Source: a virus
DNA length: 64,000 nt
Strand: one strand, 5' to 3'
IMG/VR virus record: IMGVR_UViG_3300006316_000001
Coordinates: 42,816 to 106,815 of that record
The translations under genes and the position numbers were made by a program. This document shows, one piece after another, positions 1 through 64,000 of this stretch; position 1 is the stretch's first letter; each line of letters starts with the position of its first letter. A model generated the notes under the pieces. The model had not been told where the DNA came from and did not search any database. It saw nothing but the letters and a program-made list of their open reading frames with translations.

Positions 1-396
1 TAGTTGATTCTCGGCACTATCCTCATCGGCAGTGACATGGAGAGTTCTAACCAACCTAGCATGTTCTGGTAAGAATACCAATTGAGTGTACCCTTCATGA
101 ACGTGCTCTTCTGGAACATTATACACACCGATGCGAAGTTCTTCATCTTTAAGTTCTTGAGGTTTGAAGAACCAACGACGAAGAGATTGTATTGAATCAA
201 ACCCGAATACATAATCAGATCTGTTATCCCAAATGTCATCCCATATATCACAAAGCTTACCATCTTCTTGAGGTACTGGGTGACGGGAGATATCTTGACT
301 GATAATGTGTCGTGACGACGTTCGGTAGAATCCAGTATTGACATTTGGATGTGCGTTACTTTCTTCTGTTTTGTGTTCAACGCGGTATACAAGCAT
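1..396 (-). CDS. Hypothetical phage protein, runs off the left edge (not in ORF track)
   Basis: Hand translation from ATG 396 (GGAG RBS upstream): MLVYRVEHKTEES...HPVPQEDG...YVFGFDSIQSLRRWFF..., open to position 1. Confidence 0.7.
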   Translation of the reverse strand, partial: MLVYRVEHKTEESNAHPNVNTGFYRTSSRHIISQDISRHPVPQEDGKLCDIWDDIWDNRSDYVFGFDSIQSLRRWFFKPQELKDEELRIGVYNVPEEHVHEGYTQLVFLPEHARLVRTLHVTADEDSAENQL

Positions 397-405
397 GATA
401 GGCTC

Positions 406-708
406 CTAGTATTTAGAAATGTGTTGTACAGTAACGCGATTCGTACCAGTCTCTCGAACCGCAATCTGAAGCCAATCGTAGTCTTTATTCTTCAGGCTGA
501 ATACACGGTAGCCTTCGTCAAGAAGTGCTCTAGCTGGTTCATCAGGTTGGGCGAAGATTAACTCATTGGTCACTGAGTTGTTCACTTCGTACTCAGAGAT
601 GTAGTCACCTGAATCAGATTTGATTTCAGCGTTCTTACCGCCACCAATAACATTCACAAGGCGCATTGTAGTGCCGCGTGGTATAGTGATATTTAGTTCG
701 TGTTTCAT
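406..708 (-). CDS. Hypothetical early protein
   Basis: ORF directly downstream of promoter cassette 1; likely start MKHELNI at 708. Confidence 0.65.
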   Translation of the reverse strand: MKHELNITIPRGTTMRLVNVIGGGKNAEIKSDSGDYISEYEVNNSVTNELIFAQPDEPARALLDEGYRVFSLKNKDYDWLQIAVRETGTNRVTVQHISKY

Positions 709-730
709 AATTGGAGCCTTAATGATTAGG

Positions 731-793
731 AGGGCTAACAACTAACCCTATAGCAACCATTATACTCTTATTAGCGGAGAAGTAAAGCTTTTT
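731..793 (-). promoter_or_regulatory. Early promoter cassette copy 1 (CTTTAC-N17-TATAAT plus 5' hairpin)
   Basis: -35 at 782-787, -10 at 759-764 on minus strand; one of nine similar copies. Confidence 0.85.
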
Positions 794-846
794 AGGAAGG
801 TTTTTATGCGAAGAGACCCCACTCTAGGTGAGGTCTGATATTGGTA

Positions 847-1203
847 TTATTTTGAGCTGAGTTTGGGACTAAATTCCTCTTGTTCATAACTCCCATCACG
901 TTGTAGTATTATGGAGATACCATTATCCTTTAGTCTTCTCTCCAATAATTGAAGTTTGTGGCGGAAATCCTTGCGGTCACTCTTAAATGCCCCAAATTTA
1001 CTCCAGTTCAGAATGTTATCCAAGATATCTGCAATACTTGCGGGTGCGGCAGTTACTTTACTGTGTTTGAACATTAATATCTTGCCCGTTTCTCTATCTC
1101 GAAGACACGCTTCAATTTGGTCATGACCAACATACGAGAACATCTCAACACGACCTTCAACAATGAATGTACCTTCCTTATCATATTTACAAGACATAAT
1201 CAA
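847..1203 (-). CDS. Hypothetical protein
   Basis: 118-aa ORF overlapping the sigma factor stop codon. Confidence 0.6.
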   Translation of the reverse strand: MIMSCKYDKEGTFIVEGRVEMFSYVGHDQIEACLRDRETGKILMFKHSKVTAAPASIADILDNILNWSKFGAFKSDRKDFRHKLQLLERRLKDNGISIILQRDGSYEQEEFSPKLSSK

Positions 1204-2108
1204 CCCTTATTATCTTCAGTGATGAAATCATCAAAGTGAACATCAGCCAAGTCAACGTAGAATCGAAGTTTCGATAAGCCATCATTTTGAAGTTGACGGA
1301 TTCGTTCTCGTGTTAGACCGAAGTGTTGACCACACTCTTCTAGTGTTTGATCTTCAAAGTAGCGCATTCTGATGATCTCGGAAATGCGAGGTTTGATCAC
1401 ACCAAGATAAGTGTTCACATATTTATTGAATGCTTCAGGATCAACATTCAGCGCGTTACCATCTTCATCGGCTATGTGATCGTGATGATCTAAGAAGTCC
1501 ATAGGTTTACCATCGTCACCTTCAACGATTAGTTCATCGAAGCCTCTGATCGAACCACACATGAGTTTGATTGCGCTTCGGATAGACGTTCTAGTCAGAC
1601 ATGATTCATTGAGGTTCTTTTCTTTGACGTACGCAGAAATGATGTCAATGGCATCAACAGAATCAACAACCGTATTGGCTTGGCGAAGAGCTGCACGGGA
1701 AACCTGCATAGCACGACCAATGTGAACAGGATATCTCATGAATTGGTCAACGTGACCTTCCATCATGTATCGTACTATACTCTGACGAATCCATTGCATT
1801 GAGTACGTTGATAGTTTGAAGCCGCTTTGAATGTCGAATTTATCGATAGCGATCATCAGACCCATCATACCTTGGTTAAATAGGTCAAGGTAAAACTCCT
1901 CACGGCCAGCACCTGAATATTTTCTGGCCATCTTACTAACCAGTTTGATATTGTGCTTGATCAGCTCATCGCGAGCCCAAGCAACCTGACCCTGTTGCCA
2001 TAAATCGATTAGGATTAGCTCACGCCCTTTCTCAAGAACGGAATGATCCATGTAAGGTTTGAACATCTCAGGAAGTTCAATTCTAACTACTTTTTGTTTA
2101 GCTCTCAT
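1200..2108 (-). CDS. Phage-encoded sigma70-family RNA polymerase sigma factor (RpoD/RpoS-like)
   Basis: Region 2 DLFNQGMMGLMIAIDKFD...FKLSTYSMQWIRQSI; region 4 HTH TLEECGQHFGLTRERIRQL. Confidence 0.92.
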   Translation of the reverse strand: MRAKQKVVRIELPEMFKPYMDHSVLEKGRELILIDLWQQGQVAWARDELIKHNIKLVSKMARKYSGAGREEFYLDLFNQGMMGLMIAIDKFDIQSGFKLSTYSMQWIRQSIVRYMMEGHVDQFMRYPVHIGRAMQVSRAALRQANTVVDSVDAIDIISAYVKEKNLNESCLTRTSIRSAIKLMCGSIRGFDELIVEGDDGKPMDFLDHHDHIADEDGNALNVDPEAFNKYVNTYLGVIKPRISEIIRMRYFEDQTLEECGQHFGLTRERIRQLQNDGLSKLRFYVDLADVHFDDFITEDNKG

Positions 2109-2386
2109 ACTACGGACTCCCTGCATCCAATTAGAGAAATGTCTTCTTCGTCCTTATCTTCGAAAAATACGATATCAAGACCTTTTATCTTAAAATAATT
2201 TTTATTGGCGGTAACTTCGGCACCACCATTTTCAAACTGATCAGAAACGGCTTCAGCGTACGCAACCTGCCAATCATCATGGCTGAGTGAAACTGTCATA
2301 TCACATCTACCCATTTCTTCATATCGCTTTATGATGTATTTGAGTAGTGACATAGAGAATAAGATTTCCATTACGCTTTCCCCCAT
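2105..2386 (-). CDS. Hypothetical protein
   Basis: ORF in tightly packed leftward operon. Confidence 0.55.
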   Translation of the reverse strand: MGESVMEILFSMSLLKYIIKRYEEMGRCDMTVSLSHDDWQVAYAEAVSDQFENGGAEVTANKNYFKIKGLDIVFFEDKDEEDISLIGCRESVV

Positions 2387-2577
2387 TTAAACATTCCAGT
2401 AACCATATCTTGCCCCATCCCAACACCATCAATGAATCCGGATAACTCCGCTTCGGACCAAAACTGCTTTGACCAATCAGTTCCATTCAGCGTCAAGAGT
2501 GCGCAGTACTCTCCTTGTGGGGTGGTTTCAGTTTTGATGGTAAACCCACACAAACCAGCCTTAGCATTTAATTCCAT
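2371..2577 (-). CDS. Hypothetical protein
   Basis: ORF in operon; likely start MELNAK. Confidence 0.55.
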   Translation of the reverse strand: MELNAKAGLCGFTIKTETTPQGEYCALLTLNGTDWSKQFWSEAELSGFIDGVGMGQDMVTGMFKWGKA

Positions 2578-2578
2578 G

Positions 2579-2767
2579 TTATGAATCCTTCTTGGTATTA
2601 TCCGTGAAGCACCACACAATGGCCACTAACCAGAAGATTCCGGTGAACAGTCCAATAATGTTGCAAATAAGAATTGCAGCCGCGCTGTTGTGTTTTCGGT
2701 AGCAAGCTATGATCATTGGAGCGAACGCCAATACCGCAACCACTATAAGTAAAATTGTTGAAGCCAT
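2579..2767 (-). CDS. Superinfection immunity protein (T4 Imm-like)
   Basis: 62-aa membrane protein with P.IIA..RKH....I...N....TGI.W..A.VW pattern. Confidence 0.8.
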   Translation of the reverse strand: MASTILLIVVAVLAFAPMIIACYRKHNSAAAILICNIIGLFTGIFWLVAIVWCFTDNTKKDS

Positions 2768-2771
2768 GATT

Positions 2772-3023
2772 CTATCCTCTCATCTCATCGATGACAAATT
2801 GTAATCTATTCAGTTCGGCTTCCGAGGCACCTTTGAGGAAAGCTCTGATGCGCACTCGGGAACCCAGTGTTCGTTTGTTCTCAGAAGGTGCCGCTGTAGC
2901 ACTTTCCTTTACCTTTTTAGCCTTAGTTGGTTTTGCTTCATGCATTTCATTAAGTAAGGCGGTCAGTTGCTTCTCCGCATTCTTATGTGAGGCAGGCTTT
3001 GGACCAATATTAAACATATTCAT
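2772..3023 (-). CDS. Hypothetical early protein
   Basis: First ORF after promoter cassette 2, AAGG RBS. Confidence 0.65.
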   Translation of the reverse strand: MNMFNIGPKPASHKNAEKQLTALLNEMHEAKPTKAKKVKESATAAPSENKRTLGSRVRIRAFLKGASEAELNRLQFVIDEMRG

Positions 3024-3043
3024 TTAGTTACCCTTATATAAGA

Positions 3044-3118
3044 AGGGAAGCTGTTAACCTTAACGCTTTACCCTATAGCAACCATTATACTCTTATAGTT
3101 TTAGAAGTAAAGCCTTTT
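3044..3118 (-). promoter_or_regulatory. Early promoter cassette copy 2
   Basis: -35 3107-3112, -10 3084-3089, 17-bp spacer, leader hairpin 3044-3074. Confidence 0.85.
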
Positions 3119-3510
3119 ATTAAAGTTTTTTAATGTTCTGATCGCTGCTTTGGGTCTCTATTGAAATGTTCCGTTTACATTTTTTTCTTTTTTAGTTTCC
3201 GATATTCTTGTCTCTAATTCTCTCTATTATATTATAACCCCCGTTATTTTCCTCCGGAACGATCAAACGATCATACGATCATTCAATCATTCCTTCGAAA
3301 AGGTCACGGACACGCTCACGCGCATCCTTAGACGTTCAACTGATAAAAGCATGCTCGCGTAGCGACTGTGCACAGCACAGCACAGCACTACACTCCCACA
3401 ACATTCAACAACATCTCACCAGAACATTCCTTATATTTCCCACACACACGCGCGCGAGCATGCACACGAGAGAGACACTCGATATGACCCAGAATGCCAG
3501 TTTAAGTGAA

Positions 3511-3541
3511 TTTCAATAGAAGGCTAATAGGAAGGAAAGTG
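3511..3541 (+). repeat. 31-bp direct repeat copy A (candidate late promoter)
   Basis: TTTCAATAGAAGGCTAATAGGAAGGAAAGTG; recurs at 4780-4810 with 1 mismatch. Confidence 0.75.
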
Positions 3542-3625
3542 TGCTTTTTAAAACACGCGACCTTTCATTTTATTGATGGGATAATTCGATTACCCCATAT
3601 CAAAACTAATGAGTGGGGAAATGAC

Positions 3626-4750
3626 ATGCATTTCAATAAGAAACTGAGAGCTATTGTTCTCGAAGCCGCACCACAACTGAAGGAATCCATTCTTGAAGTT
3701 TTGAAAGCGGATAATGGTGAGATGAAGCTTGACCTTTCACGTAAGGTTAAACTTGACGACTCACTAAAGCTTAATGTTAAAACATTGGCGATCGGTGGTA
3801 CTGGTGGTGAAGCCCTAGCTATCGATGAATTGTTAATGGCTGATATCACAGATCGTGCTATTAACCAATTCTCAGGTATTTTTACTGACCTTGATATTTC
3901 AGTGATCAATTCAGTGAATCATCGCGGTCTTGTGGAGTTAAATTCTCTTGGTGTAACTAAAGGCGTTGAAAACGTTCCTGGTCTACCACAGTCTATGACT
4001 CCAACTGGTGAACTTGGTCAGCTTGTATCTCAGGTAGGTAAGGCTGCTATCATTACTTTTGTTTCGCAAGAAGCAGTGCGTGATACGATGAATGGAGATT
4101 CGGTTTCTCTATGGGATTATATAGTTGAATCGGCTGCGCGCCAAATCGTACATTACTTCTCTATTCAGATCATCGCTGGAGATGGTAAACCTGACCGTCT
4201 TCGTGGCTTGGTATCTTCTAAGCGTATTGATGATGAAGAATCACTGAAGCCTGATCATGAACGTGACCCAGATTTTCTGCAAGTCAAACTATCAGGTGTC
4301 GATGGTGATTTTGGTACTGACGATAAGACAGCAGTTGAGAACATTGTATTTTTCTTGAACTCGGTTCCTTCGAAGAATCGTGCCAATAGTAAAGTGTATA
4401 TGAACTCAACAACTCACGCTGCGATTGAACTTCTTTCTTCTACGTCACCTCGTTTACGATTTGATGAAAAGGTTGTCGATGGTCAACTGGTTACTACCGT
4501 TAATGGTTTTGTAATCTCTCTTGACGATATGATGCCTAATATGGATATGGGCTCAATCCCTATGTTGGTTGGCGATATTAATGCCGCTATTGAGTTTGCT
4601 TGGCACGACAAACAAACTGTCGTTGACCCATTCTCGATTGACGGTGCTATTAAATATAGTCAGTTCCCGCGTGCTTCAGAGCGTATGAAAGATAATACCG
4701 CTTTACGAGCCTTCAAAATGTCAGCTGAAGCGATTCCTGCTCCTAATTAA
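3626..4750 (+). CDS. HK97-fold major capsid protein paralog (second capsid gene)
   Basis: Shares LAIGGTGGEALAIDE, KGVENV.G, GDGKPD.LRG..SSKR and VDP...DG with the MCP at 12958; start at MHFNKK after GGGGA RBS. Confidence 0.85.
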   Translation: MHFNKKLRAIVLEAAPQLKESILEVLKADNGEMKLDLSRKVKLDDSLKLNVKTLAIGGTGGEALAIDELLMADITDRAINQFSGIFTDLDISVINSVNHRGLVELNSLGVTKGVENVPGLPQSMTPTGELGQLVSQVGKAAIITFVSQEAVRDTMNGDSVSLWDYIVESAARQIVHYFSIQIIAGDGKPDRLRGLVSSKRIDDEESLKPDHERDPDFLQVKLSGVDGDFGTDDKTAVENIVFFLNSVPSKNRANSKVYMNSTTHAAIELLSSTSPRLRFDEKVVDGQLVTTVNGFVISLDDMMPNMDMGSIPMLVGDINAAIEFAWHDKQTVVDPFSIDGAIKYSQFPRASERMKDNTALRAFKMSAEAIPAPN

Positions 4751-4779
4751 AACTTGGGTTCAGAAACACAGTTATAGGT

Positions 4780-4810
4780 TTTCAATAGAAGGCTAATAGG
4801 AAGGGAAGTG
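4780..4810 (+). repeat. 31-bp direct repeat copy B
   Basis: TTTCAATAGAAGGCTAATAGGAAGGGAAGTG. Confidence 0.75.
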
Positions 4811-5040
4811 CCGCAACCTTTTAGGTGTTAGCGCAGTTACATTATCACTACTGACTTTGACCCTTCAAACTATGGTGAACAATTCTGGGATGTCTAATTG
4901 AGCGTGATAAGCTCGACCCGAACATGAAAAATTCCCAGAGCCGTAGACCCCCATTTACGACGAGTGTGTTGGGGAATGCCTCGTCGTATCTTACCTTTGA
5001 ACACTTTTCCCCTTCGGGTTGAGTATCCAAAGGTAAGGTT

Positions 5041-5520
5041 ATGAAAAGAATAACAAACAACCAAAAAGAAATGTGGAGACTTTTCCTCCACGATAAGCAG
5101 AAAGGGATATGCCCACTTTGTGGAACTTATATTTCTCTCTGTAATGAAGACGGTAAGGATGAGTCCGTATTGGACCATGACCATGATACAGGTCGTATCC
5201 GTGCCGTTCTCCATCGCAGCTGTAACTCTGCTGAGGGTAGAATTCTGAACTTCGCTGATAAGCGGTGTCGGAGTGAAGACCCTAAATCGTTCTTGGTCAA
5301 CATGGTGAAATATTGGGAAGCTGATTACAGTCATCACCCATTCCACCCTGACCATACTATTGAGGAAGAAGATGAACGTCTGAAATTGAAGCGCAAACTG
5401 AAGAACTTGAAGGCAGCACATGCCATCGATAAAACCAAAAAGCGCATCGCTGAATTGTCAGAAATCATCAAAGCGAGTATCGAACTTGTTCCTCCACCTT
5501 CTGAATGGTTTAAAAAGTGA
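5041..5520 (+). CDS. Endonuclease VII-like (His-Me finger) nuclease
   Basis: Q.G.CPLCG...VLDHDHDTGRIRAVLHRSCNSAEG motif. Confidence 0.85.
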   Translation: MKRITNNQKEMWRLFLHDKQKGICPLCGTYISLCNEDGKDESVLDHDHDTGRIRAVLHRSCNSAEGRILNFADKRCRSEDPKSFLVNMVKYWEADYSHHPFHPDHTIEEEDERLKLKRKLKNLKAAHAIDKTKKRIAELSEIIKASIELVPPPSEWFKK

Positions 5521-5527
5521 GTGCACT

Positions 5528-5761
5528 ATGAATGGTAAAATTCCTGAGCGTGGCTATTTCGGTAGTAGCTCGAAGATGCTTGCACTCACTGATGATTTCA
5601 TTTCTGGTATCCGTCAGAAATGTAAAGAGCGCAAGTTGAAATTCAGCTTCCAGAAGAAAGACGATTACACAACCGATTTCCAAATTGGTTATGATCTATA
5701 TCGTTTGTCTAATAATGGTACGAGCGCATCGACCCAATTTTTGGGCACAATGAAATTCTAG
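5528..5761 (+). CDS. Hypothetical protein
   Basis: ORF from MNGKIPERG; stop codon abuts tRNA-Asn. Confidence 0.55.
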   Translation: MNGKIPERGYFGSSSKMLALTDDFISGIRQKCKERKLKFSFQKKDDYTTDFQIGYDLYRLSNNGTSASTQFLGTMKF

Positions 5762-5836
5762 GACGGTTAGCTCAGTAGGTAGAGCAGTGGACTGTTAATC
5801 CATTGGCCACAGGTTCAAGTCCTGTACTGTCCGCCA
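5761..5836 (+). tRNA. tRNA-Asn (GTT)
   Basis: Cloverleaf: GGACGGT/ACTGTCC acceptor stem, TAGCTCAGTAGGTAGAGC D-arm, GTGGA-CTGTTAA-TCCAT anticodon arm, GGTTCAAGTCC T-arm, encoded CCA. Confidence 0.95.
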
Positions 5837-6380
5837 GTTTCGGTAAAGTATCTCACCTGATCAGTTAGTGAAAATCCGAAGTCACCTTTTAAGAATCTAG
5901 AGTCTATGAAGGTGATGGAGCGGGGCATCTCCTAAACTGCCCAACAATGTTGCATTAAATGAAGTTCCTGACAGTCAGGAAGTGAATGTTCACTACTGGA
6001 CAGCTTCATTTAATCATCGCTTTCTTAGCTGAGTTGGTTTAGTGGGACTCAGACCCAAGAGCCATTTCAAAATATGATTTGCAAAAAGAAAACACCTCCA
6101 CAAACTAGGATATCCGAGTGGTATAAATGGTGCGGTAAAAGTCCGAAGTATCCGCGAATTAATTTCATGCATCCTGAGATTTACAGGCTTCACGAAATCA
6201 TGTGTGTAAGAGCAGGTCGTTTCGCCCCCAAACGTTGTGTGGGGCATAATTTAAGCATTCTTCAACCACTTATAGTTGGCCACCGTATTGTGGTGTCTCA
6301 CTGGAGAGTGTTTAAATTATCTACATTCAGTTCGCCAGAAGTAACTTTTCAAAAGTGCGGTGGTGCTGAATGTTTCATTT

Positions 6381-6458
6381 GTGCCTAAAGCTCATTAGGT
6401 ATGAGCCGTCGCCTCATAAGCGAAGGGTAGATGGGTTCGAATCCCTCTAGGCGCACCA
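6381..6458 (+). tRNA. tRNA with CAT anticodon (Met; Ile2 not excluded)
   Basis: GTGCCTA/TAGGCGC acceptor stem, TCGC-CTCATAA-GCGA anticodon arm, GGGTTCGAATCCC T-arm, encoded CCA. Confidence 0.88.
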
Positions 6459-6487
6459 CTCCAATGTTTGACTATTCAGAGGTATCT

Positions 6488-6718
6488 ATGAAGACTATCG
6501 AACAATTGGTCAAGCATATGAAAGAAACATATGATGTGACCATCACTCCTGAAATGCAAAGCCGCATCGAAGGAATTAGAAAACCGACTAGCAAAACCGA
6601 TTTTCCAGGAATCACGTTGATCGCTCCATATCGTGGCCAGTTTGGTGTACATCGTATCATCGAAAAGGATGAATGCATCTTTTCTATATCTGATACATTT
6701 CTGACCGCAATTAAATGA
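6488..6718 (+). CDS. Hypothetical protein
   Basis: GAGGT RBS, start MKTIEQL. Confidence 0.6.
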   Translation: MKTIEQLVKHMKETYDVTITPEMQSRIEGIRKPTSKTDFPGITLIAPYRGQFGVHRIIEKDECIFSISDTFLTAIK

Positions 6719-6728
6719 GGATTTAACG

Positions 6729-7142
6729 ATGTCTCTTGATCAAAAACACCCAGATTACGCAAAACATGTTCTGATCACTAAAGGTGATGGGAAAGTTACA
6801 GCTTCAAACCTTTACATTTTCACTACTCGAAAGGAACGTCGCGGGTACTTTATCTGTGATAGTGAAGGTAATCCGCTGGAACCGCAAGTGATTAACGATA
6901 AGATCTCTGAGCCTTCAGTTCCTGAGATCACTACACAACCGATGCCTGACCTTCAGACATCTGATGTTGAAATCACTACACAGGCAACTCCTGAACTTGA
7001 AGTGAAAGAACCTGAGATCGAAGTCAAAGTCGATGAATCGGCTGTACCTGAAGACCTTGTTTGCCCTCATTGTGAAGCCAAAGCTCGCACTGAATCTTCA
7101 TATTTGAAGAATCATGGCGACAACTGCTCAATGAAGGTGTAA
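6729..7142 (+). CDS. Hypothetical protein with acidic/Pro linker and C-terminal CPHC...H..NC Zn motif
   Basis: GAGG RBS; EITTQ occurs twice; CPHCEAK...NHGDNC. Confidence 0.65.
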   Translation: MSLDQKHPDYAKHVLITKGDGKVTASNLYIFTTRKERRGYFICDSEGNPLEPQVINDKISEPSVPEITTQPMPDLQTSDVEITTQATPELEVKEPEIEVKVDESAVPEDLVCPHCEAKARTESSYLKNHGDNCSMKV

Positions 7143-7199
7143 GTTTGGTGTTGGGGGTAGTTTCCTCGCCCTCAGCGCCCTTTTGCCTAGGAGTGTGTT

Positions 7200-7595
7200 A
7201 TGATACCTGTTAAGTGTGTCGCTCCAGGATGTCGAACCATCGTTCGTGATCCAGGGCATAGTCGGTGCGAGCTCCACCGCAAAAAGCAAAAAGGGCATGC
7301 CAATAAGGTTCGCGCTGAACAGAGAAAAGTGCAGAACAAAGCGAAGTCCTTTATATACAATACAGCATCATGGAAACGTTTGTCTATTAAGAAGAGAACC
7401 GTTGATCCATTTTGTGAAGAATGTCTACTCCAGAATCCGGTAATCTATAAACAGGCTGACGTGGTCGACCATATTGTCGAACTTACTGATGGTGGTGAGC
7501 CATATCTTTGGACCAACCTCAGATCCCTCTGTCACGCTTGTCACAACCGGAAAACTGCTCAAGAAAAGAAAAAGCGAAAGCGCAATATTGTGTAG
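7200..7595 (+). CDS. HNH endonuclease, packaging-associated (HK97 gp74-like)
   Basis: C..PGC...C..H N-terminus; PFCEEC...VVDHI...NLRSLCHACHNRKT; lies upstream of TerL. Confidence 0.9.
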   Translation: MIPVKCVAPGCRTIVRDPGHSRCELHRKKQKGHANKVRAEQRKVQNKAKSFIYNTASWKRLSIKKRTVDPFCEECLLQNPVIYKQADVVDHIVELTDGGEPYLWTNLRSLCHACHNRKTAQEKKKRKRNIV

Positions 7596-7646
7596 TGTCG
7601 TTCATCCCTTTGCGAACGGCACTACACAAACAATCGAGGATTTATT

Positions 7647-8531
7647 ATGTACATTAAAATAGGTATGCGTGAAATCGAACTTGATCTTGACGCAAAATAC
7701 CATGTGTATGGTGAAAACATCGATGCGCAAGCTGTTGTCGAAATGGACTTTGAGCATCTCAACTGGTTAGACCAACGTATTGTGTCGCAGAGCATCAACC
7801 TCAATCAGGAAATTTCAATACTATTCCATCCGGAAGTTGTCTCTAGCTTGGAGACTGAAATTGAGAACAGTCCTTTTTGGGAGAAAAACCGTTTCGAAGC
7901 TTTAGCCGTATTCAGACGTCTTCAACAGAAGACACCGGATGCAAAAGAAGACAAGCAGAAACGGAAGATGCTGAAGGAAGTTGATTTGAAAGAATCCAAG
8001 TACGTTCAGAAACGCTTCAGAGTCGTGAATATGCTGGTGTCCCGAGGGTATGAACGCCCTGACGCTATGGAATATTTGACCGCAGTTATTGAACAGAAAG
8101 GTTCAGGCGTCATGAACTTGAAGCCAGCTGAGATATGTGATTTCGTTGACATATTCACTGGTGCAGTTCAAGATCCAAATGAAACCCAGTATCATACACG
8201 TGATGATACTCGTCCTTGCACGTTGTACTATTTACAGTTCACTCACCAACAAACGGGTGAGACGTTCAAGAAAATAGGTATAACTGTGAGACCATTGGCT
8301 GAGAGATTTGTATTGGACGTTAAGACATTCGATCTTGACATTATCCATACAGTGGAACTTCCGGCTAATGAAGCAAAAGACATCGAAGCGGCTATCAAGA
8401 AAGAGTTTAAGCCATACAAGTACACCCCTGAAACCAAATTGCGTAAAGGTGGTGATACTGAATGCTTCACTGATGAACTTATTGATGCGTCCGTCATGAA
8501 GATGATGGGCAGAAACAAAGTTTCATTGTAG
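7647..8531 (+). CDS. Protein with C-terminal GIY-YIG-like (T5orf172/MUG113) nuclease domain
   Basis: LYYLQF...KKIGIT...ERF...IE..IK...GDTECF. Confidence 0.7.
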   Translation: MYIKIGMREIELDLDAKYHVYGENIDAQAVVEMDFEHLNWLDQRIVSQSINLNQEISILFHPEVVSSLETEIENSPFWEKNRFEALAVFRRLQQKTPDAKEDKQKRKMLKEVDLKESKYVQKRFRVVNMLVSRGYERPDAMEYLTAVIEQKGSGVMNLKPAEICDFVDIFTGAVQDPNETQYHTRDDTRPCTLYYLQFTHQQTGETFKKIGITVRPLAERFVLDVKTFDLDIIHTVELPANEAKDIEAAIKKEFKPYKYTPETKLRKGGDTECFTDELIDASVMKMMGRNKVSL

Positions 8532-8559
8532 AATTAACAGAAGGTCATTTAGATGGCCT

Positions 8560-10344
8560 TTGATTAATTTTGCTAAGGATATTGTTATGAATTATCTTAA
8601 GAAGGTAAAGAATTTCGATATGGAGCAATTCAACCATGGGGTTCCCGAATATAATATGACTTGGGAGTCCATGGACCAATATGCATACAATGTCATGATG
8701 GGAATTGTTCCCGTCGGAAAACAAGTAAAGTATTGTGTGGCTCGTTATATTTATGATCGAGTTACAAGAAAAGATTTAGAATTGAGAACTCACGAAGTAG
8801 ATGAGTTGTGTCAATTCGCTGGTCTGTTGAAACACGTTAAAGGTCCATTGAATGGTAAGCCTGTCGAGTTGATGAACTGGATGGTATTCGTTCTTGGTAA
8901 CATCTTCGGATGGTATCACAAAACTGGGCATAAGAAAGGTACGCGAAGATTCACCAAAGCATTCACATTAGTTGCTCGTGGTAATGCAAAATCTTTCTTA
9001 TGTTCCATTGTTGCTCTTTGGACTCAGTTGACCTCACCCAACGGTTCTCCGTCATGTTATTCAGTTGCTCGTCAACGGGATCAGGCGAGAATCGTTTTTG
9101 ACGATGCGTCTAAGATGCTTAGAAATGCTGATCCTATTTTGAGGCGTTGGTTCAAACCCCACGCCCATGATATGGAGTGTATATTCCAAGATGGTATCTT
9201 TAAACCGATGTCGTCAGATTCTCAATCGTTGGATGGGCACCGTGTTGCTTTGGGTATCGCTGATGAGCTACACGCTCACCACAGTGGTGAACTCCTTAAC
9301 ACATTATTGTCTGGTACGACAGCTGTTAATGATCCTCTAGTATTCTCAATATCTACCGCTGGTAAACAGTTGGAAGGTGTTTGTGTTTCAGAGAGGAATG
9401 TTGTGCGCTCAATCAATGAAGGCTTCGAAAAAGAGGATTCATACTTCGGTATCGAATATGCCCTTGATGAAGATGATGATTGGGATGACGAGAGTTGTTG
9501 GTATAAATCCAACCCATCTCTTGGACATGCTGTGAGTATTGACGATTTGCGTGGTAAGGTTGTTCGTGCTAAGAATAACGTAGTTAACCGCGTTGATTTC
9601 CAGACCAAGCACTGTAACATATTTGTGAACACCAATGATAATCCATATTTGGACATCTTGGAACTTCAAATAAAATGTGCCAGAGAAGACCAGAAACTGT
9701 CAGACTATGTCGGACGGGAATGTTTCGGTGGTCTCGATTTGGCGCAGAAAACGGATTTGACCGCTCTAGCATTATTGTTCCCTGAGAAAGATGGTTCATT
9801 GACTGCTTTCTTCCGGCACTACCTACCTGAAGGTGCGTTGGAAAAACAGACCGCAGGTCGTTATGAAGCATATCTTCAGTGGGAAGAAGAAGGACACATG
9901 ATATTCACGGAAGGTTTTTCCACGGATTATGCGTTCATAGAAAAGGACATTCGTTGGGCTGCTAAGAATTTCGATCTTCAGCAAGTTGGGTTTGACCCAT
10001 ACGCTGGTACGCAGCTAGCACTTGGCCTTATCAAAGATAATATTGATATGGTCGAGGTTCGCCAAGGCTATGCGAGTTTGAGTGAACCTGCCAAGTTATT
10101 CCAATCTCTAATCGTCGACGGCAAATTCAACTATCAGGATTCTGACAAAGTCTTTGAGTGGTGTGCATCAAACTCTGTTTGTAGCGCCGACCTCAACGAG
10201 AACATCAAAGTCCATAAGGCGAAAGATAAGCCTCATGACAAGGTTGACTCTATTGTTGCCTTGATTACTGGCTTGGCTCTTGCCAAGTTGAAAGAACCTA
10301 AGAAGAAATCACCATACCGTAAACGGGGTATGTTGGTTGTTTAG
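8560..10344 (+). CDS. terL: Terminase large subunit
   Basis: Walker A-like VARGNAKS, Walker B IADELH, ISTAG, nuclease GGLDLAQKTDLTA, FDPY, KVDSIVA; start may be 8587. Confidence 0.95.
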   Translation: MINFAKDIVMNYLKKVKNFDMEQFNHGVPEYNMTWESMDQYAYNVMMGIVPVGKQVKYCVARYIYDRVTRKDLELRTHEVDELCQFAGLLKHVKGPLNGKPVELMNWMVFVLGNIFGWYHKTGHKKGTRRFTKAFTLVARGNAKSFLCSIVALWTQLTSPNGSPSCYSVARQRDQARIVFDDASKMLRNADPILRRWFKPHAHDMECIFQDGIFKPMSSDSQSLDGHRVALGIADELHAHHSGELLNTLLSGTTAVNDPLVFSISTAGKQLEGVCVSERNVVRSINEGFEKEDSYFGIEYALDEDDDWDDESCWYKSNPSLGHAVSIDDLRGKVVRAKNNVVNRVDFQTKHCNIFVNTNDNPYLDILELQIKCAREDQKLSDYVGRECFGGLDLAQKTDLTALALLFPEKDGSLTAFFRHYLPEGALEKQTAGRYEAYLQWEEEGHMIFTEGFSTDYAFIEKDIRWAAKNFDLQQVGFDPYAGTQLALGLIKDNIDMVEVRQGYASLSEPAKLFQSLIVDGKFNYQDSDKVFEWCASNSVCSADLNENIKVHKAKDKPHDKVDSIVALITGLALAKLKEPKKKSPYRKRGMLVV

Positions 10345-10368
10345 GTATAAAAATGTCGGGAGACCACA

Positions 10369-11709
10369 ATGAATTTTATTTCTAAAATAAAGGGTGCATT
10401 AAGTGGTACATCAACTCCAGTCAAGCCTTATGTTCCAGAAATGAAACAGAAGGCGAATCCGTACAGTGATAATTCATTTTTCGGCAGCTTAGGTGTTAAA
10501 TCATCATACGCTGGCGTTGACGTCAATTATACGAGCGCAATGAGACACAATGATGTTTACACATGTGTTCGTATAAAGGCTGAATCATTAGGACAACTTC
10601 CTATTCAGCTATACCGTCACAACGCAGATCGAAAAACGAGAATTACATCAGGACGTGAATACAAGATATTCACGCAGAAACCTAACGCATATCAGACATG
10701 GCAAGATTTCATTGAGCAATACGTTGCATCATTAGAAATCCAAGGCAACTTTTATGCTGAGATTAAGCGAAATACATACGGAAACGTGTATGAGATTGTA
10801 CCATTCAGATACCAGAACAACGTGAGCGTTGAGATGGATTCTTATGGTCGTGTGTACTACACATACTCAACTAACGATGGCAAAGGGCGAGTCGAAAAGA
10901 AGACATACGCTCCTTCATCAATACTACACGTTAAATTGTTCACCACAGATGGCTATCGAGGATTATCCCCGATAACTCAATGTGCGAGAGCAGTGGGTGT
11001 CGCAATCGCAAGTGAAACCACCGCAGCTACAATGTTCGAAAAAGGAGCAAAGCCTGCAGGTGTGTTACAAACAGACGAAGTGTTCGATGATGACGATGAT
11101 TCTATAAACCGTCTTCGCGACCAATGGCAAGAATTATATGGTGGACCTGATAACTCGGGTAAGATCGCCATCCTTGAATCAGGTTTGAAATTCCAATCTG
11201 TTTCATTGTCTGCTGTTGATTCACAACTTCTGGAACAACGTAAATTCACTCGTGAACAAATCTCATCAATCTTCAGAGTTCCATTACACATGCTTCAAGC
11301 AGCTTCCGGTATGAAATATGCCTCGGTTGAGGGTAACAATAAATCTTTCTATAAAGATGCGTTGATGCCTTTGGCTATTAAGTTGCAGAATGCGATTAAT
11401 GAAATTCTACCAGAGAACCATACCATTAAAATGGACGAGAAAGAATTCGTCCGTGGCGACCGTGAGTCGCATGTTAAGACAGTCAAGGAAGAATTGACTG
11501 CTGGGTTTATCTCTATCAATGAAGGTCGAATCGAATTAGGTTATCAGCCAGTCGAAGGTGGCGATGTATTTGCTGTACAGACGAATAACTTGACGTTCGG
11601 GCGTTATGATGAACTACCATCAGTTGAGGAACAGATGAAATCTAAGAATCCATCCAGTCCTGAGCCTAAACCTGATGCCCCTCCGAAGGAGAGTAACAAT
11701 GGCACGTAA
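10369..11709 (+). CDS. Portal protein, HK97 family
   Basis: VYTCVRIKAESLGQLP, KPNAYQT, GLSPI, DSQLLEQRKF..EQISSIFRVP, INEGR. Confidence 0.95.
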   Translation: MNFISKIKGALSGTSTPVKPYVPEMKQKANPYSDNSFFGSLGVKSSYAGVDVNYTSAMRHNDVYTCVRIKAESLGQLPIQLYRHNADRKTRITSGREYKIFTQKPNAYQTWQDFIEQYVASLEIQGNFYAEIKRNTYGNVYEIVPFRYQNNVSVEMDSYGRVYYTYSTNDGKGRVEKKTYAPSSILHVKLFTTDGYRGLSPITQCARAVGVAIASETTAATMFEKGAKPAGVLQTDEVFDDDDDSINRLRDQWQELYGGPDNSGKIAILESGLKFQSVSLSAVDSQLLEQRKFTREQISSIFRVPLHMLQAASGMKYASVEGNNKSFYKDALMPLAIKLQNAINEILPENHTIKMDEKEFVRGDRESHVKTVKEELTAGFISINEGRIELGYQPVEGGDVFAVQTNNLTFGRYDELPSVEEQMKSKNPSSPEPKPDAPPKESNNGT

Positions 11710-12856
11710 AATGCAAACAAAAGGTTTTGACCAAAAGATTATCATCAAGTCCAAGGATGACGCACCGGAAGGTACATTCGTGGCATATGGTAATGTGTTT
11801 GGCGTGAAAGATAACGCTGGTGACATCACAGTCAAAGGCTGTTTCTCAAACACAATTAAAAAGCATAAGTCTGAAGGCACAATGCCTCGCTTATTGGCGC
11901 AACACGGACATCGTATGATGCCTATTGGTATCATAACTGATATGATTGAAGACGAAAAAGGTCTTCGCTTTGAAGGTCAATTCTGCCTTGAGACGCAAGC
12001 TGGCTCTGAAGCCCACGCTCTTTGTAAGATGGGCGCAATCGATCAGTTTAGTATCGGTTACGTGACACTTGATCAAGAGATGACAACTAAAGGTAATCTG
12101 TTAAAAGAACTTGACGTTGCTGAAATTTCTCTTGTGACTTTCGCTTGTAATGAACATTCAACATTAGTGGACGTTAAGTCAGCAGTGGAGAATGAAGAAT
12201 TGACCCCGCGCCTTCTTCAGAAAGCGATCCGCGATGCATTCGGTCTTTCTAAACGTCAGTCTGAAGCAGCTATTAATGCGATAAAAGCGACTGAGCGTGA
12301 AGAAGTTGAAGAAGAATCCACCGAAGTTAAAGAACTTGGGTTGGACGAAGCGTTCCGCGTCAAAATGTCAGAAGCTCCGGAACTTACTAAGTTCTCCGAC
12401 GGACTTGAAGTCAAGTCCCTTGGCGATAAGTCTTTCCAACAGGTTCTTTCTGGAATCAAATCAGCTCTGGTTGAACCAATCGGTCACTGGGATTTCTATC
12501 TTGATGATGTATTTGAATCTAAAGGATATGTCGAATTCTGTGACTACCGCGCTCGCAAGTACAAGCATGCTGAGTTCGAATGGATGATGGACGACATGGG
12601 CGAAGTTCAAGTGACTTCCTTCAAGACTGGCACCAAAGAATACGGCACAACATTTGTTGTTGATGCTGAAGATGGCGTTAAAAATAACGTTGACGACATC
12701 GAATCTAAACACGAAGATGAAGAAACTGTTGAATCATTAGCAGCGAAACTTCTTGGTGTTGATTTCGAGACCAAAGAAGAATCGGATGTTGAAAATAACA
12801 CAAAAGCCGATGATATTGATCTCGAAACTATTGATCTAACTGAATTGCTCAAGTAA
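11699..12856 (+). CDS. Prohead maturation protease (HK97 type) with long acidic C-terminal extension
   Basis: F.AYGNVFG.KD..GD, LAQH, PIG, FSIGY, EISLVTFACN; lies between portal and MCP. Confidence 0.9.
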   Translation: MARKMQTKGFDQKIIIKSKDDAPEGTFVAYGNVFGVKDNAGDITVKGCFSNTIKKHKSEGTMPRLLAQHGHRMMPIGIITDMIEDEKGLRFEGQFCLETQAGSEAHALCKMGAIDQFSIGYVTLDQEMTTKGNLLKELDVAEISLVTFACNEHSTLVDVKSAVENEELTPRLLQKAIRDAFGLSKRQSEAAINAIKATEREEVEEESTEVKELGLDEAFRVKMSEAPELTKFSDGLEVKSLGDKSFQQVLSGIKSALVEPIGHWDFYLDDVFESKGYVEFCDYRARKYKHAEFEWMMDDMGEVQVTSFKTGTKEYGTTFVVDAEDGVKNNVDDIESKHEDEETVESLAAKLLGVDFETKEESDVENNTKADDIDLETIDLTELLK

Positions 12857-12957
12857 GTGGGGGAACCACTTAATTGACGGATGACTCTTTGTGGTGGTCC
12901 ACATAGATAAATCCAAACACATCTTTTATTATAATCCCTCATTTAAGGATACATACA

Positions 12958-14211
12958 ATGTCTGCTATTGAACAAATCAAAGAAGCTCAAACACTAGCTG
13001 TTAAAGAAGCAACGGCTCCACTGAACGAAAAACTAGACCAACAAGAACTTGTCATCAAAGAACAAGGTGAACTGATCACATCACAAACTGAGCTTCTTGA
13101 AGAAGTTAAGCAAACTGTTGCTGATCTTGAATCTAAGCACTCTGATCTGGTTCCTGCTTCTGTGGAAGTGTCTGAAGTTAAATTCGACCGCAAAGTGCTG
13201 AACCAAAAGCTACGTGATCTATTCACTGGCGATAAAGGTGTTGACCTTGCGAATGTTGACACTAAAGCTCTTGCTGTTGGTGGTACTGGCGGTGAAGCCC
13301 TAGCTATCGATGAAGAACTAGGTCGTCGCGTTATCGAGCGTTCTCGTGAAAACGTTGCAATCCTTGGTCTAATCGGTTCTAAGTCTGTAAGTTCTGTTAA
13401 CTATCGTGAGATGGTTCTTCGTAACTATCCTGGTACTGCTAAAGGTATCGAGAACGTTGCTGGTACTGACTGGAATGCGACAGCGACACAGACTTACGAA
13501 CAGGTTGTGATGCAAGTTGCTAAGCAATACGCGAAGCCACAAATCACACACGAAGCTGCACGTGACCCACACATCGACCTAATGGCGCATCTTGAAACAC
13601 TACTAGCTGAAGAAATGTCTCGTTACTGGGCTCTTCAAGTTCTATTCGGTGATGGTCGCCCTGATAACCTTCGCGGTATCCTATCAAGCAAACGCGCATC
13701 ACTTGGTGCTGGCTCAGAATCTCGTAAAGATGCTGCTGAGCGTGACTTCGACTTCTACAAAGTTGTACCATCAACTGAAGCCGCTAAACTTGGTTCTGAT
13801 CATGAAGAGATCATCGACAACATGATTGATCTGACTATCGAAGTTCCAACTCAGTACCTATCTAATTCATCTTACACGATGAACCGTCGTACTCTGGGTG
13901 TTCTTCGTAAGATCAAACAATCTACGGATGGTACTGATCTTCGTCCTCTGATCCAATTCGAAGCTGGTAACTTTACTCTTGTTGGCTATGGTGTTAACAT
14001 CGAAGACTACATGCCTGATGTTGCGACTGACTCAATGCCGATCATCTTTGGTGATCTTTCTCGCGCATTCGTTCTTATCGACATCGATGACGAGTACCTA
14101 GTTGACCCATACACCACAGATGGTGTTGTTACGCTGAAGTCTACTTCTCGTAAAGGTGAAATTGTTCAGAACAACGATGCTATCGTTATTCTGTCGTGTG
14201 AAGCAGCATAA
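12958..14211 (+). CDS. Major capsid protein, HK97 fold
   Basis: N-terminal coiled-coil delta domain, GDG...LRGIL, MNRRTL..LRKIK, IIFGDLS; canonical position after protease. Confidence 0.93.
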   Translation: MSAIEQIKEAQTLAVKEATAPLNEKLDQQELVIKEQGELITSQTELLEEVKQTVADLESKHSDLVPASVEVSEVKFDRKVLNQKLRDLFTGDKGVDLANVDTKALAVGGTGGEALAIDEELGRRVIERSRENVAILGLIGSKSVSSVNYREMVLRNYPGTAKGIENVAGTDWNATATQTYEQVVMQVAKQYAKPQITHEAARDPHIDLMAHLETLLAEEMSRYWALQVLFGDGRPDNLRGILSSKRASLGAGSESRKDAAERDFDFYKVVPSTEAAKLGSDHEEIIDNMIDLTIEVPTQYLSNSSYTMNRRTLGVLRKIKQSTDGTDLRPLIQFEAGNFTLVGYGVNIEDYMPDVATDSMPIIFGDLSRAFVLIDIDDEYLVDPYTTDGVVTLKSTSRKGEIVQNNDAIVILSCEAA

Positions 14212-14232
14212 TCTCACTTCATAGTGAAACAC

Positions 14233-14256
14233 GGGAGACCTCGGTCTCCCATTTTT
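14233..14256 (+). terminator. Rho-independent terminator after MCP
   Basis: GGGAGACC-TC-GGTCTCCC followed by ATTTTT. Confidence 0.7.
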
Positions 14257-14275
14257 AATCTAACATTCTCGGAGA

Positions 14276-14611
14276 ATGAAAATGTCTAAAACATATGAAG
14301 GTACAAATCCGGCTGTCGATCACACGAACGCGGCAACGGTTCCGGCTGGTGTTACTATAGCAGAAAACATTGACTTTGACGGTCAAGCTCGCGGCATTGA
14401 TGAAATTGCTGTGCAACTTGACGCCATTTTCGATCATGCTGTAGCTGGCACTATGACAGTCGAACACAAAGCTCAATACGCTAATCTGATGCGTCAACTT
14501 GGTACAGTTCTACAGAACACTTCAATTGAAGGTTTACGTGGCAAAGCGACTGGCGCGACTCCAGCAGCAGGTTCACTATCCGAATCTCTTGCTGTGATCT
14601 TTGCTCTGTAA
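14276..14611 (+). CDS. Hypothetical virion protein (possible capsid decoration protein)
   Basis: Position between MCP and connector; function inferred from position only. Confidence 0.55.
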   Translation: MKMSKTYEGTNPAVDHTNAATVPAGVTIAENIDFDGQARGIDEIAVQLDAIFDHAVAGTMTVEHKAQYANLMRQLGTVLQNTSIEGLRGKATGATPAAGSLSESLAVIFAL

Positions 14612-14636
14612 TTGAGTTTCCTGATTACAAAAAATG

Positions 14637-14674
14637 AAGCCCACTGGTCGCTTAGAGCACTAGTGGGCTTTTTT
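14637..14674 (+). terminator. Rho-independent terminator
   Basis: AAGCCCACTGGT...ACTAGTGGGCTT followed by T run. Confidence 0.75.
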
Positions 14675-14689
14675 GTTTAGGGGGTTCTG

Positions 14690-15251
14690 ATGAGAACAAA
14701 AATAATTTCTGTGGATATGTCGGAAGACATAGTAGGCACAGATGAAGCTATGCAGTCATTCTCGAATTGAGGATGACTACGACATTGAGCTTGTTCAAAT
14801 CCAAGTTGCTGCTGCGACTGATCTGGTTTCAAAATGGTTGAATCGGAAGTTGTTCCCTACTGATATGGTGGGTTCTATACCAACATACCGCAAGAAGATT
14901 AATCTTCCTTATCCTCCAATACATTCCGTTTCGAAGGTCACTATTGAGGATGACGATGGGAATGAGATGACACTCACAGAAGGCGTTGATTATGTATTCG
15001 ACGACATCAGTGAACAAGTTATTTTCCGAGTGATTCCCCCACAGAATACCCGCAATAACGTCAAGGTGCATTTCTCATGCGGCTACCAAACCGCTGAAGA
15101 AGTTCCTCAAGCTATTAGGCATGCTATCAAACAGACATTCGCCACATTGTACGAGAATCGTGAAGATACCGTTATTGGTGCGTCTGTGAATGAAGTGCCA
15201 CTCAAGACTCAACGTCTGATTGGTGCGTATCGTATTAAGGCGATCTCATAA
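14690..15251 (+). CDS. Head-tail connector (gp6-like); reading frame split by an apparent 1-nt insertion near 14753
   Basis: AGGGGG RBS plus ATG 14690 gives MRTKIIS...IVGTDEAM; the +1 frame gives SHSRIEDDYD...LPYPPI.SV...VPQAIRHAI...LYENRE. Confidence 0.8.
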
Positions 15252-15583
15252 TGGCTGTTCGTGCAGGGAGACTGCGCCATAGATTAGAATTGTGGAAGTT
15301 GGCTGGGACAAAAGATAAGTTCGGCTCAATCACCAATGAGAAGGTGCGGGTTGGTACATATTGGTGTAACATTGAAAACACCAAGAATGAGACTGTTGGG
15401 ACTGACGTAAGGCAGAACCAGAATAGTATCTCATTCATAACCAGATACAATCGAACATTGGAAACTCCGGACAATAACATGTACGTGGTATTCAAGGGCG
15501 TTGAGTATGACATTAATAGTGTCCTCAATCCAAGATTCTTGAATGAGCGTTTGGTTATAGAATGTGTAGCTAGAGGTAACTGA
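15251..15583 (+). CDS. Head closure / head-tail adaptor (SPP1 gp16-like)
   Basis: RAGRLRHRL.L...D.FG, ITRY, YDINSV. Confidence 0.88.
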   Translation: MAVRAGRLRHRLELWKLAGTKDKFGSITNEKVRVGTYWCNIENTKNETVGTDVRQNQNSISFITRYNRTLETPDNNMYVVFKGVEYDINSVLNPRFLNERLVIECVARGN

Positions 15584-15584
15584 T

Positions 15585-16208
15585 ATGCCTTTTGAAGTCA
15601 CGACGTCAGCGATTGGAATCAAAGATACGAACAAAGCCCTAGAGAACATGGCTGATGAACGCGGAAAGAAATGGAAGCGTGATGCATTCATGAAATCAGG
15701 TTTCGAATCATTCCAACACGCAGTTCGAAAATCGCGCGCTAATGCCCCTGTTGGTGAAACTGGCCTCACTAAGAGAAGCATCACATCAACGCGTGGGTAT
15801 TATAACAAAAGAATTCGAACAACATCTTCTGGAAAGATAACCAAGCGCACAAGGAATGAATATTCAATTTCCACAACCCTTAAGAATTCTTTTAATGCGA
15901 AAGCGCCTAAGAATCGAAAGGGGCAAGCGGTCAGATATCCATTCATGAATGAAGTTGGCGTTCCGGCTCAAACGTATACCCGTATATCCAAAAACGGAAT
16001 GCTTCATTCAGTTACCCGAAAAGCTTCCCGAAACCCTTTGTTATTTCAACATAGGGCGTTGGGCACAACAGCAAATAAAGTAGTTAGTACTTGGAATCGA
16101 AAGTTCTCATTCTACCTAGATTTATATGCAAAATCGACCTATGCTACTTTGAGGGGTGCACACAGTGCATTCATTCGAACTGGTGGTGTTGGTTCTAAAT
16201 GGAAATAG
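15585..16208 (+). CDS. Neck/tail component (HK97 gp10-like)
   Basis: A.APVGETGLTKRSI, YPFMNEVG; position after head closure gene. Confidence 0.7.
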   Translation: MPFEVTTSAIGIKDTNKALENMADERGKKWKRDAFMKSGFESFQHAVRKSRANAPVGETGLTKRSITSTRGYYNKRIRTTSSGKITKRTRNEYSISTTLKNSFNAKAPKNRKGQAVRYPFMNEVGVPAQTYTRISKNGMLHSVTRKASRNPLLFQHRALGTTANKVVSTWNRKFSFYLDLYAKSTYATLRGAHSAFIRTGGVGSKWK

Positions 16209-16212
16209 ACAT

Positions 16213-16596
16213 ATGGCATTGACATTGATACATGATAAGTTTAAAGTGCTTATTGATGGAATTACGGGAGGTGATGCATATCCTGTATTCATCCCTGAAG
16301 AAGCTTCATTTCCGGCATATATGTACTCGTTGGAAACGCTATCCCGCGATATCGAGAGTAACCTTCGTGATACCACAGTATCAGCTCACGTTTTTGGTGT
16401 ACATGTTGTCGATAAGACATTCGCTGGTTGTCATGACCGAACGCAAAAACTTTTAGACGGCTTGGATCAGTACACTGAAGGATCTTCTGGATCTCTTTTG
16501 CTGGTTCTTGTTGAGGATGCTCAAGACGGGTTTGACCCTGATCTTGATGCATACACAAAGACACTCGTAGTTTCAGTACGAGTCAAGGAGATTTAA
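16213..16596 (+). CDS. Tail terminator protein
   Basis: YPVFIPEEASFPAYMY motif; immediately precedes the tail tube genes. Confidence 0.75.
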   Translation: MALTLIHDKFKVLIDGITGGDAYPVFIPEEASFPAYMYSLETLSRDIESNLRDTTVSAHVFGVHVVDKTFAGCHDRTQKLLDGLDQYTEGSSGSLLLVLVEDAQDGFDPDLDAYTKTLVVSVRVKEI

Positions 16597-16597
16597 A

Positions 16598-17092
16598 ATG
16601 GCTTTAAAAGACATTTCTCTCGCAAACTTTACCACAGTATCATTCTTCGATCATGACGTTGGTAGTGGTGAGTTTGTTGAGATAGCAGAAGTGCAATCAT
16701 TGACGCATCCCACGGATGAGCGAACAATTATTGAAGTTCCCGAGTTTGGAACTGATTATCCAACCAAGCGTGTTGGTTCGAGTTCAACGGGTAATGCTGA
16801 GGTTGTTGTTAACTTCAACCCTGCTGAACCGTCACATATTCGCATGCTCGAAATTTATGAGAAGCGTGCTCTTATGTTGTTCCGAATCACAATCAACAGT
16901 GATAACGCTGGAACTGACAGTTCATTTTTCGAATTCAATGGACAAGTGGCATCGAAAACATCTTCAGGTGAATTTGACGCGATGACTACATTGACATTCT
17001 CAATCACAGTTGATGGAAAATTGGGTGAGTGGGATACTCCACTTTCAACCCCTGCTCCAGATCCTGAACTTCCTGACGAAAATGCTCCATAA
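16598..17092 (+). CDS. Major tail tube protein paralog 1
   Basis: EIAEVQSLTHPTDE..IIEVP...GNAEVVVNFNP...F.GQVASK..SGEFD....LTFSITVDG. Confidence 0.8.
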   Translation: MALKDISLANFTTVSFFDHDVGSGEFVEIAEVQSLTHPTDERTIIEVPEFGTDYPTKRVGSSSTGNAEVVVNFNPAEPSHIRMLEIYEKRALMLFRITINSDNAGTDSSFFEFNGQVASKTSSGEFDAMTTLTFSITVDGKLGEWDTPLSTPAPDPELPDENAP

Positions 17093-17100
17093 GGGGGAAA

Positions 17101-17556
17101 ATGATGGCAGGTTTAACTGACATTTCTATTGGTAACTTTACCAAGGTGTATTACAACACCGGAACAACAGCATCTCCTACATGGGTTGAGATTGAGCGCA
17201 TTCAAAGCCTAACGCATCCAACAGATGAAAAGAATATCGTGGAAGTTCCTCGATACGGTAGTATCTACCCTACCAAATTGGCTGGTTCTGCCTCAACTGG
17301 TAATGCTGAGATTGTTGTTAACTTTAATCCTGATAATTCAACACATCAATACTTGCTTGCTTCATACAAAAATGGTAGTTCTGAAGAATTCAAGATTGAA
17401 GTGAATGAAGACATTGACGGTACAAACGGTTCATATTTCCGTTTCGCAGGTCAGGTTGCTTCTAAATCATCATCAGGTGAATTTGATTCCATTACCACAA
17501 TGACATTCTCATTATCTGTGAATGGCGCTATTGGTGATTGGACACCTAACGCTTAA
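17101..17556 (+). CDS. Major tail tube protein paralog 2
   Basis: Colinear homolog of 16598 with the same motifs. Confidence 0.8.
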   Translation: MMAGLTDISIGNFTKVYYNTGTTASPTWVEIERIQSLTHPTDEKNIVEVPRYGSIYPTKLAGSASTGNAEIVVNFNPDNSTHQYLLASYKNGSSEEFKIEVNEDIDGTNGSYFRFAGQVASKSSSGEFDSITTMTFSLSVNGAIGDWTPNA

Positions 17557-17611
17557 ACTTTGTACATTAACCCAACTTAACCGTTGGGTTATTTTCGATG
17601 AGGAAACCATC

Positions 17612-17908
17612 ATGAGTGATATTCGTGACCGCCTTTTGGCAATCAAAGACAAAATTCATAAAGTGGAAGTTGGCGGTGTTGTCGTCTACTTTAAGCACCT
17701 AAAATCATCAAACGCATCAACCATCATGAAGATGAAGGGCACTGACAGTGACTCGTTAATCTTCACTATGTGCGCTTGTGAAGAATCTGGTGAACCATTA
17801 TTCACATTGGAAGAGATTGACGTTGTCAAAGAACTTCCACAAAATATAGTCAAAGCTGTAGTTACAGGCGCAGTGATGGGCAATGAAAAAAAGCCGCTCG
17901 GAGCCTAA
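17612..17908 (+). CDS. Tail assembly chaperone (lambda gpG analog)
   Basis: GAGG RBS; lies between tube and TMP; ends just after a slippery site. Confidence 0.82.
   Translation: MSDIRDRLLAIKDKIHKVEVGGVVVYFKHLKSSNASTIMKMKGTDSDSLIFTMCACEESGEPLFTLEEIDVVKELPQNIVKAVVTGAVMGNEKKPLGA
17887..17893 (+). other. Programmed -1 frameshift site A AAA AAG
   Basis: The -1 frame continues KAARSLIENPDRKFMLQLA into ORF 17932-18345. Confidence 0.85.
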
Positions 17909-18345
17909 TCGAAAACCCCGATAGGAAGTTTATGCTCCAGTTGGCAATAGCTTGGGGTCAACCCCTTGAGTATATTGAGAACTTACCCTTTGAGGTTCTA
18001 TCGGAATTTAAAGCTCTCAATGCATGGAGTCCATTCACTCCTGAACGGCAAGCTCATCAGCTCGGTGCTATAGCATCAATGCTCTCACATAAGGTCTACA
18101 AGAAGGGAAAATCCGCTAGTGAACTTTTCACATATCTTCAAGATGGCGTTCCAAGCTTCATGGAAGATGAGAGGGTCTATAAGGCTCGTTCTCTAATTCG
18201 AAGTGCGGGTGACGCGCCAGCTCATATACGCGAACAACAATTAAAAACAATAAAGACCGCTATTGCAGAAGAATTGGAAATTGAGAATAACAGCGATGAC
18301 CCAGACCTGTATGTAATTAGGCAATTGACTAAATTGATTAACTAG
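17890..18345 (+). CDS. Tail assembly chaperone frameshift extension (gpGT analog)
   Basis: Open -1 frame from slippery site; F.LQLA...G....I..LP...L.E..A pattern. Confidence 0.78.
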   Translation, partial: KAARSLIENPDRKFMLQLAIAWGQPLEYIENLPFEVLSEFKALNAWSPFTPERQAHQLGAIASMLSHKVYKKGKSASELFTYLQDGVPSFMEDERVYKARSLIRSAGDAPAHIREQQLKTIKTAIAEELEIENNSDDPDLYVIRQLTKLIN

Positions 18346-18355
18346 GAGATCAGAG

Positions 18356-20695
18356 ATGTCCCAAAATCTATCACAGGTCAATATTGTCCTGAATGCCAAT
18401 AGTGCTGAGTATGTGAGAAAACTGGCGCAGACTCAGAAGAAAACAAACACTGAACTGAAGAAGATGGAGAAGTCGTACAACAAACTTTCTTCAGCTATTA
18501 GTCCAGTGACATCCACAGCATTAGCTGCAGGTGCCGCATTACTCAGCGTGGCTGAAAATGCCAGACAAAATGCAGTTGAGTTGGAACGGAGCGCCTACGC
18601 TGCTGGTTTGACGGTTCCTGAATTTCAGGCAATGTCGCTCGCAGTTAAAACTGTTGGCATCAATACTGAGCAGTTGGGTTCGATTCTTGGTGACACCGAA
18701 GAGAAAGTTGCTGACTTCCTAACATCAGGTGGTGGTGGGTTTTTGGACTTTGTTGAGGTCATGGGTTTCACAAAAGAAGAAGCTCGTGAAGTTGCCAAAG
18801 AACTCCAAGGTCTTTCCGGACGAGACGTTTTAGTTGAGATGACTCGGCGAATGGAAGAGGCTGGCGTATCTGGTGAGAAAATGAATTTAGCCCTAGAGGG
18901 TATGGCTTCAGATTCCCGCCACCTAATTCCGCTATTACGAGATAATGGTAGAGAATTGGAAACCATGGAAAAGCGCATGGGGTCTTTGGCTACAACTCTT
19001 GAAGAAGAGACTGTTGATGAACTGAACAAACTGGCGACTGTTACGACCATTGTTGCTAATAACATGTCCAACACACTAGCTACCGCGCTTGTTTCTGTTT
19101 CAGATTACTTGCTTGAAGCTGGTGAGAATGCTGCATTCTTTTGGGCTAGTCTACAGACAGGAACTTCGCAACAAGTTCTTTCTGATATGGCAACTGTTTC
19201 TGACCAAATGAATGCAATCAAACGCGAGATTGGTGAACTTGAGGATGGTAATACATTTGCCAACTTCATAGGTCAGGGTGACGAACAGATAGAAAAGCGT
19301 TTGGACCGTCTTGCTGAACTTGAGGTTGAGTATAAGAAATTGTCCGACCAGTACAAGTCACTCCAAGGTCTGGAAGTTCCTGAGCTACCTAGTGGTACAA
19401 TTGAGGTCGACACTGTCATCAATCCACCGGAGCCTAAAACTCAATTCGATAAAGACCTTGAGAAAAAGGCTGGTGATATATCTATGTCCAGCGGTTCATT
19501 ACTTGGAGCGATCTCTCAAGAAGAAATCGAAGCCAGTAATAAACTCATGGAAGAAGAGATGAAGAAGTTGCAACAATACTCTTCTGACCTCAAAGATCTT
19601 TCTAATGAAAATGCGTTGAATCGAGCACTGATGGGTGGAAACCCTGATGAGATTCTTTCAGCGAAGAATGACCTTCTCAATAGCTCAATGCAACAAGAGA
19701 TTGATTCTCTTGATAAGAGCCTGATGACCACTGAGCAGTATGAGGCTAATAAATCTGCCATTGAAGAGAAGTATCGCATACAACGTTCAGAACTGGCTCA
19801 AAGGGATAGTGATGAGCGTATGACGATCATGGAAGAAGAGATCCTGAAAATGGAACAATACTCTTCTGACCTTCAAGCGTTGACTCAGCAAAATGACCTT
19901 TCGCGTGCCATTATAGGTGGTAATCCTGAAGAGATTATTGCTGCCAAGGATGCTCTTCTTGAAACCTCAATGCAACAAGAGATTGATTCTCTTGACCAGA
20001 GACTGATGACTACTGAACAGTTTGAAGCCAATAAAGCTGCCATTGAAGATAAGTACCGTCTGGCGAAACAGCAAGCTGATAAAGATGCTGCTCAAAAGAA
20101 ACATGATTTGGACAAAGCTTATCAGGACATGGAACTCACGGTTGCTAAGACTACCGTTGATAGTCTGGGGCAGATCAATAGCATCATGGGTGAAGATAAC
20201 CAAGTTCTCAATGCTGCTTTATTCGCGGCACAACAAGTTCTGGCAATCGCTCAGGTTACTATAGATACACAACGCGCTAGTATGGCGGCATTGGCCATTG
20301 ACCCGACGGGTTTACTTTCAGCCAAAGCAGAGATGCAAGGTTCTATTGCGTTGGGTATAATTGGTGCGACATCTGTTGCTAAAGCAGCATCAGGTCAATT
20401 CCACGGTGGTATTGATGAACTTCCACAATCAATGGACAACAAATCATTTATGTTGAAAGCTGGTGAGCGTGTTGTTCAACCAAAAGCCAATGAAGAGTTG
20501 ACTGAGTTCTTAGGTGCGCAGAAAGAGAATGGCTACCAGTCTGGTGGTCAACAAGTCATAAACGCACCACTGACCATTAATGGTTCAGTTACAGACGAAG
20601 CTTGGTTCAACAAAAAGCTTGTACAGCACCGCAACACAATAGCGGCTTCTGTTAAGAAAGTTGAGAAAGAGCGACCAAATAAATCTAGACGATAA
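18356..20695 (+). CDS. Tape measure protein
   Basis: Long helical Ala/Glu/Leu-rich protein after the chaperone; C-terminal GQFHGG...LKAGERVV; internal repeat with 94-aa period. Confidence 0.9.
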   Translation: MSQNLSQVNIVLNANSAEYVRKLAQTQKKTNTELKKMEKSYNKLSSAISPVTSTALAAGAALLSVAENARQNAVELERSAYAAGLTVPEFQAMSLAVKTVGINTEQLGSILGDTEEKVADFLTSGGGGFLDFVEVMGFTKEEAREVAKELQGLSGRDVLVEMTRRMEEAGVSGEKMNLALEGMASDSRHLIPLLRDNGRELETMEKRMGSLATTLEEETVDELNKLATVTTIVANNMSNTLATALVSVSDYLLEAGENAAFFWASLQTGTSQQVLSDMATVSDQMNAIKREIGELEDGNTFANFIGQGDEQIEKRLDRLAELEVEYKKLSDQYKSLQGLEVPELPSGTIEVDTVINPPEPKTQFDKDLEKKAGDISMSSGSLLGAISQEEIEASNKLMEEEMKKLQQYSSDLKDLSNENALNRALMGGNPDEILSAKNDLLNSSMQQEIDSLDKSLMTTEQYEANKSAIEEKYRIQRSELAQRDSDERMTIMEEEILKMEQYSSDLQALTQQNDLSRAIIGGNPEEIIAAKDALLETSMQQEIDSLDQRLMTTEQFEANKAAIEDKYRLAKQQADKDAAQKKHDLDKAYQDMELTVAKTTVDSLGQINSIMGEDNQVLNAALFAAQQVLAIAQVTIDTQRASMAALAIDPTGLLSAKAEMQGSIALGIIGATSVAKAASGQFHGGIDELPQSMDNKSFMLKAGERVVQPKANEELTEFLGAQKENGYQSGGQQVINAPLTINGSVTDEAWFNKKLVQHRNTIAASVKKVEKERPNKSRR

Positions 20696-20715
20696 TATCT
20701 CCAAAGGAGGAGACT

Positions 20716-21303
20716 ATGGCTGATAATACACTTCCAGACAATCTGGTTTTCTCCGATGTTGTTTTGGACATTTTTATTCCGACTTTCACATCAGAAAGTT
20801 TGAGTCTGAAGAAAAGCAGTAAGCACCGTGGATTGCACAAATTGTCGGGATCAATCGATGTTACGATAGGCGGCTTAGACGAACAGCGAGCGTACATTGC
20901 ATTCATCAATAAATGTCGTGGACAAAGCGCAACGTTCGAACTTGATTTGCCGTTACACTTTAGTAACGATGGTATTGTCGGTGTCGTCCAAACAACAGCA
21001 TCATCGGGAGTTGGTGCTGTTGAACTTCAATTGGGTGCAACATTTTCCGGCTTTATACGAGCGGGTTCCATGTTCACTATTCTGAACGACGATAAGACGT
21101 ATGTTGTGGAAGAAGATGTTTTGGCTGGTGGAATAATGAAGTTCTTCCCTGCCATGCGCCTAGCTCATCCAACTGGCACTGTTATCGAGGTTCGTGAACC
21201 TAAGATAACCGCGCGATTCGATGTTGATAAGCAATCTTTGAGCTTCACAGATCAGGGACAAATTGTCACTCATACCATCAAATGGGAGGAAGCGTTGAAA
21301 TGA
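20716..21303 (+). CDS. Distal tail protein (Dit-like)
   Basis: First gene after TMP; AFI...RGQ...F, FFPAMR. Confidence 0.7.
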   Translation: MADNTLPDNLVFSDVVLDIFIPTFTSESLSLKKSSKHRGLHKLSGSIDVTIGGLDEQRAYIAFINKCRGQSATFELDLPLHFSNDGIVGVVQTTASSGVGAVELQLGATFSGFIRAGSMFTILNDDKTYVVEEDVLAGGIMKFFPAMRLAHPTGTVIEVREPKITARFDVDKQSLSFTDQGQIVTHTIKWEEALK

Positions 21304-22166
21304 TAGAATATCTAAACACGCAAATTACCATCGGAACTGACGGTGGTGTGAACTTCGGATATGACAGTTTAGAGCCATATGGTAACATTACTGATGCGAC
21401 ATTTGGGCAATCTACCGTCACTCGAATCATAAATACTGTCGATGGTGTTTGGCAATTGTATCTGACTGACAATCAATATGCCGGAACATTACCTGACCGA
21501 TTGACCCTCACTGTCAACAGGAATAATAAAATTGTTGTTACGCGAACCAGTAATGCGGTTTGGCAATCTTCAGACCCAGATACTACACTTGTGGGACTTG
21601 GTTTCGGTGCGACAGCACAAATAGCCGTTCATGTTGATGCCATCAATATTGTTATGATTGACCTAGACCTTACCAGAAATGGTGGACGGGTATTTAGGCT
21701 CGCGTCTTCAGCTCATGACGTGCAATGGAATGGTTACACATACCAAGCTGTGGGTGACCTTCTTGATGTTGAAGGTTTAGACGAAACTGCTGATCTGACA
21801 TCAATTGGTACCACTATAGGCTTGAATGGTGTTGATCCGGCATATCGTGCTGAGATTGATTCCAATGCGTTTCTTCGTGCGCCAATTGACATCATGATAG
21901 GTACATTGCCTGAAGGTGGTGACCAAGTTCTTGATTCACAATATTGGCATCGCGGAACATGTGATACGCCAAACACTGTAATTGACTATTCGTCAGACCC
22001 AGCAACTATGAGAATTGAGGTATCCACTCAATCAATATTCGGGAACTTGGATAAGGTTCCGGATCTATGTAGAACATCTCAAGGCTCGCATTCTTCGAGA
22101 CATCCTGGAGATTTATTCTTTTCGAAAGTTGCGTCAATTTCTCAAGAAGAAGTTTGGAGGACATGA
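21300..22166 (+). CDS. Minor tail / tail hub protein
   Basis: D..WNGYTYQAVG.LL.V...ET; C-terminal Q....PGD.FF. Confidence 0.7.
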   Translation: MIEYLNTQITIGTDGGVNFGYDSLEPYGNITDATFGQSTVTRIINTVDGVWQLYLTDNQYAGTLPDRLTLTVNRNNKIVVTRTSNAVWQSSDPDTTLVGLGFGATAQIAVHVDAINIVMIDLDLTRNGGRVFRLASSAHDVQWNGYTYQAVGDLLDVEGLDETADLTSIGTTIGLNGVDPAYRAEIDSNAFLRAPIDIMIGTLPEGGDQVLDSQYWHRGTCDTPNTVIDYSSDPATMRIEVSTQSIFGNLDKVPDLCRTSQGSHSSRHPGDLFFSKVASISQEEVWRT

Positions 22167-22549
22167 TGGATAAGAAACAAATATTCGACCACCTTCGACC
22201 TTTACTTGGGCAGAAATTGGAGTATGGGGTTAACGATTGTAACCTAGTATTCTTAGAACTATTCTACCCAGAAATGGCCGATGCAATTCGGGGTAGATAC
22301 AAAACTGAGCGTGGTGGTTTTTCCGTAGCCAAGAGAGAATTTGGGTACGCGAACGTCGGTCAATTATTAGACGACTATGATGAATGGGAAGAAATTGATA
22401 ATTCCTTCGCTTCATTTGGTGACGTGTTGTTCAGAATAAAATCTGTGTCTATATGTCTTGGTGATAAGACATTCAGCTTTGATGCTGATGGCTTCAAACT
22501 TATATCGACTAATCGTTTGGTTGGTACATTATATAGAAAGGTGAAGTGA
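22163..22549 (+). CDS. NlpC/P60-like tail tip assembly protein
   Basis: YGVNDC.L...RGRYKT..G...A.FGDV. Confidence 0.7.
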   Translation: MMDKKQIFDHLRPLLGQKLEYGVNDCNLVFLELFYPEMADAIRGRYKTERGGFSVAKREFGYANVGQLLDDYDEWEEIDNSFASFGDVLFRIKSVSICLGDKTFSFDADGFKLISTNRLVGTLYRKVK

Positions 22550-25500
22550 TGGAAGCAGGTACTATTGCTCTGATATCATTAGTGCTGTCCGCAGCTAGTG
22601 CTATCTATGCCATGACCCTAAATCTTGACACTGATGATCAGGATGATAACGGTTCCACGATAAATAAATCGGGAACATCTGCGAGTCGCAATCCAGTCTA
22701 TGGTACTTGTCGAACTGGTGCTGTTCCCGTTTACAATAATGTTTCTGACGCAAGTCAGTCACAGCTTCTTAATGTGTTCGCTTGTGGTATTGGTGTTACA
22801 CATGTTAAACAGATTTATATTGATGATGTGCAAGTGCTTACTGATGATGGTATGTACCGAGAATCTGGCACAAACATCAACCAACTCCGCTTCAGCGGAT
22901 CAAGCCTAGCTAACGGCTTCGAGAAACAGTGTGAAGTGCAAATTCGCGCTGGGTTGGATACTGGTATTCCATTGGGTCTTGCTGTAGAATTTGGTGATGG
23001 CGAGTTCACTACGGACTTTCGCGGTGACCGAGTTTGTGCTATGGCCATAAAGTCCCAACGTATCATAGATGATCAAGGCATTCGTATAATGTCTGATAAT
23101 TTCGAGGTTAATCTCCTTGTTGATGGTTTACCCCTATATGATCCTCGCTTCAACACAGAACCATCAGAGAAACAGTTTGAGCATGGTAATTCAGTTCCTG
23201 CAGGGAACCGTGAGTGTGGTCGAAATCCCGCTCTTGCTGCATTGGACTACCTTACTGATGACTACTATGGTATGGCTATCCCGTTCGAATACATTAATGT
23301 TGAATCGTTCGGTGAATGTGCTAACTGGTGTGACTCTAATGGATTCCGTATCGACGGTCAGATTGATAGCTCTGGTGCATTCTCTAAAGCCCTGAAGGGT
23401 ATTGTTGATTGTGCTGGTCTAATCTTAACCATTGAGAATGGTCAAATACACTGTCACTATGAAGATGCTGTTTTGGCTCCTAGTGCTAGCTTTGACCACG
23501 ATAACATCATTAACGGTAGCCTTAGTGTCGAAGAAGCTAACTCAAGCTCATACTACAATGTGATTGAGGTTGAGTACAAGAACAGTGAATTGAATGATGA
23601 TCAGGACGTGTATACGATTCCTGCTAACACTCAAACTGACCCAACAATCGCAAATGATGGGTTCATCAATTCGAGTACCTTATCTCTACCATTCGTTCGT
23701 ATGTCCGGTTCAGAATCCAATAGTATAGATTCGCAGGTCAAGAAGTTGGCCAACCGAGAGTTAAAGCGAGGGCAGTTCTTACGGAAAGTTTCATTCGATA
23801 CCGACCTGTGGGAAAATCCGGTTCAGATTTATGACGTCATTGCAGTTTCAGATGAGAATCTGGGATGGGGTCCAACTGAGACGAACCCTTCTAATCCTCC
23901 TAAGTTGTTTCGAATTACAGACATCAATAAGTCTTTGTCAGATGAACAGGGTATATCTATCGCAACTCTTTCTTGTGTTGAGTATGATGATAGTGTGTAC
24001 TCGGGTACTATTGATGGTACTGACCCAAGTAAACCAGTTCCGAAACCGAACATAAGTGCACCTGTAGGGTTGAGCTTTGATCTGTATGATTATGTTACTG
24101 ACGGGTATGGTACGTTTTCTTGGAAACGAACTTGGTTCGAGACTGAGTGTGATTACATTGTCGATTACAAGCGCACCAATGATGTTGGTTGGACTCGTTT
24201 GGGTAGAACCAAAGACACTGAGTGGAAGGTTAGTAGACTCCAGCCTGATAGTTATGACTTCAGAGTTGCGACAAATTCTAATTTATATGGCACTAGTGAC
24301 TTCAACGCATTGACTGGAATTGTGATATCTCCATTAGGTACATTGCCTGATGTGACTGGCGCAACTGCTGAATTCTCTGGTGTGAACTGTGAGTTATTCT
24401 GGGATGATATGTTAGGTGAGCCTGTTACTGGTTATCCTGATAGTCCTGAATCTGGTAAGCGTGTCGTTGGTGACATATTCAGTCATTATCGCGTTAGTAT
24501 CTTTGATGATGGTAATGACCTTCTCAGAGTAATCCAAGCTTCGACGAATGAGTATCTGTATACATACCAACAGAACATTGTTGATGGTACTAACCGTACT
24601 ATCCGCGCTGAGATTGAGATTGTGTCATTGGACGGCACATCTAGTTTAGTGGACCCGACAACAAGTGCGGTAACAGTGACAAACCCGCAGTGCGTTCAGC
24701 CCACTATTAGGTATGAGAACACTGCATTAAGTACGACTGTTATTGAGTGGGATCCGCCACCGGAATTAAATGATGATTACCGCATCACCAAAATCTATTC
24801 CAGTACGGATTCAGGATTTACGCCTATTGATGCGCCACCTCCAACGGGTAATCTTATTGCTGAGCAGGTTGGTACAGTCTTCACTCGAGTGTGGGATGAC
24901 GAAGATAATCACTATATTCGTTTAGCGCACGTTGACGTATTCGACAATTCAAATCAAAAATATACTGGTGAGATTCTAGCGAAACCTAGCCAAATAGAAT
25001 TGCCGATAGATAATCGGTTTGCTGAGATACGAAATCCTGATGGAGCGCAAGGTCCAGAACAGGTATTGAAAGCTGCTGATGGGTCATTCGTTTCTGCCAT
25101 TGGTTTGTTTGCTGATGAAGAAACTGAAGACACCACAGTATTGATAGCTGCAGAGAAAGTTCTATTCGGTGTTGGTGGTCGTCCGTATTGGAGTTCTAGT
25201 GAGAGCTATAGTGTTGGTGACCGTGTCTTATTCGTTTGGGGTTCTGATCCAATTACTGATACTGGTTATTTCGAAGCTTTGAAAGCCAGCGTCAATGCAC
25301 CACCAACCCTCAACGGTAATGCCAATTGGAGAATGTATCAATCTAATGTGAACCAATCAGTGTTTGCTGTTCAGGATGATGGTAGGGTTCTGATTCGTAA
25401 TGCTGTCATTGAAGACCTCAATGGTGGTAAGATTACAGTCGGAACTTTGCACGGTGATAGAATAATCGCCAACACCATTCAGGGCAATCAGATAAGCTCG

Positions 25501-25830
25501 GCAACAACCATCATTGCTGGTTCTGGGTCATCTCAAGCTGGTATGAATGGTGATGATGTCACTAATGCCGCTTATTCTGGATGGAGATTCTGGGCTGGTA
25601 GTTCTACTCCAAGCGCAGCTCCATTCAGGGTGACATATTCTGGTGCCACCTATATGACTAATGCTACAATCACTGGTGGTTCTCTGAACGTTAATGGTAA
25701 ATTCATTGTTCAATCTAACGGAACAACTACAATAAAATCCGCATCTTCTGGATCACGTCTCGTAATGAGTGGTGATCGTTTGGAAGTCTATGAGGGTTCC
25801 ACATTAAGAGTTAGAATTGGGAGATTATAA
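22549..25830 (+). CDS. Central tail tip / host specificity protein (J-like) with FN3 and a CBM5/12-like module
   Basis: PVYG...G, NPALAALDYLTD..YG; FN3 (W...Y.V.YK...W...L.P..Y.FRV); YWSSSESYSVGDRV...YFEAL...PP...NW; C-terminal LRVRIGRL. Confidence 0.85.
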   Translation: MEAGTIALISLVLSAASAIYAMTLNLDTDDQDDNGSTINKSGTSASRNPVYGTCRTGAVPVYNNVSDASQSQLLNVFACGIGVTHVKQIYIDDVQVLTDDGMYRESGTNINQLRFSGSSLANGFEKQCEVQIRAGLDTGIPLGLAVEFGDGEFTTDFRGDRVCAMAIKSQRIIDDQGIRIMSDNFEVNLLVDGLPLYDPRFNTEPSEKQFEHGNSVPAGNRECGRNPALAALDYLTDDYYGMAIPFEYINVESFGECANWCDSNGFRIDGQIDSSGAFSKALKGIVDCAGLILTIENGQIHCHYEDAVLAPSASFDHDNIINGSLSVEEANSSSYYNVIEVEYKNSELNDDQDVYTIPANTQTDPTIANDGFINSSTLSLPFVRMSGSESNSIDSQVKKLANRELKRGQFLRKVSFDTDLWENPVQIYDVIAVSDENLGWGPTETNPSNPPKLFRITDINKSLSDEQGISIATLSCVEYDDSVYSGTIDGTDPSKPVPKPNISAPVGLSFDLYDYVTDGYGTFSWKRTWFETECDYIVDYKRTNDVGWTRLGRTKDTEWKVSRLQPDSYDFRVATNSNLYGTSDFNALTGIVISPLGTLPDVTGATAEFSGVNCELFWDDMLGEPVTGYPDSPESGKRVVGDIFSHYRVSIFDDGNDLLRVIQASTNEYLYTYQQNIVDGTNRTIRAEIEIVSLDGTSSLVDPTTSAVTVTNPQCVQPTIRYENTALSTTVIEWDPPPELNDDYRITKIYSSTDSGFTPIDAPPPTGNLIAEQVGTVFTRVWDDEDNHYIRLAHVDVFDNSNQKYTGEILAKPSQIELPIDNRFAEIRNPDGAQGPEQVLKAADGSFVSAIGLFADEETEDTTVLIAAEKVLFGVGGRPYWSSSESYSVGDRVLFVWGSDPITDTGYFEALKASVNAPPTLNGNANWRMYQSNVNQSVFAVQDDGRVLIRNAVIEDLNGGKITVGTLHGDRIIANTIQGNQISSATTIIAGSGSSQAGMNGDDVTNAAYSGWRFWAGSSTPSAAPFRVTYSGATYMTNATITGGSLNVNGKFIVQSNGTTTIKSASSGSRLVMSGDRLEVYEGSTLRVRIGRL

Positions 25831-27041
25831 TGGCTGCTTACGGTATGAATCTATACTTTAGCGGGTATCCTGTCATAAACTTGGAGGGGTGGTTAGCAAT
25901 CATGCCCATTGGTGCAAGAGCGCATTCAACGGGCACTTCAGCGAACACCCCTAGTCGAGTTAGTTACTCAATGGGTTACTCAATCCCATATAAGTCTGGA
26001 GCCTCCGTAACAGTATCAGGTGGCGCCAGACATAATAAAGGTTTGACATCGGATACACGTGTGGCTGCAGTCACAGATACAACCGTGGGTGCTTCTTCGG
26101 CCACCATAACATATCAACCTCAAGGTTCACCAACTTCAGAAAATGCTTGGACTGGATGTGTGGCATATGCTACTGCTGATCAGCGTTATCTCAGCGATAC
26201 TTCTGGGTATGGCATATTCACTAACAATAATGGCGTTAGTACGGTTCTGAATAATCAAACTCCGCCAATGATAGTTAGACAGAGATATGAGCAAGATGTT
26301 AGTGCAAACTATTCAGGAGTGGTTGTATTTTCGCCGCCTGAGTTGAATAAAAATTTACAGACTAACTTTGCTACTACAGTTTATGTTGGATGTAGAAATA
26401 ATGAAGCTGCTTGTCATGCATACCTGTACCCGAAAGATGGTGAATCATTTTCTTCTGGTGCTGATGTGCATGTTAGATTTTTCAGTAAGGATGCTTCGCA
26501 CGGTTCCCGAATCTTCAACTATGGTGGTAATGCTGCAACGAGAGTTTATTGTCTCGTGGCTGACAATAATAATGCTTCTGCCCCATCTGGGTATGGTGTG
26601 GCCATTTATAATTCATCTGGTGCATTGACCATGTCAGAAAACGCAGTTCCTGTGTTATGTAAGGGCGTTGTCAACAGCTTCAAAATGTCATACAATTACA
26701 ATGGTACCACAACTTTCCCATTCTCCACACAATCTGTTTCTGGTTTAAGTGGGAACTTGACATCTTCCGACACATTCCTATTTCAAGTACATCCCAATCA
26801 ACGTGGTGGGTACATGTACGTTGACAATATGGGTGGTTTCGCCCCAACTGCTGATGTTGGTCCAATGATCTCATATGTTAGTGGTGGTAGTGTCCGAACC
26901 TCCATGATAGTCACATCAAGGGGCAATATAGTCAACGCTGGATCCTTGGGGTGGAGGCATTACCATGTTGATACGCCCTTTCTATCACAATCAATACCGC
27001 TTCTAGTGGTTAGAGGTGAAGACTACTTCACTTCACTGTAA
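25830..27041 (+). CDS. Tail tip-associated protein, possible receptor-binding protein
   Basis: Repeated (S)GYG...N..G motifs; follows the J-like gene. Confidence 0.6.
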   Translation: MAAYGMNLYFSGYPVINLEGWLAIMPIGARAHSTGTSANTPSRVSYSMGYSIPYKSGASVTVSGGARHNKGLTSDTRVAAVTDTTVGASSATITYQPQGSPTSENAWTGCVAYATADQRYLSDTSGYGIFTNNNGVSTVLNNQTPPMIVRQRYEQDVSANYSGVVVFSPPELNKNLQTNFATTVYVGCRNNEAACHAYLYPKDGESFSSGADVHVRFFSKDASHGSRIFNYGGNAATRVYCLVADNNNASAPSGYGVAIYNSSGALTMSENAVPVLCKGVVNSFKMSYNYNGTTTFPFSTQSVSGLSGNLTSSDTFLFQVHPNQRGGYMYVDNMGGFAPTADVGPMISYVSGGSVRTSMIVTSRGNIVNAGSLGWRHYHVDTPFLSQSIPLLVVRGEDYFTSL

Positions 27042-27188
27042 AACAATAAACTTTTGGCTCCGAGAGGGTTGCCAATTGGAACTAGGGGTAAGTTTACCGC
27101 TTACTCCATAACTAGCCTGATTGGCATATAAATTTAACTAAAACCCCTATTCTGAGCAACAGGGATTTACCCAACAAAAGGAAAAGCT

Positions 27189-30100
27189 ATGGCTATTCAA
27201 ACTGAGAGTTTCCCAATTACCGTTAGACGTGGTGATACGACACTATTCCGTTGGTGTCTTGAATATGTTGATCCTGTTACTGGTGTCGTCATCGGTCCAG
27301 TCGACATGTCTGGTTGGGTCATTCGTGCTGCCGCAAAGTATGATCAAGCGAGCGTGGTATACAACTTCCCAATCGACTCAACACCTGTAAATGGTATTTT
27401 TGAAACATACATTAATGAAGCTGATTCTAAGAAGCTTCTTGAGACTGACTCTTCAGTCGGTCTAACAGCAAAATATGAAATTGAATTCACAATCCCGAAC
27501 GGTGCGCGTGAAGAAGTTGCAACAGTCATAAATGCACCATTTGTGGTAATCCCTGATCTTGTTGGTGATGATCTTGGTGGTGACGGTGGTGATCCAGGAA
27601 CGACATTGTCGTCAGCTTCATCACCATTCGGTGTGCAGAGCGTTAACCGTTCTTCTTCTACGCAAGTTACCGATTTGGGTAACGGGACACTATTCCGCGT
27701 CAACACTGATCCAATCGAAGGTCTACCGACAGGCATCACTCCAGAGTCTGGAGAGTATGATGTACGAATCACATTCAGTGAGTCTAATCCTGGATACAAT
27801 TCAGAGATTACATCTATTGGTACATGGGAAGGTATCATCTTCAATACGACTCAACGTCTTGATGATCTTGTTGATACCCCTAATACAAAAGTTGACCGCG
27901 CATTCTTGGTATCAAATACAACACAGAGCACTGAGTGGGTTAAGCCTACTGTGACTGCGTTGGATGGTATTAAGATCGTTGATGAGGAATTGATTGATTC
28001 ACCGAAGGTTGGTCTATCGATTACCAGTATCGCTCAGGAATCGCAAGCTGCATCAACAACAGACATGATCGCTATCGAAATTCCTGGAGTGGGTGTCCGT
28101 AAGATTAGCGTTCAGAAATTCAACGCTAGTGTGGCAGCATACCGTCCTCGTGGCTCAATCGCTTTGGACAACTTCAGTAGCGGTGGTACAGTCACTGATG
28201 ATTACGATGGTGTTGTGGTTGTTAATGCTACTACCGCTCCACCTACAGCGTCAAATGGCGCGTCATACGTGTCAACTCGTGATGCTGAATCGAACAGTAT
28301 TGATGGCACTGAGACCAACTATAAAGTTGGTGATATTCTGATTTGGGATGGCGATAGCTGGGTTCGAGCTACTAGTGGTGTTGAATCTTGGCAAGGTAAG
28401 CAGGGTGAAGTTAAAGTTGAGCTTGGTGATTTGAGTTCTTCAATAATCCATGTGGGTTCTAATGTGGGTAAGTCTGTTGAGACTGAGCAGAATGAGCAGA
28501 ATGCTAGACTCTCACAAAATGAGACTGATATCCAAACCATCAATACCCGTTCTCTTGAGAATAGTGCTAAGATTGATGCTATCGAAATGGCACCAGTGTT
28601 CCCGCAGTCTTATGACTTCGAAGCTGATAAAGAAATTCGTAAACGTGCACTTTCTGGTTCAGGCTTTATTGAATGGGGTAAACACCCAACAAACTTATCA
28701 TCGTTCGAAATGCCTATCAATGAGGGGATGTTCACATCAGGTTCCATTGATAACTCACGAAAGGGTTTATTGACCATCGGTGCCAGTAATTCAGCCCTTT
28801 CTCTGGAGGGTTCGTCCCGTTCAGATTATGCGGTTCTTAATTCTGAGGGTGTTGAGTATTTCCTTTCTGATTTTGAAGATGATAGTTATGGCATTCAAGC
28901 CCCATTCCCTGATTCGCCAGACGGTTCTAAGATTTTTGATAATATTAGTGGTGAAGTGCGCAAGTATAATAGTAATCCAGGAATTGGTACTGAGTATGAA
29001 GCATATACCATCAACTTTGACGGTAATACGTGGTTGGATCTGTCAGAAAATCGATACATGTTACCTGTTGGGTCAACTGTCGAATTCAAATTTATCTGGA
29101 CCGAAGTTGGCGGTTCTAATCGTCTAATGTTTGAATCATATCTACAAAAATCTAGAGTTTTTGTTGATGGCGTTACTAAGAATTTGGCTATTACTGGATT
29201 CAACAACCCAACCATCAATGGAGCTGGAGTGACATCTCAGACATTTACTATCGAAGATGGTGTAGAGTATCACTTCAGTGGAACTGTAGTGGCTGATACC
29301 TCAACTGATAGGGTGGGTATAAGTAGCACTGGATCTGCTGCATTTTTGGGTAATATTTGGGACATTAAGCTTGCTTCTAGTGAAGATGGTGTTGACCCTA
29401 TTGAATTCAATACAGTGAAACACCAACCCAAAGCTGATAATGTGCCGTCATTCCCTACCGTTGGTGGTGACGTTAACCCTAACTATGTAACTGGATACTA
29501 TGTTGACTATGATGATGATGGTGTTGTTAAAATACCAACCTTCCCTCTTTCAGATAAGTTGACATTGACAGTTTCATTCAGAGCTGACGACGTATCTAGA
29601 ACTATGTGGTTTGGTACTGATTCTGTCTCTGGTGGTCGATTATACTTCAACAATGATGTGACTCAAAATCAATTTGACATCAGTATTGGTTCATCAGCAA
29701 ATACTTTAGTCTTTGACAGAATTGATGTTGGTAAAGTTTACACTGCTGTTGTTGAGTTGGTCAAGGGTAGTGATGGTAAATATTCTGCGACTGCTAACAT
29801 GGACGGTCAAACAAGAACATCTTACCCTGAAACATATACCGTTGATGAAATCGATGATTTCTGGTTAGGTGGTATGGGTAATGATGGTAACCCATCAGAT
29901 AGATGGAATGGTGACATCTTCGATCTCAGAATCGAATATCCTGATGCTCCTGATATGAATCGCTATTATAGTGGTTTTGAAAGCGTGAATCCGCAAGATC
30001 GTTTAACCGTTACTGATAATGATGGTTTCGGTGAGAATGATTGGTCTCCATCATTTTCAGAACATAGCACATCTAGATATGTGGAGATACCTGAATGGAG

Positions 30101-33100
30101 ACCATCTGAGTATGGTGAACATTCAATTGAGTGTATGTTTAGAATGCCTGCACTTCCGCAATCTGGTAAGCATTACAAGTTAATTTCTGACCGCACCCCT
30201 GAAGGGGCAGCAGCTGCTGGTTTATATCTTTCTGTGGATGCTGCTGGTAGGCTTAATTGTAACTGGTTTTCAGCCCTTGATTTCGACACACTGGAAATTA
30301 ACAAGACGTACCATTTGAAATATGTCCAATACGCATATAGCGGTAGTCGAAAGGGGCAATTATTCGTTAATGGTGTGTCTGTGAGCGATAAGATGGATGT
30401 GGATGCTCCTATTACTGTTGTGCGTAGTATTGGTGCTGGTGGCTATGGACACGGCTTAAATGGTGCAGTTTGGGATGTTCGATTGATTGACAATAGCATG
30501 CCAAACAACGACCGTCATTATCCAATGACAGTGAACAGCGTTTCTAGACCAACTACCAAAACTGTTGTTGATGCTGGTTTCGATAAGGATACTGCGCCAT
30601 TCTATAGTCCTGATTGGGGTACTTCATTCAATACTAGAGTCGCTGCCATCCCTGAATGGGTAGCATCTTCTGATTCAGTGATAAGATTCAAGACTATAGT
30701 TGATGCGGTTGCCGCTGATGGTTCAGACTATATGCACTGGTGTGGCGCTGATGGTTCTAATGCTGATAGTTCGGTGTATGTTAGAGTCGTTGATGGTACT
30801 GAGTACAAATTCTTCTTTTCGGGAACTACCAAAAATTGTGAGATTAATGGTGTTGCTGTTCAGTCCGGTATTGTGTATAATTATCTCGGGCAAGAAGTTG
30901 AGATAACAATATACCCAGAAGAGGGTAAGAAGGTTCAGCACATAGGCGCTAGATCATCATCAGGCTATGGTTCTATAAATGGGCGAATTTGGGATTTTGA
31001 GTTGATAGATAATGTTGACCCAACTAACTCACGTTTCTACCCTATTGTTGAGGAACGTAAAGATGTTATCTATGAGTTGAATGGTACTGACCTTTTGGCT
31101 CAGGGATGGATGAGCTCAACTGCCAATTCAACTTTCGTGGACAATGTGTGGACACTGACTGACGGTGCCACTTCCACAAATGGTATTGCAACTGCGGCAG
31201 CTCCTAGCATGGAGGATGGTAAAACTTACATTCTTGAGTATGATTTTGTGGCTCAAACCAATGACGCTAGTACCATTCAGTTGAGAAATAGTGTTGGCAC
31301 TTCGGGTGGTGCAGAACCATTTACAGTTCTTGGCACTTTTAGTGGGACGCATCGATACACCGGAACGTGGGAATTCACTACCGATGACAATGGTGGCTTC
31401 CGTGGCATTTACATTCGATGCCTATCGGTTGATTCTGGAGATTCATTAACGATTGAGAAGTTTACCATTCGTGATGCTGAAAGTGTCACAAGTGGTACTG
31501 TGATGGCGGAAACGCTAAGAACTGACTTCACTGAAAATCAGGATTTCACAGTAACAAGTTATTGGAACTACATTAATGGAAGTTCTGCCATAATCCGCAA
31601 TAATGGTTACGTTGAGTTTGATGGATCATTGGATGACTGTCGCATAGGACGAGACTTACCAACAATTGAGGTTGAAGAAGTTGAGTTTTCTTTCGAGATT
31701 TATGATTATGTTGCTGGTAGTTGTACACTTTACTATTATGGACCAGAAAGTGAAAATGATGATGGACCAACAACCACAGTTACTGGTAATGGTGTTTACA
31801 CTGGCACAATCAAATGTGATAAATCATATGGTTACTCTGGTCGTATTATGATTAGGGGGCGAGATGTATCATCTCAATTCCCTGAGTTCAAGATACGTAA
31901 TGTCTCTGTAATTCCTGTTAGAGACGGTACTTTAACCAACTTCCCTGAAGGATCTGAGTGGGCTATTGCGGGCGTTTCAGGTAAAACTGATGGAACCCTT
32001 GGTGGTGGTTTCCCTGAAGGATCTGAGTGGAGTCAAGCACAATTACCTAATACTGATGGTATCATGGAAAATTTCTCCACCACTTGGAAGTACAATTCTG
32101 GTGTGTATGAAGCTGAGGTTAATGGTAACGCCACAGGTGTTGATATGTTGTTGACTGCGCCTCAGAAAGCTTTCTTGGCTGTTGATGATGATCCAAAATT
32201 CAGCGTTATCGTTGATCGCAAGGACTTTGTGTTCATTGAAACATGGCGTGAGGATTTGGCGTTACATGATCTGGTTGCTCCTAATGGATGCGTTCAGTAT
32301 CAAAAATCAACTCATGATGGTGTTTCGCTTTCATTGATCGACCCATTAAAGCAGGGTTATTCTGCATATGGTGAGTGGGATAATGTTACACGCGGCTACT
32401 TTGCCACATGGTCAACTATGACTAATGCAGAGAAGTTGAAGTGGTCAGAAAATCCTGCAAACAATATCCACTATTCTGCTGATGATGGGAAATTCTACCA
32501 AGAGAAGTTTCGCGTTTGTGTTGCTGAGGGCGTTGGTAATGGTTGGCGAGTTTCGCACGGAGATACTTTCTGGAGAAATTACACCAGCTTGATCTACGTC
32601 AGTGATCTTGATAGAACCATGGTATTGCCGATACAAGGTGCAACAACAACACCTTACGGTTTGACGACTGGTGAATCCGCTTATCGAACTCCTGGATACG
32701 CTAACCGTGCTGTGGTTAAGTATTTGGCAAATTATGATGTCGCGTCAGCAAGAGTGTTCAATAACATAGAATATGATTCTAGTATTTCAGCTACTGGATA
32801 TGCTAACTGTATTCCTGTTGCTCTTGTTCAGCGCATGAACCAAGGTTCGTATGACCTCAGACTGAACCCATACGGTACTGCTACACCTACATGTCCACCA
32901 GAAATCCAATCATATATGGTTTGTAAGCAAATTGATGATGTTTTGCAAATTAATCAAACATCACTAAGTCAGTGCTTCGCTACTGGAAATAGATATGGTG
33001 TTGGTGGTTATATTGCTGGTAGATATGCTGATACTGGTGTGGTTGGTTCTGGTAGTTCTTTGAATGGCATTCGTGGTGGTGTTGAAAATACTTTCTGTGA

Positions 33101-34352
33101 TTGTGTATATAACTGTCAGGTTGAAGACTTACGTTTGAATGCTAATAAGCAGAACAAGCAAGAGTTATTGACTGATGGTACGCGAAGAAGTGTTGCGGCT
33201 AAGACTCGTGGTCTTGGTAAGGTTCCGTACCTTCTAGCCTCGACTTTGGGCAGCTCAACTGGTAGAGAAGATGGCGTGTCATTCTATGGCGTGCAAGCGC
33301 GAATCCAGATCTATGGTAGATTGCCTGACGGTAGGTATGTTTCTGATGTCATTAGGGTTGGTGATGTAACCACATTCATCAATACCAATGATGGTACATC
33401 AACCACAATGGCATGTTCGAGCATCAATAAAAACGACAACTCTGCGTGGTTCTATTATGCTGACAGCTTTACCGAAAAGCCTAGTAATGATCCTGGATGG
33501 TTGAGCGGGACTGCTAATAATGACGCTAGTCATATGCGGTTCATGATCCATACTAGATTGTCTAGCGAGTTTGATTCTTTACCGTGGGTTGACATCATCG
33601 GTGATCCTGCTCGAATAGAGGCGACATTCCCTAATGGTGTTGTTGGACAGTACATCAACCAAATGCCAACTGGTTCAGAACTGGATTGGCCATTGAATGA
33701 GAAATGTTCATCATCAACTGCCGTATCAATCAACACTGTAAATGATGGTGTTGGGTGGATCACAACAGTTAGAACTGTTAATGGGATTAAGAACCAACTG
33801 GATGATGTGGCGTTCATAACTGACGCTGTCACGCTACTTCTGTACAACACAGAATCTGACTTCACGGCTCTTGATACCACTAATGATGTTGTTGGTGATT
33901 TGGGTGATGTGTTTTATTCTGATACGCATGCTGTTGCGTCCGGAAATCGTCTAATGTGCAGTCTTACTGGTGACATTGGTAAGCATGATGCGCACCCAAT
34001 AATGGGCTATTCACGCATGACCAATTATGTGATGCGTCGCAATACACTGAGATCTGAAGATGTTTATGACCATACCCACGCTTCGATTGATTTGGAAGCG
34101 CCACATTATGGTTCTAATGCATTTAAGGCTCTCCCTCACTTAATTGAGAAGAATGGTCTACTGTACATTCAATGGCGCGCAACACAGTTGGTGTATGATG
34201 ATGATTCATTCCTACCTTGGGGTGATGATAGCAGAATCACCATCGTTGACGGTGAGACAACCAAGACTGACCTTAATGGTCACACGGTTAAGGTTGTCAC
34301 GCACACTGAGTTGAATCCAGTCGGCATCGCTAACAACAACGAAACACTCTAA
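27189..34352 (+). CDS. Giant tail fibre / adhesin (2387 aa): BppU-like N-terminus, several LamG/concanavalin-like and CBM-like domains
   Basis: ITVRRGDT N-terminus; four repeats ending G.(I/V)(W/F)D..(L/I); position in fibre cluster. Confidence 0.75.
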   Translation: MAIQTESFPITVRRGDTTLFRWCLEYVDPVTGVVIGPVDMSGWVIRAAAKYDQASVVYNFPIDSTPVNGIFETYINEADSKKLLETDSSVGLTAKYEIEFTIPNGAREEVATVINAPFVVIPDLVGDDLGGDGGDPGTTLSSASSPFGVQSVNRSSSTQVTDLGNGTLFRVNTDPIEGLPTGITPESGEYDVRITFSESNPGYNSEITSIGTWEGIIFNTTQRLDDLVDTPNTKVDRAFLVSNTTQSTEWVKPTVTALDGIKIVDEELIDSPKVGLSITSIAQESQAASTTDMIAIEIPGVGVRKISVQKFNASVAAYRPRGSIALDNFSSGGTVTDDYDGVVVVNATTAPPTASNGASYVSTRDAESNSIDGTETNYKVGDILIWDGDSWVRATSGVESWQGKQGEVKVELGDLSSSIIHVGSNVGKSVETEQNEQNARLSQNETDIQTINTRSLENSAKIDAIEMAPVFPQSYDFEADKEIRKRALSGSGFIEWGKHPTNLSSFEMPINEGMFTSGSIDNSRKGLLTIGASNSALSLEGSSRSDYAVLNSEGVEYFLSDFEDDSYGIQAPFPDSPDGSKIFDNISGEVRKYNSNPGIGTEYEAYTINFDGNTWLDLSENRYMLPVGSTVEFKFIWTEVGGSNRLMFESYLQKSRVFVDGVTKNLAITGFNNPTINGAGVTSQTFTIEDGVEYHFSGTVVADTSTDRVGISSTGSAAFLGNIWDIKLASSEDGVDPIEFNTVKHQPKADNVPSFPTVGGDVNPNYVTGYYVDYDDDGVVKIPTFPLSDKLTLTVSFRADDVSRTMWFGTDSVSGGRLYFNNDVTQNQFDISIGSSANTLVFDRIDVGKVYTAVVELVKGSDGKYSATANMDGQTRTSYPETYTVDEIDDFWLGGMGNDGNPSDRWNGDIFDLRIEYPDAPDMNRYYSGFESVNPQDRLTVTDNDGFGENDWSPSFSEHSTSRYVEIPEWRPSEYGEHSIECMFRMPALPQSGKHYKLISDRTPEGAAAAGLYLSVDAAGRLNCNWFSALDFDTLEINKTYHLKYVQYAYSGSRKGQLFVNGVSVSDKMDVDAPITVVRSIGAGGYGHGLNGAVWDVRLIDNSMPNNDRHYPMTVNSVSRPTTKTVVDAGFDKDTAPFYSPDWGTSFNTRVAAIPEWVASSDSVIRFKTIVDAVAADGSDYMHWCGADGSNADSSVYVRVVDGTEYKFFFSGTTKNCEINGVAVQSGIVYNYLGQEVEITIYPEEGKKVQHIGARSSSGYGSINGRIWDFELIDNVDPTNSRFYPIVEERKDVIYELNGTDLLAQGWMSSTANSTFVDNVWTLTDGATSTNGIATAAAPSMEDGKTYILEYDFVAQTNDASTIQLRNSVGTSGGAEPFTVLGTFSGTHRYTGTWEFTTDDNGGFRGIYIRCLSVDSGDSLTIEKFTIRDAESVTSGTVMAETLRTDFTENQDFTVTSYWNYINGSSAIIRNNGYVEFDGSLDDCRIGRDLPTIEVEEVEFSFEIYDYVAGSCTLYYYGPESENDDGPTTTVTGNGVYTGTIKCDKSYGYSGRIMIRGRDVSSQFPEFKIRNVSVIPVRDGTLTNFPEGSEWAIAGVSGKTDGTLGGGFPEGSEWSQAQLPNTDGIMENFSTTWKYNSGVYEAEVNGNATGVDMLLTAPQKAFLAVDDDPKFSVIVDRKDFVFIETWREDLALHDLVAPNGCVQYQKSTHDGVSLSLIDPLKQGYSAYGEWDNVTRGYFATWSTMTNAEKLKWSENPANNIHYSADDGKFYQEKFRVCVAEGVGNGWRVSHGDTFWRNYTSLIYVSDLDRTMVLPIQGATTTPYGLTTGESAYRTPGYANRAVVKYLANYDVASARVFNNIEYDSSISATGYANCIPVALVQRMNQGSYDLRLNPYGTATPTCPPEIQSYMVCKQIDDVLQINQTSLSQCFATGNRYGVGGYIAGRYADTGVVGSGSSLNGIRGGVENTFCDCVYNCQVEDLRLNANKQNKQELLTDGTRRSVAAKTRGLGKVPYLLASTLGSSTGREDGVSFYGVQARIQIYGRLPDGRYVSDVIRVGDVTTFINTNDGTSTTMACSSINKNDNSAWFYYADSFTEKPSNDPGWLSGTANNDASHMRFMIHTRLSSEFDSLPWVDIIGDPARIEATFPNGVVGQYINQMPTGSELDWPLNEKCSSSTAVSINTVNDGVGWITTVRTVNGIKNQLDDVAFITDAVTLLLYNTESDFTALDTTNDVVGDLGDVFYSDTHAVASGNRLMCSLTGDIGKHDAHPIMGYSRMTNYVMRRNTLRSEDVYDHTHASIDLEAPHYGSNAFKALPHLIEKNGLLYIQWRATQLVYDDDSFLPWGDDSRITIVDGETTKTDLNGHTVKVVTHTELNPVGIANNNETL

Positions 34353-34401
34353 AAATAAGGGGGTATCTCTATACCCCCAATTCCTTACTATGGAGAAACT
34401 G

Positions 34402-36660
34402 ATGGACAAGATAATCACTTCTAGTGTGAGTGGGCGAGTCCCCACAACCACTAATTTGAGCACCCAACAGGTGGCGGTTAATACTGCTGATGGTGCAATT
34501 TATGCTAATGATGGTAATGGTAACATTATTCAATTAAACACCACCATTGATAGTGACCTAAACTTCAAGGGTGCTATAACAATAACATCAGAGACCACGC
34601 CCGAAGTTCCTGATGTTAACACACATAGACAGGGTGATTATTACGTTCTTTCCAATCCTGATAATTACTCAGATTGGAACGGGTACGGACAAATTTTTAA
34701 CCAAGACATGTTAATGCATAATGGTACGACATGGCAAGTATCATCAAGTAAAGAAGCATTTGATGGAATCTACGTCAATATCGATGGTGACCAGATGAAC
34801 GGTCCATTGACCTTGCCGTCGGGTACACCAACCAATGATAATCATGCCACGAATAAAAAGTTCGTCACTGACTTAGATGCCACTAGCGTTAAACTATCCG
34901 GAAATCAGAACGTTTCAGGTCGTAAACGCTTTACAACCACAGACTCTTTAAAAGTACCCGTTGGTGACACTTCAGAGCGCGGTACTGGTGAAATGGGTGC
35001 ATTTCGCTTTAATTCTGACACTGGTGAAGCTGAGATGCACAACGGTGTTGAATGGGCTTCTGTTGGTGGTGGAGGTATTCCTGAATATGTCATCAAAACG
35101 ATAGGTTCAACATATAGTCTAGATAGAAATGCTGGTGTTCTAGTTGACACCACTTCAACTGGCGGTGACGTCACAATCACATTACCTGATAATGGTGATG
35201 GTGTGATTGCTGGTGATTGGATATCTATTGGTATGTATACCACTGCTGATCACAATATCATCATCAAGTCTTCTGATCATAAAATTATGGGACTGTCTGA
35301 GGATTTCGTAATTAATGTTGACTACCAAGTACTGACATTCAGTTTTGTCGATACGGTTGTTGGGTGGAAAATAGTACAGGCTGTCGGTGAATCGGAATCG
35401 CCTCAAGCTGTTAAGACAGTTGTGAAAGGTACGTATGAAAAGGGGACTACCACATTCGATATTGTTTATGATGTTGGATATGTTGACGTGTTTGTCGGTG
35501 GCTTCAAGCTGGCCGACACAGAGTACACCGCGGATGATGGTGCGACTGTTGTTCTAAATAACGGTCTAATGGTGGAATCTTACGTCTATATCCAAGCATG
35601 GAACCACATGGGTGTTGAAGAGATTAACAGTGGCATGGTGTTATACGATGACACTAATTCTGATCTGAGTGTGGATACCGTTAAAGCCGCTCTAGATGTT
35701 GTGACCAAGAAGTCAGAGTTGTTGGATAAAGTGTTGACTGAATACGCTAACCCTAACCTAATTATTAATGGTGACATGGGTGTTTGGCAACGAAGTACAG
35801 ACTTTACAGGCAAAAGTGGCTATCAATCAGTTGACCGTTGGAGACATACATCAAGCACTACCCGCGTTCAGCGATGGGACTACCCCACAGGTGCAATCCT
35901 AACAAAGTATGCTGCTTCAGTCTCCGGAACGGGAACGTACATCGGTATTGAGCAACGTATTGAGGAAGGGTACAAACTTATTGGTCAACAGATAACTTTT
36001 AGTTTCCAAGCAGACTTTGATAGTTCTGACGACCCTTATGTATTCTTACGTTTCCATAAAATCTCAGATGGTTCAGTTATTTCTACTGGAATATCTATCC
36101 CAATAGTTACAACGTCGGGATGGAATCGATACATCTACACTGTGGATTTAGATGATCTGACAGAAGATGTAGATGTAGATGCTGATGATGTTATGTTAAA
36201 GGTTCAGATAATAGGTAACGGCTCCAATACTGCAACATCAGAGTTCAGGATCACAGCGATTAAGTTGGAGTCTGGATCAGTAGCAACTCCTTTTGTGGCT
36301 GATGATCCACAAACTAACCTTGCTAAGTGTCAGCGATACTACTATAGGGACTCTTCAGTTAATGGTACTTATGCGCCAATCTGCCCAGTGATTAAGTTTG
36401 GTGCTAGTAGTTTGATGGGTACAATTCCCTTACCAGTTAGAATGCGCATTACACCTGAATTTGTAATCTCTGACGCTGGTCACTTTCGTCTGATCGATCA
36501 AAATGCTGCGGTGCTGACAGATGTTACTAAGTACACTTATCCGTCAAAAGACCGCATCGGCATAGTAGTCGCAGCGAGCGGATTAGCTTCAGGGGATGTG
36601 GCATCAATGTTTACATTTAATAGTACTGTTGGTTGGTACGAAGCGGACGCTGAACTTTAG
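34402..36660 (+). CDS. Tail fibre protein with C-terminal paralogous receptor-binding module
   Basis: KVPVGDTSER...FRFNSD, VDTT...VTITLP; NPNLIINGD..VWQR...KLESG.VATPF...NLAKCQRYY...DAEL; alternative start 34390. Confidence 0.75.
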   Translation: MDKIITSSVSGRVPTTTNLSTQQVAVNTADGAIYANDGNGNIIQLNTTIDSDLNFKGAITITSETTPEVPDVNTHRQGDYYVLSNPDNYSDWNGYGQIFNQDMLMHNGTTWQVSSSKEAFDGIYVNIDGDQMNGPLTLPSGTPTNDNHATNKKFVTDLDATSVKLSGNQNVSGRKRFTTTDSLKVPVGDTSERGTGEMGAFRFNSDTGEAEMHNGVEWASVGGGGIPEYVIKTIGSTYSLDRNAGVLVDTTSTGGDVTITLPDNGDGVIAGDWISIGMYTTADHNIIIKSSDHKIMGLSEDFVINVDYQVLTFSFVDTVVGWKIVQAVGESESPQAVKTVVKGTYEKGTTTFDIVYDVGYVDVFVGGFKLADTEYTADDGATVVLNNGLMVESYVYIQAWNHMGVEEINSGMVLYDDTNSDLSVDTVKAALDVVTKKSELLDKVLTEYANPNLIINGDMGVWQRSTDFTGKSGYQSVDRWRHTSSTTRVQRWDYPTGAILTKYAASVSGTGTYIGIEQRIEEGYKLIGQQITFSFQADFDSSDDPYVFLRFHKISDGSVISTGISIPIVTTSGWNRYIYTVDLDDLTEDVDVDADDVMLKVQIIGNGSNTATSEFRITAIKLESGSVATPFVADDPQTNLAKCQRYYYRDSSVNGTYAPICPVIKFGASSLMGTIPLPVRMRITPEFVISDAGHFRLIDQNAAVLTDVTKYTYPSKDRIGIVVAASGLASGDVASMFTFNSTVGWYEADAEL

Positions 36661-36690
36661 TCACTGATTATTGTCTAAGAGGAAAATATA

Positions 36691-37695
36691 ATGAGTAATA
36701 CGGGTAACTTTTTTGGTGGGGGATCATACAATCCCGACATTGAACAGAACACAAAAGATATACAGAAAATTCCTGGAAAAAACCTGTTAATTAATGGTGA
36801 CTTCTCGGTTTGGCAACGAGGAGCATCATTCACTGGTTATGTGTATGGGTCAGATAGATGGGTTGGTGGTACAAATGCGGTAACTTCCAAGCAGTGGTCT
36901 GAGGATTATGGAACAGTTTGTAGGGTACGTGCTACATCTAATCCTTCAGCTGCTGTACTCCAACAAGCTGTTGAGTTACTTAATACTGGTTTTGGTGTTG
37001 CTTATTCTCCATTCCAGAAAGAGACTACGTACACTATCACAGTCAGAGGTGATTCGGGTGGTGTTCTAGTTACGCCGAATGTTAGATGGGCTGAGGGTAC
37101 TGCAACTGCTAGTGTTCCTGCATCGAGTTCCACTTTCACCCCCAAGGCACTTGTGAGTACAGGAACAACTTGGTCATTCACAATGAATAGCGATTTAGAT
37201 TCTGCGACACACAAGTGTATGGTACTCTATTTTGCTTTGGGTACGATAAATCAGGATGTTGATTTCTACGATGTGAAGCTGGAACATGGTGATGTGGCTA
37301 CACCTTTTGTGGCTGATGACCCTGCCACTAACCTTGCTAAGTGTCAGCGCTACTTCTTTACAACAAGAGGTAGAGGTAAGTCCGGTGTATTCGGGAATGG
37401 TACAATTTCTAGTACAGCATCAGGAACATTCCAAGTAGGTGTACCTTTGCCTACATGTATGCGAGTGACGAAGGCAACAGTATCCCTATCAGGGGATCAT
37501 TCCATATATGGCGTTAGTAGCGCGGGTGGTACAATTACCGAAGAAGTTACTATGACGGATGGTGGCGCAGGTGCCGACATCGGTTTCGTGGATATCATAC
37601 TTCAATCAGAAAGTGCCCCTACTAATATGCGCGGCTCGGTAGCTTTCCGTGGAATGACATCAGCTTCGTATATGGACGCGGATGCAGAACTTTAA
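36691..37695 (+). CDS. Tail fibre/RBP paralog 2
   Basis: NLLINGDFSVWQRG...KLEHG.VATPF...NLAKCQRYF...DAEL. Confidence 0.75.
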   Translation: MSNTGNFFGGGSYNPDIEQNTKDIQKIPGKNLLINGDFSVWQRGASFTGYVYGSDRWVGGTNAVTSKQWSEDYGTVCRVRATSNPSAAVLQQAVELLNTGFGVAYSPFQKETTYTITVRGDSGGVLVTPNVRWAEGTATASVPASSSTFTPKALVSTGTTWSFTMNSDLDSATHKCMVLYFALGTINQDVDFYDVKLEHGDVATPFVADDPATNLAKCQRYFFTTRGRGKSGVFGNGTISSTASGTFQVGVPLPTCMRVTKATVSLSGDHSIYGVSSAGGTITEEVTMTDGGAGADIGFVDIILQSESAPTNMRGSVAFRGMTSASYMDADAEL

Positions 37696-37710
37696 CGAGG
37701 GTAATACAAA

Positions 37711-38670
37711 ATGGCAACAAATATTTTTGATAGATCGCAGTTGGATTCGCGTTCTAACCCAAATCTTCTGACTAATGGTGATTTCACGGTTTGGCAACGC
37801 GGAACAGTAAGCTCACACACCGGATTCGCTTTCGCATTAACTGCTGATAGATGGTTTACCTATGTTGGTGGTGGAACTATTACAGTGAGTGAGGGCTACG
37901 GTTACGGCTCAGGTGTACAGAAACAGGGATTCTTCATAGATTCGGATAATGGTGCCACTGATGTTCAGATAGGTCAGCGAATTGAATCATCCATGTTTTC
38001 TAGTAATGATTTTGGATACGGAGAACAATTCACATTCTCTATTTGGGTTTATGGGGAATCAGATGATAATGATCTGGGTTTCGTAGTCAGCGTGCCGGAC
38101 ACCGTTGATTCCTATACTTCTGCTACAACCAAAGTAGCTGAATATTTTGGTACGCCTAAAGCGAACGAATGGACTAAACTTACTATTACATTTCCATGGC
38201 ACAAAGATTTCAATAGAGGTATGCAAATTGCTATAACGATTGCTGGCACTTTCCAGCAAGGTTTGACGTTCTCACGTGCCAAGCTGGAAACTGGACCAGT
38301 AGCCACTCCATTCATTCCGGATCATCCAGCAGTTAACCTTGCTAAGTGTCAGCGATACTACCAAGTATGGAAAAGTCTTGAAGTGGTGGGTATGGCAAAC
38401 GTGTATACATCATCTAATCATGGTTTACACATAACGCCCATAGTAACAATGAGAACCACCCCTTTGGTTGATTTTAACCAACTCTACGTCCTCGCCCAAG
38501 GAGGGTCTGGTGATGTTGGGATAATCTCATCCAGTAACGTAATCATCAAACCTCACTCCGTGTATGCTACTTTAGGTACTGGTGCTATTTCTGGTGCTGT
38601 TGCGGGTATGGCGTTGTCTTGTCGCGTACAGGGTGGAGCCACTTTTTATCTAGACGCGGAAATTTTCTAA
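37711..38670 (+). CDS. Tail fibre/RBP paralog 3
   Basis: NPNLLTNGDFTVWQRG...KLETG.VATPF...NLAKCQRYY...DAEI. Confidence 0.75.
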   Translation: MATNIFDRSQLDSRSNPNLLTNGDFTVWQRGTVSSHTGFAFALTADRWFTYVGGGTITVSEGYGYGSGVQKQGFFIDSDNGATDVQIGQRIESSMFSSNDFGYGEQFTFSIWVYGESDDNDLGFVVSVPDTVDSYTSATTKVAEYFGTPKANEWTKLTITFPWHKDFNRGMQIAITIAGTFQQGLTFSRAKLETGPVATPFIPDHPAVNLAKCQRYYQVWKSLEVVGMANVYTSSNHGLHITPIVTMRTTPLVDFNQLYVLAQGGSGDVGIISSSNVIIKPHSVYATLGTGAISGAVAGMALSCRVQGGATFYLDAEIF

Positions 38671-38693
38671 GCACAGAACTTTAAGGGATTACT

Positions 38694-39056
38694 ATGTCAG
38701 TAAATAGATTCATAAAAGATTCTATGTATCTCGGCACCGATTACCATATCGACCTTTCCGAAGAGGTTAATGGAATTGAGCAGAGATTCCGTGATGTTGA
38801 TGGGAACGCTCTTGCCACATTTTCTGGTGGTATTCGAGACGGTGATGCCCAATTCCAAGTTGACTTCACATTCACACTTCTCGATGACTTCACGGTTCGT
38901 TGTAGTTTTGACTCAACTGACACGATAAATACGTTTGTCGAATCAGGTAAAGAGTACGATTTCGGGGTAAGGGTTAATTACTCTGGGGATCACGAAGGAG
39001 GTAATGACTTCCTTTTGTTCCAAGGTAAATTGGAAATCAAGACAACACTATTCTAG
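38694..39056 (+). CDS. Putative virion protein (BppU-like beta domain)
   Basis: GTDY...YDFGVRV...LFQGKLEI pattern; weak. Confidence 0.5.
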   Translation: MSVNRFIKDSMYLGTDYHIDLSEEVNGIEQRFRDVDGNALATFSGGIRDGDAQFQVDFTFTLLDDFTVRCSFDSTDTINTFVESGKEYDFGVRVNYSGDHEGGNDFLLFQGKLEIKTTLF

Positions 39057-39066
39057 GGAGCGTGGT

Positions 39067-39741
39067 ATGAGAAAAACATCAATCACACGTGTGGAGCAAA
39101 ACACTGTGGTCAGTACTACTAGCCAGCGCCTGACTAGAGTCAAGCATGGGCAGTACCAAGGGACTCCAGTTGTTAATGTTTCATACGATATCAATGGGCG
39201 CATGGTTGAGACTCTCACTAATGGCTCATCTAATACTATAACCAACCCCAATGAAGTTCCTCTGGGTGACAGAGATGTTGGGAAAGTCCTGATGATTAAT
39301 AGGACTGGTGATATGACTTGGGTACAAACACCCCAACTCATAGGGTTTGCTACATTCAAACCTGAAACTAAAACCATTTCTGATCCTTCAGAATATTCGT
39401 ACATTGGCACACAAAGTGGTGTTAGAGTTTCAAAGGACTCTACACAAGGGGCGTACAGACTCACTGTTGATGAGACGCAAATCTCGACCGATACACAAAT
39501 CTCGGTTGATGGTGATCCGTACGGAAGTTCATCTGGGCAATATGAGTGGCGAATTGTAGAACATCTTGTTAAGCAGGGTGAGGTTGGCGATGTATGGTCA
39601 GCCCCTAAACGATGGTCATCAGACGGCAAATATGCAATTCTTGAACATGTGTCACTTAACTCTGACGGTTGCGTTCTTGAAGATTACACTATTTCTGATG
39701 TTGATAACTCAATTCGCGTGGAGCTATGGAAGAAATTTTAA
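39067..39741 (+). CDS. Hypothetical late protein
   Basis: GGAG RBS, start MRKTSIT. Confidence 0.55.
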   Translation: MRKTSITRVEQNTVVSTTSQRLTRVKHGQYQGTPVVNVSYDINGRMVETLTNGSSNTITNPNEVPLGDRDVGKVLMINRTGDMTWVQTPQLIGFATFKPETKTISDPSEYSYIGTQSGVRVSKDSTQGAYRLTVDETQISTDTQISVDGDPYGSSSGQYEWRIVEHLVKQGEVGDVWSAPKRWSSDGKYAILEHVSLNSDGCVLEDYTISDVDNSIRVELWKKF

Positions 39742-39830
39742 TATTTTAATCGCGGTGGTTAGTACCCGCCGCCTACATGGAATGACTCTGCAGTAGGAAT
39801 GGGAATCGCGTCATGTGGAGATGTAATAAC

Positions 39831-40229
39831 ATGAGCAATAAAATAGGAATTGTTGTAGCTGTTATGACATTGTTACTATCAATGGCAGCTAACGTGGGTA
39901 TGGATTCTTATCGGGACGGTACGGTAGATACCGAGATACAGACCATAAAACTTGAATTAGAGAGTCGAAAGCAATATCTTGCTGTTTTGCGTGATCTTTC
40001 TTCACGAGTGACGACACTTGAAACTAACGAAATAACCCGAGATTCCGTCATCAACAAGATATTGGAAAAACAAGAAGCTATGGAAGATCGCCTAGTAGAA
40101 ACTGAAATCACGGCAGCAGAGACCATGACAGTTTTGACTGCGGCGACAGAGGCTATAACAAAGCAAACTGAAGCGACAACTAAACTAACTGAGCAGGTAA
40201 TACGGTTGGAAGAAAAGATTAAGAAATAG
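39831..40229 (+). CDS. Membrane-anchored coiled-coil protein (lysis accessory candidate)
   Basis: N-terminal TM plus coiled coil; first gene of lysis cassette. Confidence 0.55.
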   Translation: MSNKIGIVVAVMTLLLSMAANVGMDSYRDGTVDTEIQTIKLELESRKQYLAVLRDLSSRVTTLETNEITRDSVINKILEKQEAMEDRLVETEITAAETMTVLTAATEAITKQTEATTKLTEQVIRLEEKIKK

Positions 40230-40240
40230 GGAGCTATATC

Positions 40241-40660
40241 ATGAACATACCATTCATTTCCCCACTCATCACCGCAGTAGGGAACTACTTTAATGAGGGG
40301 CAGAAAATAAGAGCCGCGAAGCAGGAAAGAGCTGACGTTTTACGTGAGAAATCTCTGGATGCTAAGATTGATGCTATTAAGAACGGACAACAAGCCGATA
40401 TTGAGAAGGACACTAACTTCAAGGCTGGATGGATGGATGACTTTTCGTTCTTTGTGTTCATGATTCCCGCAATCTTAGCCTTCTTCCCTGACATGGTACC
40501 ACATGTCACTGCTGGTTTCGAAGCTTTAGATAAAATGCCTTTATGGTACCAATATGCCCTTGGTGGTATGTTGGTAGCCGTGTGGGGTTATCGTCGACTA
40601 GTCACACCAATTGTGGAAGTCGTTGTTAAACAATGGGTATCGCGTATCCCCAAACTTTAG
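40241..40660 (+). CDS. Holin (3TM-type)
   Basis: W.DDF.F.VF.IP.ILAF.P......GF.AL..MP.WYQY......A.WG.R; directly upstream of endolysin. Confidence 0.7.
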   Translation: MNIPFISPLITAVGNYFNEGQKIRAAKQERADVLREKSLDAKIDAIKNGQQADIEKDTNFKAGWMDDFSFFVFMIPAILAFFPDMVPHVTAGFEALDKMPLWYQYALGGMLVAVWGYRRLVTPIVEVVVKQWVSRIPKL

Positions 40661-40669
40661 AGAATTATT

Positions 40670-41065
40670 ATGTCTTTTAAATATGGAACATCATCACTTG
40701 CGCATCTAGAATCGTGCACACCAAACATCCAACGTCTATTCAAATCTCTTATCGAAGATTATGACATCACAATCATTTGTGGTCATCGCGGTAAGGCTGA
40801 ACAAGACGCTGCTGTGGCATCAGGGGCGTCTACGACACCTTGGCCAAAATCCAAGCATAACTCTTACCCATCATGTGGTGTTGACGCTGCTCTTTATCCT
40901 ATTGATTGGGAAGACGAAGGGCGTCACTACATGTTCGTGGGAATCGTGAAAGAACGTGCCCGTCAAATGGGTATTAAGATTCGCGCTGGAGCTGACTGGG
41001 ATGGTGATTGGAACACTGATGACCAGAAGTTCAATGATCTTGTTCATTTCGAGGAAATCATCTAG
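40670..41065 (+). CDS. Endolysin, peptidase M15 (L-Ala-D-Glu peptidase, T5 Lys-like)
   Basis: ICGHR...EQ...SKHN.....VD...IRAGADW...DLVHFE. Confidence 0.9.
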   Translation: MSFKYGTSSLAHLESCTPNIQRLFKSLIEDYDITIICGHRGKAEQDAAVASGASTTPWPKSKHNSYPSCGVDAALYPIDWEDEGRHYMFVGIVKERARQMGIKIRAGADWDGDWNTDDQKFNDLVHFEEII

Positions 41066-41087
41066 AACAAGATAAAAGGAGTCAAGT

Positions 41088-42029
41088 ATGGCAAATCTTG
41101 GTAATGTCATAGTTCCTCCAGGAGAGTGGATAAATTTAGATGCTCCGGCTCCTGGATATCCGTCATATGCCCCCGCATTACGATACCCCCTTATGCACCA
41201 ATTGAAGATTCTACAATCTCAAGCGCGTGCTGGTATCAAAGTTAAGCAATCTGAATGGTCGACGGTTTGGAGGCAGGTTGGTGAGGTTTTCGGTAATAGT
41301 GACCCTATATACCTGCTGGAAAATGATTCAGAATTTTTACAGCAGTTAGCCTCAGCTTTATGCGAACCTGCGGCTACACCATTACCAACGGATGAGCTTG
41401 ATCCAGGGATTGAAAAAGTTGGTGCACTATCGATTGAGTGGGATCTTGATCTTGATAATCTATTTCGTGACACAATGATGAACCGCCTTACGCGAATTCT
41501 ATGTGAGATCCGTCAGGGTCAAAATGTGAATCGCGGGTTCTTCATTAGTGTTTGGCGTGGTTGGGTAAATGTCTTATCCAACTCTAATCCCGTATATGTG
41601 TGTAAAGACGATCTTGAGCGTGCTCGGTATATTGACTCGCTCGTTACCGTACTTACGGGCATACGGTGTAAACCTGTGTGTGGTGAGTTTTCGCTGACAG
41701 TTGTTGATGTTGATAATGCTTATACTGACGTATCGACTATCCAAGTGGGCGATAATCTTGAGCTCACACAAACAGGTAACAGTTCAGTATTGATTACTGG
41801 CCTTCCGGCTGGTATCGAATTCTACACGAAAGAAATGGACGGGCTTGCTAGTACCTTCACCGCTGAACATAACTTAGGGCGATTTATCGCAGTTGCTAGG
41901 GTATATCAGCCGGATGGTGAAGTTGCACAAGTTGAAGTCCAGAACAAAGATAATGATGGTAATGTTTCTAAGAATGTTGCCCAAGTTATCTCGAGCGTAC
42001 CTATGCTCGGCACTCTAACATTAATATAA
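41088..42029 (+). CDS. Hypothetical late (possibly virion) protein
   Basis: AAGGAG RBS; 313-aa ORF. Confidence 0.6.
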   Translation: MANLGNVIVPPGEWINLDAPAPGYPSYAPALRYPLMHQLKILQSQARAGIKVKQSEWSTVWRQVGEVFGNSDPIYLLENDSEFLQQLASALCEPAATPLPTDELDPGIEKVGALSIEWDLDLDNLFRDTMMNRLTRILCEIRQGQNVNRGFFISVWRGWVNVLSNSNPVYVCKDDLERARYIDSLVTVLTGIRCKPVCGEFSLTVVDVDNAYTDVSTIQVGDNLELTQTGNSSVLITGLPAGIEFYTKEMDGLASTFTAEHNLGRFIAVARVYQPDGEVAQVEVQNKDNDGNVSKNVAQVISSVPMLGTLTLI

Positions 42030-42040
42030 AGGAAAATACT

Positions 42041-43918
42041 ATGGGATCTCCAATTAATACGTCACATGTCTTCCAAGGTGGCGCGACTGTAAAAGGTATT
42101 CCGGCTTCACAAGAAACTGGTCAAGCTGTAGAGCATGATCAGCTTATTGCTGCGTTGGATACTAAGCAGCCAAATCTTACTGGTGGTTCAGGTGTTGATC
42201 TGACATCTTCAACTCTGAAGATCGATCTTGCCGTGACTGGTACTGATTATGGCACATTGACCCTAACGGGTAGCAACTATTCATCTCTAGATGGTGTCTA
42301 CACTCTAGCATCGTTCAAAGGCTCTTTATCTTACTCAGGTACTAGCCTTGATCTAGATGTTGGTGGTGATTACAACGTATACTACAAATCCAATGGTGGT
42401 GGTGTATGGTCTGTTATTGCTAAACGTGACACCGATAACATCCACAACAACTTCTCTGTTGGCGAAAGTAATGGTTCTTGGATTGTTGTATTGACTGCGG
42501 TAGACCCAACGTCTATCACTGAAGATTACAACAACTTCATCCCTAACTACCAAGCTGTGGATTTCGACTTCCTGACATCATCAAGTGAACAGGATGATAA
42601 TGGTAATGGTACCATCTCTAGTGCAGCTAGTGGCGTTTCGTACGCATCAGGTAACACACCTGCTGGTTTGATTTTCGAGAACGATAAATTGGCGATTGAT
42701 TTTGCGTCAAGTACCGCTCAAGCTGAATCAACAAACGTGCTTCCTGCTTCTGTTACGGTTACTGCTATCAATGAAGCTGAAGGTCGCGCATCACAAGCAC
42801 AGAACACTACATTCTCGAATGCTATTGCTCAGCTTGTCGGTAACCCTGCAAAGGTTCAGTCTGCGATTGAAGCTCTGAAATCGATGCATGATACTCTGTC
42901 TAATACAGTGTCTAATAACCAGACCACTGCTTCGACTGAGTATGGGCACATTAATGACCTGCAGGATGCACTGGGAACGTCTTCTGATGATATGGGTGTG
43001 ATGCACGCACTTCTAAGTGATGGCGTTGCTGTGAAGGCTCTATTGAACGAACTTGCTACTTTGAATGCATCACTTCGTTCTGATGCTGACACTACTCTTG
43101 GTGTTGCTGCTGGCGCCTCAATCAATTCTGCTGGTGATAACGTTACTGATTCTACAGATATTGCTACGGCAATTAGCGATCTTGACGTTGCTCTTGGTCT
43201 AGTTCAGGGTGATTTGACTTCTCGTATTCCTGCGGTTGATCAATATCACAATGCTAACCAATACCCGTTAACTGCTGATCAGTTGGCTGGTACTGAGCCT
43301 GTGAATGAAGTTAAGTATGACCAAGTTGACATCCAGACAGGTAACACTATCACGTGGTCAACTGACATGTCACTATTCAATATGGATGTTCGTATCCTTG
43401 TTGACTTCGGTGCGGCTGGTGATGTTGATGCTGGTATTTATGATCGTGATCACGCAACAGGTTTGCTGACTCGTTCAACATACTTCAACGAAGCGTCTGA
43501 GATTCAGAAAAATGCAATCTTCCAAATCCGTTACGGTGGTGCTATTGCTGGTGCTGAATTCATGGTGGTAACGCCTGATGAGCCAAGCATCGGTACAGAC
43601 CCAATCGGTTTCGAAAACATCAGTGCTGTAATCATCGGACAAGGTACTCTTGCGAAAGACCGCCTACGTCCTGAGTTCCAAGCTGAGATTGACAACAAGC
43701 TAGTTCCTTATGAGTCTGCTGTTGTTACTGTCCCTGCTAATGGTGCGCTAACTCTAGTTCATGGTCACAAGTTGTTCAGTGCTCCTATGATCCTAGATGC
43801 TGCTGGTAACATGCAAAGTTTCGAATTGGATATTACCGTTGATGGTACTATGGTCATCACTTCTGAAGCTGACGTTGACATTCCTGTCACTGTACGTTTC
43901 GCTGGTCTTGAACTGTAG
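42041..43918 (+). CDS. Putative fibre-like virion protein
   Basis: Gly/Ser/Thr/Ala-rich with coiled-coil segments (AKVQSAIEAL, AISDLDVAL); last gene of late region. Confidence 0.6.
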   Translation: MGSPINTSHVFQGGATVKGIPASQETGQAVEHDQLIAALDTKQPNLTGGSGVDLTSSTLKIDLAVTGTDYGTLTLTGSNYSSLDGVYTLASFKGSLSYSGTSLDLDVGGDYNVYYKSNGGGVWSVIAKRDTDNIHNNFSVGESNGSWIVVLTAVDPTSITEDYNNFIPNYQAVDFDFLTSSSEQDDNGNGTISSAASGVSYASGNTPAGLIFENDKLAIDFASSTAQAESTNVLPASVTVTAINEAEGRASQAQNTTFSNAIAQLVGNPAKVQSAIEALKSMHDTLSNTVSNNQTTASTEYGHINDLQDALGTSSDDMGVMHALLSDGVAVKALLNELATLNASLRSDADTTLGVAAGASINSAGDNVTDSTDIATAISDLDVALGLVQGDLTSRIPAVDQYHNANQYPLTADQLAGTEPVNEVKYDQVDIQTGNTITWSTDMSLFNMDVRILVDFGAAGDVDAGIYDRDHATGLLTRSTYFNEASEIQKNAIFQIRYGGAIAGAEFMVVTPDEPSIGTDPIGFENISAVIIGQGTLAKDRLRPEFQAEIDNKLVPYESAVVTVPANGALTLVHGHKLFSAPMILDAAGNMQSFELDITVDGTMVITSEADVDIPVTVRFAGLEL

Positions 43919-44036
43919 AAACTTTTAGTCCCTTCTCGGAGGGACTATAACCCAATTGGGATACTCTCCCGAAATGGTGTCTACACTTGGCGGGGCTCGA
44001 AAGAGTTACACTATGTGTGTTGTGGACATTAGATAC

Positions 44037-44074
44037 AAAAAAGGCTTCACCTCTTATCAGGGGTGAAGCCTTTT
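44037..44074. terminator. Bidirectional terminator at the late/early convergence
   Basis: AAAAAAGGCTTCACCTC-TTATCA-GGGGTGAAGCCTTTT. Confidence 0.85.
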
Positions 44075-44082
44075 CGTTTGGA

Positions 44083-44535
44083 CTAAATAACATTGATTTT
44101 TCGCGCTATTTTATGAATTATTAGCTTCCAAATTGGCATATTAATATATTGGCTTAACTTTAGATTTACAGCTTCTAAATCATCAGTTAATTTAGCTATT
44201 TTAGCATTTCTCTTGTCGATAATTTCGCTTGAACGCATCACACTACCTTCAAGAAGGTTGATTGAGTGGCGCAGTTCTTCTATCATAACTAGGGGTACAC
44301 CAAGATATTGTTCAACTTCCGGTGACCAAGAAAGATACATATCTCTTTTGGTGATGTGGTTGTATATCTTGACTACTGGAATCGACGTGACATCTTCTAG
44401 AACCACGAATTCAACATTACCATTGATGACCGGAACTACTTTATCCTTATCATCAATCTCTACTAGTTCAGCTTGGTTGATTGCCGTACAACTTTTCGTG
44501 GTTATTGTGTCAACCATTATACATTCTTTACTCAT
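44083..44535 (-). CDS. Hypothetical protein
   Basis: Likely start MSKECIM, overlapping the upstream stop. Confidence 0.55.
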   Translation of the reverse strand: MSKECIMVDTITTKSCTAINQAELVEIDDKDKVVPVINGNVEFVVLEDVTSIPVVKIYNHITKRDMYLSWSPEVEQYLGVPLVMIEELRHSINLLEGSVMRSSEIIDKRNAKIAKLTDDLEAVNLKLSQYINMPIWKLIIHKIARKINVI

Positions 44536-44728
44536 CGTCAGATTCCATATTATGGTTGTAAAACCCAATACAAATATTGCATCTGGATTCATCAACATCT
44601 TCATGTAACATGCGATCACCGCATTCATCGCATCGCTTCTTAAGTTTACCTCCACACCATCTATTAGGGCAGAGGATTAGGGCAGCCAATATAAGGCTAC
44701 CCAAGATAAGTGCCACCCACAATTCCAT
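44528..44728 (-). CDS. Small membrane protein with Cys-rich (Zn-ribbon-like) tail
   Basis: TM helix then CPNRWC...CDECG...CNIC. Confidence 0.55.
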   Translation of the reverse strand: MELWVALILGSLILAALILCPNRWCGGKLKKRCDECGDRMLHEDVDESRCNICIGFYNHNMESDDE

Positions 44729-45348
44729 TATGATTCCTTCTTGTATTTTGCTAGCCACACATCCTGCTTATCTGTCGGAGTACCCGAAGCCACGTTGAAT
44801 GATTCAGCGTTCTTAATATCAGAAACTTTCAGATTTGACCATTTGATTTCTTTACCATCAACATCGATCACAAGAGGTTCTTTCTTGTTACCACGCCCCT
44901 TTGAAACTCGAGATTGTTCAATCCAATTCTTTTGAGACTCTGAAGGAGTACCATTATATTCGATGGTTTCGGCACCTTTCAGAATGGAAGTTCTTAGATC
45001 AGCGTATTTGTATTCTTTACCATCAACAGTAACAATTAGACCCTTGCGAGTTTTCTTTTCAGTTTTGACAAGAACATCAGCAGCTTTACCAGTAGGAGCT
45101 AGCTCATCAACATTTTCTTCTTTGCGTGTTACGACCAGATGACCAAAACCTTCAATCACGTTGTGAGCCATCTTGGTGATACGCTCTTCAGCTTTTGCGC
45201 GAGAAGCGAATTTCTTAACGTTCTTCTCGCCAGCTAGATTAGCCAGCTTGTTATAGTCTTCAGTGATCTTCTTAGTAGGGAAAGTGGCAACACCGTTTTC
45301 GATGATAGAATTAGCTAGTTCAACAATGTGAGAATTTGTATTAGACAT
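44728..45348 (-). CDS. Hypothetical early protein with duplicated C-terminal module
   Basis: V.VDGKE.K...L..S..K.AE.....GTP...Q..W occurs twice. Confidence 0.7.
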   Translation of the reverse strand: MSNTNSHIVELANSIIENGVATFPTKKITEDYNKLANLAGEKNVKKFASRAKAEERITKMAHNVIEGFGHLVVTRKEENVDELAPTGKAADVLVKTEKKTRKGLIVTVDGKEYKYADLRTSILKGAETIEYNGTPSESQKNWIEQSRVSKGRGNKKEPLVIDVDGKEIKWSNLKVSDIKNAESFNVASGTPTDKQDVWLAKYKKES

Positions 45349-45368
45349 AGTATTTACCTTTTATTAGA

Positions 45369-45444
45369 AGGGAAGTTACTAACCCTTAGCACTTTACCCT
45401 ATAACAATCATTATACTCTAATTGAACGAGAAGTAAAGCTTTTT
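45369..45444 (-). promoter_or_regulatory. Early promoter cassette copy 3
   Basis: -35 45433-45438, -10 45410-45415, leader hairpin. Confidence 0.85.
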
Positions 45445-45460
45445 AGCTAAATTTTTATGT

Positions 45461-45489
45461 AAAAAAGGCTCCCTATAGGGAGCCTTTTT
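45461..45489. terminator. Terminator upstream of promoter 3
   Basis: AAAAAAGGCTCCC-TATA-GGGAGCCTTTTT. Confidence 0.8.
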
Positions 45490-45510
45490 GTTTGGTTTCA
45501 GTCACATGGA

Positions 45511-45852
45511 TTATTTTGGATTGCGAGATGCACGTCGAACTGGATGACGTCTCTCATCATCTTGGAGCGCAGTCTGCTCAACCTCCTCAGCATCAGGAAC
45601 CATATCAGGCAACTCCTGTAACTGAGGTTCCTTTTGGAACTTCGGTTCCTGAGTTCTATCCTTATTCTCGATGCTAATAAGATGCTCAATTCGAGCGCTC
45701 ATTTCCATGAACGAAACCTCACCTTGGAACCCCAACATGTTGGCTATAGAAGAAAGGATGGACTTACTATCACCATGAGCCTTACGTTCTTTCTCAAGTT
45801 CCATTAAGATGTCGAAAGCCTGAGCTTTTACTTCAGTAATTTCTTGAGTCAT
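45511..45852 (-). CDS. Hypothetical protein
   Basis: ORF immediately after ligase. Confidence 0.6.
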   Translation of the reverse strand: MTQEITEVKAQAFDILMELEKERKAHGDSKSILSSIANMLGFQGEVSFMEMSARIEHLISIENKDRTQEPKFQKEPQLQELPDMVPDAEEVEQTALQDDERRHPVRRASRNPK

Positions 45853-45853
45853 T

Positions 45854-47359
45854 TTACATCTCCATGATTTCTTTTAGTTCGCGGCTGGATTCTTCTTGAG
45901 CGATCATTTCTTCTAGGGTGTTAGCCTTATCTTTGTCAAAACGAATCCTAACGACACGCGCAAGGAACAGTGATTGCTTTTCACTACCCTCAGTGATTGT
46001 GCGGGCGTTATATTCACCCTCAACAATTGCACCGATGTACTTGTTCGGGTCGAACTTCTCATCGTCTTCAACTGATGACTGCGTCATGTTATCAGCGTTG
46101 TCCTGAATGAACACCTTCTTATACCCGCGCATTTCATCAGTTAGACCTGAGCCGATACCGGAAGCAACCATGCCACATTCAGACTCAATGTTGAACCCAC
46201 CAATGCAGTTCTCATACTTTGAACCTTTCTTGCCAGGATACCAGCTAACGATACGGAATTCCGCAGGGTGAATTTCTTTGAACTTGTATTGTGAAGTGGA
46301 TCTGCAATCTTCCCAATAGCCATTACCGTCTTTGACGATAGTGCCTTCTTCTTTACGTGCAAGCATTTCAGCATAGTGAATTTTCGCTTCAGCTAGGCTG
46401 CTGATCTTACGACATTCAGTCAACTTAATACGCTTGTGGTGACCAGAAGCATCGAACATGTCATCGTCATCTTCACCAATACGACCGTCAAGGCAACGTA
46501 ACTCTTCCCAACGCTCACTATATGTCTTCTTGGTGATACCTTCGCGCTTCTCAAACTCAGCGCGATCAATGATATCCCAGACAACAAGAATAACGCGGTC
46601 TGCTTCTTCTGAGCCGATTGTGCCTGAAGATGCTTTGTTAATCACACCATTACCAGTCTGGCGTGCTGCGATTATACCGTTAGCGTCAATCACAACCAGT
46701 TCACCATCAAGGACGACATCACCACAAGATTCGGTGTATTTGCGGGCTGCGTTGGCTAATGATTGTAAACCGTGGTAGGATTTGCCGTTACGGGAACGCA
46801 ATTCAATACCCTCAGTGTAACATTTGATTAGACAACGTGCGCCATCAGACTTCAATTGGCTGTATGCATTAGACCAATCAATGTTCTTGTTGATAGCCGC
46901 AGCGTTGTATGGGGAACAAAGCATACAAGGGAAGTCGGGCACAAAATCAACACCATATACCTTACGGAAAGTGTTGATTGTCGCGCCACACTTGAAGTCA
47001 CGAGCAACGATCATATCAAGCATGGCTGCATCATCTTCTGGCAATCCTGATTTGATCTGTGCCAAATGTAACTTATCCGCGTTGGATGCTGAACCCTTTG
47101 TATCAAGATACATTAGCTTCTCAATAGCATCACTCATGGTACTTTCGCGAGTTTCTTCGGTATCACCGAAAAGAAGATCAATAGGATTTGGTGGTGGAAG
47201 ATCTTCAATCTTACTTAGGTTGTATGAGATGAGTTGATTGTACGTCAATGCAACACACTCACGCAGAAACTCATTATCGGCATGCTGCTCAATGATTGCA
47301 GTCTTGGCCTTTGTACCCTTTGCTTCACGAAGTTGTTGAATAATTTTATTCGGATGCAT
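45854..47359 (-). CDS. ATP-dependent DNA ligase (T4 gp30-like)
   Basis: Motif I QLKSDGAR, SRNGK, VLDGEL, VWDI, EGTIVK, YKFKE, SLFL.R...IR.DK. Confidence 0.95.
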   Translation of the reverse strand: MHPNKIIQQLREAKGTKAKTAIIEQHADNEFLRECVALTYNQLISYNLSKIEDLPPPNPIDLLFGDTEETRESTMSDAIEKLMYLDTKGSASNADKLHLAQIKSGLPEDDAAMLDMIVARDFKCGATINTFRKVYGVDFVPDFPCMLCSPYNAAAINKNIDWSNAYSQLKSDGARCLIKCYTEGIELRSRNGKSYHGLQSLANAARKYTESCGDVVLDGELVVIDANGIIAARQTGNGVINKASSGTIGSEEADRVILVVWDIIDRAEFEKREGITKKTYSERWEELRCLDGRIGEDDDDMFDASGHHKRIKLTECRKISSLAEAKIHYAEMLARKEEGTIVKDGNGYWEDCRSTSQYKFKEIHPAEFRIVSWYPGKKGSKYENCIGGFNIESECGMVASGIGSGLTDEMRGYKKVFIQDNADNMTQSSVEDDEKFDPNKYIGAIVEGEYNARTITEGSEKQSLFLARVVRIRFDKDKANTLEEMIAQEESSRELKEIMEM

Positions 47360-47582
47360 CAGTCACGTCCTTACATTCAATTTTATTTTCACGGTTGGCG
47401 GCTGCTTTTGCGCGACCACCTTCAAGTGTTAGTGGGCGATAATCCCATAACGGACATTTGTGTTTAGTTCTAACACCGTCGGATGGGCAATCCTCGGCTT
47501 GTTTGCGCCAAGAACCGCCACCTGCTGAACCATCATAAATGCACTGTTTACACATTTGGTCTATTGCTTGTTTTCTAGACAT
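47346..47582 (-). CDS. Small Cys-rich hypothetical protein
   Basis: AID..CKQCIYD....G.WR.Q...C......CPLW.YRP. Confidence 0.65.
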   Translation of the reverse strand: MSRKQAIDQMCKQCIYDGSAGGGSWRKQAEDCPSDGVRTKHKCPLWDYRPLTLEGGRAKAAANRENKIECKDVTDASE

Positions 47583-47796
47583 TGGATGCCCCCTGAATGT
47601 GGATTGTTGTAGTACCATCAGCCTCAACGCTGAAGTTGTAGAAGCTGCCGCAATACAAGAATTGGCAGTGGGTTGTACCCATAGCATCAACCACGATAGA
47701 CGTGTCGATGATGTTTACCTGACTCACTGTTACATCGTTGTTACAGTACTTGGCAAGAGCGATAGCTGCCTCAAACGTTAGTGATTTCATAAACAT
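47575..47796 (-). CDS. Hypothetical early protein
   Basis: First ORF after promoter 4, AAGGA RBS. Confidence 0.6.
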   Translation of the reverse strand: MFMKSLTFEAAIALAKYCNNDVTVSQVNIIDTSIVVDAMGTTHCQFLYCGSFYNFSVEADGTTTIHIQGASNV

Positions 47797-47812
47797 TTCC
47801 TTCCGAAATGAT

Positions 47813-47887
47813 GGGGAAGTGCTAACCCTTAGCACTTTACCCCGTAAATATCATTATACTCTAATTTTACTAGAAGTAAAGCTTTTT
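47813..47887 (-). promoter_or_regulatory. Early promoter cassette copy 4
   Basis: -35 47876-47881, -10 47853-47858, leader hairpin. Confidence 0.85.
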
Positions 47888-48545
47888 AAGAAGTTATGGA
47901 ATCTAGATACTCAGCTAACCGAAGGTGTGTGTTCTGCATCATAAGAACGTCCAGCGCAATATCATGATCTTCACGGTGTTTTATTACACAATCTGGCCAT
48001 ACGAATGAATCATCATACCCGTTTGGTGTGTGATCAGGATTCCATATTGTTGTTATCGCGTCAATTTCAGTACGGATATCGCGAATGTTCCACCAAGGGA
48101 ATGGTATTTCCCACCTGAAGTATTTGTAGATATTTTCTAACAGAACGATATCAAACTGTGGACCACGCGCCCAGATACGGTCACCATTGGCATTGGGTTG
48201 GTATCCCATATCATCCAGATATTTCTGAATTCTTGGACCCATTAATGAAAGGTCAATATCTTCTGGGCTCGGGTCAATAACCATCGAACGGGCGTGAGCC
48301 TGATCAGGATTACTCCACCAATCAACTGTGCTCTGGTCCCAAGTTCGGTTGTATTTATTGAACTGCGTCTTCAAGTCAAACTTTAGACGGAGAGCATCAC
48401 CAACCAATTCTTCGAATGACTTCATCTCAGATGGATCAAATACCAAGATTGCTAGTGATGGTGTTGCCGTATCGGGATTGCGTTGAGCATTACCCACAGT
48501 CTCGAAATCGAGAATGATTTGTTTAGGAGAGTTTGAATTTGTCAT
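47886..48545 (-). CDS. DEDDh 3'-5' exonuclease (T4 DexA-like)
   Basis: IILDFET, TVDWW, WARGPQFD, RDIRT, H...HDIALD. Confidence 0.88.
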   Translation of the reverse strand: MTNSNSPKQIILDFETVGNAQRNPDTATPSLAILVFDPSEMKSFEELVGDALRLKFDLKTQFNKYNRTWDQSTVDWWSNPDQAHARSMVIDPSPEDIDLSLMGPRIQKYLDDMGYQPNANGDRIWARGPQFDIVLLENIYKYFRWEIPFPWWNIRDIRTEIDAITTIWNPDHTPNGYDDSFVWPDCVIKHREDHDIALDVLMMQNTHLRLAEYLDSITS

Positions 48546-49248
48546 AATATTCTCTGAGGTTGTCGTTTAGTTTAGAACACATTAGATATAAATCATCAAG
48601 CGTTCGGTTGTCTTCAAAGTCAAATCCTTCAATTGTACGTCCAGCATGAATCTTAGGTTCAACTCCAAATTTACGAATTGTCAAGATCAGTGAATTCAAG
48701 CAGTCACCAGCAGCAACGCGACATATGATTCGGAATGACGATTCGCCGAATTTGCGACGGAACGTACCGTTTGCTCTCGCAATCACGAACTTGTCATCAA
48801 CGTTAATGGAGAATATATCATGTGATTCTGAGTGATTCATTTTCAGATGATTTTTGAGATAGTCGCGCTTGACGGTGGCGCATCCTGGATTTCGGAATGT
48901 CTTGACATGAAAGTTCAAAGTCTTACCCACAGCCACTGAGTGCTTACGCTTACCTAATTTGGCGTACACGCTCTCTCCAGGATTGGCGTATTGCATGCTC
49001 CAAGGACACTCAATACCATTACTGGCTGCTGCTGATTTAATGACTGTGAAGATTCTGTGGTTACGGTGTTCGCTGTGTGACGCTTTACCTTCTATCGCCA
49101 TCATGATACGACGGGCAACTGCATAAGCCGCATCCAACGATTTTAATTTGTCTGGGAATGTTTCTTGGAATTTGGAAATCCAAATCTTACCCTTTTGCTT
49201 TAACATCCACTCAATGTAATGGACGTAGTCTATTTCTGTGTGACGCAT
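48523..49248 (-). CDS. Hypothetical protein
   Basis: 241-aa ORF, AGGAG RBS. Confidence 0.65.
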   Translation of the reverse strand: MRHTEIDYVHYIEWMLKQKGKIWISKFQETFPDKLKSLDAAYAVARRIMMAIEGKASHSEHRNHRIFTVIKSAAASNGIECPWSMQYANPGESVYAKLGKRKHSVAVGKTLNFHVKTFRNPGCATVKRDYLKNHLKMNHSESHDIFSINVDDKFVIARANGTFRRKFGESSFRIICRVAAGDCLNSLILTIRKFGVEPKIHAGRTIEGFDFEDNRTLDDLYLMCSKLNDNLREYYDKFKLS

Positions 49249-49259
49249 ATCATTTCTCC

Positions 49260-49757
49260 TTAGAATTCATTGAACATTTCGCATAGAAGCTCGTTAACTT
49301 TCTCTTTACTCATCTCAGCAGCCCAACCTGCAGCCTGAACAGCATCATCAACAGACCGACCACAACAACACCAACCAGCGGAAGAGGCGGAACGAGCAGC
49401 CCTCCGCGCACCATCATCCCAACCAGCAGCCCAGCTAGAAGAATCAGCATTAAGAGCGACATCACGAGCGCATTCGGCTTTTGGGTCATTAAGAAAATTG
49501 ACAATTGAGTCATACTTATCTGTGAGTGGCATTATTTTCTCAATGTTAATTAGGGCGCAATCGCATGCAAATCTTGCGATTCTATTTGTTGGTATGGTTT
49601 TACTAGCTAACCACAATAGATCGTCGTATGTATTTGCCCCTCCAACCAATGTTTCTACTTCCACACTCTCTTCAGTGTTGTTGGTTTGTTCTATGAAACG
49701 ATTAAGACCTAATTCGCAAGCATCCATTTCAATCAACTCAGATTTAGAAATTTTCAT
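49260..49757 (-). CDS. Hypothetical protein, tandem paralog B
   Basis: N-terminal ~70 aa very similar to 49794-50339; same EMFNEF end. Confidence 0.75.
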   Translation of the reverse strand: MKISKSELIEMDACELGLNRFIEQTNNTEESVEVETLVGGANTYDDLLWLASKTIPTNRIARFACDCALINIEKIMPLTDKYDSIVNFLNDPKAECARDVALNADSSSWAAGWDDGARRAARSASSAGWCCCGRSVDDAVQAAGWAAEMSKEKVNELLCEMFNEF

Positions 49758-49793
49758 AATAGAATTCCATGTGTTAGGTGAAGTGTTAAGTAT

Positions 49794-50339
49794 TTAGAAT
49801 TCATTGAACATTTCGCGTAGTAGGTCGTCTATGCAACTTGACCCACAAACATGTTGAGCTGACCGAGCAACATTAATGGCATGAATCTTCGCGCTTCCAG
49901 AATATTTTGCGGAATATGCAGCAAAGGCGAACGAAACTGCAGTATTGGCGCAGGATGCACGAGAGTAGCGAGCCTTTTCGATAAAACTAAAAGACTTTTC
50001 CCACAATTCATCCCGAATGTCTTTATTTATATCATCAAAATCGTCAGCAATATCATCACTTGAAGCGTTATTCAAAAAATCAACAATCAAATCGTAGTTG
50101 TCTGTGTGGGGCTTGATATGATGTGCGACAATCAATGCGCAATCGTATGCAAATCTTACGATTCGGCGTTTCGGAATCTTCTTACTCGCTAACCACAATA
50201 GATCTTCGTGCGTGTTCAGTCCACCAACCAATGAGGTCACTTCCACACTGTCTTCGGTGTTGTTGGTTTGTTCTATGAAGCGTTTAAGACCTAATTCACA
50301 AGCATCCATTTCAATTAGCTCAGATTTAGAAATTTTCAT
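49794..50339 (-). CDS. Hypothetical protein, tandem paralog A
   Basis: MKISKSELIEMDACELGL.RFIEQTNNTE...DLLWLASK...RFA.DCALI. Confidence 0.75.
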   Translation of the reverse strand: MKISKSELIEMDACELGLKRFIEQTNNTEDSVEVTSLVGGLNTHEDLLWLASKKIPKRRIVRFAYDCALIVAHHIKPHTDNYDLIVDFLNNASSDDIADDFDDINKDIRDELWEKSFSFIEKARYSRASCANTAVSFAFAAYSAKYSGSAKIHAINVARSAQHVCGSSCIDDLLREMFNEF

Positions 50340-50452
50340 AATAAATAGCCTTTTATTGGGAAGGGCTAACCGTTAACCCTATAACAACCATTATACTCTA
50401 ATTAGCCGAGAAGTAAAGCTTTTTAGCTAAATTTGAATGTAAAAAAGGCTCC
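50333..50452 (-). promoter_or_regulatory. Early promoter cassette copy 5 (left 120-bp repeat bounding the modification locus)
   Basis: -35 50413-50418, -10 50390-50395; 9 mismatches against 59749-59868 by hand alignment. Confidence 0.85.
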
Positions 50453-50467
50453 GCTAGGGAGCCTTTT
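50441..50467. terminator. Terminator closing the AADT operon
   Basis: AAAAAAGGCTCC-GCTAG-GGAGCCTTTT. Confidence 0.75.
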
Positions 50468-50468
50468 G

Positions 50469-51551
50469 TTAACCTAATAGGTCGAATATGTTGGGTTCTG
50501 GTTCGGTCTGCTGTTCAAAAATGTGACCGCGCCAATCAATCTCACCCCGCTCTAAAAAGAACGACATCGCTTCTTTGTTGATCGGGTCTTTCCGCCCACG
50601 TTCGCCACCTTCTTTGCGAGTTTCTGACGATTGTAGTAATGAGCCATGGAGCATTTCTTTCCTTGCTTCCCAAAGTAGTGACCACTCAATTCCGTCCCAT
50701 CCCTTGGACTGAACGTCGGTGATGTCCAAAAATTGTCGGTCAAGGTAATATCCTGGATACCTACCATCTCTATTACGGAAAAATTTCTTGAAAGCGCAAC
50801 AGACAGTTTCGAACCCAAGACGCTCGACTGACAATCCAAAACGACAATTCGTCTCTTTAATGATTCCATTTGCCTCTTCCTCTAGCCATTCAAGCTCTTC
50901 TTTTGTGAATTTGTGGCGGATCTTTTTACCATCCACCTTACGTTTACACCATTCATCTTTACCTAGTCCGCGACACAATCCGTCACGGTGCGACTCAGAA
51001 CCACCATCACCCAACAACAAACTTGGGATGTCAATCGGGATTCCACATACATCTCGTAGAGCCTGCATATAAAACCAGCATTTGTAGCGACCAAAGTCGT
51101 GGAACTTGATGACCTCATCCCATATGCGTTTGAAGTTCGCCTCACGATCCTCACCACACATACTCATGAACCAAGCATTCTGAGTGCCGTCACCAATGGT
51201 TTCGCGATAGGATTCAAACATCGCTGGCAACTTACCCTTACTGTAACGACAATCCACCTGATAGCGCAACTTGTGGTAATTATCGTCGTTCCACTTAGTT
51301 AAGCGGTCAAGGTCAACCAAGTCATAGTCGGGAAACTCGTTCGCCATCACATACGCTTGTGGGAGTTGATAGCTATTGGCGTACAACCAGACGTACCATA
51401 GACGTTGTTCTTTGTTGTACTCTTGGCGATTGAACATGTAGTTCATCATCCAAATAGCAGGGTCAACATCGCCTCGTAAATACTGCCAAGCTGTGTATTG
51501 GATTAAAAGCTCGCGCCTGTTTTTGTAGTCTGGAGTGCGATAATCAATCAA
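50469..51551 (-). CDS. Amino acid:DNA transferase (aGPT-PPlase clade 2), thymidine hypermodification
   Basis: DYR....RR......AW.....D.DPA.W..NY...R...N.EQRLW..WLY.N.Y...NEFPD...LRYQ.D....KG.LP.MF.SY...FGRY..WFY.Q.L...SHR.GL...ET..C.FKK.FR....RY.GYYLDRQ. Confidence 0.82.
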   Translation of the reverse strand: MIDYRTPDYKNRRELLIQYTAWQYLRGDVDPAIWMMNYMFNRQEYNKEQRLWYVWLYANSYQLPQAYVMANEFPDYDLVDLDRLTKWNDDNYHKLRYQVDCRYSKGKLPAMFESYRETIGDGTQNAWFMSMCGEDREANFKRIWDEVIKFHDFGRYKCWFYMQALRDVCGIPIDIPSLLLGDGGSESHRDGLCRGLGKDEWCKRKVDGKKIRHKFTKEELEWLEEEANGIIKETNCRFGLSVERLGFETVCCAFKKFFRNRDGRYPGYYLDRQFLDITDVQSKGWDGIEWSLLWEARKEMLHGSLLQSSETRKEGGERGRKDPINKEAMSFFLERGEIDWRGHIFEQQTEPEPNIFDLLG

Positions 51552-51982
51552 AATATGTACCCCTTGTTCATCTTAGCCAACTCAGTGATGGCAGCATGAT
51601 ACCCTTCACGTTCTTTATTCCATAATGCGCGAGTGAAACGTTGAGCGACCCACGGCTCAAGTTCTTTATGGTGACGGTTTAATAAAATCTTGTCTAACCA
51701 ATTCATATCACACAACATATCATAGTTCAGGTGAATCAAGAACGATGGGTTCTCTTTGATGAACTGCTTACATGAAGGTGGTAGCTTGACGTCAGCAACC
51801 TTGATTTGGTCATCAATATCACCAACAATCTTCTCAATGATGGCTTGTGTTAGAAAAAGACCGCTACTGTGGATGTAGTGGTCGTTACCAATCTTCTCAA
51901 CGATAGCATCAAGGAAGTTGCCCATGCGTGATTTGAGCTGTTGGATTTGCGGGCTATCTTTGTGAGCAATATGTTTATTCAT
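51548..51982 (-). CDS. Hypothetical protein in modification operon
   Basis: AAGGAG RBS, start MNKHIAHK; overlaps AADT start (ATGA). Confidence 0.65.
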   Translation of the reverse strand: MNKHIAHKDSPQIQQLKSRMGNFLDAIVEKIGNDHYIHSSGLFLTQAIIEKIVGDIDDQIKVADVKLPPSCKQFIKENPSFLIHLNYDMLCDMNWLDKILLNRHHKELEPWVAQRFTRALWNKEREGYHAAITELAKMNKGYIF

Positions 51983-51983
51983 C

Positions 51984-52757
51984 TTAGTCTCCTTTGAAGT
52001 CTTTGATGGTTGTTGGTTTGATTTGGATGTCAATCTGAAGGTCTTGTCCCAAGCCATCCGGATATCTCTTTTTGGCGAAGACTCCTGGATCAGCACGACT
52101 ATATGTACCCATACCCAAAGTTCGACTTTCATAAATGACGCCATTAATGCAATCATCAATCTGGGACTTTTCTATACCTGCGCGAACTAAAGCATCTTGA
52201 GTTGATGAGAAAATTATACCCGTCCCCAAATCAGCGTGCCACAATGGGCGTTGACCGTTGCGGAATCCCTTGATTGTACAATTGGTGGTGTCTAGTTCAA
52301 GAACCGCCATGCTAGCATCTGGGAAATACTTCAGAGGATGGATACCCTGATCAAGTGCTGCTAGAACAAGACTCGAATCATTACCATTTTTGGCAATTAG
52401 CCCGTACTCACTTTCCCAAGTACTCGGATCAGCTTGTGTAATCACACCGTTATGGGCGATAGCTCGTTTCTCACCGAATAATGGTTGGTTGTGCTCAAGG
52501 TCACTGGTTGAGTATCTAGCGTGAGCGATAAGGACAATCTCGTTGTAATCTTCGTCAACAGCATCACTCAAGTTAAACTCACTCAGTAGAGCATCAACTG
52601 GTACTGGCTTGCTGTAACCTTGAATCTTATCATCTTTAATGTACGCCACGCCTGAAGCATGACGACCGCGTATTTGTAAATTTCTAAATACACGTTCACA
52701 CAACTCAAGGTCTTCGCTGGTTGGGTGAACAAAATGCATACCGAATACACCACACAT
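51984..52757 (-). CDS. Class II (Ntn) glutamine amidotransferase domain protein
   Basis: N-terminal MCGVFG, RGRHASG, HARYSTS, NQP, HNGVI, NDS, RN..RPL. Confidence 0.9.
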   Translation of the reverse strand: MCGVFGMHFVHPTSEDLELCERVFRNLQIRGRHASGVAYIKDDKIQGYSKPVPVDALLSEFNLSDAVDEDYNEIVLIAHARYSTSDLEHNQPLFGEKRAIAHNGVITQADPSTWESEYGLIAKNGNDSSLVLAALDQGIHPLKYFPDASMAVLELDTTNCTIKGFRNGQRPLWHADLGTGIIFSSTQDALVRAGIEKSQIDDCINGVIYESRTLGMGTYSRADPGVFAKKRYPDGLGQDLQIDIQIKPTTIKDFKGD

Positions 52758-52767
52758 AATAATGCTC

Positions 52768-53205
52768 CTATTTGATGTCTAAATCATTAATGAACCACGT
52801 ACAATCAGGATTATACTCACCCACACCACTTGTGGACAAGAACTCTTCCTTTGTCTTTCCATAATACGGATACCCAGAACACATTCCAGGACGGTTTTCG
52901 TAGTTTGTGCACACCCCATTAACTAGATGCTTACATAGGAAGTGGCTCGCTTTCTGTGCCCATTTGCGTAGACCTTTGTCTTTGTATTTGAACATCTGTG
53001 GATTGATCTTCTTGGCACGACGCTTCTTTATTGGAATCAACATGTCAGCGACTTTCTGACGTTCATCACTGTAGTCAGACAAATCCCAATCAGCTCTATT
53101 ATCAGGGAATTTGCGAACAAAATTTTTGTAGCCTTGAGTGGCGACAATACGAAGGACTTTACAACAGTCATAGCAGCGCTCGCCATTAATCATACAATGT
53201 TCCAT
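52768..53205 (-). CDS. YkgJ-family Cys-cluster (Fe-S/Zn) protein
   Basis: C......CYDCC...CKHL..GVCTNYENRPGMCSGYP...C. Confidence 0.82.
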   Translation of the reverse strand: MEHCMINGERCYDCCKVLRIVATQGYKNFVRKFPDNRADWDLSDYSDERQKVADMLIPIKKRRAKKINPQMFKYKDKGLRKWAQKASHFLCKHLVNGVCTNYENRPGMCSGYPYYGKTKEEFLSTSGVGEYNPDCTWFINDLDIK

Positions 53206-53240
53206 TATTTACGTACTCTCTTTTTGTTATTTAGAAATAT

Positions 53241-53300
53241 GTAACCATTTACCCCTACAACAATCATTATACTCTAATTTTACGAGAAGTAAAGCTTTTT
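53241..53300 (-). promoter_or_regulatory. Early promoter cassette copy 6
   Basis: -35 53289-53294, -10 53266-53271; leader hairpin degenerate. Confidence 0.82.
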
Positions 53301-53316
53301 AGTTAAATTTGAATGT

Positions 53317-53340
53317 AAAAAAGGCTCCCGAAGGAGCCTA
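53317..53340 (-). terminator. UUCG-loop terminator after GNAT
   Basis: Minus strand AGGCTCC-TTCG-GGAGCC-TTTTTT. Confidence 0.8.
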
Positions 53341-53343
53341 TTT

Positions 53344-53946
53344 TTATGAGAAGATATCTTTCTTTAGGTGAGTCGCCAGCGAACTGTAATTGTGGTCGTC
53401 GCCAGTTGACGATTCTGGATGAACGCGCCTTTGTATTAGATCTATGACTGACTGATTATCATGTCCCAATAAGACACTCATGTCGGGACTATAGCTCAAA
53501 TAGTCATCTAAGGTTTTGAGTAGAGGCATGTTACAGTAATAGTCTCCACTTCTCGTGATTCCCCAGTATGTGAATCCCAATCTATTGTAGAATTTTATTG
53601 CGGAAGGAGCACAATTCATTCTGATTCTAGAAAGTTCGCATTCATTACCTTCTTGTATTGCAACTTCCATAATTTTTCTGGCGTACCCAAATTTCCGATA
53701 TTTCTTTGGCGTCAAAAGATTTATTATGGACAAATACCCGTCTTTGGTTTTGTTTAAGAAAAGAACGGTTACGATTTTACCATCAACTTCCAGACACAAA
53801 ACAGGCTTGGCTTTCCAATCATAGAATCTGTTATGGAATTCGATTGAATTTTCTGAGAATCTCAAGGTTTCCTTATCATCTAAATCTATCGTATTATGGA
53901 AGTATTCTCTGTATGAGAATTCACTATCAATATTTATAATGTTCAT
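53344..53946 (-). CDS. GNAT-family acyltransferase
   Basis: Acyl-CoA motif LLTPKKYRKFGYARKIM and SAIKFYNRLGF; start MNIINID after AAGGA RBS. Confidence 0.85.
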   Translation of the reverse strand: MNIINIDSEFSYREYFHNTIDLDDKETLRFSENSIEFHNRFYDWKAKPVLCLEVDGKIVTVLFLNKTKDGYLSIINLLTPKKYRKFGYARKIMEVAIQEGNECELSRIRMNCAPSAIKFYNRLGFTYWGITRSGDYYCNMPLLKTLDDYLSYSPDMSVLLGHDNQSVIDLIQRRVHPESSTGDDHNYSSLATHLKKDIFS

Positions 53947-53960
53947 ATCCACTTTCCTTA

Positions 53961-53984
53961 TAAAAATGGCTCCCGAAGGAGCCT
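53961..53984 (-). terminator. UUCG-loop hairpin/terminator between BCCT and GNAT
   Basis: Minus strand AGGCTCCTTCGGGAGCC-ATTTTT. Confidence 0.65.
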
Positions 53985-53993
53985 TAATAGGAA

Positions 53994-55322
53994 TTACTTT
54001 ACCATCTTGAACGCTTGAACTACCATGTTTAGGTATAGCGCTGCTATTGGTAACCCTAGGATTGCAATCACAATCTTCAGAGCATTCCAAGCTTCAGGTC
54101 CAAACATTTGGAAGCTAATAGCCATGAACGCTACAAATACAACCCAGCAACCTGAACTTGTTTTACCTTCGCTCATCTCATCCAAAGCAATCGAACCAGA
54201 GTCAACACAAGTAACCATCCACAAACACATTGCCACTAACAGTACACCACCAGCAATCTCACCATACGGGATAACCTGCTCAAGCAAGACGAACGGATCA
54301 TTAACTTCAAGAATCTCAGCAGCCGAACCTAGTACACCGAAGAAGAAACAAGTGATAACCATCGGAATAACACCAACACCAACAATCACTTCACGAACAG
54401 TACGCCCTTGGGAAATTGTGGTAAAGAACGCCACGCTGAACGGTAGGAAAGTGAACCACCAAGCCGCATAGAAGTATGGCCACCAGAATAACCAGCCATT
54501 GTGATCTTCGCTAGCACCAGCACCAGTATCGAAGCCATACTCAAATAGATTACTCAACATCATCCCGAAGCTTTGGAATGTGTACTTTAGTGTATCCATA
54601 CCAACAAACCAAGCCACCGCTGCTGTGATGATTACACCTGTAACCATTGCGCCATTACTCAACCATTTCACCCCACGCAGAACACCTGACTTTGCTGACG
54701 CTAGGCTGATAATCGCAAACACCACCATCAGTATACTCTGATCAACATCAATGCCGAATGTTCCCTTAAGACCCGATTGAACGCCAGAAGCTGCTATTGT
54801 GAATGACGACACGATTGCGATTACCGTAGTTACACACATGAGAACCATAGAGGCTGATGTTGCCTTTTTGCCCATGTTAGGAGTGAATACAGCTTTACCC
54901 TTTGACCAGAATATACCGCCAGCCGCAGTCGCCACAGCAAACATGATATAAGCTGGACCCCAGTTATACATGGTGCGAGCAATAGCATCAGTGGTTTCGA
55001 AACCAGCCTCAACGTGATAGCTTGGTTCAGATACGCCCCAAACGAACAGTGATGAACCAATTACCGTTGATACGCACATACCGTACCAGCTGAGGTTACC
55101 AATTCGCTTCTCTCCTGGAAGCTTGATATTGGCAAATTTGGAGTTGAACGCTAGTACCGCTGCGATAAATACCGAAGCCATAATTGTTGCGTTCATCATC
55201 CAACCGAAGTCACCGAGGACTCCCTTTCGGATTGAACCAAGGATGTTACTGACATCTTCAGTAAAGAACGATGACGCCAGACCGAGTGTTAGTAGAATTA
55301 AGATTGTGTATAGGCTCTTCAT
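53994..55322 (-). CDS. BCCT-family (betaine/carnitine/choline) transporter, compact and divergent
   Basis: About 12 hydrophobic segments; FGW, SKFANIKL, SW..M, WGVSEP.YH, T.YNWG, SGV.RGVKWLSN, W...W.YFYAAWW..F.PF...F...ISQGRTVRE, VT..DS. Confidence 0.88.
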   Translation of the reverse strand: MKSLYTILILLTLGLASSFFTEDVSNILGSIRKGVLGDFGWMMNATIMASVFIAAVLAFNSKFANIKLPGEKRIGNLSWYGMCVSTVIGSSLFVWGVSEPSYHVEAGFETTDAIARTMYNWGPAYIMFAVATAAGGIFWSKGKAVFTPNMGKKATSASMVLMCVTTVIAIVSSFTIAASGVQSGLKGTFGIDVDQSILMVVFAIISLASAKSGVLRGVKWLSNGAMVTGVIITAAVAWFVGMDTLKYTFQSFGMMLSNLFEYGFDTGAGASEDHNGWLFWWPYFYAAWWFTFLPFSVAFFTTISQGRTVREVIVGVGVIPMVITCFFFGVLGSAAEILEVNDPFVLLEQVIPYGEIAGGVLLVAMCLWMVTCVDSGSIALDEMSEGKTSSGCWVVFVAFMAISFQMFGPEAWNALKIVIAILGLPIAALYLNMVVQAFKMVK

Positions 55323-55382
55323 GTTAATTTCCTTATTCATTGCGCCAGTTGTAGTGGCCAAGACCACGTAAAAATGTATGGA

Positions 55383-56381
55383 TTATCGTAACCATCCGTA
55401 TGTTTCCTTAATTTCTTTGAGTAGTTCTTTAGTGATTTCAGAACCGTTCGCATAGTTGTATTTGCGGAAGTTGTCCTCCATCACCTGATCATTATGAGGC
55501 ATTGGGGGAAAGTCCCAGTCATCACGCATTGCAATAACGTCGTGAATTGTTTTGTGTGGCTCATTTAGCGCAGTCTCAATACACATTGCTGTGAATAGAG
55601 CCACATTTGCCATTTGTTTACCTTGGCGAGTGCCCCAATTACTACGGTTCTCGATAGTTGGGTGTTTACCGCCCTTACCGCGAAGTCGTGTAGTGTTCAA
55701 TCCTGGACGTTGCATCATCCAAGAAGGTTTATTGTCCTTTGTCTGATTCGCTTGCCCGTCAATTACCCCGCGTGCCGTGTCTGCAGCTAATGCACGCTCC
55801 AAATTAGCATCACGGAGAACTGAGCAACAAGCGCCCATCATGTATTTGAACAATTTAGGGTCACAAGTTTCCTTGTCTATATTGAACGCTGGAGGATTCG
55901 TCTTAGTGATATCTTCCCAGTTATTGGTAGCCCACCAGAACAGTCGCTTCATGCCATCGCGGTCTTCAGTTAGACCTTCAACACCAACGTGAACGTGGCC
56001 ACCCGAACGTCCCGAAACTGAAATCTCATGACCGATATGAGCTTCTTGCATAGCAATCATTTGGTCCCACGCATCGCCAAGTTCTTCGGGTGAGTTGTAC
56101 ACTGCTGTGTTAACTTCACCACCGCGATTAGAGATAGGAAGATCACCTTCGTATTGATCTTTGAGAGGCCAAGAAGCTTTACCGTCGCGATTACCACATT
56201 CACTCTCAGAGTAAGACCATGACCAACCTTCAGGAAGTGGACCACTTTTATCGACATCATTAACTTCAGCATCGATACCGAAAGTGAATGTCTTAATGTC
56301 GTATTTCGCTTTAACCTGCATCCATGGCTCGTTTTGAACTAGTTCCAATGGAGTTGGTTCTACATCACCGAATATGTTCAT
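55383..56381 (-). CDS. Putative amidoligase (COOH-NH2 ligase, glutamine synthetase/GCS-like), paralog 2
   Basis: TFGIDAE, GGEVNT, SGGHVHVG, RPGLN, TIENR. Confidence 0.78.
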   Translation of the reverse strand: MNIFGDVEPTPLELVQNEPWMQVKAKYDIKTFTFGIDAEVNDVDKSGPLPEGWSWSYSESECGNRDGKASWPLKDQYEGDLPISNRGGEVNTAVYNSPEELGDAWDQMIAMQEAHIGHEISVSGRSGGHVHVGVEGLTEDRDGMKRLFWWATNNWEDITKTNPPAFNIDKETCDPKLFKYMMGACCSVLRDANLERALAADTARGVIDGQANQTKDNKPSWMMQRPGLNTTRLRGKGGKHPTIENRSNWGTRQGKQMANVALFTAMCIETALNEPHKTIHDVIAMRDDWDFPPMPHNDQVMEDNFRKYNYANGSEITKELLKEIKETYGWLR

Positions 56382-56392
56382 GCTCTATACCC

Positions 56393-57382
56393 CTAAATGT
56401 TGTTTGGTTCTTGACGTACACGGTATGTGTTTTTGTCGTCAGCCTTCAGCTCGCCAATACGGTTCTTTCTATCAATCAAGGATTCTACATACCCGACCAT
56501 GATGTCGCGTTCATATTTGATCTTAGGAAATTTCCATTCAGGATGTCTGTCTAGAATAGACTGAACTGATTCACCAGTATTAAGCGCAGCATTAACGAAC
56601 TCTTCACAGAACTCAAAACAGCAACGTAGTTCATCGCGATCAAGAGAACCACGGAATGCGCGGAACTCTAACGTACCCATTCGCCCAAGCGGATAAAGAT
56701 TGACAGCCGCTCTTGACATTGGCATTCCCTTTCGTGAACCGCTACTTTCGTGACGACTTTCGCCCATCTTATGTGCGTCAATCAACTCAAATAGGTTGGT
56801 TACTGACGGAAGACGCTCACGATACCAATCAGGGATTTTAGTGGTTGACACATAATCTAAGTATTTATGACAGCCCCATGTGGATCCTGGAAGCTTAATA
56901 TCTTCGTAGACAGCAAATACAGGTTCGCCGAACAGATCAGTCTCACCAGTATCATATTTGTAGTCTTCATCAGTTAGACGGAAACATGCATTAATGTATG
57001 CTTGGCGATTATCTTCATTAGCAGAGTAGATTGCTAATCTTCGCAGAGCATCACCATCTTCAGTGAGTCCTGGAATATGCATATGAATGTGGGTTACTTG
57101 GTAGTGGGACATTGTCGGGTGTGGGAAGAAATCTATGATTTCCATGATGCGATCAAGTTGGTCTGGCCAACCTACCGTTGGAACCGTGTTAATTTCGCCA
57201 CCCATATGGCAATCTTCACCAGATGGGTCAGCAGCGATTCCGCGAAACTCACCCAACATATTGATGATATCATGCTCACACCATTCCCACTATCCGAGAT
57301 GCTCAGGAATTTCGGTTCGCTTATCAACGTCACCTAGTTCCAACTCAGTACCGTATTGGAATGTTTCTTTAGGGTAATTCAT
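56393..57382 (-). CDS. Putative amidoligase paralog 1; in-frame TAG at codon 31 (57290-57292)
   Basis: AAGGA RBS plus ATG 57382: MNYPKETFQYGTELELGDVDKRTEIPEHLG*WEWCEHDIIN, continuing in frame into ORF 57259 (GGEINT, HIHMH, RAAVN, TLEFRAFRG). Confidence 0.78.
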
Positions 57383-57403
57383 ATTATTTCCTTCTGAAAT
57401 AAA

Positions 57404-57478
57404 GGGGAAGCGTCAACCTTTAACACTTTACCCCATAACAACCATTATACTCTTATTTTACGAGAAGTAAAGCTTTTT
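57404..57478 (-). promoter_or_regulatory. Early promoter cassette copy 7
   Basis: -35 57467-57472, -10 57444-57449, leader hairpin with G-U pairs. Confidence 0.85.
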
Positions 57479-59324
57479 ATAGATAATTATTGATGAACCA
57501 TTGTACGGTGGTTGGAATATCCATCGAATGATCCACCCAAACCGCCCTAACGCCACCATAACCGTTAGTGCCTTCGATGCAACGCTCTGCCTTCACTCGC
57601 GTTTCTTCCCATTTGGACTCAACGTTCTTGGTGTTCGGTGTTTTACCTTGAGCTGCGTTGCGTTTCACTAGACGTTCCATGCACACTTCTAGAGGTGTAT
57701 CCATGAATAGCATATGAGGCGTCATACCCATTTCTTTAAAACGATCAATGTGCCATCGACTAGAACTCAGTACCACACCTTCCATCATGATATGATAATC
57801 GTCGAATTCCGGTCGCCCCATGATGATATCCAACGCTTGTTCCATTGTAGCTCTAACCAATGTATCGCATCCAGCAATGTTGGTTCCAGGAGTGTAGTCC
57901 CCAATAAGGATGATTCCAAGATTGGGTAGTACCGTGGCGAATCCAGATTTCTTGGTTGTGGCTTGGAAACCTTTAGACATATTCCCAGACAACCAAGCGA
58001 ACTCTGTTGAGAGAAGGTACGCATCAGTGTCACGTTCAACGAGTCCCTTGGGGATGGTAGATTTTCCTGAACCATTCGTGCCAAGTAGCTGATACATGGT
58101 ACGGCTCTCACGGTGCCCATACTTAGAACCTGTGTACTCTGGTTTTGGGTCGAAGAGAGTGTCTTCATAAAGGTCGGTTCTTCGTACTTCTGAATCAACA
58201 CGTTTGCGCTCTTTATGGAGTTCAAGTTGCTCATCATCTGTGATTCGCTTACCCATGTAGGGGATAGTGCGGTTTGGATCATTCGGGGCTTCATTTTTTA
58301 CCTTCTTGGGTCTTTTCATATCTTCACCTGTTCCATCAAAACTAACACGCGCACGCGGCTTCTTACCTTCTTTTACTTGTTCATTACAACGAACGTACTT
58401 ACTGAATTCACAGAAGCAGTTCTCTAATGACATCACATTCATTGTGCGATCTTTTGGGTCAAGGTCGGTCATTAAGTTCTCAGTGAACGATGTTCCGAAT
58501 ACTTCATCTTGATTATCACGCAACCAGAATAATAGCTCTTCATCAGTCAAACCATCAGGGTCTGTGAATAGCATACTTAGACCGAGTGAACATCCTGGAC
58601 CAGCGATAGTGAATTCGTTCTCGCTGAACTTATAGTCTGGGCAGTACGTGAAGTCAACAAACATCTGATAGCTCAAAAATTCGCCAATTCCAGGAACATC
58701 CATCAGGATATTACAAACCTCGCGCGGTGATTCTGCTGAGTGGATATCGTCGAATAGACCCTTACCGATCATCCAATCAATTAGAGCCATTGGTCGAGCC
58801 GGAATGTACACCTCACCCGTTAGGCGACCGGATGCAGCCTTCATACCACCAGTATTGAATGCTGATGTGAAGAACACGTAATCTGAGTCACTGGTTTGTT
58901 TAGCCTGTAGAATCTTTTTGCGATCCATCATCCACCCACCATACTCATTCTGAACCCCAGAAAATGAAGCAGGTAGGTTAATCAACTCACACGTTTCCCA
59001 TTTATTGTACAATCGGAATAGGACTAGGTTGATGATGCGCGTGGTCAAACTCAAATCTGTGCGATTACAGATATGTTCGATAGCCCACTTGGTGGCACGA
59101 TCATGCTCGCGTCTAACGTTAGTGAACTTCACATTCTGTAGAATTGTATTGGATGTCCAAGGCGCGGGAAGCTTCATAACATCTTTCTTCAAATGGATGT
59201 TGTAACGCTCGGTTATCCATTCCACCAATAGACCCAGCTTAACTGGGTCCATGGGTGGTTTTGCGTAATGGATCTTACCTTGACTGACGCCACAATATGG
59301 GACATCATGAGGTCTATTTAACAT
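57477..59324 (-). CDS. 5-hydroxymethyluracil DNA kinase (aGPT-PPlase clade 1) fused to a P-loop nucleotide kinase
   Basis: N-terminal WI.ER..I..KK.....PWT...IL...KFTNVRREHDR, LFRLYN, G.G.FLSYQ..VD, GPG...GL, ENCFCEFSKY; C-terminal GTNGSGKST, G.Y.....AGCDT, MEG, DTPLEVC.ER...RN. Confidence 0.85.
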   Translation of the reverse strand: MLNRPHDVPYCGVSQGKIHYAKPPMDPVKLGLLVEWITERYNIHLKKDVMKLPAPWTSNTILQNVKFTNVRREHDRATKWAIEHICNRTDLSLTTRIINLVLFRLYNKWETCELINLPASFSGVQNEYGGWMMDRKKILQAKQTSDSDYVFFTSAFNTGGMKAASGRLTGEVYIPARPMALIDWMIGKGLFDDIHSAESPREVCNILMDVPGIGEFLSYQMFVDFTYCPDYKFSENEFTIAGPGCSLGLSMLFTDPDGLTDEELLFWLRDNQDEVFGTSFTENLMTDLDPKDRTMNVMSLENCFCEFSKYVRCNEQVKEGKKPRARVSFDGTGEDMKRPKKVKNEAPNDPNRTIPYMGKRITDDEQLELHKERKRVDSEVRRTDLYEDTLFDPKPEYTGSKYGHRESRTMYQLLGTNGSGKSTIPKGLVERDTDAYLLSTEFAWLSGNMSKGFQATTKKSGFATVLPNLGIILIGDYTPGTNIAGCDTLVRATMEQALDIIMGRPEFDDYHIMMEGVVLSSSRWHIDRFKEMGMTPHMLFMDTPLEVCMERLVKRNAAQGKTPNTKNVESKWEETRVKAERCIEGTNGYGGVRAVWVDHSMDIPTTVQWFINNYL

Positions 59325-59577
59325 AGAGGATTTCCTTATATGTTGTTCCGTTAGGAGTTACGGTTCGGGTGTGAACCAACTTACCTGAAACGAAAATTTG
59401 TTCTTCGAACATGTATTTATTTAGGTGTAGTTGTTTAACCTCAACCACAAGGTTAGGATCAAACATCAAATCTTCGTGACGCTCAAGAGTGCTGTTCTTT
59501 TCCGTCATAATAAGTAATTCTGAATCAGTTTCTTGGTTTGTGCATGTTTTGTAATCGGGGATGTTATTGATGCTCAT
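59314..59577 (-). CDS. Hypothetical protein
   Basis: ORF overlapping the kinase gene start. Confidence 0.55.
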   Translation of the reverse strand: MSINNIPDYKTCTNQETDSELLIMTEKNSTLERHEDLMFDPNLVVEVKQLHLNKYMFEEQIFVSGKLVHTRTVTPNGTTYKEILYVK

Positions 59578-59578
59578 T

Positions 59579-59755
59579 TTAGTATCCTGCCAATTCGTCT
59601 AATGCGTCACAAATATCTTCAATCTTTTCAGTAAGCTCATTCATGTATCGCATACGCTGATTAACATCATGACCGTCACAATCGTTATCAATGTAGCGGT
59701 TGCGTTCTTCGTGAGCTTCATCAAGTTCTTTTTGTAAATCAGGAATGGTTTTCAT
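59579..59755 (-). CDS. Small coiled-coil hypothetical protein (58 aa; not in ORF track)
   Basis: MKTIPDLQKELDEAHEERNRY...LAGY*; first ORF after promoter 8. Confidence 0.65.
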   Translation of the reverse strand: MKTIPDLQKELDEAHEERNRYIDNDCDGHDVNQRMRYMNELTEKIEDICDALDELAGY

Positions 59756-59868
59756 AATAAATAGCCTTTTAATGGTAAGGGTTAACCGTTAACCCTATAA
59801 CAACCATTATACTCTTATTTTACGAGAAGTAAAGCTTTTTAGCTAAATTTGAATGCAAAAAAGGTTCC
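59749..59868 (-). promoter_or_regulatory. Early promoter cassette copy 8 (right 120-bp repeat bounding the modification locus)
   Basis: -35 59829-59834, -10 59806-59811, perfect leader hairpin AGGGTTAA-CGG-TTAACCCT. Confidence 0.85.
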
Positions 59869-59880
59869 CCATGGGGAACC
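59857..59880 (-). terminator. Terminator after SleB hydrolase
   Basis: Minus strand GGTTCCCC-AT-GGGGAACC-TTTTTT. Confidence 0.8.
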
Positions 59881-59883
59881 TCC

Positions 59884-60762
59884 TTAACGTGTATAGAACC
59901 AGTGATCGCCATAGCGACCTTTGAACTCCATGGTCTTCCACCACACAGCCTTAGATTTGTACTTATTCAGGTAATGGTCAGCATCACCGACAAGGTTGGG
60001 AATCTGTCTAGTCAGCACCATGTGAGCTATGTAATAAGAGCGAGCTCTAGCATCAGCATCAACCATTTCATCAGAAAGTCCATCAAGAGTCCAACTGAAC
60101 ATTGGTACCCATTTCTTATACTTACTGCTCCATTTCTTTTCCCAAATAACTTCCTTTATGGTGTTTGGCCAATGTCTCTTTTTGACACGATTCAATACAA
60201 CGTAACCTATTTGTGCGATATCAATATCGCTCGCGATTGAACTTCTCTCTTCGAAATATAGGTTTTGAGCCATGTAGTGTAACTCAGCATCACTATATGG
60301 TTTGATGTATGGAGTTTCGCTCATTATCTTGTAGTGCGGTAAAAGAACCGTCCCCTCACCGACCGTCCCCGCATATGCTTTGTAGCAGAAGAATAGAGCC
60401 GTTAGGATGAGAAGGACAACGTGAACCATTATGGTTTGCTTTAGTGATACCAAGCCAACTTCCCTTGGAATTTCCTTCTTCACCTGAATATGTTCCAGAG
60501 GGATTATAACATCATTAATGGAACAGAGAGTTTTACACACGAACTCCATGACGATGTGCTTATCATCGACGCGCATGACAACAGCATCTATTAATTTGAC
60601 ATCATCAAAGTATGTTTGAATCACCGCTAGCATTTTCGGGTGAACGTGCCCATGGTTATTGTGTATCTCTTTGCGCTCATTCTCCGAACTTAGAGCACCA
60701 CAAATTACCTTGTATACTGGATCACCAATATCAATGGTCCAAGAATTGCCAATCTTATTCAT
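59884..60762 (-). CDS. SleB/Hydrolase_2-family cell wall hydrolase with N-terminal extension and TM/signal segment
   Basis: MAQNLYFEERS, VVLNRV...WPNTIKEVI, FSW, ADHY, HWFY. Confidence 0.85.
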   Translation of the reverse strand: MNKIGNSWTIDIGDPVYKVICGALSSENERKEIHNNHGHVHPKMLAVIQTYFDDVKLIDAVVMRVDDKHIVMEFVCKTLCSINDVIIPLEHIQVKKEIPREVGLVSLKQTIMVHVVLLILTALFFCYKAYAGTVGEGTVLLPHYKIMSETPYIKPYSDAELHYMAQNLYFEERSSIASDIDIAQIGYVVLNRVKKRHWPNTIKEVIWEKKWSSKYKKWVPMFSWTLDGLSDEMVDADARARSYYIAHMVLTRQIPNLVGDADHYLNKYKSKAVWWKTMEFKGRYGDHWFYTR

Positions 60763-61106
60763 TTGATACCTCTCACCATTCTTAACATGTCATAGTCCAT
60801 CTTGAAAATTTCAATATCACCCCCAAGTCGGTTAATGGTTTCCGCCATTGCGTTACCAAGAATCAAATATTTTCGGAATAGGTATAGATTTCCTTCCTTC
60901 GCGTATGTTTTGGCCATATGCGCGTAGAAGTCATATTCGCCAGTATAGCCGTTGATGAATTTGTCCCTTGTGATTGTGATGGTGTTACCGTTGTTCGTTT
61001 CATAAGAAACGCTAGTTACCGATTTATCTAGGAATAGATTATGAAAGCGACGACTCTTCATACACCTAATTAAATCTCTAATTTCTAAAAAGTCTGAATG
61101 TTTCAT
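60759..61106 (-). CDS. Hypothetical early protein
   Basis: First ORF after promoter 9, AAGGA RBS. Confidence 0.6.
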   Translation of the reverse strand: MKHSDFLEIRDLIRCMKSRRFHNLFLDKSVTSVSYETNNGNTITITRDKFINGYTGEYDFYAHMAKTYAKEGNLYLFRKYLILGNAMAETINRLGGDIEIFKMDYDMLRMVRGIK

Positions 61107-61169
61107 TTTTATTTCCTTAATAAGCTTAAAAAGGACGGCTTTGGCAAGCCGCCAGATTTAAGCTAACTA

Positions 61170-61220
61170 ATTACCCTATACCATTCATTATACTCTAATT
61201 GAACGAGAAGTAAAGGGTTT
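61170..61220 (-). promoter_or_regulatory. Early promoter cassette copy 9
   Basis: -35 61210-61215, -10 61187-61192; different leader hairpin at 61123-61164. Confidence 0.8.
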
Positions 61221-61222
61221 TG

Positions 61223-61675
61223 TTATAGAATTTGTTGGTAAGCTTCGTTCTTTGTTAGTTCAAAGCCCTTCATCGCAATACCTTCAGAATATAGCTGTAA
61301 ATTGCGATCATTTTCAACAGGTATCGTTTTGAGAACTTCTTCTTCGAATTTGTAAAGAAGATTATCGCCCCCGCGACGAATCTTATTCATGCTCATAATA
61401 TGGGCAATCATATGATATGCGTCAATCGAACCACCTTCAGATTCCACCATGTCAACATAATCATTAACTGACTCAGTGACCTCATCGTGTATCTTATCGA
61501 CGATTATGAATAACATATCGGTCGATTTGACGTGATCAACATCGAACGGTAAAACGCATGTGACGGTTTCGGCTACTGGGCACTCCACTGACACAATGAT
61601 CGCAGCTTCGCCTTCTTCTCGAAGGACATCACTGTACTTTCCTGGAACGTGACTTGTTAAGATTTGTAGATTCAT
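61223..61675 (-). CDS. Hypothetical protein
   Basis: 150-aa ORF. Confidence 0.6.
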   Translation of the reverse strand: MNLQILTSHVPGKYSDVLREEGEAAIIVSVECPVAETVTCVLPFDVDHVKSTDMLFIIVDKIHDEVTESVNDYVDMVESEGGSIDAYHMIAHIMSMNKIRRGGDNLLYKFEEEVLKTIPVENDRNLQLYSEGIAMKGFELTKNEAYQQIL

Positions 61676-61683
61676 TTTGACAC

Positions 61684-62367
61684 CTATAATAAGATCAATT
61701 TACCATCGGATTCAGACAACACACCATCAACATGAACATATGTGACGTTGCGTCTCATCATATCGGATGTGTTTTCTGAGGTACGCCCGTATGGTACACC
61801 ATAAACCACACGTGAAACGCCTGAGTTTGCTATGTTTTTGGAACAGTCAGCGCAAGGTTGGTGAGTACAATATAATGTACCGCCTTGGATATCATCACGA
61901 TTCGAATGCAGCAACGCATTCATCTCAGCGTGTATTTCATGCTCAGAAGACCATTTGTGATGCTTATCGTACAATTCCTTCAGTTTGTTTGTGCCCAATA
62001 TCTCGCAACCAAGTCTAATTTCTTGCTTGATTGCCTCAACCTCTTCTTCGAAGTTGGGGAAGCGGTCACAACAATTACTATCACCTGCGGGTGTGCCATT
62101 GTAACCTGACGCTACAATACGACCTTGACTGTTAACGATGATGCACCCAACCTGATGCTTAACGCACTTGCTTTGGAGCGACTCAATGTAAGCCTGTCTC
62201 AGCCGTGTTTCGTCAAATTTCTCTATTTTGGTAATTTTAATTCTGGGTAAAGTACCAATATCTTCCATAGATTTTAAGCTCGCTTCCCATTTAACATCGT
62301 TAATATCTGGATTTGGAAAACATTCATCACACATTTCAGGGCTGGACCGCCCATGCTCGCACGCCAT
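61684..62367 (-). CDS. dCMP deaminase
   Basis: SKC...QVGC, GYNGTP.G..NC, HAEMNAL, LYCTHQPCADC. Confidence 0.93.
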   Translation of the reverse strand: MACEHGRSSPEMCDECFPNPDINDVKWEASLKSMEDIGTLPRIKITKIEKFDETRLRQAYIESLQSKCVKHQVGCIIVNSQGRIVASGYNGTPAGDSNCCDRFPNFEEEVEAIKQEIRLGCEILGTNKLKELYDKHHKWSSEHEIHAEMNALLHSNRDDIQGGTLYCTHQPCADCSKNIANSGVSRVVYGVPYGRTSENTSDMMRRNVTYVHVDGVLSESDGKLILL

Positions 62368-62368
62368 A

Positions 62369-62611
62369 CTACTTACCTCGTAAAAATCGGTTAAGTTCTG
62401 CCGCACCACCAATCATCTCATCATCGATGAATATCATTGGGAATGTTTTGTGGTTGTGCGTTTCCGCCAACTTTCTGAACTCTTCTTCCGTATAGTCCTT
62501 GCCTAGAGACTTGTAGGTGAAGTTCATTTGGTGTCGTTTTAGCATTGATTGTGCGCTAACGCAGAACTGACAGAATTCTTTACCTAAAACTGTGATGTTT
62601 GGATTTGCCAT
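62369..62611 (-). CDS. Glutaredoxin
   Basis: CQFC active site, TFPMIFID...IGG. Confidence 0.92.
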   Translation of the reverse strand: MANPNITVLGKEFCQFCVSAQSMLKRHQMNFTYKSLGKDYTEEEFRKLAETHNHKTFPMIFIDDEMIGGAAELNRFLRGK

Positions 62612-62620
62612 GATATTCTC

Positions 62621-63875
62621 CTATATTGCAAATTCGGTACGGAAACGTGAACGTGTTGTTGCCGTGTACAATAATTGTTTAATCTCCATCGTCGCACCAA
62701 AGCGGATGAAGTCGGGGGTATATACAAATGTATAATCGAATGTTGAGCCTTGTGACTTATGAGCCGTCATAGCGTAAATGTGCTTGAACTCCGAAAATGC
62801 TTTCTTCAGCGCCCAGAATTTCTTCCAATGCATTCGTGAGTTGGCTGAGTCTGATCGAGCCTTACCTGCGATAATTTGTAGTCGCTCATTATACTTGGCC
62901 ATGTACCCCTTCTTAACGATCTTACATGTATGAATCTCGTTATCGGTTAGGGAGTCCATTTTGATTAGCCAACAATCAACTTCGTACGAATTGCACCAAT
63001 AGTCTTCGACTTGGAGGATACGCATTTCCTCAGCATTCTTCCAGCCCATCTCACCTTCACCACCACCCATTTCTTGTGCAACGATAATTTCACCAACGCG
63101 CCATTCTTCAACATCAACCCCGAAAATCTTTTGTCTGATGTAATTGTTGATGACGTCAACCTGATGGTTTGTGTATGCAATACAACGACAGTAGTCGGGG
63201 TCTTTTCTGAACATGTCAGTTTTATACATATTGACAAGTCGCTCTAACCATTCATGGCGGTCGGTGGCCATTACACCATTACCATGCTCATCAAGATCTG
63301 TGGTGATCTGTGGAAAGTTGCTGTACTCATCTTCCTGACAAAGACGAAACGCTGTAGCCAATTTGATGATAGGGTTATCTTCGGCTTGACGCACAACTTC
63401 AGTAAGTTCGCTGATATTTGAAACATCAGTAAATACCTTACTGACTTCTCCAGGAGCAGAACCAACGGGGCTGATCTGAGCTTTATCGCCAACGAAGATA
63501 ATCTTAGCTGACATGGCATCAAGAATGTACATCAGAATTTCATCACCGAGCATTGAAGATTCATCAATGATTAGTACATCGAAAACCTTCTCTTCATTGA
63601 ACGGTTCTTTCACAAGAACTTCATCACCTTCAACTTGCTTCATCATTAGACCAAGAGTTGAGTGAATTGTGCGATTATCAATACCACCTGAGCGATCAGT
63701 GCCTAGATTGAGTTCTTGGATCATTCGGCGAATGACCTTAACTGCTTTGTGGGTAGGTGCTGCGATACACACTGTTTTGTAGCGTGGAATCTTGTCAACG
63801 ATGTAATTCACCACCGTAGTCTTACCTGAACCTGCCGGACCGATGAGCGTATGGAACCTATTCTCTTGATCGAAC
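62621..63875 (-). CDS. dda: Dda-like SF1B DNA helicase, 5' end truncated
   Basis: Walker A GPAGSGKTT (63815-63841) upstream of the tracked ORF; APTHKA, TIHS.LGL, IDESSM, GDKAQI.PV, LTEVVRQ, YAMTAHKSQGST, LLYTATTR. Confidence 0.9.
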
Positions 63876-64000
63876 CCTTTACTATTGATAACCTCAAGCG
63901 GCCCAAGGAAATGAACGCCAAGCAGCAGCGGCGCCAGTTGGATCTACTCAAGAGCCTCAACCAAAAACATTTTGAGGCCAATCCCTTTGAGGAATCACTG

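Follow-up and report, generated by a model that had tools for sequence, protein, structure and literature searches.

Thymidine hypermodification pathways have been described for phages ViI, M6, PaMx11, SP10 and PhiW-14 (Lee et al. 2018, 2021; PMC5889632, PMC8989533), and a diaminopropane pathway has been described for SH-Ab 15599 (PMC13458397). The hypermodifications named in these reports are all the work of a limited group of tailoring enzymes (PMC8989533, PMC13458397). The product of the 5-hmdU DNA kinase is the monophosphate 5-PmdU (PMC8989533), and not a pyrophosphorylated base as the initial annotation of the present DNA had it for the clade 1 kinase. Amidoligase and glutamine-amidotransferase genes were also found beside 5-HMUDK and aGPT-Pplase2 on metagenomic contigs, with no function assigned (PMC8989533, Fig. 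2, Discussion), and such clusters were pointed out in 2021 as a store of uncharacterized chemistry (PMC8989533). Thus, the earlier statement that this gene set has no characterized product stands, but the gene set itself is not unrecognized, since the co-association was reported by Lee et al. in 2021 (PMC8989533). The locus described here, which lies in a 64,000-nucleotide stretch of viral DNA (the window), is a complete and compact example of an amidoligase/amidotransferase cluster. It very likely serves thymidine hypermodification, and we hold with moderate confidence that it forms the post-replicative half of such a pathway, with amidation by amidoligase 1 and an amidotransferase, acylation by a GNAT, and coupling by amidoligase 2 and a BCCT transporter.

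Organization of the locus and its core enzymes

The locus occupies window positions 50469 to 59833, lies on the minus strand throughout, and comprises three operons, each behind a near-identical promoter cassette (Table 1). In operon A, a Cef-like ORF precedes the fused 5-hmdU DNA kinase. The order in operon B is amidoligase 1 (amid1), amidoligase 2 (amid2), the BCCT transporter and the GNAT, and operon C starts with the YkgJ-like protein, which is followed by the class II glutamine amidotransferase (GATase), an orphan of 144 aa and the amino acid:DNA transferase. The cassette (TTTACT-16-TATAAT) was found in four minus-strand copies, each starting at the higher coordinate in Table 1, and a 127-nt cassette copy at 50333 to 50459 was 91% identical to that at 59749 to 59875. 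The initial annotation had proposed three promoter-driven operons, in agreement with the three cassettes inside the locus; its gene positions were also confirmed, all genes lying on the minus strand, and the starts of the GNAT, the orphan (then called "unknown"), the BCCT transporter and amid1 were corrected. The most likely start of the BCCT gene is the ATG at 55322, with AAGGAA as its ribosome-binding site. Intact copies of all nine locus proteins were observed in independent sister assemblies, and the locus was intact in at least three assemblies.

Table 1. Features of the locus and its surroundings, in window coordinates
Feature	Position	Strand	Remarks
dCMP deaminase (supplies dUMP)	61684..62412	-	PF00383, 2.3e-22
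Terminator-like hairpin preceding operon A cassette	59866-59878		
Operon A promoter cassette	59806..59833	-	TTTACT-16-TATAAT
ORF weakly similar to T4 Cef	59314..59577	-	87 aa; operon A gene 1; overlaps kinase start
5-hmdU DNA kinase	57477..59324	-	615 aa; helical domain (residues 32-318) fused to P-loop kinase (residues 408-578)
Operon B promoter cassette	57444..57471	-	
Amidoligase 1, predicted Amidoligase_2/GS-like	56393..57382	-	329 codons, from ATG 57382
Amidoligase 2, very divergent paralogue, predicted GS/GCL-like carboxylate-amine ligase fold	55383..56381	-	332 aa
BCCT-family transporter	53994..55322	-	442 aa; ORF open from GTG 55367
Terminator-like hairpin separating BCCT from GNAT	53968..53983	-	
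GNAT acyltransferase	53344..53946	-	200 aa; ATG 53946, not the long TTG ORF
Terminator hairpin closing operon B	53322..53339	-	
Operon C promoter cassette	53266..53293	-	
YkgJ/CxxCxxCC cysteine-cluster protein	52768..53205	-	145 aa; 8 Cys
Stand-alone class II (Ntn) glutamine amidotransferase	51984..52757	-	257 aa; N-terminal MCGVFG
Orphan protein	51548..51982	-	144 aa; ATG 51982; stop overlaps transferase start (TTGA)
Amino acid:DNA transferase (ADDT/aGPT-Pplase clade 2)	50469..51551	-	360 aa
Promoter cassette of next operon (downstream border of locus)	50390..50417	-	

The two core enzymes were assigned by Pfam profiles to the families that the initial annotation had predicted for them. The kinase matched HMUDK_hel (PF18723; 2.7e-65, 220.9 bits against a cut-off of 25) and HMUDK_HMUD1 (PF18748; 1.5e-17, 64.2 bits against a cut-off of 27), with the Walker A motif GTNGSGKS at residue 415 of its P-loop domain. 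The transferase matched ADDT (PF18724; 7.7e-22, 78.6 bits against a cut-off of 26.2) over profile positions 9 to 230 of 232, and scored 79.3 bits in the genome-wide profile search. Its nearest phage relatives, the transferases of ViI-like (Ackermannviridae) phages, share only about 29% identity with it, and a sequence search against solved structures gave no match. The small ORF that opens operon A matched PF24050 at 4.9e-5, under the cut-off, and phrog_1354 at 3.8e-5.

The nucleotide-supply genes are also consistent with a 5-hmdU-based pathway. The dCMP deaminase lies near the locus, as first noted, and a dUMP hydroxymethylase, which was to be sought elsewhere in the genome, has a candidate in a thymidylate synthase (TS) homologue flanked by dUTPase_2 and a dNMP-kinase-like gene. 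This homologue reached no more than 41 bits against the TS model and matched CMP hydroxymethylase at 3.7e-18 versus thymidylate synthase at 1.1e-3 in the PDB, and its phage matches include SPO1 (gene 29), M6 and ViI-like phages. By these similarities it appears to be of the dUMP-hydroxymethylase type, nearer to pyrimidine hydroxymethylases than to thymidylate synthases. Together with the kinase and transferase profiles, it supports the original proposal that the locus hypermodifies thymidine by way of 5-hmdU and uses an uncharacterized set of tailoring enzymes. The genome is about 107 kb, has a T4-type replisome, and is probably that of a Vibrio phage, its nearest cultured relatives being Vibrio phages. 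The closest of these have neither the kinase nor the transferase and encode a canonical ThyA (237 to 250 bits, versus 41 bits here), which links the locus to the exchange of the base; since they infect Vibrio and do not have the locus, they offer a natural comparison.

Two amidoligases and an amidotransferase

A direct Pfam search with both amidoligases gave nothing above the cut-off: against PF12224 (Amidoligase_2), amid1 scored 13.9 bits (E value of 0.049; cut-off of 22) and amid2 gave no match. The two proteins are paralogous (BLASTP, 9e-12), amid1 matches Amidoligase_2-type homologues at up to 6e-56, and PF12224 itself was matched by 28 of the 37 aligned homologues (best, 3.7e-13). The family-invariant G, E, GGE, HxH, R, N and TxExR are present in both proteins, with amid2 keeping the catalytic motifs GIDAE (GxExE in the family), GGEVN, HVH and TIENR. 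An AF2 model of amid2 (pLDDT of 87.6) was compared with known structures using VIA, and the top 19 matches were all GS, GCL, YbdK, PafA or Dop, with Z scores of 6.3 to 10.5 and the next at 4.7; Foldseek agreed weakly with a GS/GCL-type fold. Transitive homology and fold therefore indirectly support the assignment of both proteins as Amidoligase_2-type, GS-like ligases, for which ATP-dependent amide formation is predicted. We know of no PF12224 member with an established substrate. The carboxylate-amine ligase superfamily, with Amidoligase_2, was reportedly described by Iyer et al. in 2009.

The Pfam text for PF12224 mentions neighborhoods that include a glutamine-amidotransferase-like protein. 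The GATase of the window matched GATase_6 at 4e-6 (27.3 bits against a cut-off of 27), its catalytic Cys directly follows the Met as in Ntn enzymes, and Cys2, Arg81, Asn103-Gly104 and Asp127 were invariant across 30 homologues. This protein, the transferase and amid1, which is of the mainstream type, recur jointly in other IMG/VR contigs. Two such loci, L002 and L003, encode HMUDK_hel, GATase, ADDT, an amid1-type ligase, hydroxymethylase and dUTPase_2 together, and the window proteins matched theirs at 1e-32 to 1e-82. Natural fusions were also found, namely, GATase_6::Amidoligase_2 (P0006), whose GATase half matched the window GATase at 1.7e-47, Amidoligase_2::HMUD2, and GNAT::Amidoligase_2::HMUD2. 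The window GNAT matched its Pfam profile at 2.4e-9 and is not detectably related to the GNAT domain that is part of the fusion in L002. Of the locus genes, only the GATase, the transferase and amid1 form a conserved module, and it is likely that amid1 and the GATase take part in hypermodification.

The transporter and the lineage-specific genes

Counterparts of amid2, the BCCT transporter, the YkgJ-like protein and the orphan were found in neither L002 nor L003, and these four appear to be specific to the present phage lineage. The YkgJ-like protein scored below the cut-off for CxxCxxCC (PF03692; 3.2e-4, 21.8 bits against 23), matched PHROG 14785 at 2.4e-19, and also matches phage genes annotated as YkgJ. 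Its homologues occur in many Vibrio phages, several adjoining the terminase gene, and it is a generic Vibrio phage gene. No relatives of the orphan were found outside the present phage lineage. For both proteins, it is operon position that suggests a role in the locus.

The BCCT gene starts 60 nt past amid2 in the same operon. Its product matched PF02028 over the full length (2.2e-53, 181.9 bits, profile positions 4 to 482 of 485) and BetP structures at 1e-22, has no long terminal tails, is 98.9 to 100% conserved among the sister assemblies, and is at most about 29% identical to proteins outside its own phage lineage. At the aromatic (Trp) box of TM8, the window protein has FYAAWWFTFLPF versus FYWAWWISWSPF in BetP; in what we take to be BetP numbering, two of the three box Trp residues are kept and W377 is replaced by F. 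At the glycine-rich stretch of TM3, STVIGSS stands in place of the AAGMGID of the matched structure entry, which is presumably the G153D variant of a wild-type AGMGIG motif. The ST..G.S change is also seen in a BCCT carrier of coliphage IME392, which is 28 to 30% identical to the window protein and lies inside a 5-hmdU cluster that differs in its other genes. Our literature search found no paper tying a BCCT carrier to phage DNA hypermodification.

These observations bear on a rather unlikely alternative, that the locus is a mosaic in which the base is made by the kinase, transferase, GATase, amid1 and perhaps the GNAT, while amid2, the BCCT transporter, the YkgJ-like protein and the orphan are unrelated early-gene morons between cassettes, the transporter serving, for example, to take up osmolytes and so maintain turgor in the infected marine cell. 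The missing counterparts in L002 and L003 and the frequency of YkgJ relatives among Vibrio phages would agree with this, as would amid2, which forms an isolated long branch and has close relatives in its own phage lineage only; repeated promoter cassettes could shuffle genes, and the terminator-like hairpin of the BCCT gene would fit an inserted moron. However, the carrier recurs in a second, unrelated 5-hmdU cluster, both carriers are without regulatory tails and share their departures from the glycine-rich and tryptophan motifs, amid2 retains all catalytic residues of a family otherwise tied to 5-hmdU clusters, and all four proteins are intact in the sister assemblies. Participation of the transporter and amid2 in hypermodification is proposed tentatively, at slightly less than an even chance.

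BCCT carriers usually transport betaine-, choline- or methylamine-type cations. A more specific proposal, which is doubtful, is that an external compound, perhaps of this kind, is imported and amide coupled by amid2 to the thymine-tethered amino acid. If so, a base of virion DNA would be made partly from an environmental solute, and an importer and a 5-hmdU cluster would have been paired independently in two unrelated lineages, a Vibrio-type phage and the IME392 coliphages. A transporter that feeds the pathway would represent a new principle.

Proposed pathway and comparison with described systems

From the families of the enzymes, dCMP deaminase would produce dUMP, the hydroxymethylase-type TS homologue would convert it to 5-hmdUMP, and the dNMP-kinase-like protein and dUTPase_2 would shape the nucleotide pool, so that 5-hmdU would replace T in new DNA. 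Again by family, the fused kinase would then phosphorylate the hydroxymethyl group of 5-hmdU and the ADDT-family transferase would swap the phosphate for an amino acid or amine, for which Gly, Ser, Glu, putrescine and diaminopropane are among the candidates. Amid1 may next phosphorylate a free carboxylate of the attached residue, with glutamine-derived ammonia from the Ntn amidotransferase yielding a carboxamide, which would amount to glutamine-synthetase chemistry on a tethered residue; we infer this step from the fold, the conserved catalytic residues, the conserved neighborhood and the natural GATase::amidoligase fusion. The GNAT may acylate a free amine, as suggested by the GNAT::amidoligase::kinase fusions found elsewhere, and, more speculatively, amid2 could make a second amide bond with a compound imported by the adjacent transporter. 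The scheme gives no step to the YkgJ-like protein or the orphan. It is the two kinds of fusion that suggest a concrete reaction order. As the initial annotation supposed, the adduct may be peptide-like or amidated and may protect against restriction or CRISPR. New DNA adducts are of interest in connection with restriction/CRISPR evasion and with artefacts in virome sequencing, and as enzymatic tools for DNA derivatization.

Since GS-family enzymes usually use free small molecules, the ligases could instead do their work ahead of the transfer to DNA. In that case, the amidoligases, the GATase, the GNAT and the transporter would all handle free small molecules to make or import an unusual amine or an amide of an amino acid (e.g., a gamma-glutamyl amide), the transferase would place it on 5-PmdU in one step, and there would be little or no tailoring on DNA. 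The nearest folds (GS, GCL, gamma-glutamylmethylamide synthetase and 1-naphthylamine GS) all use free substrates, a transporter suits a small-molecule supply line, and Pplase2 enzymes take a range of donors, diamines among them (PMC13458397). On the other hand, amidoligases occur fused to GNAT and to the P-loop domain of the kinase (HMUD2), which suggests that they act at the DNA, PafA and Dop of the same fold group act on macromolecules, and tailoring comes after transfer in the characterized pathways (PMC8989533). We regard this order of events as unlikely, although it has about the same chance as the mosaic.

It is improbable that the pathway is broken, with a simpler adduct or reliance on amid2, by the in-frame TAG (57292-57290) that interrupts amid1 at codon 31 ahead of GxExE: TAG is an ordinary stop here (31 of 121 ORFs), a suppressor tRNA was sought in the genome and not found, and the next in-frame ATG (57259) lies past this metal-binding motif, but two independent sister assemblies, otherwise 99.4 to 99.7% identical, have Lys (AAG-type) at this codon. 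The amber codon is specific to the present record and, since amid1 has no other defect, is as likely to be a rare variant or an assembly error in one base.

With on-DNA tailoring as the preferred reading, the locus can be set against the known systems. The Amidoligase_2/GS/GCL/YbdK/PafA superfamily shares its fold (Z up to 10.5) and its acidic/His/Arg motifs with the window ligases. The latter differ in being about 330 aa without an N-terminal beta-grasp domain and in their DNA modification context, as opposed to metabolism or pupylation. The hydroxymethylase-type TS homologue, 5-hmdU DNA kinase and clade 2 transferase are common to this locus and the ViI, M6, PaMx11, SP10, PhiW-14 and SH-Ab 15599-type pathways. 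The characterized pathways and the present genome also share an accessory dCMP deaminase and dimeric dUTPase, the modification genes lie among early/replication genes in both, and a GNAT occurs in PaMx11 as in the window locus. In contrast to those pathways, the PLP decarboxylase, radical SAM isomerase and flavin lyase, already unseen by the initial annotation, are absent from the whole 106.8-kb genome, where profile searches gave no match to radical SAM, DAO, Orn/Arg decarboxylase, Pyridoxal_deC or Aminotran_1_2. In their place, the window encodes a pair of Amidoligase_2 enzymes, a stand-alone Ntn amidotransferase, the BCCT carrier, the YkgJ-like protein and the orphan. With amidoligases, GATase, GNAT and an importer in place of the studied tailoring enzymes, the DNA base is probably one that has never been measured.

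Escherichia phages vB_EcoM_IME392 and EP_H11 (MH719082, OP688485) encode a tail-less BCCT of about 460 aa beside HMUDK_hel, a P-loop kinase and a TS-like hydroxymethylase. Unlike the window, their cluster has no ADDT match, no Amidoligase_2 and no GATase, and has instead a methyltransferase, a PIG-L deacetylase and a YfbR nucleotidase. The clusters of the type reported by Lee et al. in 2021, L002 and L003, share with the window the gene set given above. In these clusters the amidoligase is fused to, or adjoins, GNAT and the HMUD2 kinase, whereas in the window the P-loop of the kinase is joined to the helical domain, and amid2, BCCT, YkgJ and the orphan are added.

Organization of the locus

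The source record, an IMG/VR virus of 106,815 bp rated complete by CheckV, contributes its bases 42816-106815 to the window. All long open reading frames (ORFs) within 50469-59833 lie on the minus strand, and four copies of a promoter cassette were found on that strand, each running from a terminator hairpin through AAAAAGCTTTACTTCTCGTAAAAT(T/A)AGAGTATAATG to a leader. The four copies split the region into three operons (A to C), in agreement with the initial annotation, which had proposed three consecutive promoter-driven operons making up an uncharacterised thymidine-hypermodification locus with its own transporter. Profile searches upheld its kinase and transferase assignments, with a Walker A motif at residue 415 of the kinase. 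The GATase call was likewise confirmed by an N-terminal MCGVFG and by retention of the invariant Cys, Arg, Asn-Gly and Asp, and the proposed transporter is a predicted BCCT carrier that matches the whole profile as well as BetP structures.

Features of the locus and associated genes (window positions unless marked genome)
Feature	Position	Strand	Description
dCMP deaminase	61684-62412		
Promoter cassette	59749-59875	-	start 59833
Operon A, Cef-like ORF	59314-59577	-	87 aa, first gene, weakly Cef-like
Operon A, 5-hmdU DNA kinase	57477-59324	-	615 aa; HMUDK_hel 2.7e-65, HMUDK_HMUD1 1.5e-17
Promoter cassette	start 57471	-	
Operon B, amidoligase 1	56393-57382	-	329 codons
In-frame TAG of amidoligase 1	57290-57292		codon 31
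Operon B, amidoligase 2	55383-56381	-	332 aa
Operon B, BCCT carrier	ATG 55322	-	2.2e-53; start revised from sequence
Operon B, GNAT	ATG 53946	-	2.4e-9; start revised from sequence
Promoter cassette	start 53293	-	
Operon C, YkgJ-like protein		-	cysteine cluster
Operon C, GATase		-	class II glutamine amidotransferase
Operon C, orphan	51548-51982	-	144 aa; start revised to ATG 51982
Operon C, transferase	50469-51551	-	ADDT 7.7e-22
Promoter cassette	50333-50459	-	start 50417
Tandem paralogous genes	49260-50339		165 and 181 aa
Rv2179c-like 3'-5' exoribonuclease	47886-48545		later early operon
ATP-dependent DNA ligase	45854-47359		later early operon
Thymidylate synthase (TS) homologue	genome 7270-8394		
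PolB	genome G000:C1:13188-15845		single 885-aa ORF

The two outermost cassettes bracket the 9.4-kb locus and are 91% identical to each other versus only 61-70% to the other copies, a pattern that would be consistent with the entire locus having been gained or lost through cassette-cassette recombination. The locus DNA had no match among 50,697 phage records, and nine of nine locus proteins were intact in sister assemblies (independent assemblies of the same phage lineage) at 91-100% identity. Immediately downstream, behind the cassette starting at 50417, the tandem paralogues share a 294-nt direct repeat of 77% identity and are without a family match; the early operons that come next encode the exoribonuclease and DNA ligase.

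Further searches returned nothing useful for the GNAT or amidoligase 2 in phage records; for the transferase, amidoligase 2 or the transferase and amidoligase profiles in PDB sequences; or for the transferase, amidoligase 2, P0006 (a GATase_6::Amidoligase_2 fusion), the BCCT alignment or a BCCT motif pattern in IMG/VR. An Atlas search with the orphan returned nothing, and amidoligase 1 gave just two phage-record hits, both distant.

The two predicted amidoligases and the amber codon

Both proteins called amidoligases in the initial annotation fell below the Pfam threshold by direct search, but the call was supported by other routes. The two are paralogous across their entire length (9e-12). 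A query of 1.84 billion representatives with amidoligase 2 yielded 52 relatives, and PF12224 (Amidoligase_2) was matched by 28 of the 37 that were aligned. The motifs G-x-E-x-E, GGE, HxH, R, N and TxExR, invariant or nearly so in the family alignment, are present in both window proteins, the first as GIDAE in amidoligase 2. An AlphaFold model of amidoligase 2 built from the family alignment was confident (pLDDT 87.6); a single-sequence AF2 model was unusable (35.5). In an all-against-representatives structural search, the top 19 chains (Z 6.3-10.5, next match 4.7) were all glutamine synthetase, glutamate-cysteine ligase, YbdK, PafA or Dop, and Foldseek recovered the same families weakly. The paralogy, relatives, motifs and structural matches thus support the prediction that both proteins have the fold and catalytic apparatus of ATP-dependent carboxylate-amine ligases. 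Nearly all family members are far nearer amidoligase 1 (up to 6e-56) than amidoligase 2 (best 1e-25). In a maximum-likelihood tree amidoligase 1 fell inside a clade with 99/93 support and amidoligase 2 formed a lone long branch (2.14) outside it, ruling out a recent tandem duplication of amidoligase 1.

The amidoligase 1 gene of this record contains an in-frame TAG downstream of a conserved N-terminus that includes the GxExE motif. Programmed recoding or suppression was ruled out, since this genome uses TAG as a normal stop codon, terminating 31 of 121 ORFs including amidoligase 1 itself, the only tRNAs encoded are tRNA-Asn and tRNA-Met with no suppressor, and sister assemblies have Lys at this codon. 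The latter are two intact 329-aa versions in the protein-cluster table, from contigs of 114,070 and 14,062 bp, which are elsewhere 99.4-99.7% identical. The stop is therefore peculiar to this record and due to a single base; it represents an error or else a null allele that is rare. The first ORF of operon A has weak similarity, scoring below the Pfam cut-off, to T4 Cef, a modifier of suppressor tRNAs; its closeness to the amber codon looks coincidental.

Recurrent gene combinations and the proposed supply of modified nucleotides

Two IMG/VR loci from other contigs, L002 and L003, each combine in one array HMUDK_hel, dUTPase_2, 5'-nucleotidase, GATase, ADDT, an amidoligase 1-type ligase and a hydroxymethylase. 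Natural fusions join the same functions: P0006 is GATase_6::Amidoligase_2, its N-terminal half matching the window GATase at 1.7e-47, and others are Amidoligase_2::HMUD2 kinase and GNAT::Amidoligase_2::HMUD2. Together, the arrays and fusions indicate that the GATase, transferase and amidoligase 1, with a GNAT and the kinase, constitute a recurrent module. Two amidoligase 1 homologues, P0007 and P0054, are likewise natural fusions, here to a low-molecular-weight phosphatase that could strip unused phosphate off 5-PmdU (phosphorylated 5-hmdU). Similar stand-alone GATase-like proteins of about 220 aa make up at least 128 clusters. A complex prediction for the GATase with intact sister-form amidoligase 1 scored 0.01, which has no bearing either way.

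When the rest of the genome was searched for a dUMP hydroxymethylase, the TS homologue emerged as a candidate: it scored just 41 bits on the TS model, CMP hydroxymethylase outscored thymidylate synthase in the PDB, and its phage matches include SPO1 gene 29 and the M6 and ViI-like TS homologues. It is flanked by dUTPase_2 and a dNMP-kinase-like gene. Profiles for radical SAM, DAO, Orn/Arg decarboxylase, Pyridoxal_deC and Aminotran_1_2 had no match in the entire genome, extending to genome scale the earlier remark that PLP decarboxylase, radical SAM isomerase and flavin lyase are missing.

The replisome is T4-type (PolB, gp32, gp45, gp59, RNase H, UvsW), and the closest cultured PolB proteins (60-63% identity) come from the Vibrio phages henriette 12B8, 2.058.O and V6Aob (L007-L009), whose genomes span 99-107 kb. 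In these phages the PolB annotation is split into two parts, separated by one or two small ORFs. Neither HMUDK_hel nor ADDT was found in these three phages, the window's own genome serving as positive control for ADDT and the HMUDK_hel search having none, and all three encode a canonical ThyA (237-250 bits). These data suggest that, in this lineage, the locus accompanies the replacement of ThyA by a hydroxymethylase.

Proposed pathway and comparison with known systems

By analogy with their families, the kinase would generate 5-PmdU and the transferase would install an amino acid or amine. From fold, residues, neighbourhood and fusions, we suggest that amidoligase 1 activates a carboxylate of the tethered residue, that the Ntn GATase supplies ammonia to give a carboxamide, and that the GNAT caps an amine. 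More speculatively, amidoligase 2 might use a compound imported by the BCCT carrier to form another amide. One main rival is that the ligases assemble a free donor ahead of transfer. The other is that the four lineage-specific genes (amidoligase 2, BCCT, YkgJ and orphan), which have no counterparts at L002 or L003, are unrelated morons.

Outside its own lineage of phages, the BCCT carrier shares no more than 29% identity with any protein of a 5.8-billion-cluster collection, and its best relatives in the phage collection are in coliphages IME392 and EP_H11. In the IME392 5-hmdU cluster (L005, MH719082.1 28664-47767, locus 7055-16593), a methyltransferase and a 302-aa protein precede the BCCT, which is followed in turn by a PIG-L deacetylase, two unknowns, HMUDK_hel, a P-loop kinase, a TS-like hydroxymethylase and a YfbR nucleotidase; this cluster has no match to the ADDT profile. 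Both carriers are short and appear to have ST..G.S in place of the glycine-rich TM3 motif. A tail-less BCCT thus lies inside two otherwise different 5-hmdU clusters. A literature search found no paper tying BCCT carriers to phage hypermodification.

The general strategy of thymidine hypermodification is well known. Metagenomic 5-HMUDK/aGPT-Pplase2 contigs were reported also to carry amidoligase- and glutaminotransferase-domain genes of unknown function (Lee et al. 2021, PMC8989533), so this co-association was already known. The product of the present pathway is probably undescribed. What is added here is the complete anatomy of one amidoligase/amidotransferase-type pathway, evidence from fusions that GATase and amidoligase work as a unit beside the kinase, a second and highly divergent amidoligase, and the repeat occurrence of a BCCT importer.

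Follow-up and report, generated by a model that had tools for sequence, protein, structure and literature searches.

The window analysed here, a stretch of 64,000 nucleotides of DNA from an uncultured marine phage, carries on its minus strand a gene for a divergent, tail-less BCCT-family secondary transporter of 442 amino acids (53994..55322), recognised by Pfam, AlphaFold2 and alignment. The open reading frame with a GTG start covers 53994..55367 of that strand, but translation probably begins at the ATG at 55322; an AAGGA lies 8 nt on its 5' side, and the 442-aa form obtained in this way matches the databases. The reading frame is unbroken over its 442 codons. A second contig, of 114 kb, encodes the same protein without change, and in a third copy 5 residues are conservatively replaced. 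The closest relatives among 1.84 billion representative proteins show at most 31% identity. Besides, GC and GC3 of the gene are those of the neighbouring genes, so the gene is not a recent acquisition; recent capture from the host was ruled out on both grounds. No match was obtained when the 10-kb locus was compared with phage records by megablast.

The first-pass annotation had placed the transporter in one operon with two amidoligases, 60 bp behind the second of them and under a shared promoter, and this arrangement is borne out by the Pfam assignment (E 2e-53), by the single promoter and by the tight spacing of co-oriented genes. The order is promoter, amidoligase 1, amidoligase 2, BCCT, hairpin and GNAT acetyltransferase, with intergenic gaps of 11, 60 and 47 nt, the second of which separates the BCCT gene from the stop of amidoligase 2 at 55383. 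The amidoligase-amidoligase-BCCT(-GNAT) unit is headed by an early promoter-like site found by sequence match (TTTACT-16-TATAAT, 57471-57444, minus strand), which is present in four identical copies in the 50-60 kb region, the others being at 59833, 53293 and 50417; between the site at 57471-57444 and the BCCT gene no site of equal quality was found. A terminator-like hairpin, GGCTCC-TTCG-GGAGCC followed by ATTTTTAT (53968..53983, minus strand), separates the BCCT stop from the start codon of GNAT and is repeated 3' of the GNAT gene. The latter encodes an acetyltransferase of 200 aa (53344..53946, minus strand, ATG at 53946) and has no promoter of its own, and the unit ends with an intrinsic terminator-like hairpin (53322..53339, minus strand). 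The hairpin 3' of the BCCT gene and an amber codon in amidoligase 1, described below, complicate the operon picture.

Genes of thymidine hypermodification flank this unit on the same strand. The upstream unit contains the gene of a 5-hmdU DNA kinase (57477..59324), with the HMUDK_hel domain (PF18723, E 2.7e-65) and the HMUDK P-loop domain (PF18748, E 1.5e-17), located 2.2 kb upstream of the BCCT gene. The downstream unit (50469..53205), preceded by the promoter copy at 53293-53266, encodes a CxxCxxCC protein (52768-53205), a class-II glutamine amidotransferase (GATase, 51984-52757), a small ORF without assigned function and the amino-acid:DNA transferase AADT (50469-51551), which is 2.4 kb downstream of the BCCT gene. 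A dCMP deaminase (61684..62412, also on the minus strand) would provide dUMP for 5-hmdU synthesis, and a thymidylate-synthase-like gene is located elsewhere in the phage genome. The gene order supports the view that the BCCT gene and the two ligase genes form one predicted transcription unit inside a complete thymidine-hypermodification locus.

Amidoligase-like gene 1 (56393..57382, minus strand, 329 codons) is assigned from its motifs, a Pfam homologue and an AlphaFold2 model to the carboxylate-amine ligases of the glutamine-synthetase fold. In this record it contains an in-frame TAG at codon 31 (57292-57290), whereas the near-identical 114-kb contig has AAG (Lys) at that codon and is identical over the rest of amidoligase 1 (protein P0195). 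Recoding of TAG was ruled out as an explanation of the amber codon, the neighbouring genes being read normally with table 11. The motifs E-x-E, GGEINT, H-x-H and E-F-R are conserved, and E-x-E, H-x-H and E-x-R are invariant in 9 homologues. The direct comparison with Pfam Amidoligase_2 remains below the threshold (13.6-15.6 bits), while the homologue P0203, with 22.2 bits, just exceeds the cut-off of 22. The AlphaFold2 model (pLDDT 81) matches glutamine synthetases, GmaS and YbdK across about 185 residues (Z about 10), and the top matches of the amidoligase Foldseek search were all GCS or GS. Amidoligase-like gene 2 (55383..56381, minus strand), immediately upstream of the BCCT gene, is a divergent paralogue of gene 1 (BLASTP E 7e-7) with the motifs HVHV / TIENR, D-x-E and GGEVNT. 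Its only relatives in the protein database belong to its own cluster, it gave no match among viral contigs, and neither amidoligase had a match in a PDB sequence search. Motifs and models together confirm both neighbouring genes as predicted carboxylate-amine ligases of the glutamine-synthetase/GCS2 type.

The transporter itself matches Pfam BCCT (PF02028; TC 2.A.15) with E 2e-53; it scores 182 bits, where 27 are required, and the alignment takes in profile positions 4-482 of 485. The assignment was reproduced in a whole-genome search. Its AlphaFold2 model (pLDDT 95, pTM 0.94; breaks at 87-91 and 280-282) has the twelve-helix LeuT-type fold of the family with broken TM3 and TM8. Since the model is helical over residues 2-441, the protein has neither an N-terminal nor a C-terminal tail, in agreement with the earlier remark that long tails are missing, and it therefore does not have the osmosensing domain of BetP, the Na+/glycine betaine symporter of Corynebacterium glutamicum, whose regulatory and osmosensing functions reside in such tails. 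A comparison with BetP and CaiT structures, suggested at that stage, gave a clear fold match, with TM-scores of 0.83-0.92 over TmaT, BetP, BetT and CaiT. BetP (PDB 2WIT, 4AIN, 4LLH) has the same twelve-helix LeuT-type fold, with TM 0.88-0.92, and can be matched by sequence over residues 10-407 with E 3e-22 and about 24% identity. The best Foldseek match is the trimethylamine transporter TmaT (PDB 8ZXK/8ZW8; E 4e-18, TM 0.88), which is also the second-best family by sequence (E 5e-20) and shows 25% identity when overall sequence and fold are compared. On the other hand, the curated NCBIfam cut-offs are missed in every case: TIGR00842 (129 bits against 408), the glycine betaine equivalog NF047988 (124 against 650), BetT (66 against 695) and CaiT (65 against 541), and consequently no substrate class is assigned to the protein.

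The substrate site was studied by column counts in an alignment of the 100 nearest BCCT homologues, with BetP numbering for equivalent positions. The three motifs singled out by the first-pass annotation (YNWGPAY and TVIGSSL among them) are present and atypical by these counts, and the family patterns that it had set against them (FYWAWWI.W.PF, FHWG...W..Y and AGMGIGL) agree with the consensus of the homologues. Y125 (BetP W194) is occupied by Trp in 99 of the 100 homologues, V87 (G149) by Gly in 93, V297 by Gly in 90, F292 (W377) by Trp in 87, F128 (Y197) by Tyr in 87, S91 (G153) by Gly in 83 and A286 (W371) by Trp in 78; the equivalent of BetP S468 is Cys. The G-x-G-x-G motif of TM3, which lines the substrate and Na2 sites, reads V87-I88-G89-S90-S91, only the central glycine being kept, so that A-G-M-G-I-G of BetP corresponds to T-V-I-G-S-S in the phage protein. 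In the TM8 signature W..FYWAWWI.W.PF, residues W281, Y285, W288, W289, P294 and F295 are retained and the tryptophans at 286 and 292 are changed to Ala and Phe, respectively. In the TM4 box (BetP W189, W194 and Y197) W121 is kept and the other two positions are Tyr and Phe, all three being aromatic. With regard to BetP, the changes are thus W194 to Y, Y197 to F, W377 to F, W371 to A and S468 to C, whereas the equivalents of W189, W373, W374, F380, T467 and D470 are kept. The gating and coupling core (W121, W288, W289, P294, F295, T371, D374) is preserved, and the six cage positions (W121, Y125, F128, W288, W289, F292) are all aromatic. These results confirm an intact, confidently folded and very unusual member of the BCCT family. 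Because the whole cage is aromatic, the residues speak neither for nor against a cargo other than a trimethylammonium compound. Besides, the loss of most TM3 glycines together with the change of S468 to Cys means that activity is not assured.

The supposition that this BCCT clade travels with modification genes stood in one independent case, the 5-hmdU-kinase cluster of the Escherichia phages vB_EcoM_IME392 and EP_H11, and failed as a general rule. Neither a BCCT nor any other protein with at least five membrane segments occurs in the 80 IMG/VR loci that carry a homologous amidoligase/GATase/AADT module, and modification genes are found in none of the 62 IMG/VR BCCT loci. In 77 BCCT loci from a metagenome scan, the best of which are bacterial, tblastn detected no modification genes. 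The BCCT gene is not conserved with the hypermodification cluster across related phages; apart from near-identical copies of this phage, such a cluster contains it only in the IME392-type phages, an independent case. The module is arranged in the 80 loci as GATase-amidoligase-(GNAT)-AADT, with the GNAT start about 90-120 nt after the amidoligase, and in 75 of them an amidoligase 1 homologue is in tight linkage with AADT. Amidoligase 2 and the BCCT gene sit exactly between the amidoligase and the GNAT of this widespread module, a position that suggests an insertion specific to this lineage. In one relative (L135) two amidoligase genes stand in tandem and a BCCT is absent. As the module is devoid of a transporter in 80 of 80 sampled loci, import would be at most an accessory step.

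The clade that includes the window BCCT and that of IME392 has an SH-aLRT value of 97. Its bacterial members are found in carnitine-type catabolic loci with a 3-hydroxyacyl-CoA dehydrogenase, an esterase and an AraC/DJ-1 regulator, and the clade is consequently not specific to DNA modification. Further members are P0041 and P0045, on contigs of 112-113 kb, P0081, on a contig of 214 kb, and P0093. Scans of viral contigs with the window BCCT, the clade alignments A1 and A2, P0041 and P0039 gave no match, and P0045 was not found in GTDB genomes and had only distant matches in plasmids. Most of the BCCT-matching records that are labelled as phage, among them those of Acinetobacter MD-2021a, Staphylococcus SA 1306, Listeria LM and fecal 'Bacteriophage sp.', look bacterial or unannotated, and were left out as phage cases.

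The reading that is tentatively preferred, at somewhat less than an even chance, is that the BCCT protein imports a precursor for a modification step added by amidoligase 2. The protein would be a working, stripped-down carrier of the LeuT fold, made early from a host-type promoter together with the two ligases; placed in the host inner membrane, it would be driven by an ion gradient and bring in, by way of the retained aromatic cage, a small compound that is cationic or zwitterionic. The common pathway would proceed from 5-hmdU through the 5-hmdU DNA kinase to an amino acid installed by AADT and tailored by amidoligase 1, the GATase and the GNAT, and amidoligase 2 would join the imported compound, by ATP-dependent amide formation, to a group already present on the phage DNA. 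Transport activity, the identity of the cargo and of the coupling ion, the use of the cargo by amidoligase 2 and its presence on DNA are all things that we infer. This reading draws on the intact and confidently folded protein with its aromatic cage, on the tight co-oriented unit with the ligases inside a locus for 5-hmdU kinase, AADT, GATase, GNAT and dCMP deaminase, and on the fact that amidoligase 2 and the BCCT are both orphan-like and seem to have been inserted together. The same placement of a BCCT in a second phage lineage (IME392/EP_H11) and the BCCT-LicD module of Vibrio phages, a precedent for a phage BCCT as pathway importer, point in the same direction. The 80 transporter-free module loci and the tandem amidoligases without BCCT in L135 speak against it, and in the early regions of phages the adjacency of genes says little about a shared function. 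A bolder version is doubtful: the phage would scavenge a quaternary or zwitterionic amine from the environment, amidoligase 2 would attach it to the amino acid on 5-hydroxymethyluracil, and such importer-plus-ligase additions would have evolved independently in at least two lineages.

The main rival, which is unlikely although it deserves serious weight, takes the BCCT for an auxiliary gene of osmolyte or nutrient uptake (glycine betaine, choline, DMSP, ectoine) that maintains the turgor of an infected marine cell and has its place in the operon by accident. BCCTs are classical osmolyte importers, several of which are used by Vibrio hosts (10.1101/2020.05.29.123752), and an algal-virus BCCT has been interpreted in this way (PMC13431477); moreover, the retained cage is typical of quaternary-amine binding, the bacterial members of the clade are catabolic or uptake genes, and related modification modules need no transporter. 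However, the low identity to all relatives would not be expected of an ordinary auxiliary gene taken from a host, residues of the substrate site that are nearly invariant in the family are changed, the osmosensing tail is missing, BCCT genes lie inside 5-hmdU clusters of two unrelated phage lineages, and other genuine phage BCCTs are also placed in a pathway that uses the substrate. Were the osmolyte explanation true, the gene would be only a very divergent auxiliary gene for osmolyte uptake. Import could also feed amidoligase 2 and the GNAT to give a small molecule, a protein or an envelope component instead of modified DNA. GS-fold amidoligases are often small-molecule enzymes (GmaS, 1-naphthylamine GS and YbdK being among the structural matches), and the target need not be DNA in the Vibrio phage with the BCCT-LicD module, whose genome has neither 5-hmdU kinase nor AADT. 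This product is nevertheless improbable, given that the AADT linkage of amidoligase 1 homologues ties the ligase family to the DNA pathway and that the amidoligase 2/BCCT pair is flanked by two genes of the AADT module.

Slightly less credit is given to the idea that the protein no longer transports, being a decaying remnant or having another membrane role (host membrane potential, superinfection exclusion). The loss of near-invariant residues (BetP G149, G153, W194, W371 and the Gly at query position 297), the 129 bits against the NCBIfam curated cut-off of 408 and the amber codon of amidoligase 1 in this record would fit decay, but the frame of 442 codons is intact and recurs unchanged on the 114-kb contig and with 5 conservative changes in the third copy, the AlphaFold2 model is of very high confidence, the gating and coupling core is kept and the sister contig is free of the amber codon. 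Finally, methylated amines such as betaine or choline could be imported as a one-carbon source. Their demethylation by the host would replenish methylene-tetrahydrofolate for the hydroxymethylation of dUMP; both BCCT phage lineages encode a thymidylate-synthase-like dUMP hydroxymethylase, and one-carbon supply by import would explain the linkage to 5-hmdU genes without ligation of the cargo. This is nonetheless very improbable: no more one-carbon units are required than in ordinary thymidylate synthesis, such a transporter is missing from most 5-hmdU phages, host catabolic enzymes would be needed, and it is left unexplained why a ligase gene is the direct neighbour.

The interest of the precursor-importer reading is that intracellular amino acids or polyamines are the building blocks of the thymidine hypermodifications known so far, and no transporter has been described in such a pathway. 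If it were true, the chemistry of phage DNA, and hence how well this DNA withstands restriction and other nucleases, could depend on environmental supply, and ATP-dependent amide ligation would give a new class of DNA adducts.

Characterised pathways of thymidine hypermodification are those of the phages ViI, M6, PaMx11 and PhiW-14, which share with the window locus the core of 5-hmdU DNA kinase and AADT and, in the case of PaMx11, an acetyltransferase (Lee et al., PMC8989533). Their building blocks are free intracellular amino acids or putrescine, and they include no transporter. In the same work, the main paper on thymidine hypermodification, a transporter is never mentioned and the role of the amidoligase and amidotransferase genes of such clusters is given as unknown (PMC8989533). 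A literature search on transporters in thymidine hypermodification found nothing relevant. Outside DNA chemistry, the Vibrio phages 1.031.O (MG592415) and 150E35-1 (OX241562) carry, in this order, a cytidylyltransferase+choline/ethanolamine kinase fusion, a BCCT-like gene and LicD. Their BCCT-like protein, as proposed for that of the window, lies inside a pathway that uses its presumed cargo, but the gene has no match to the window BCCT at E 1e-5. The 5-hmdU kinase and AADT were not found in a search of the 1.031.O genome, and the target of this module is likely not DNA. A similar principle is known from the bacterial lic operon, where LicB imports choline for decoration with phosphocholine and what it brings in is transferred to a polymer by enzymes of the same operon. 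In concept LicB resembles the role proposed here, an importer in the operon of the attaching enzymes, although it belongs to another transporter family and serves a cell-surface glycan.

A parallel is offered by vB_EcoM_IME392 (MH719082) and EP_H11 (OP688485), whose BCCT of 460 aa is also short and tail-less, belongs to the same clade, lies 3 genes from an HMUDK_hel gene and adjoins the thymidylate-synthase-like gene. The two BCCTs are 30% identical and the phage lineages are unrelated; the canonical G-M-G motif and the W...W..Y box, in which the window protein differs, are both preserved in the IME392-type protein. Encoded next to the latter are a methyltransferase, a PIG-L deacetylase and proteins without assignment, one of which had no match in a PDB sequence search, and neither AADT nor a GS-type amidoligase was detected among them. 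The tailoring genes of both clusters thus differ, whereas the BCCT and the kinase are common to them, and each 5-hmdU cluster occupies roughly a tenth of its genome. The presence of a BCCT in the 5-hmdU clusters of two unrelated lineages makes a functional link more credible, and IME392 and EP_H11 provide a cultured system in which this link can be studied.

The virus record from which the window derives (bases 42816-106815) comprises 106,815 bp and is complete according to CheckV. Its BCCT gene lies in an open reading frame at 53994-55367 on the minus strand, the translation product of which is hydrophobic. Translation probably begins at the ATG at 55322, preceded by AAGGA 8 nt upstream, and the resulting 442-residue form is the one present in public protein collections. 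This protein matches the Pfam BCCT family (PF02028) with E 2e-53, the alignment spanning profile positions 4-482 of 485, and its matches among solved structures are BetP, the trimethylamine carrier TmaT, DddT and BetT. An AlphaFold2 model built with 100 homologues as input (mean pLDDT 95, pTM 0.94) is helical over residues 2-441 and gives Foldseek TM-scores of 0.83-0.92 against TmaT, BetP, BetT and CaiT. Taken together, the Pfam and structure matches, the model and the Foldseek comparison show that the gene is real and intact and that its product is a BCCT-fold carrier which, unlike BetP, lacks both the N- and the C-terminal tails that have a regulatory role.

The first-pass annotation had singled out three motif strings of the substrate site as departing from the family patterns. 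All three are present in the window protein, and the family patterns it gave match the consensus drawn from the 100 closest homologues. Residue equivalences to BetP were taken from the HMMER alignment, and column counts refer to the same 100 homologues. The BetP residues W189, W373, W374, F380 and T467 are retained as W121, W288, W289, F295 and T371, respectively. On the contrary, W194 is replaced by Y125 (tryptophan in 99 of the 100 homologues), Y197 by F128, W377 by F292, W371 by A286 and S468 by cysteine. The TM3 stretch reads A-G-M-G-I-G in BetP and T-V-I-G-S-S in the window protein, with valine instead of G149 (glycine in 93/100) and serine instead of G153. The betaine pocket of BetP, defined by experiment, consists of W189, W194, Y197, W374 and W377 and is conserved in Vibrio BccT1 (10.1101/2020.05.29.123752). 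Three of these five positions are altered here, every replacement being aromatic. Judged from the alignment, the substrate site is clearly atypical and the predicted cation-pi cage persists; because of this persistence, the substrate class is not readable from the sequence. The substrate-specific BCCT models of NCBIfam all scored far under cut-off for this protein.

When 1.84 billion cluster representatives were searched exhaustively with HMMER, nothing above 31% identity came up beyond the protein's own cluster. The best matches are other short BCCTs (414-461 residues), including P0040, the BCCT of E. coli phage vB_EcoM_IME392. In a maximum-likelihood tree of 101 sequences, the window BCCT is basal in a clade of seven (SH-aLRT 97) that also contains P0093, P0039, P0040, P0045, P0081 and P0041. 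This clade is not phage-specific, because P0039-type genes sit on bacterial contigs (60-66% GC), where their neighbours encode a 3-hydroxyacyl-CoA-dehydrogenase-type enzyme, an esterase and an AraC/DJ-1 regulator; this setting is carnitine-type catabolic. Two high-GC metagenome contigs carrying bacterial relatives of the short BCCT clade have a gene content suggesting catabolism of carnitine or quaternary amines: L008:5796-11305 contains three tandem BCCT paralogues, an AraC/DJ-1 regulator, an aminotransferase and a zinc dehydrogenase, and L006:7649-12505 contains a 3-hydroxyacyl-CoA-dehydrogenase-type gene, an esterase and an AraC/DJ-1 regulator.

Identical copies of a promoter-like cassette, TTTACT-16-TATAAT, are found on the minus strand at 59833, 57471, 53293 and 50417. 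The unit headed by the copy at 57471 comprises, on the same strand and in this order, amidoligase-like gene 1 (57382-56393), amidoligase-like gene 2 (56381-55383; 11 nt after gene 1 and 60 nt ahead of the BCCT gene), the BCCT gene, a hairpin with a T-rich tail, the GNAT acetyltransferase gene (start ATG 53946) and a second hairpin copy acting as terminator. The 16-nt hairpin GGCTCCTTCGGGAGCC is present right after the BCCT stop (53968-53983, tail ATTTTTAT), within the 47-nt BCCT-GNAT spacer, and again after GNAT (53322-53339, tail TTTTTTAC); the first copy may attenuate GNAT expression. The unit upstream carries the 5-hmdU DNA kinase gene, whose start is overlapped by the gene for a T4 Cef-like small protein (59314-59577); a cell-wall hydrolase with a Hydrolase_2 domain (59884-60762) lies just upstream, amid nucleotide-metabolism genes. 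The downstream unit encodes a CxxCxxCC protein, a stand-alone class-II glutamine amidotransferase and the amino-acid:DNA transferase AADT. A dCMP deaminase gene is located 2 kb away and a thymidylate-synthase-like gene elsewhere in the same genome. This gene set is a complete thymidine-hypermodification pathway of the type described by Lee et al. (PMC8989533), a study according to which the amidoligase chemistry in such clusters is still unknown.

Direct Pfam matches of the two amidoligase-like proteins are sub-threshold. Nevertheless, the label given to them at first reading is supported by several results: both genes are paralogues (E 7e-7), the motifs G-x-E-x-E, GGEINT, H-x-H and T-x-E-F-R are invariant across nine gene 1 homologues, and one gene 1 homologue reaches the Amidoligase_2 threshold. 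Besides, the AlphaFold2 model of gene 1 (pLDDT 81) has Foldseek matches only to glutamine synthetase and gamma-glutamylcysteine synthetase, and aligns with Z ~10 over ~185 residues to glutamine synthetases, GmaS, the 1-naphthylamine-glutamylating GS and YbdK. In this record gene 1 contains an in-frame TAG at codon 31 (57290-57292, minus strand), where the otherwise identical P0195, encoded on a contig of 114,070 bp, has Lys (AAG). The TAG reflects either a strain-level nonsense mutation or a fault in the assembly; initiation further downstream, at ATG 57259, would yield a 288-residue product without the E-x-E strand. Gene 2, clearly paralogous to gene 1, nevertheless had no homologue beyond its own cluster when 5.8 billion proteins were searched with a word-based method.

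The proposed co-occurrence of such BCCTs with modification genes was found in E. coli phages and was absent from the IMG/VR and metagenome samples. In IME392 and its relative EP_H11, the BCCT gene lies in a block with an HMUDK_hel protein, a P-loop protein, a thymidylate-synthase homologue, a PIG-L deacetylase and a methyltransferase. Relatives of amidoligase 1 are common in viral contigs, being encoded by 287 confirmed IMG/VR stretches, from which 80 loci (L083-L162, 1.03 Mb) were kept. In these loci the family belongs to a conserved module, with the amidoligase in 80/80, GATase in 76/80, AADT in 75/80 and GNAT in 29/80 cases; one of them, L135, has two amidoligase paralogues in tandem. None of the 80 contains a BCCT gene or an open reading frame with at least five hydrophobic segments, and modification genes were found in none of 62 IMG/VR loci that carry ordinary BCCT genes and none of 77 metagenome BCCT loci.

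The relatives show the order GATase-amidoligase-(GNAT)-AADT, with the GNAT start ~100 nt after the amidoligase. Amidoligase gene 2 and the BCCT gene lie exactly between amidoligase and GNAT in the window phage; both are orphan-like and match the phage genes around them in composition. The simplest account is that they constitute an old, lineage-specific two-gene add-on (ligase plus importer) to a widespread pathway. The BCCT could thus be the importer supplying the added ligase step, a reading which we hold tentatively, at somewhat below an even chance; it is the best single explanation because of the insertion layout, the independent IME392 case and the lic module of Vibrio phages described below. 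The main rival, a gene for osmolyte or nutrient uptake with no chemical link to DNA, is unlikely but substantial: this is the usual role of the BCCT family, bacterial members of the clade point the same way, and related amidoligase modules do without a transporter. Smaller shares fall to ligase products other than DNA, to a lost or changed BCCT function and to one-carbon supply.

A phage BCCT positioned as pathway importer is clearly seen in Vibrio phages 1.031.O (MG592415; L003:7812-10810) and 150E35-1 (OX241562; L163:2363-5364). Their three-gene module encodes a cytidylyltransferase-like and choline/ethanolamine-kinase fusion (annotated as 'coil containing protein') and a LicD family protein, with a 411-residue BCCT-like protein (annotated as 'TMhelix containing protein') between them. 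The module resembles a lic-type pathway with BCCT in place of LicB, and looks like a complete phage-encoded import-activate-transfer pathway for phosphocholine; neither a 5-hmdU kinase nor AADT was found in the 1.031.O genome. The IME392 block and the window belong to unrelated phages and have only the BCCT and the kinase detectably in common. Both the BCCT family and the hypermodification core are already known, and no transporter built into a thymidine-hypermodification cluster was found in the literature searched. The window adds a second phage lineage with a BCCT in such a cluster, beside the IME392-type E. coli phages, together with a binding site that diverges much further and evidence that the ligase/BCCT pair is an insertion.
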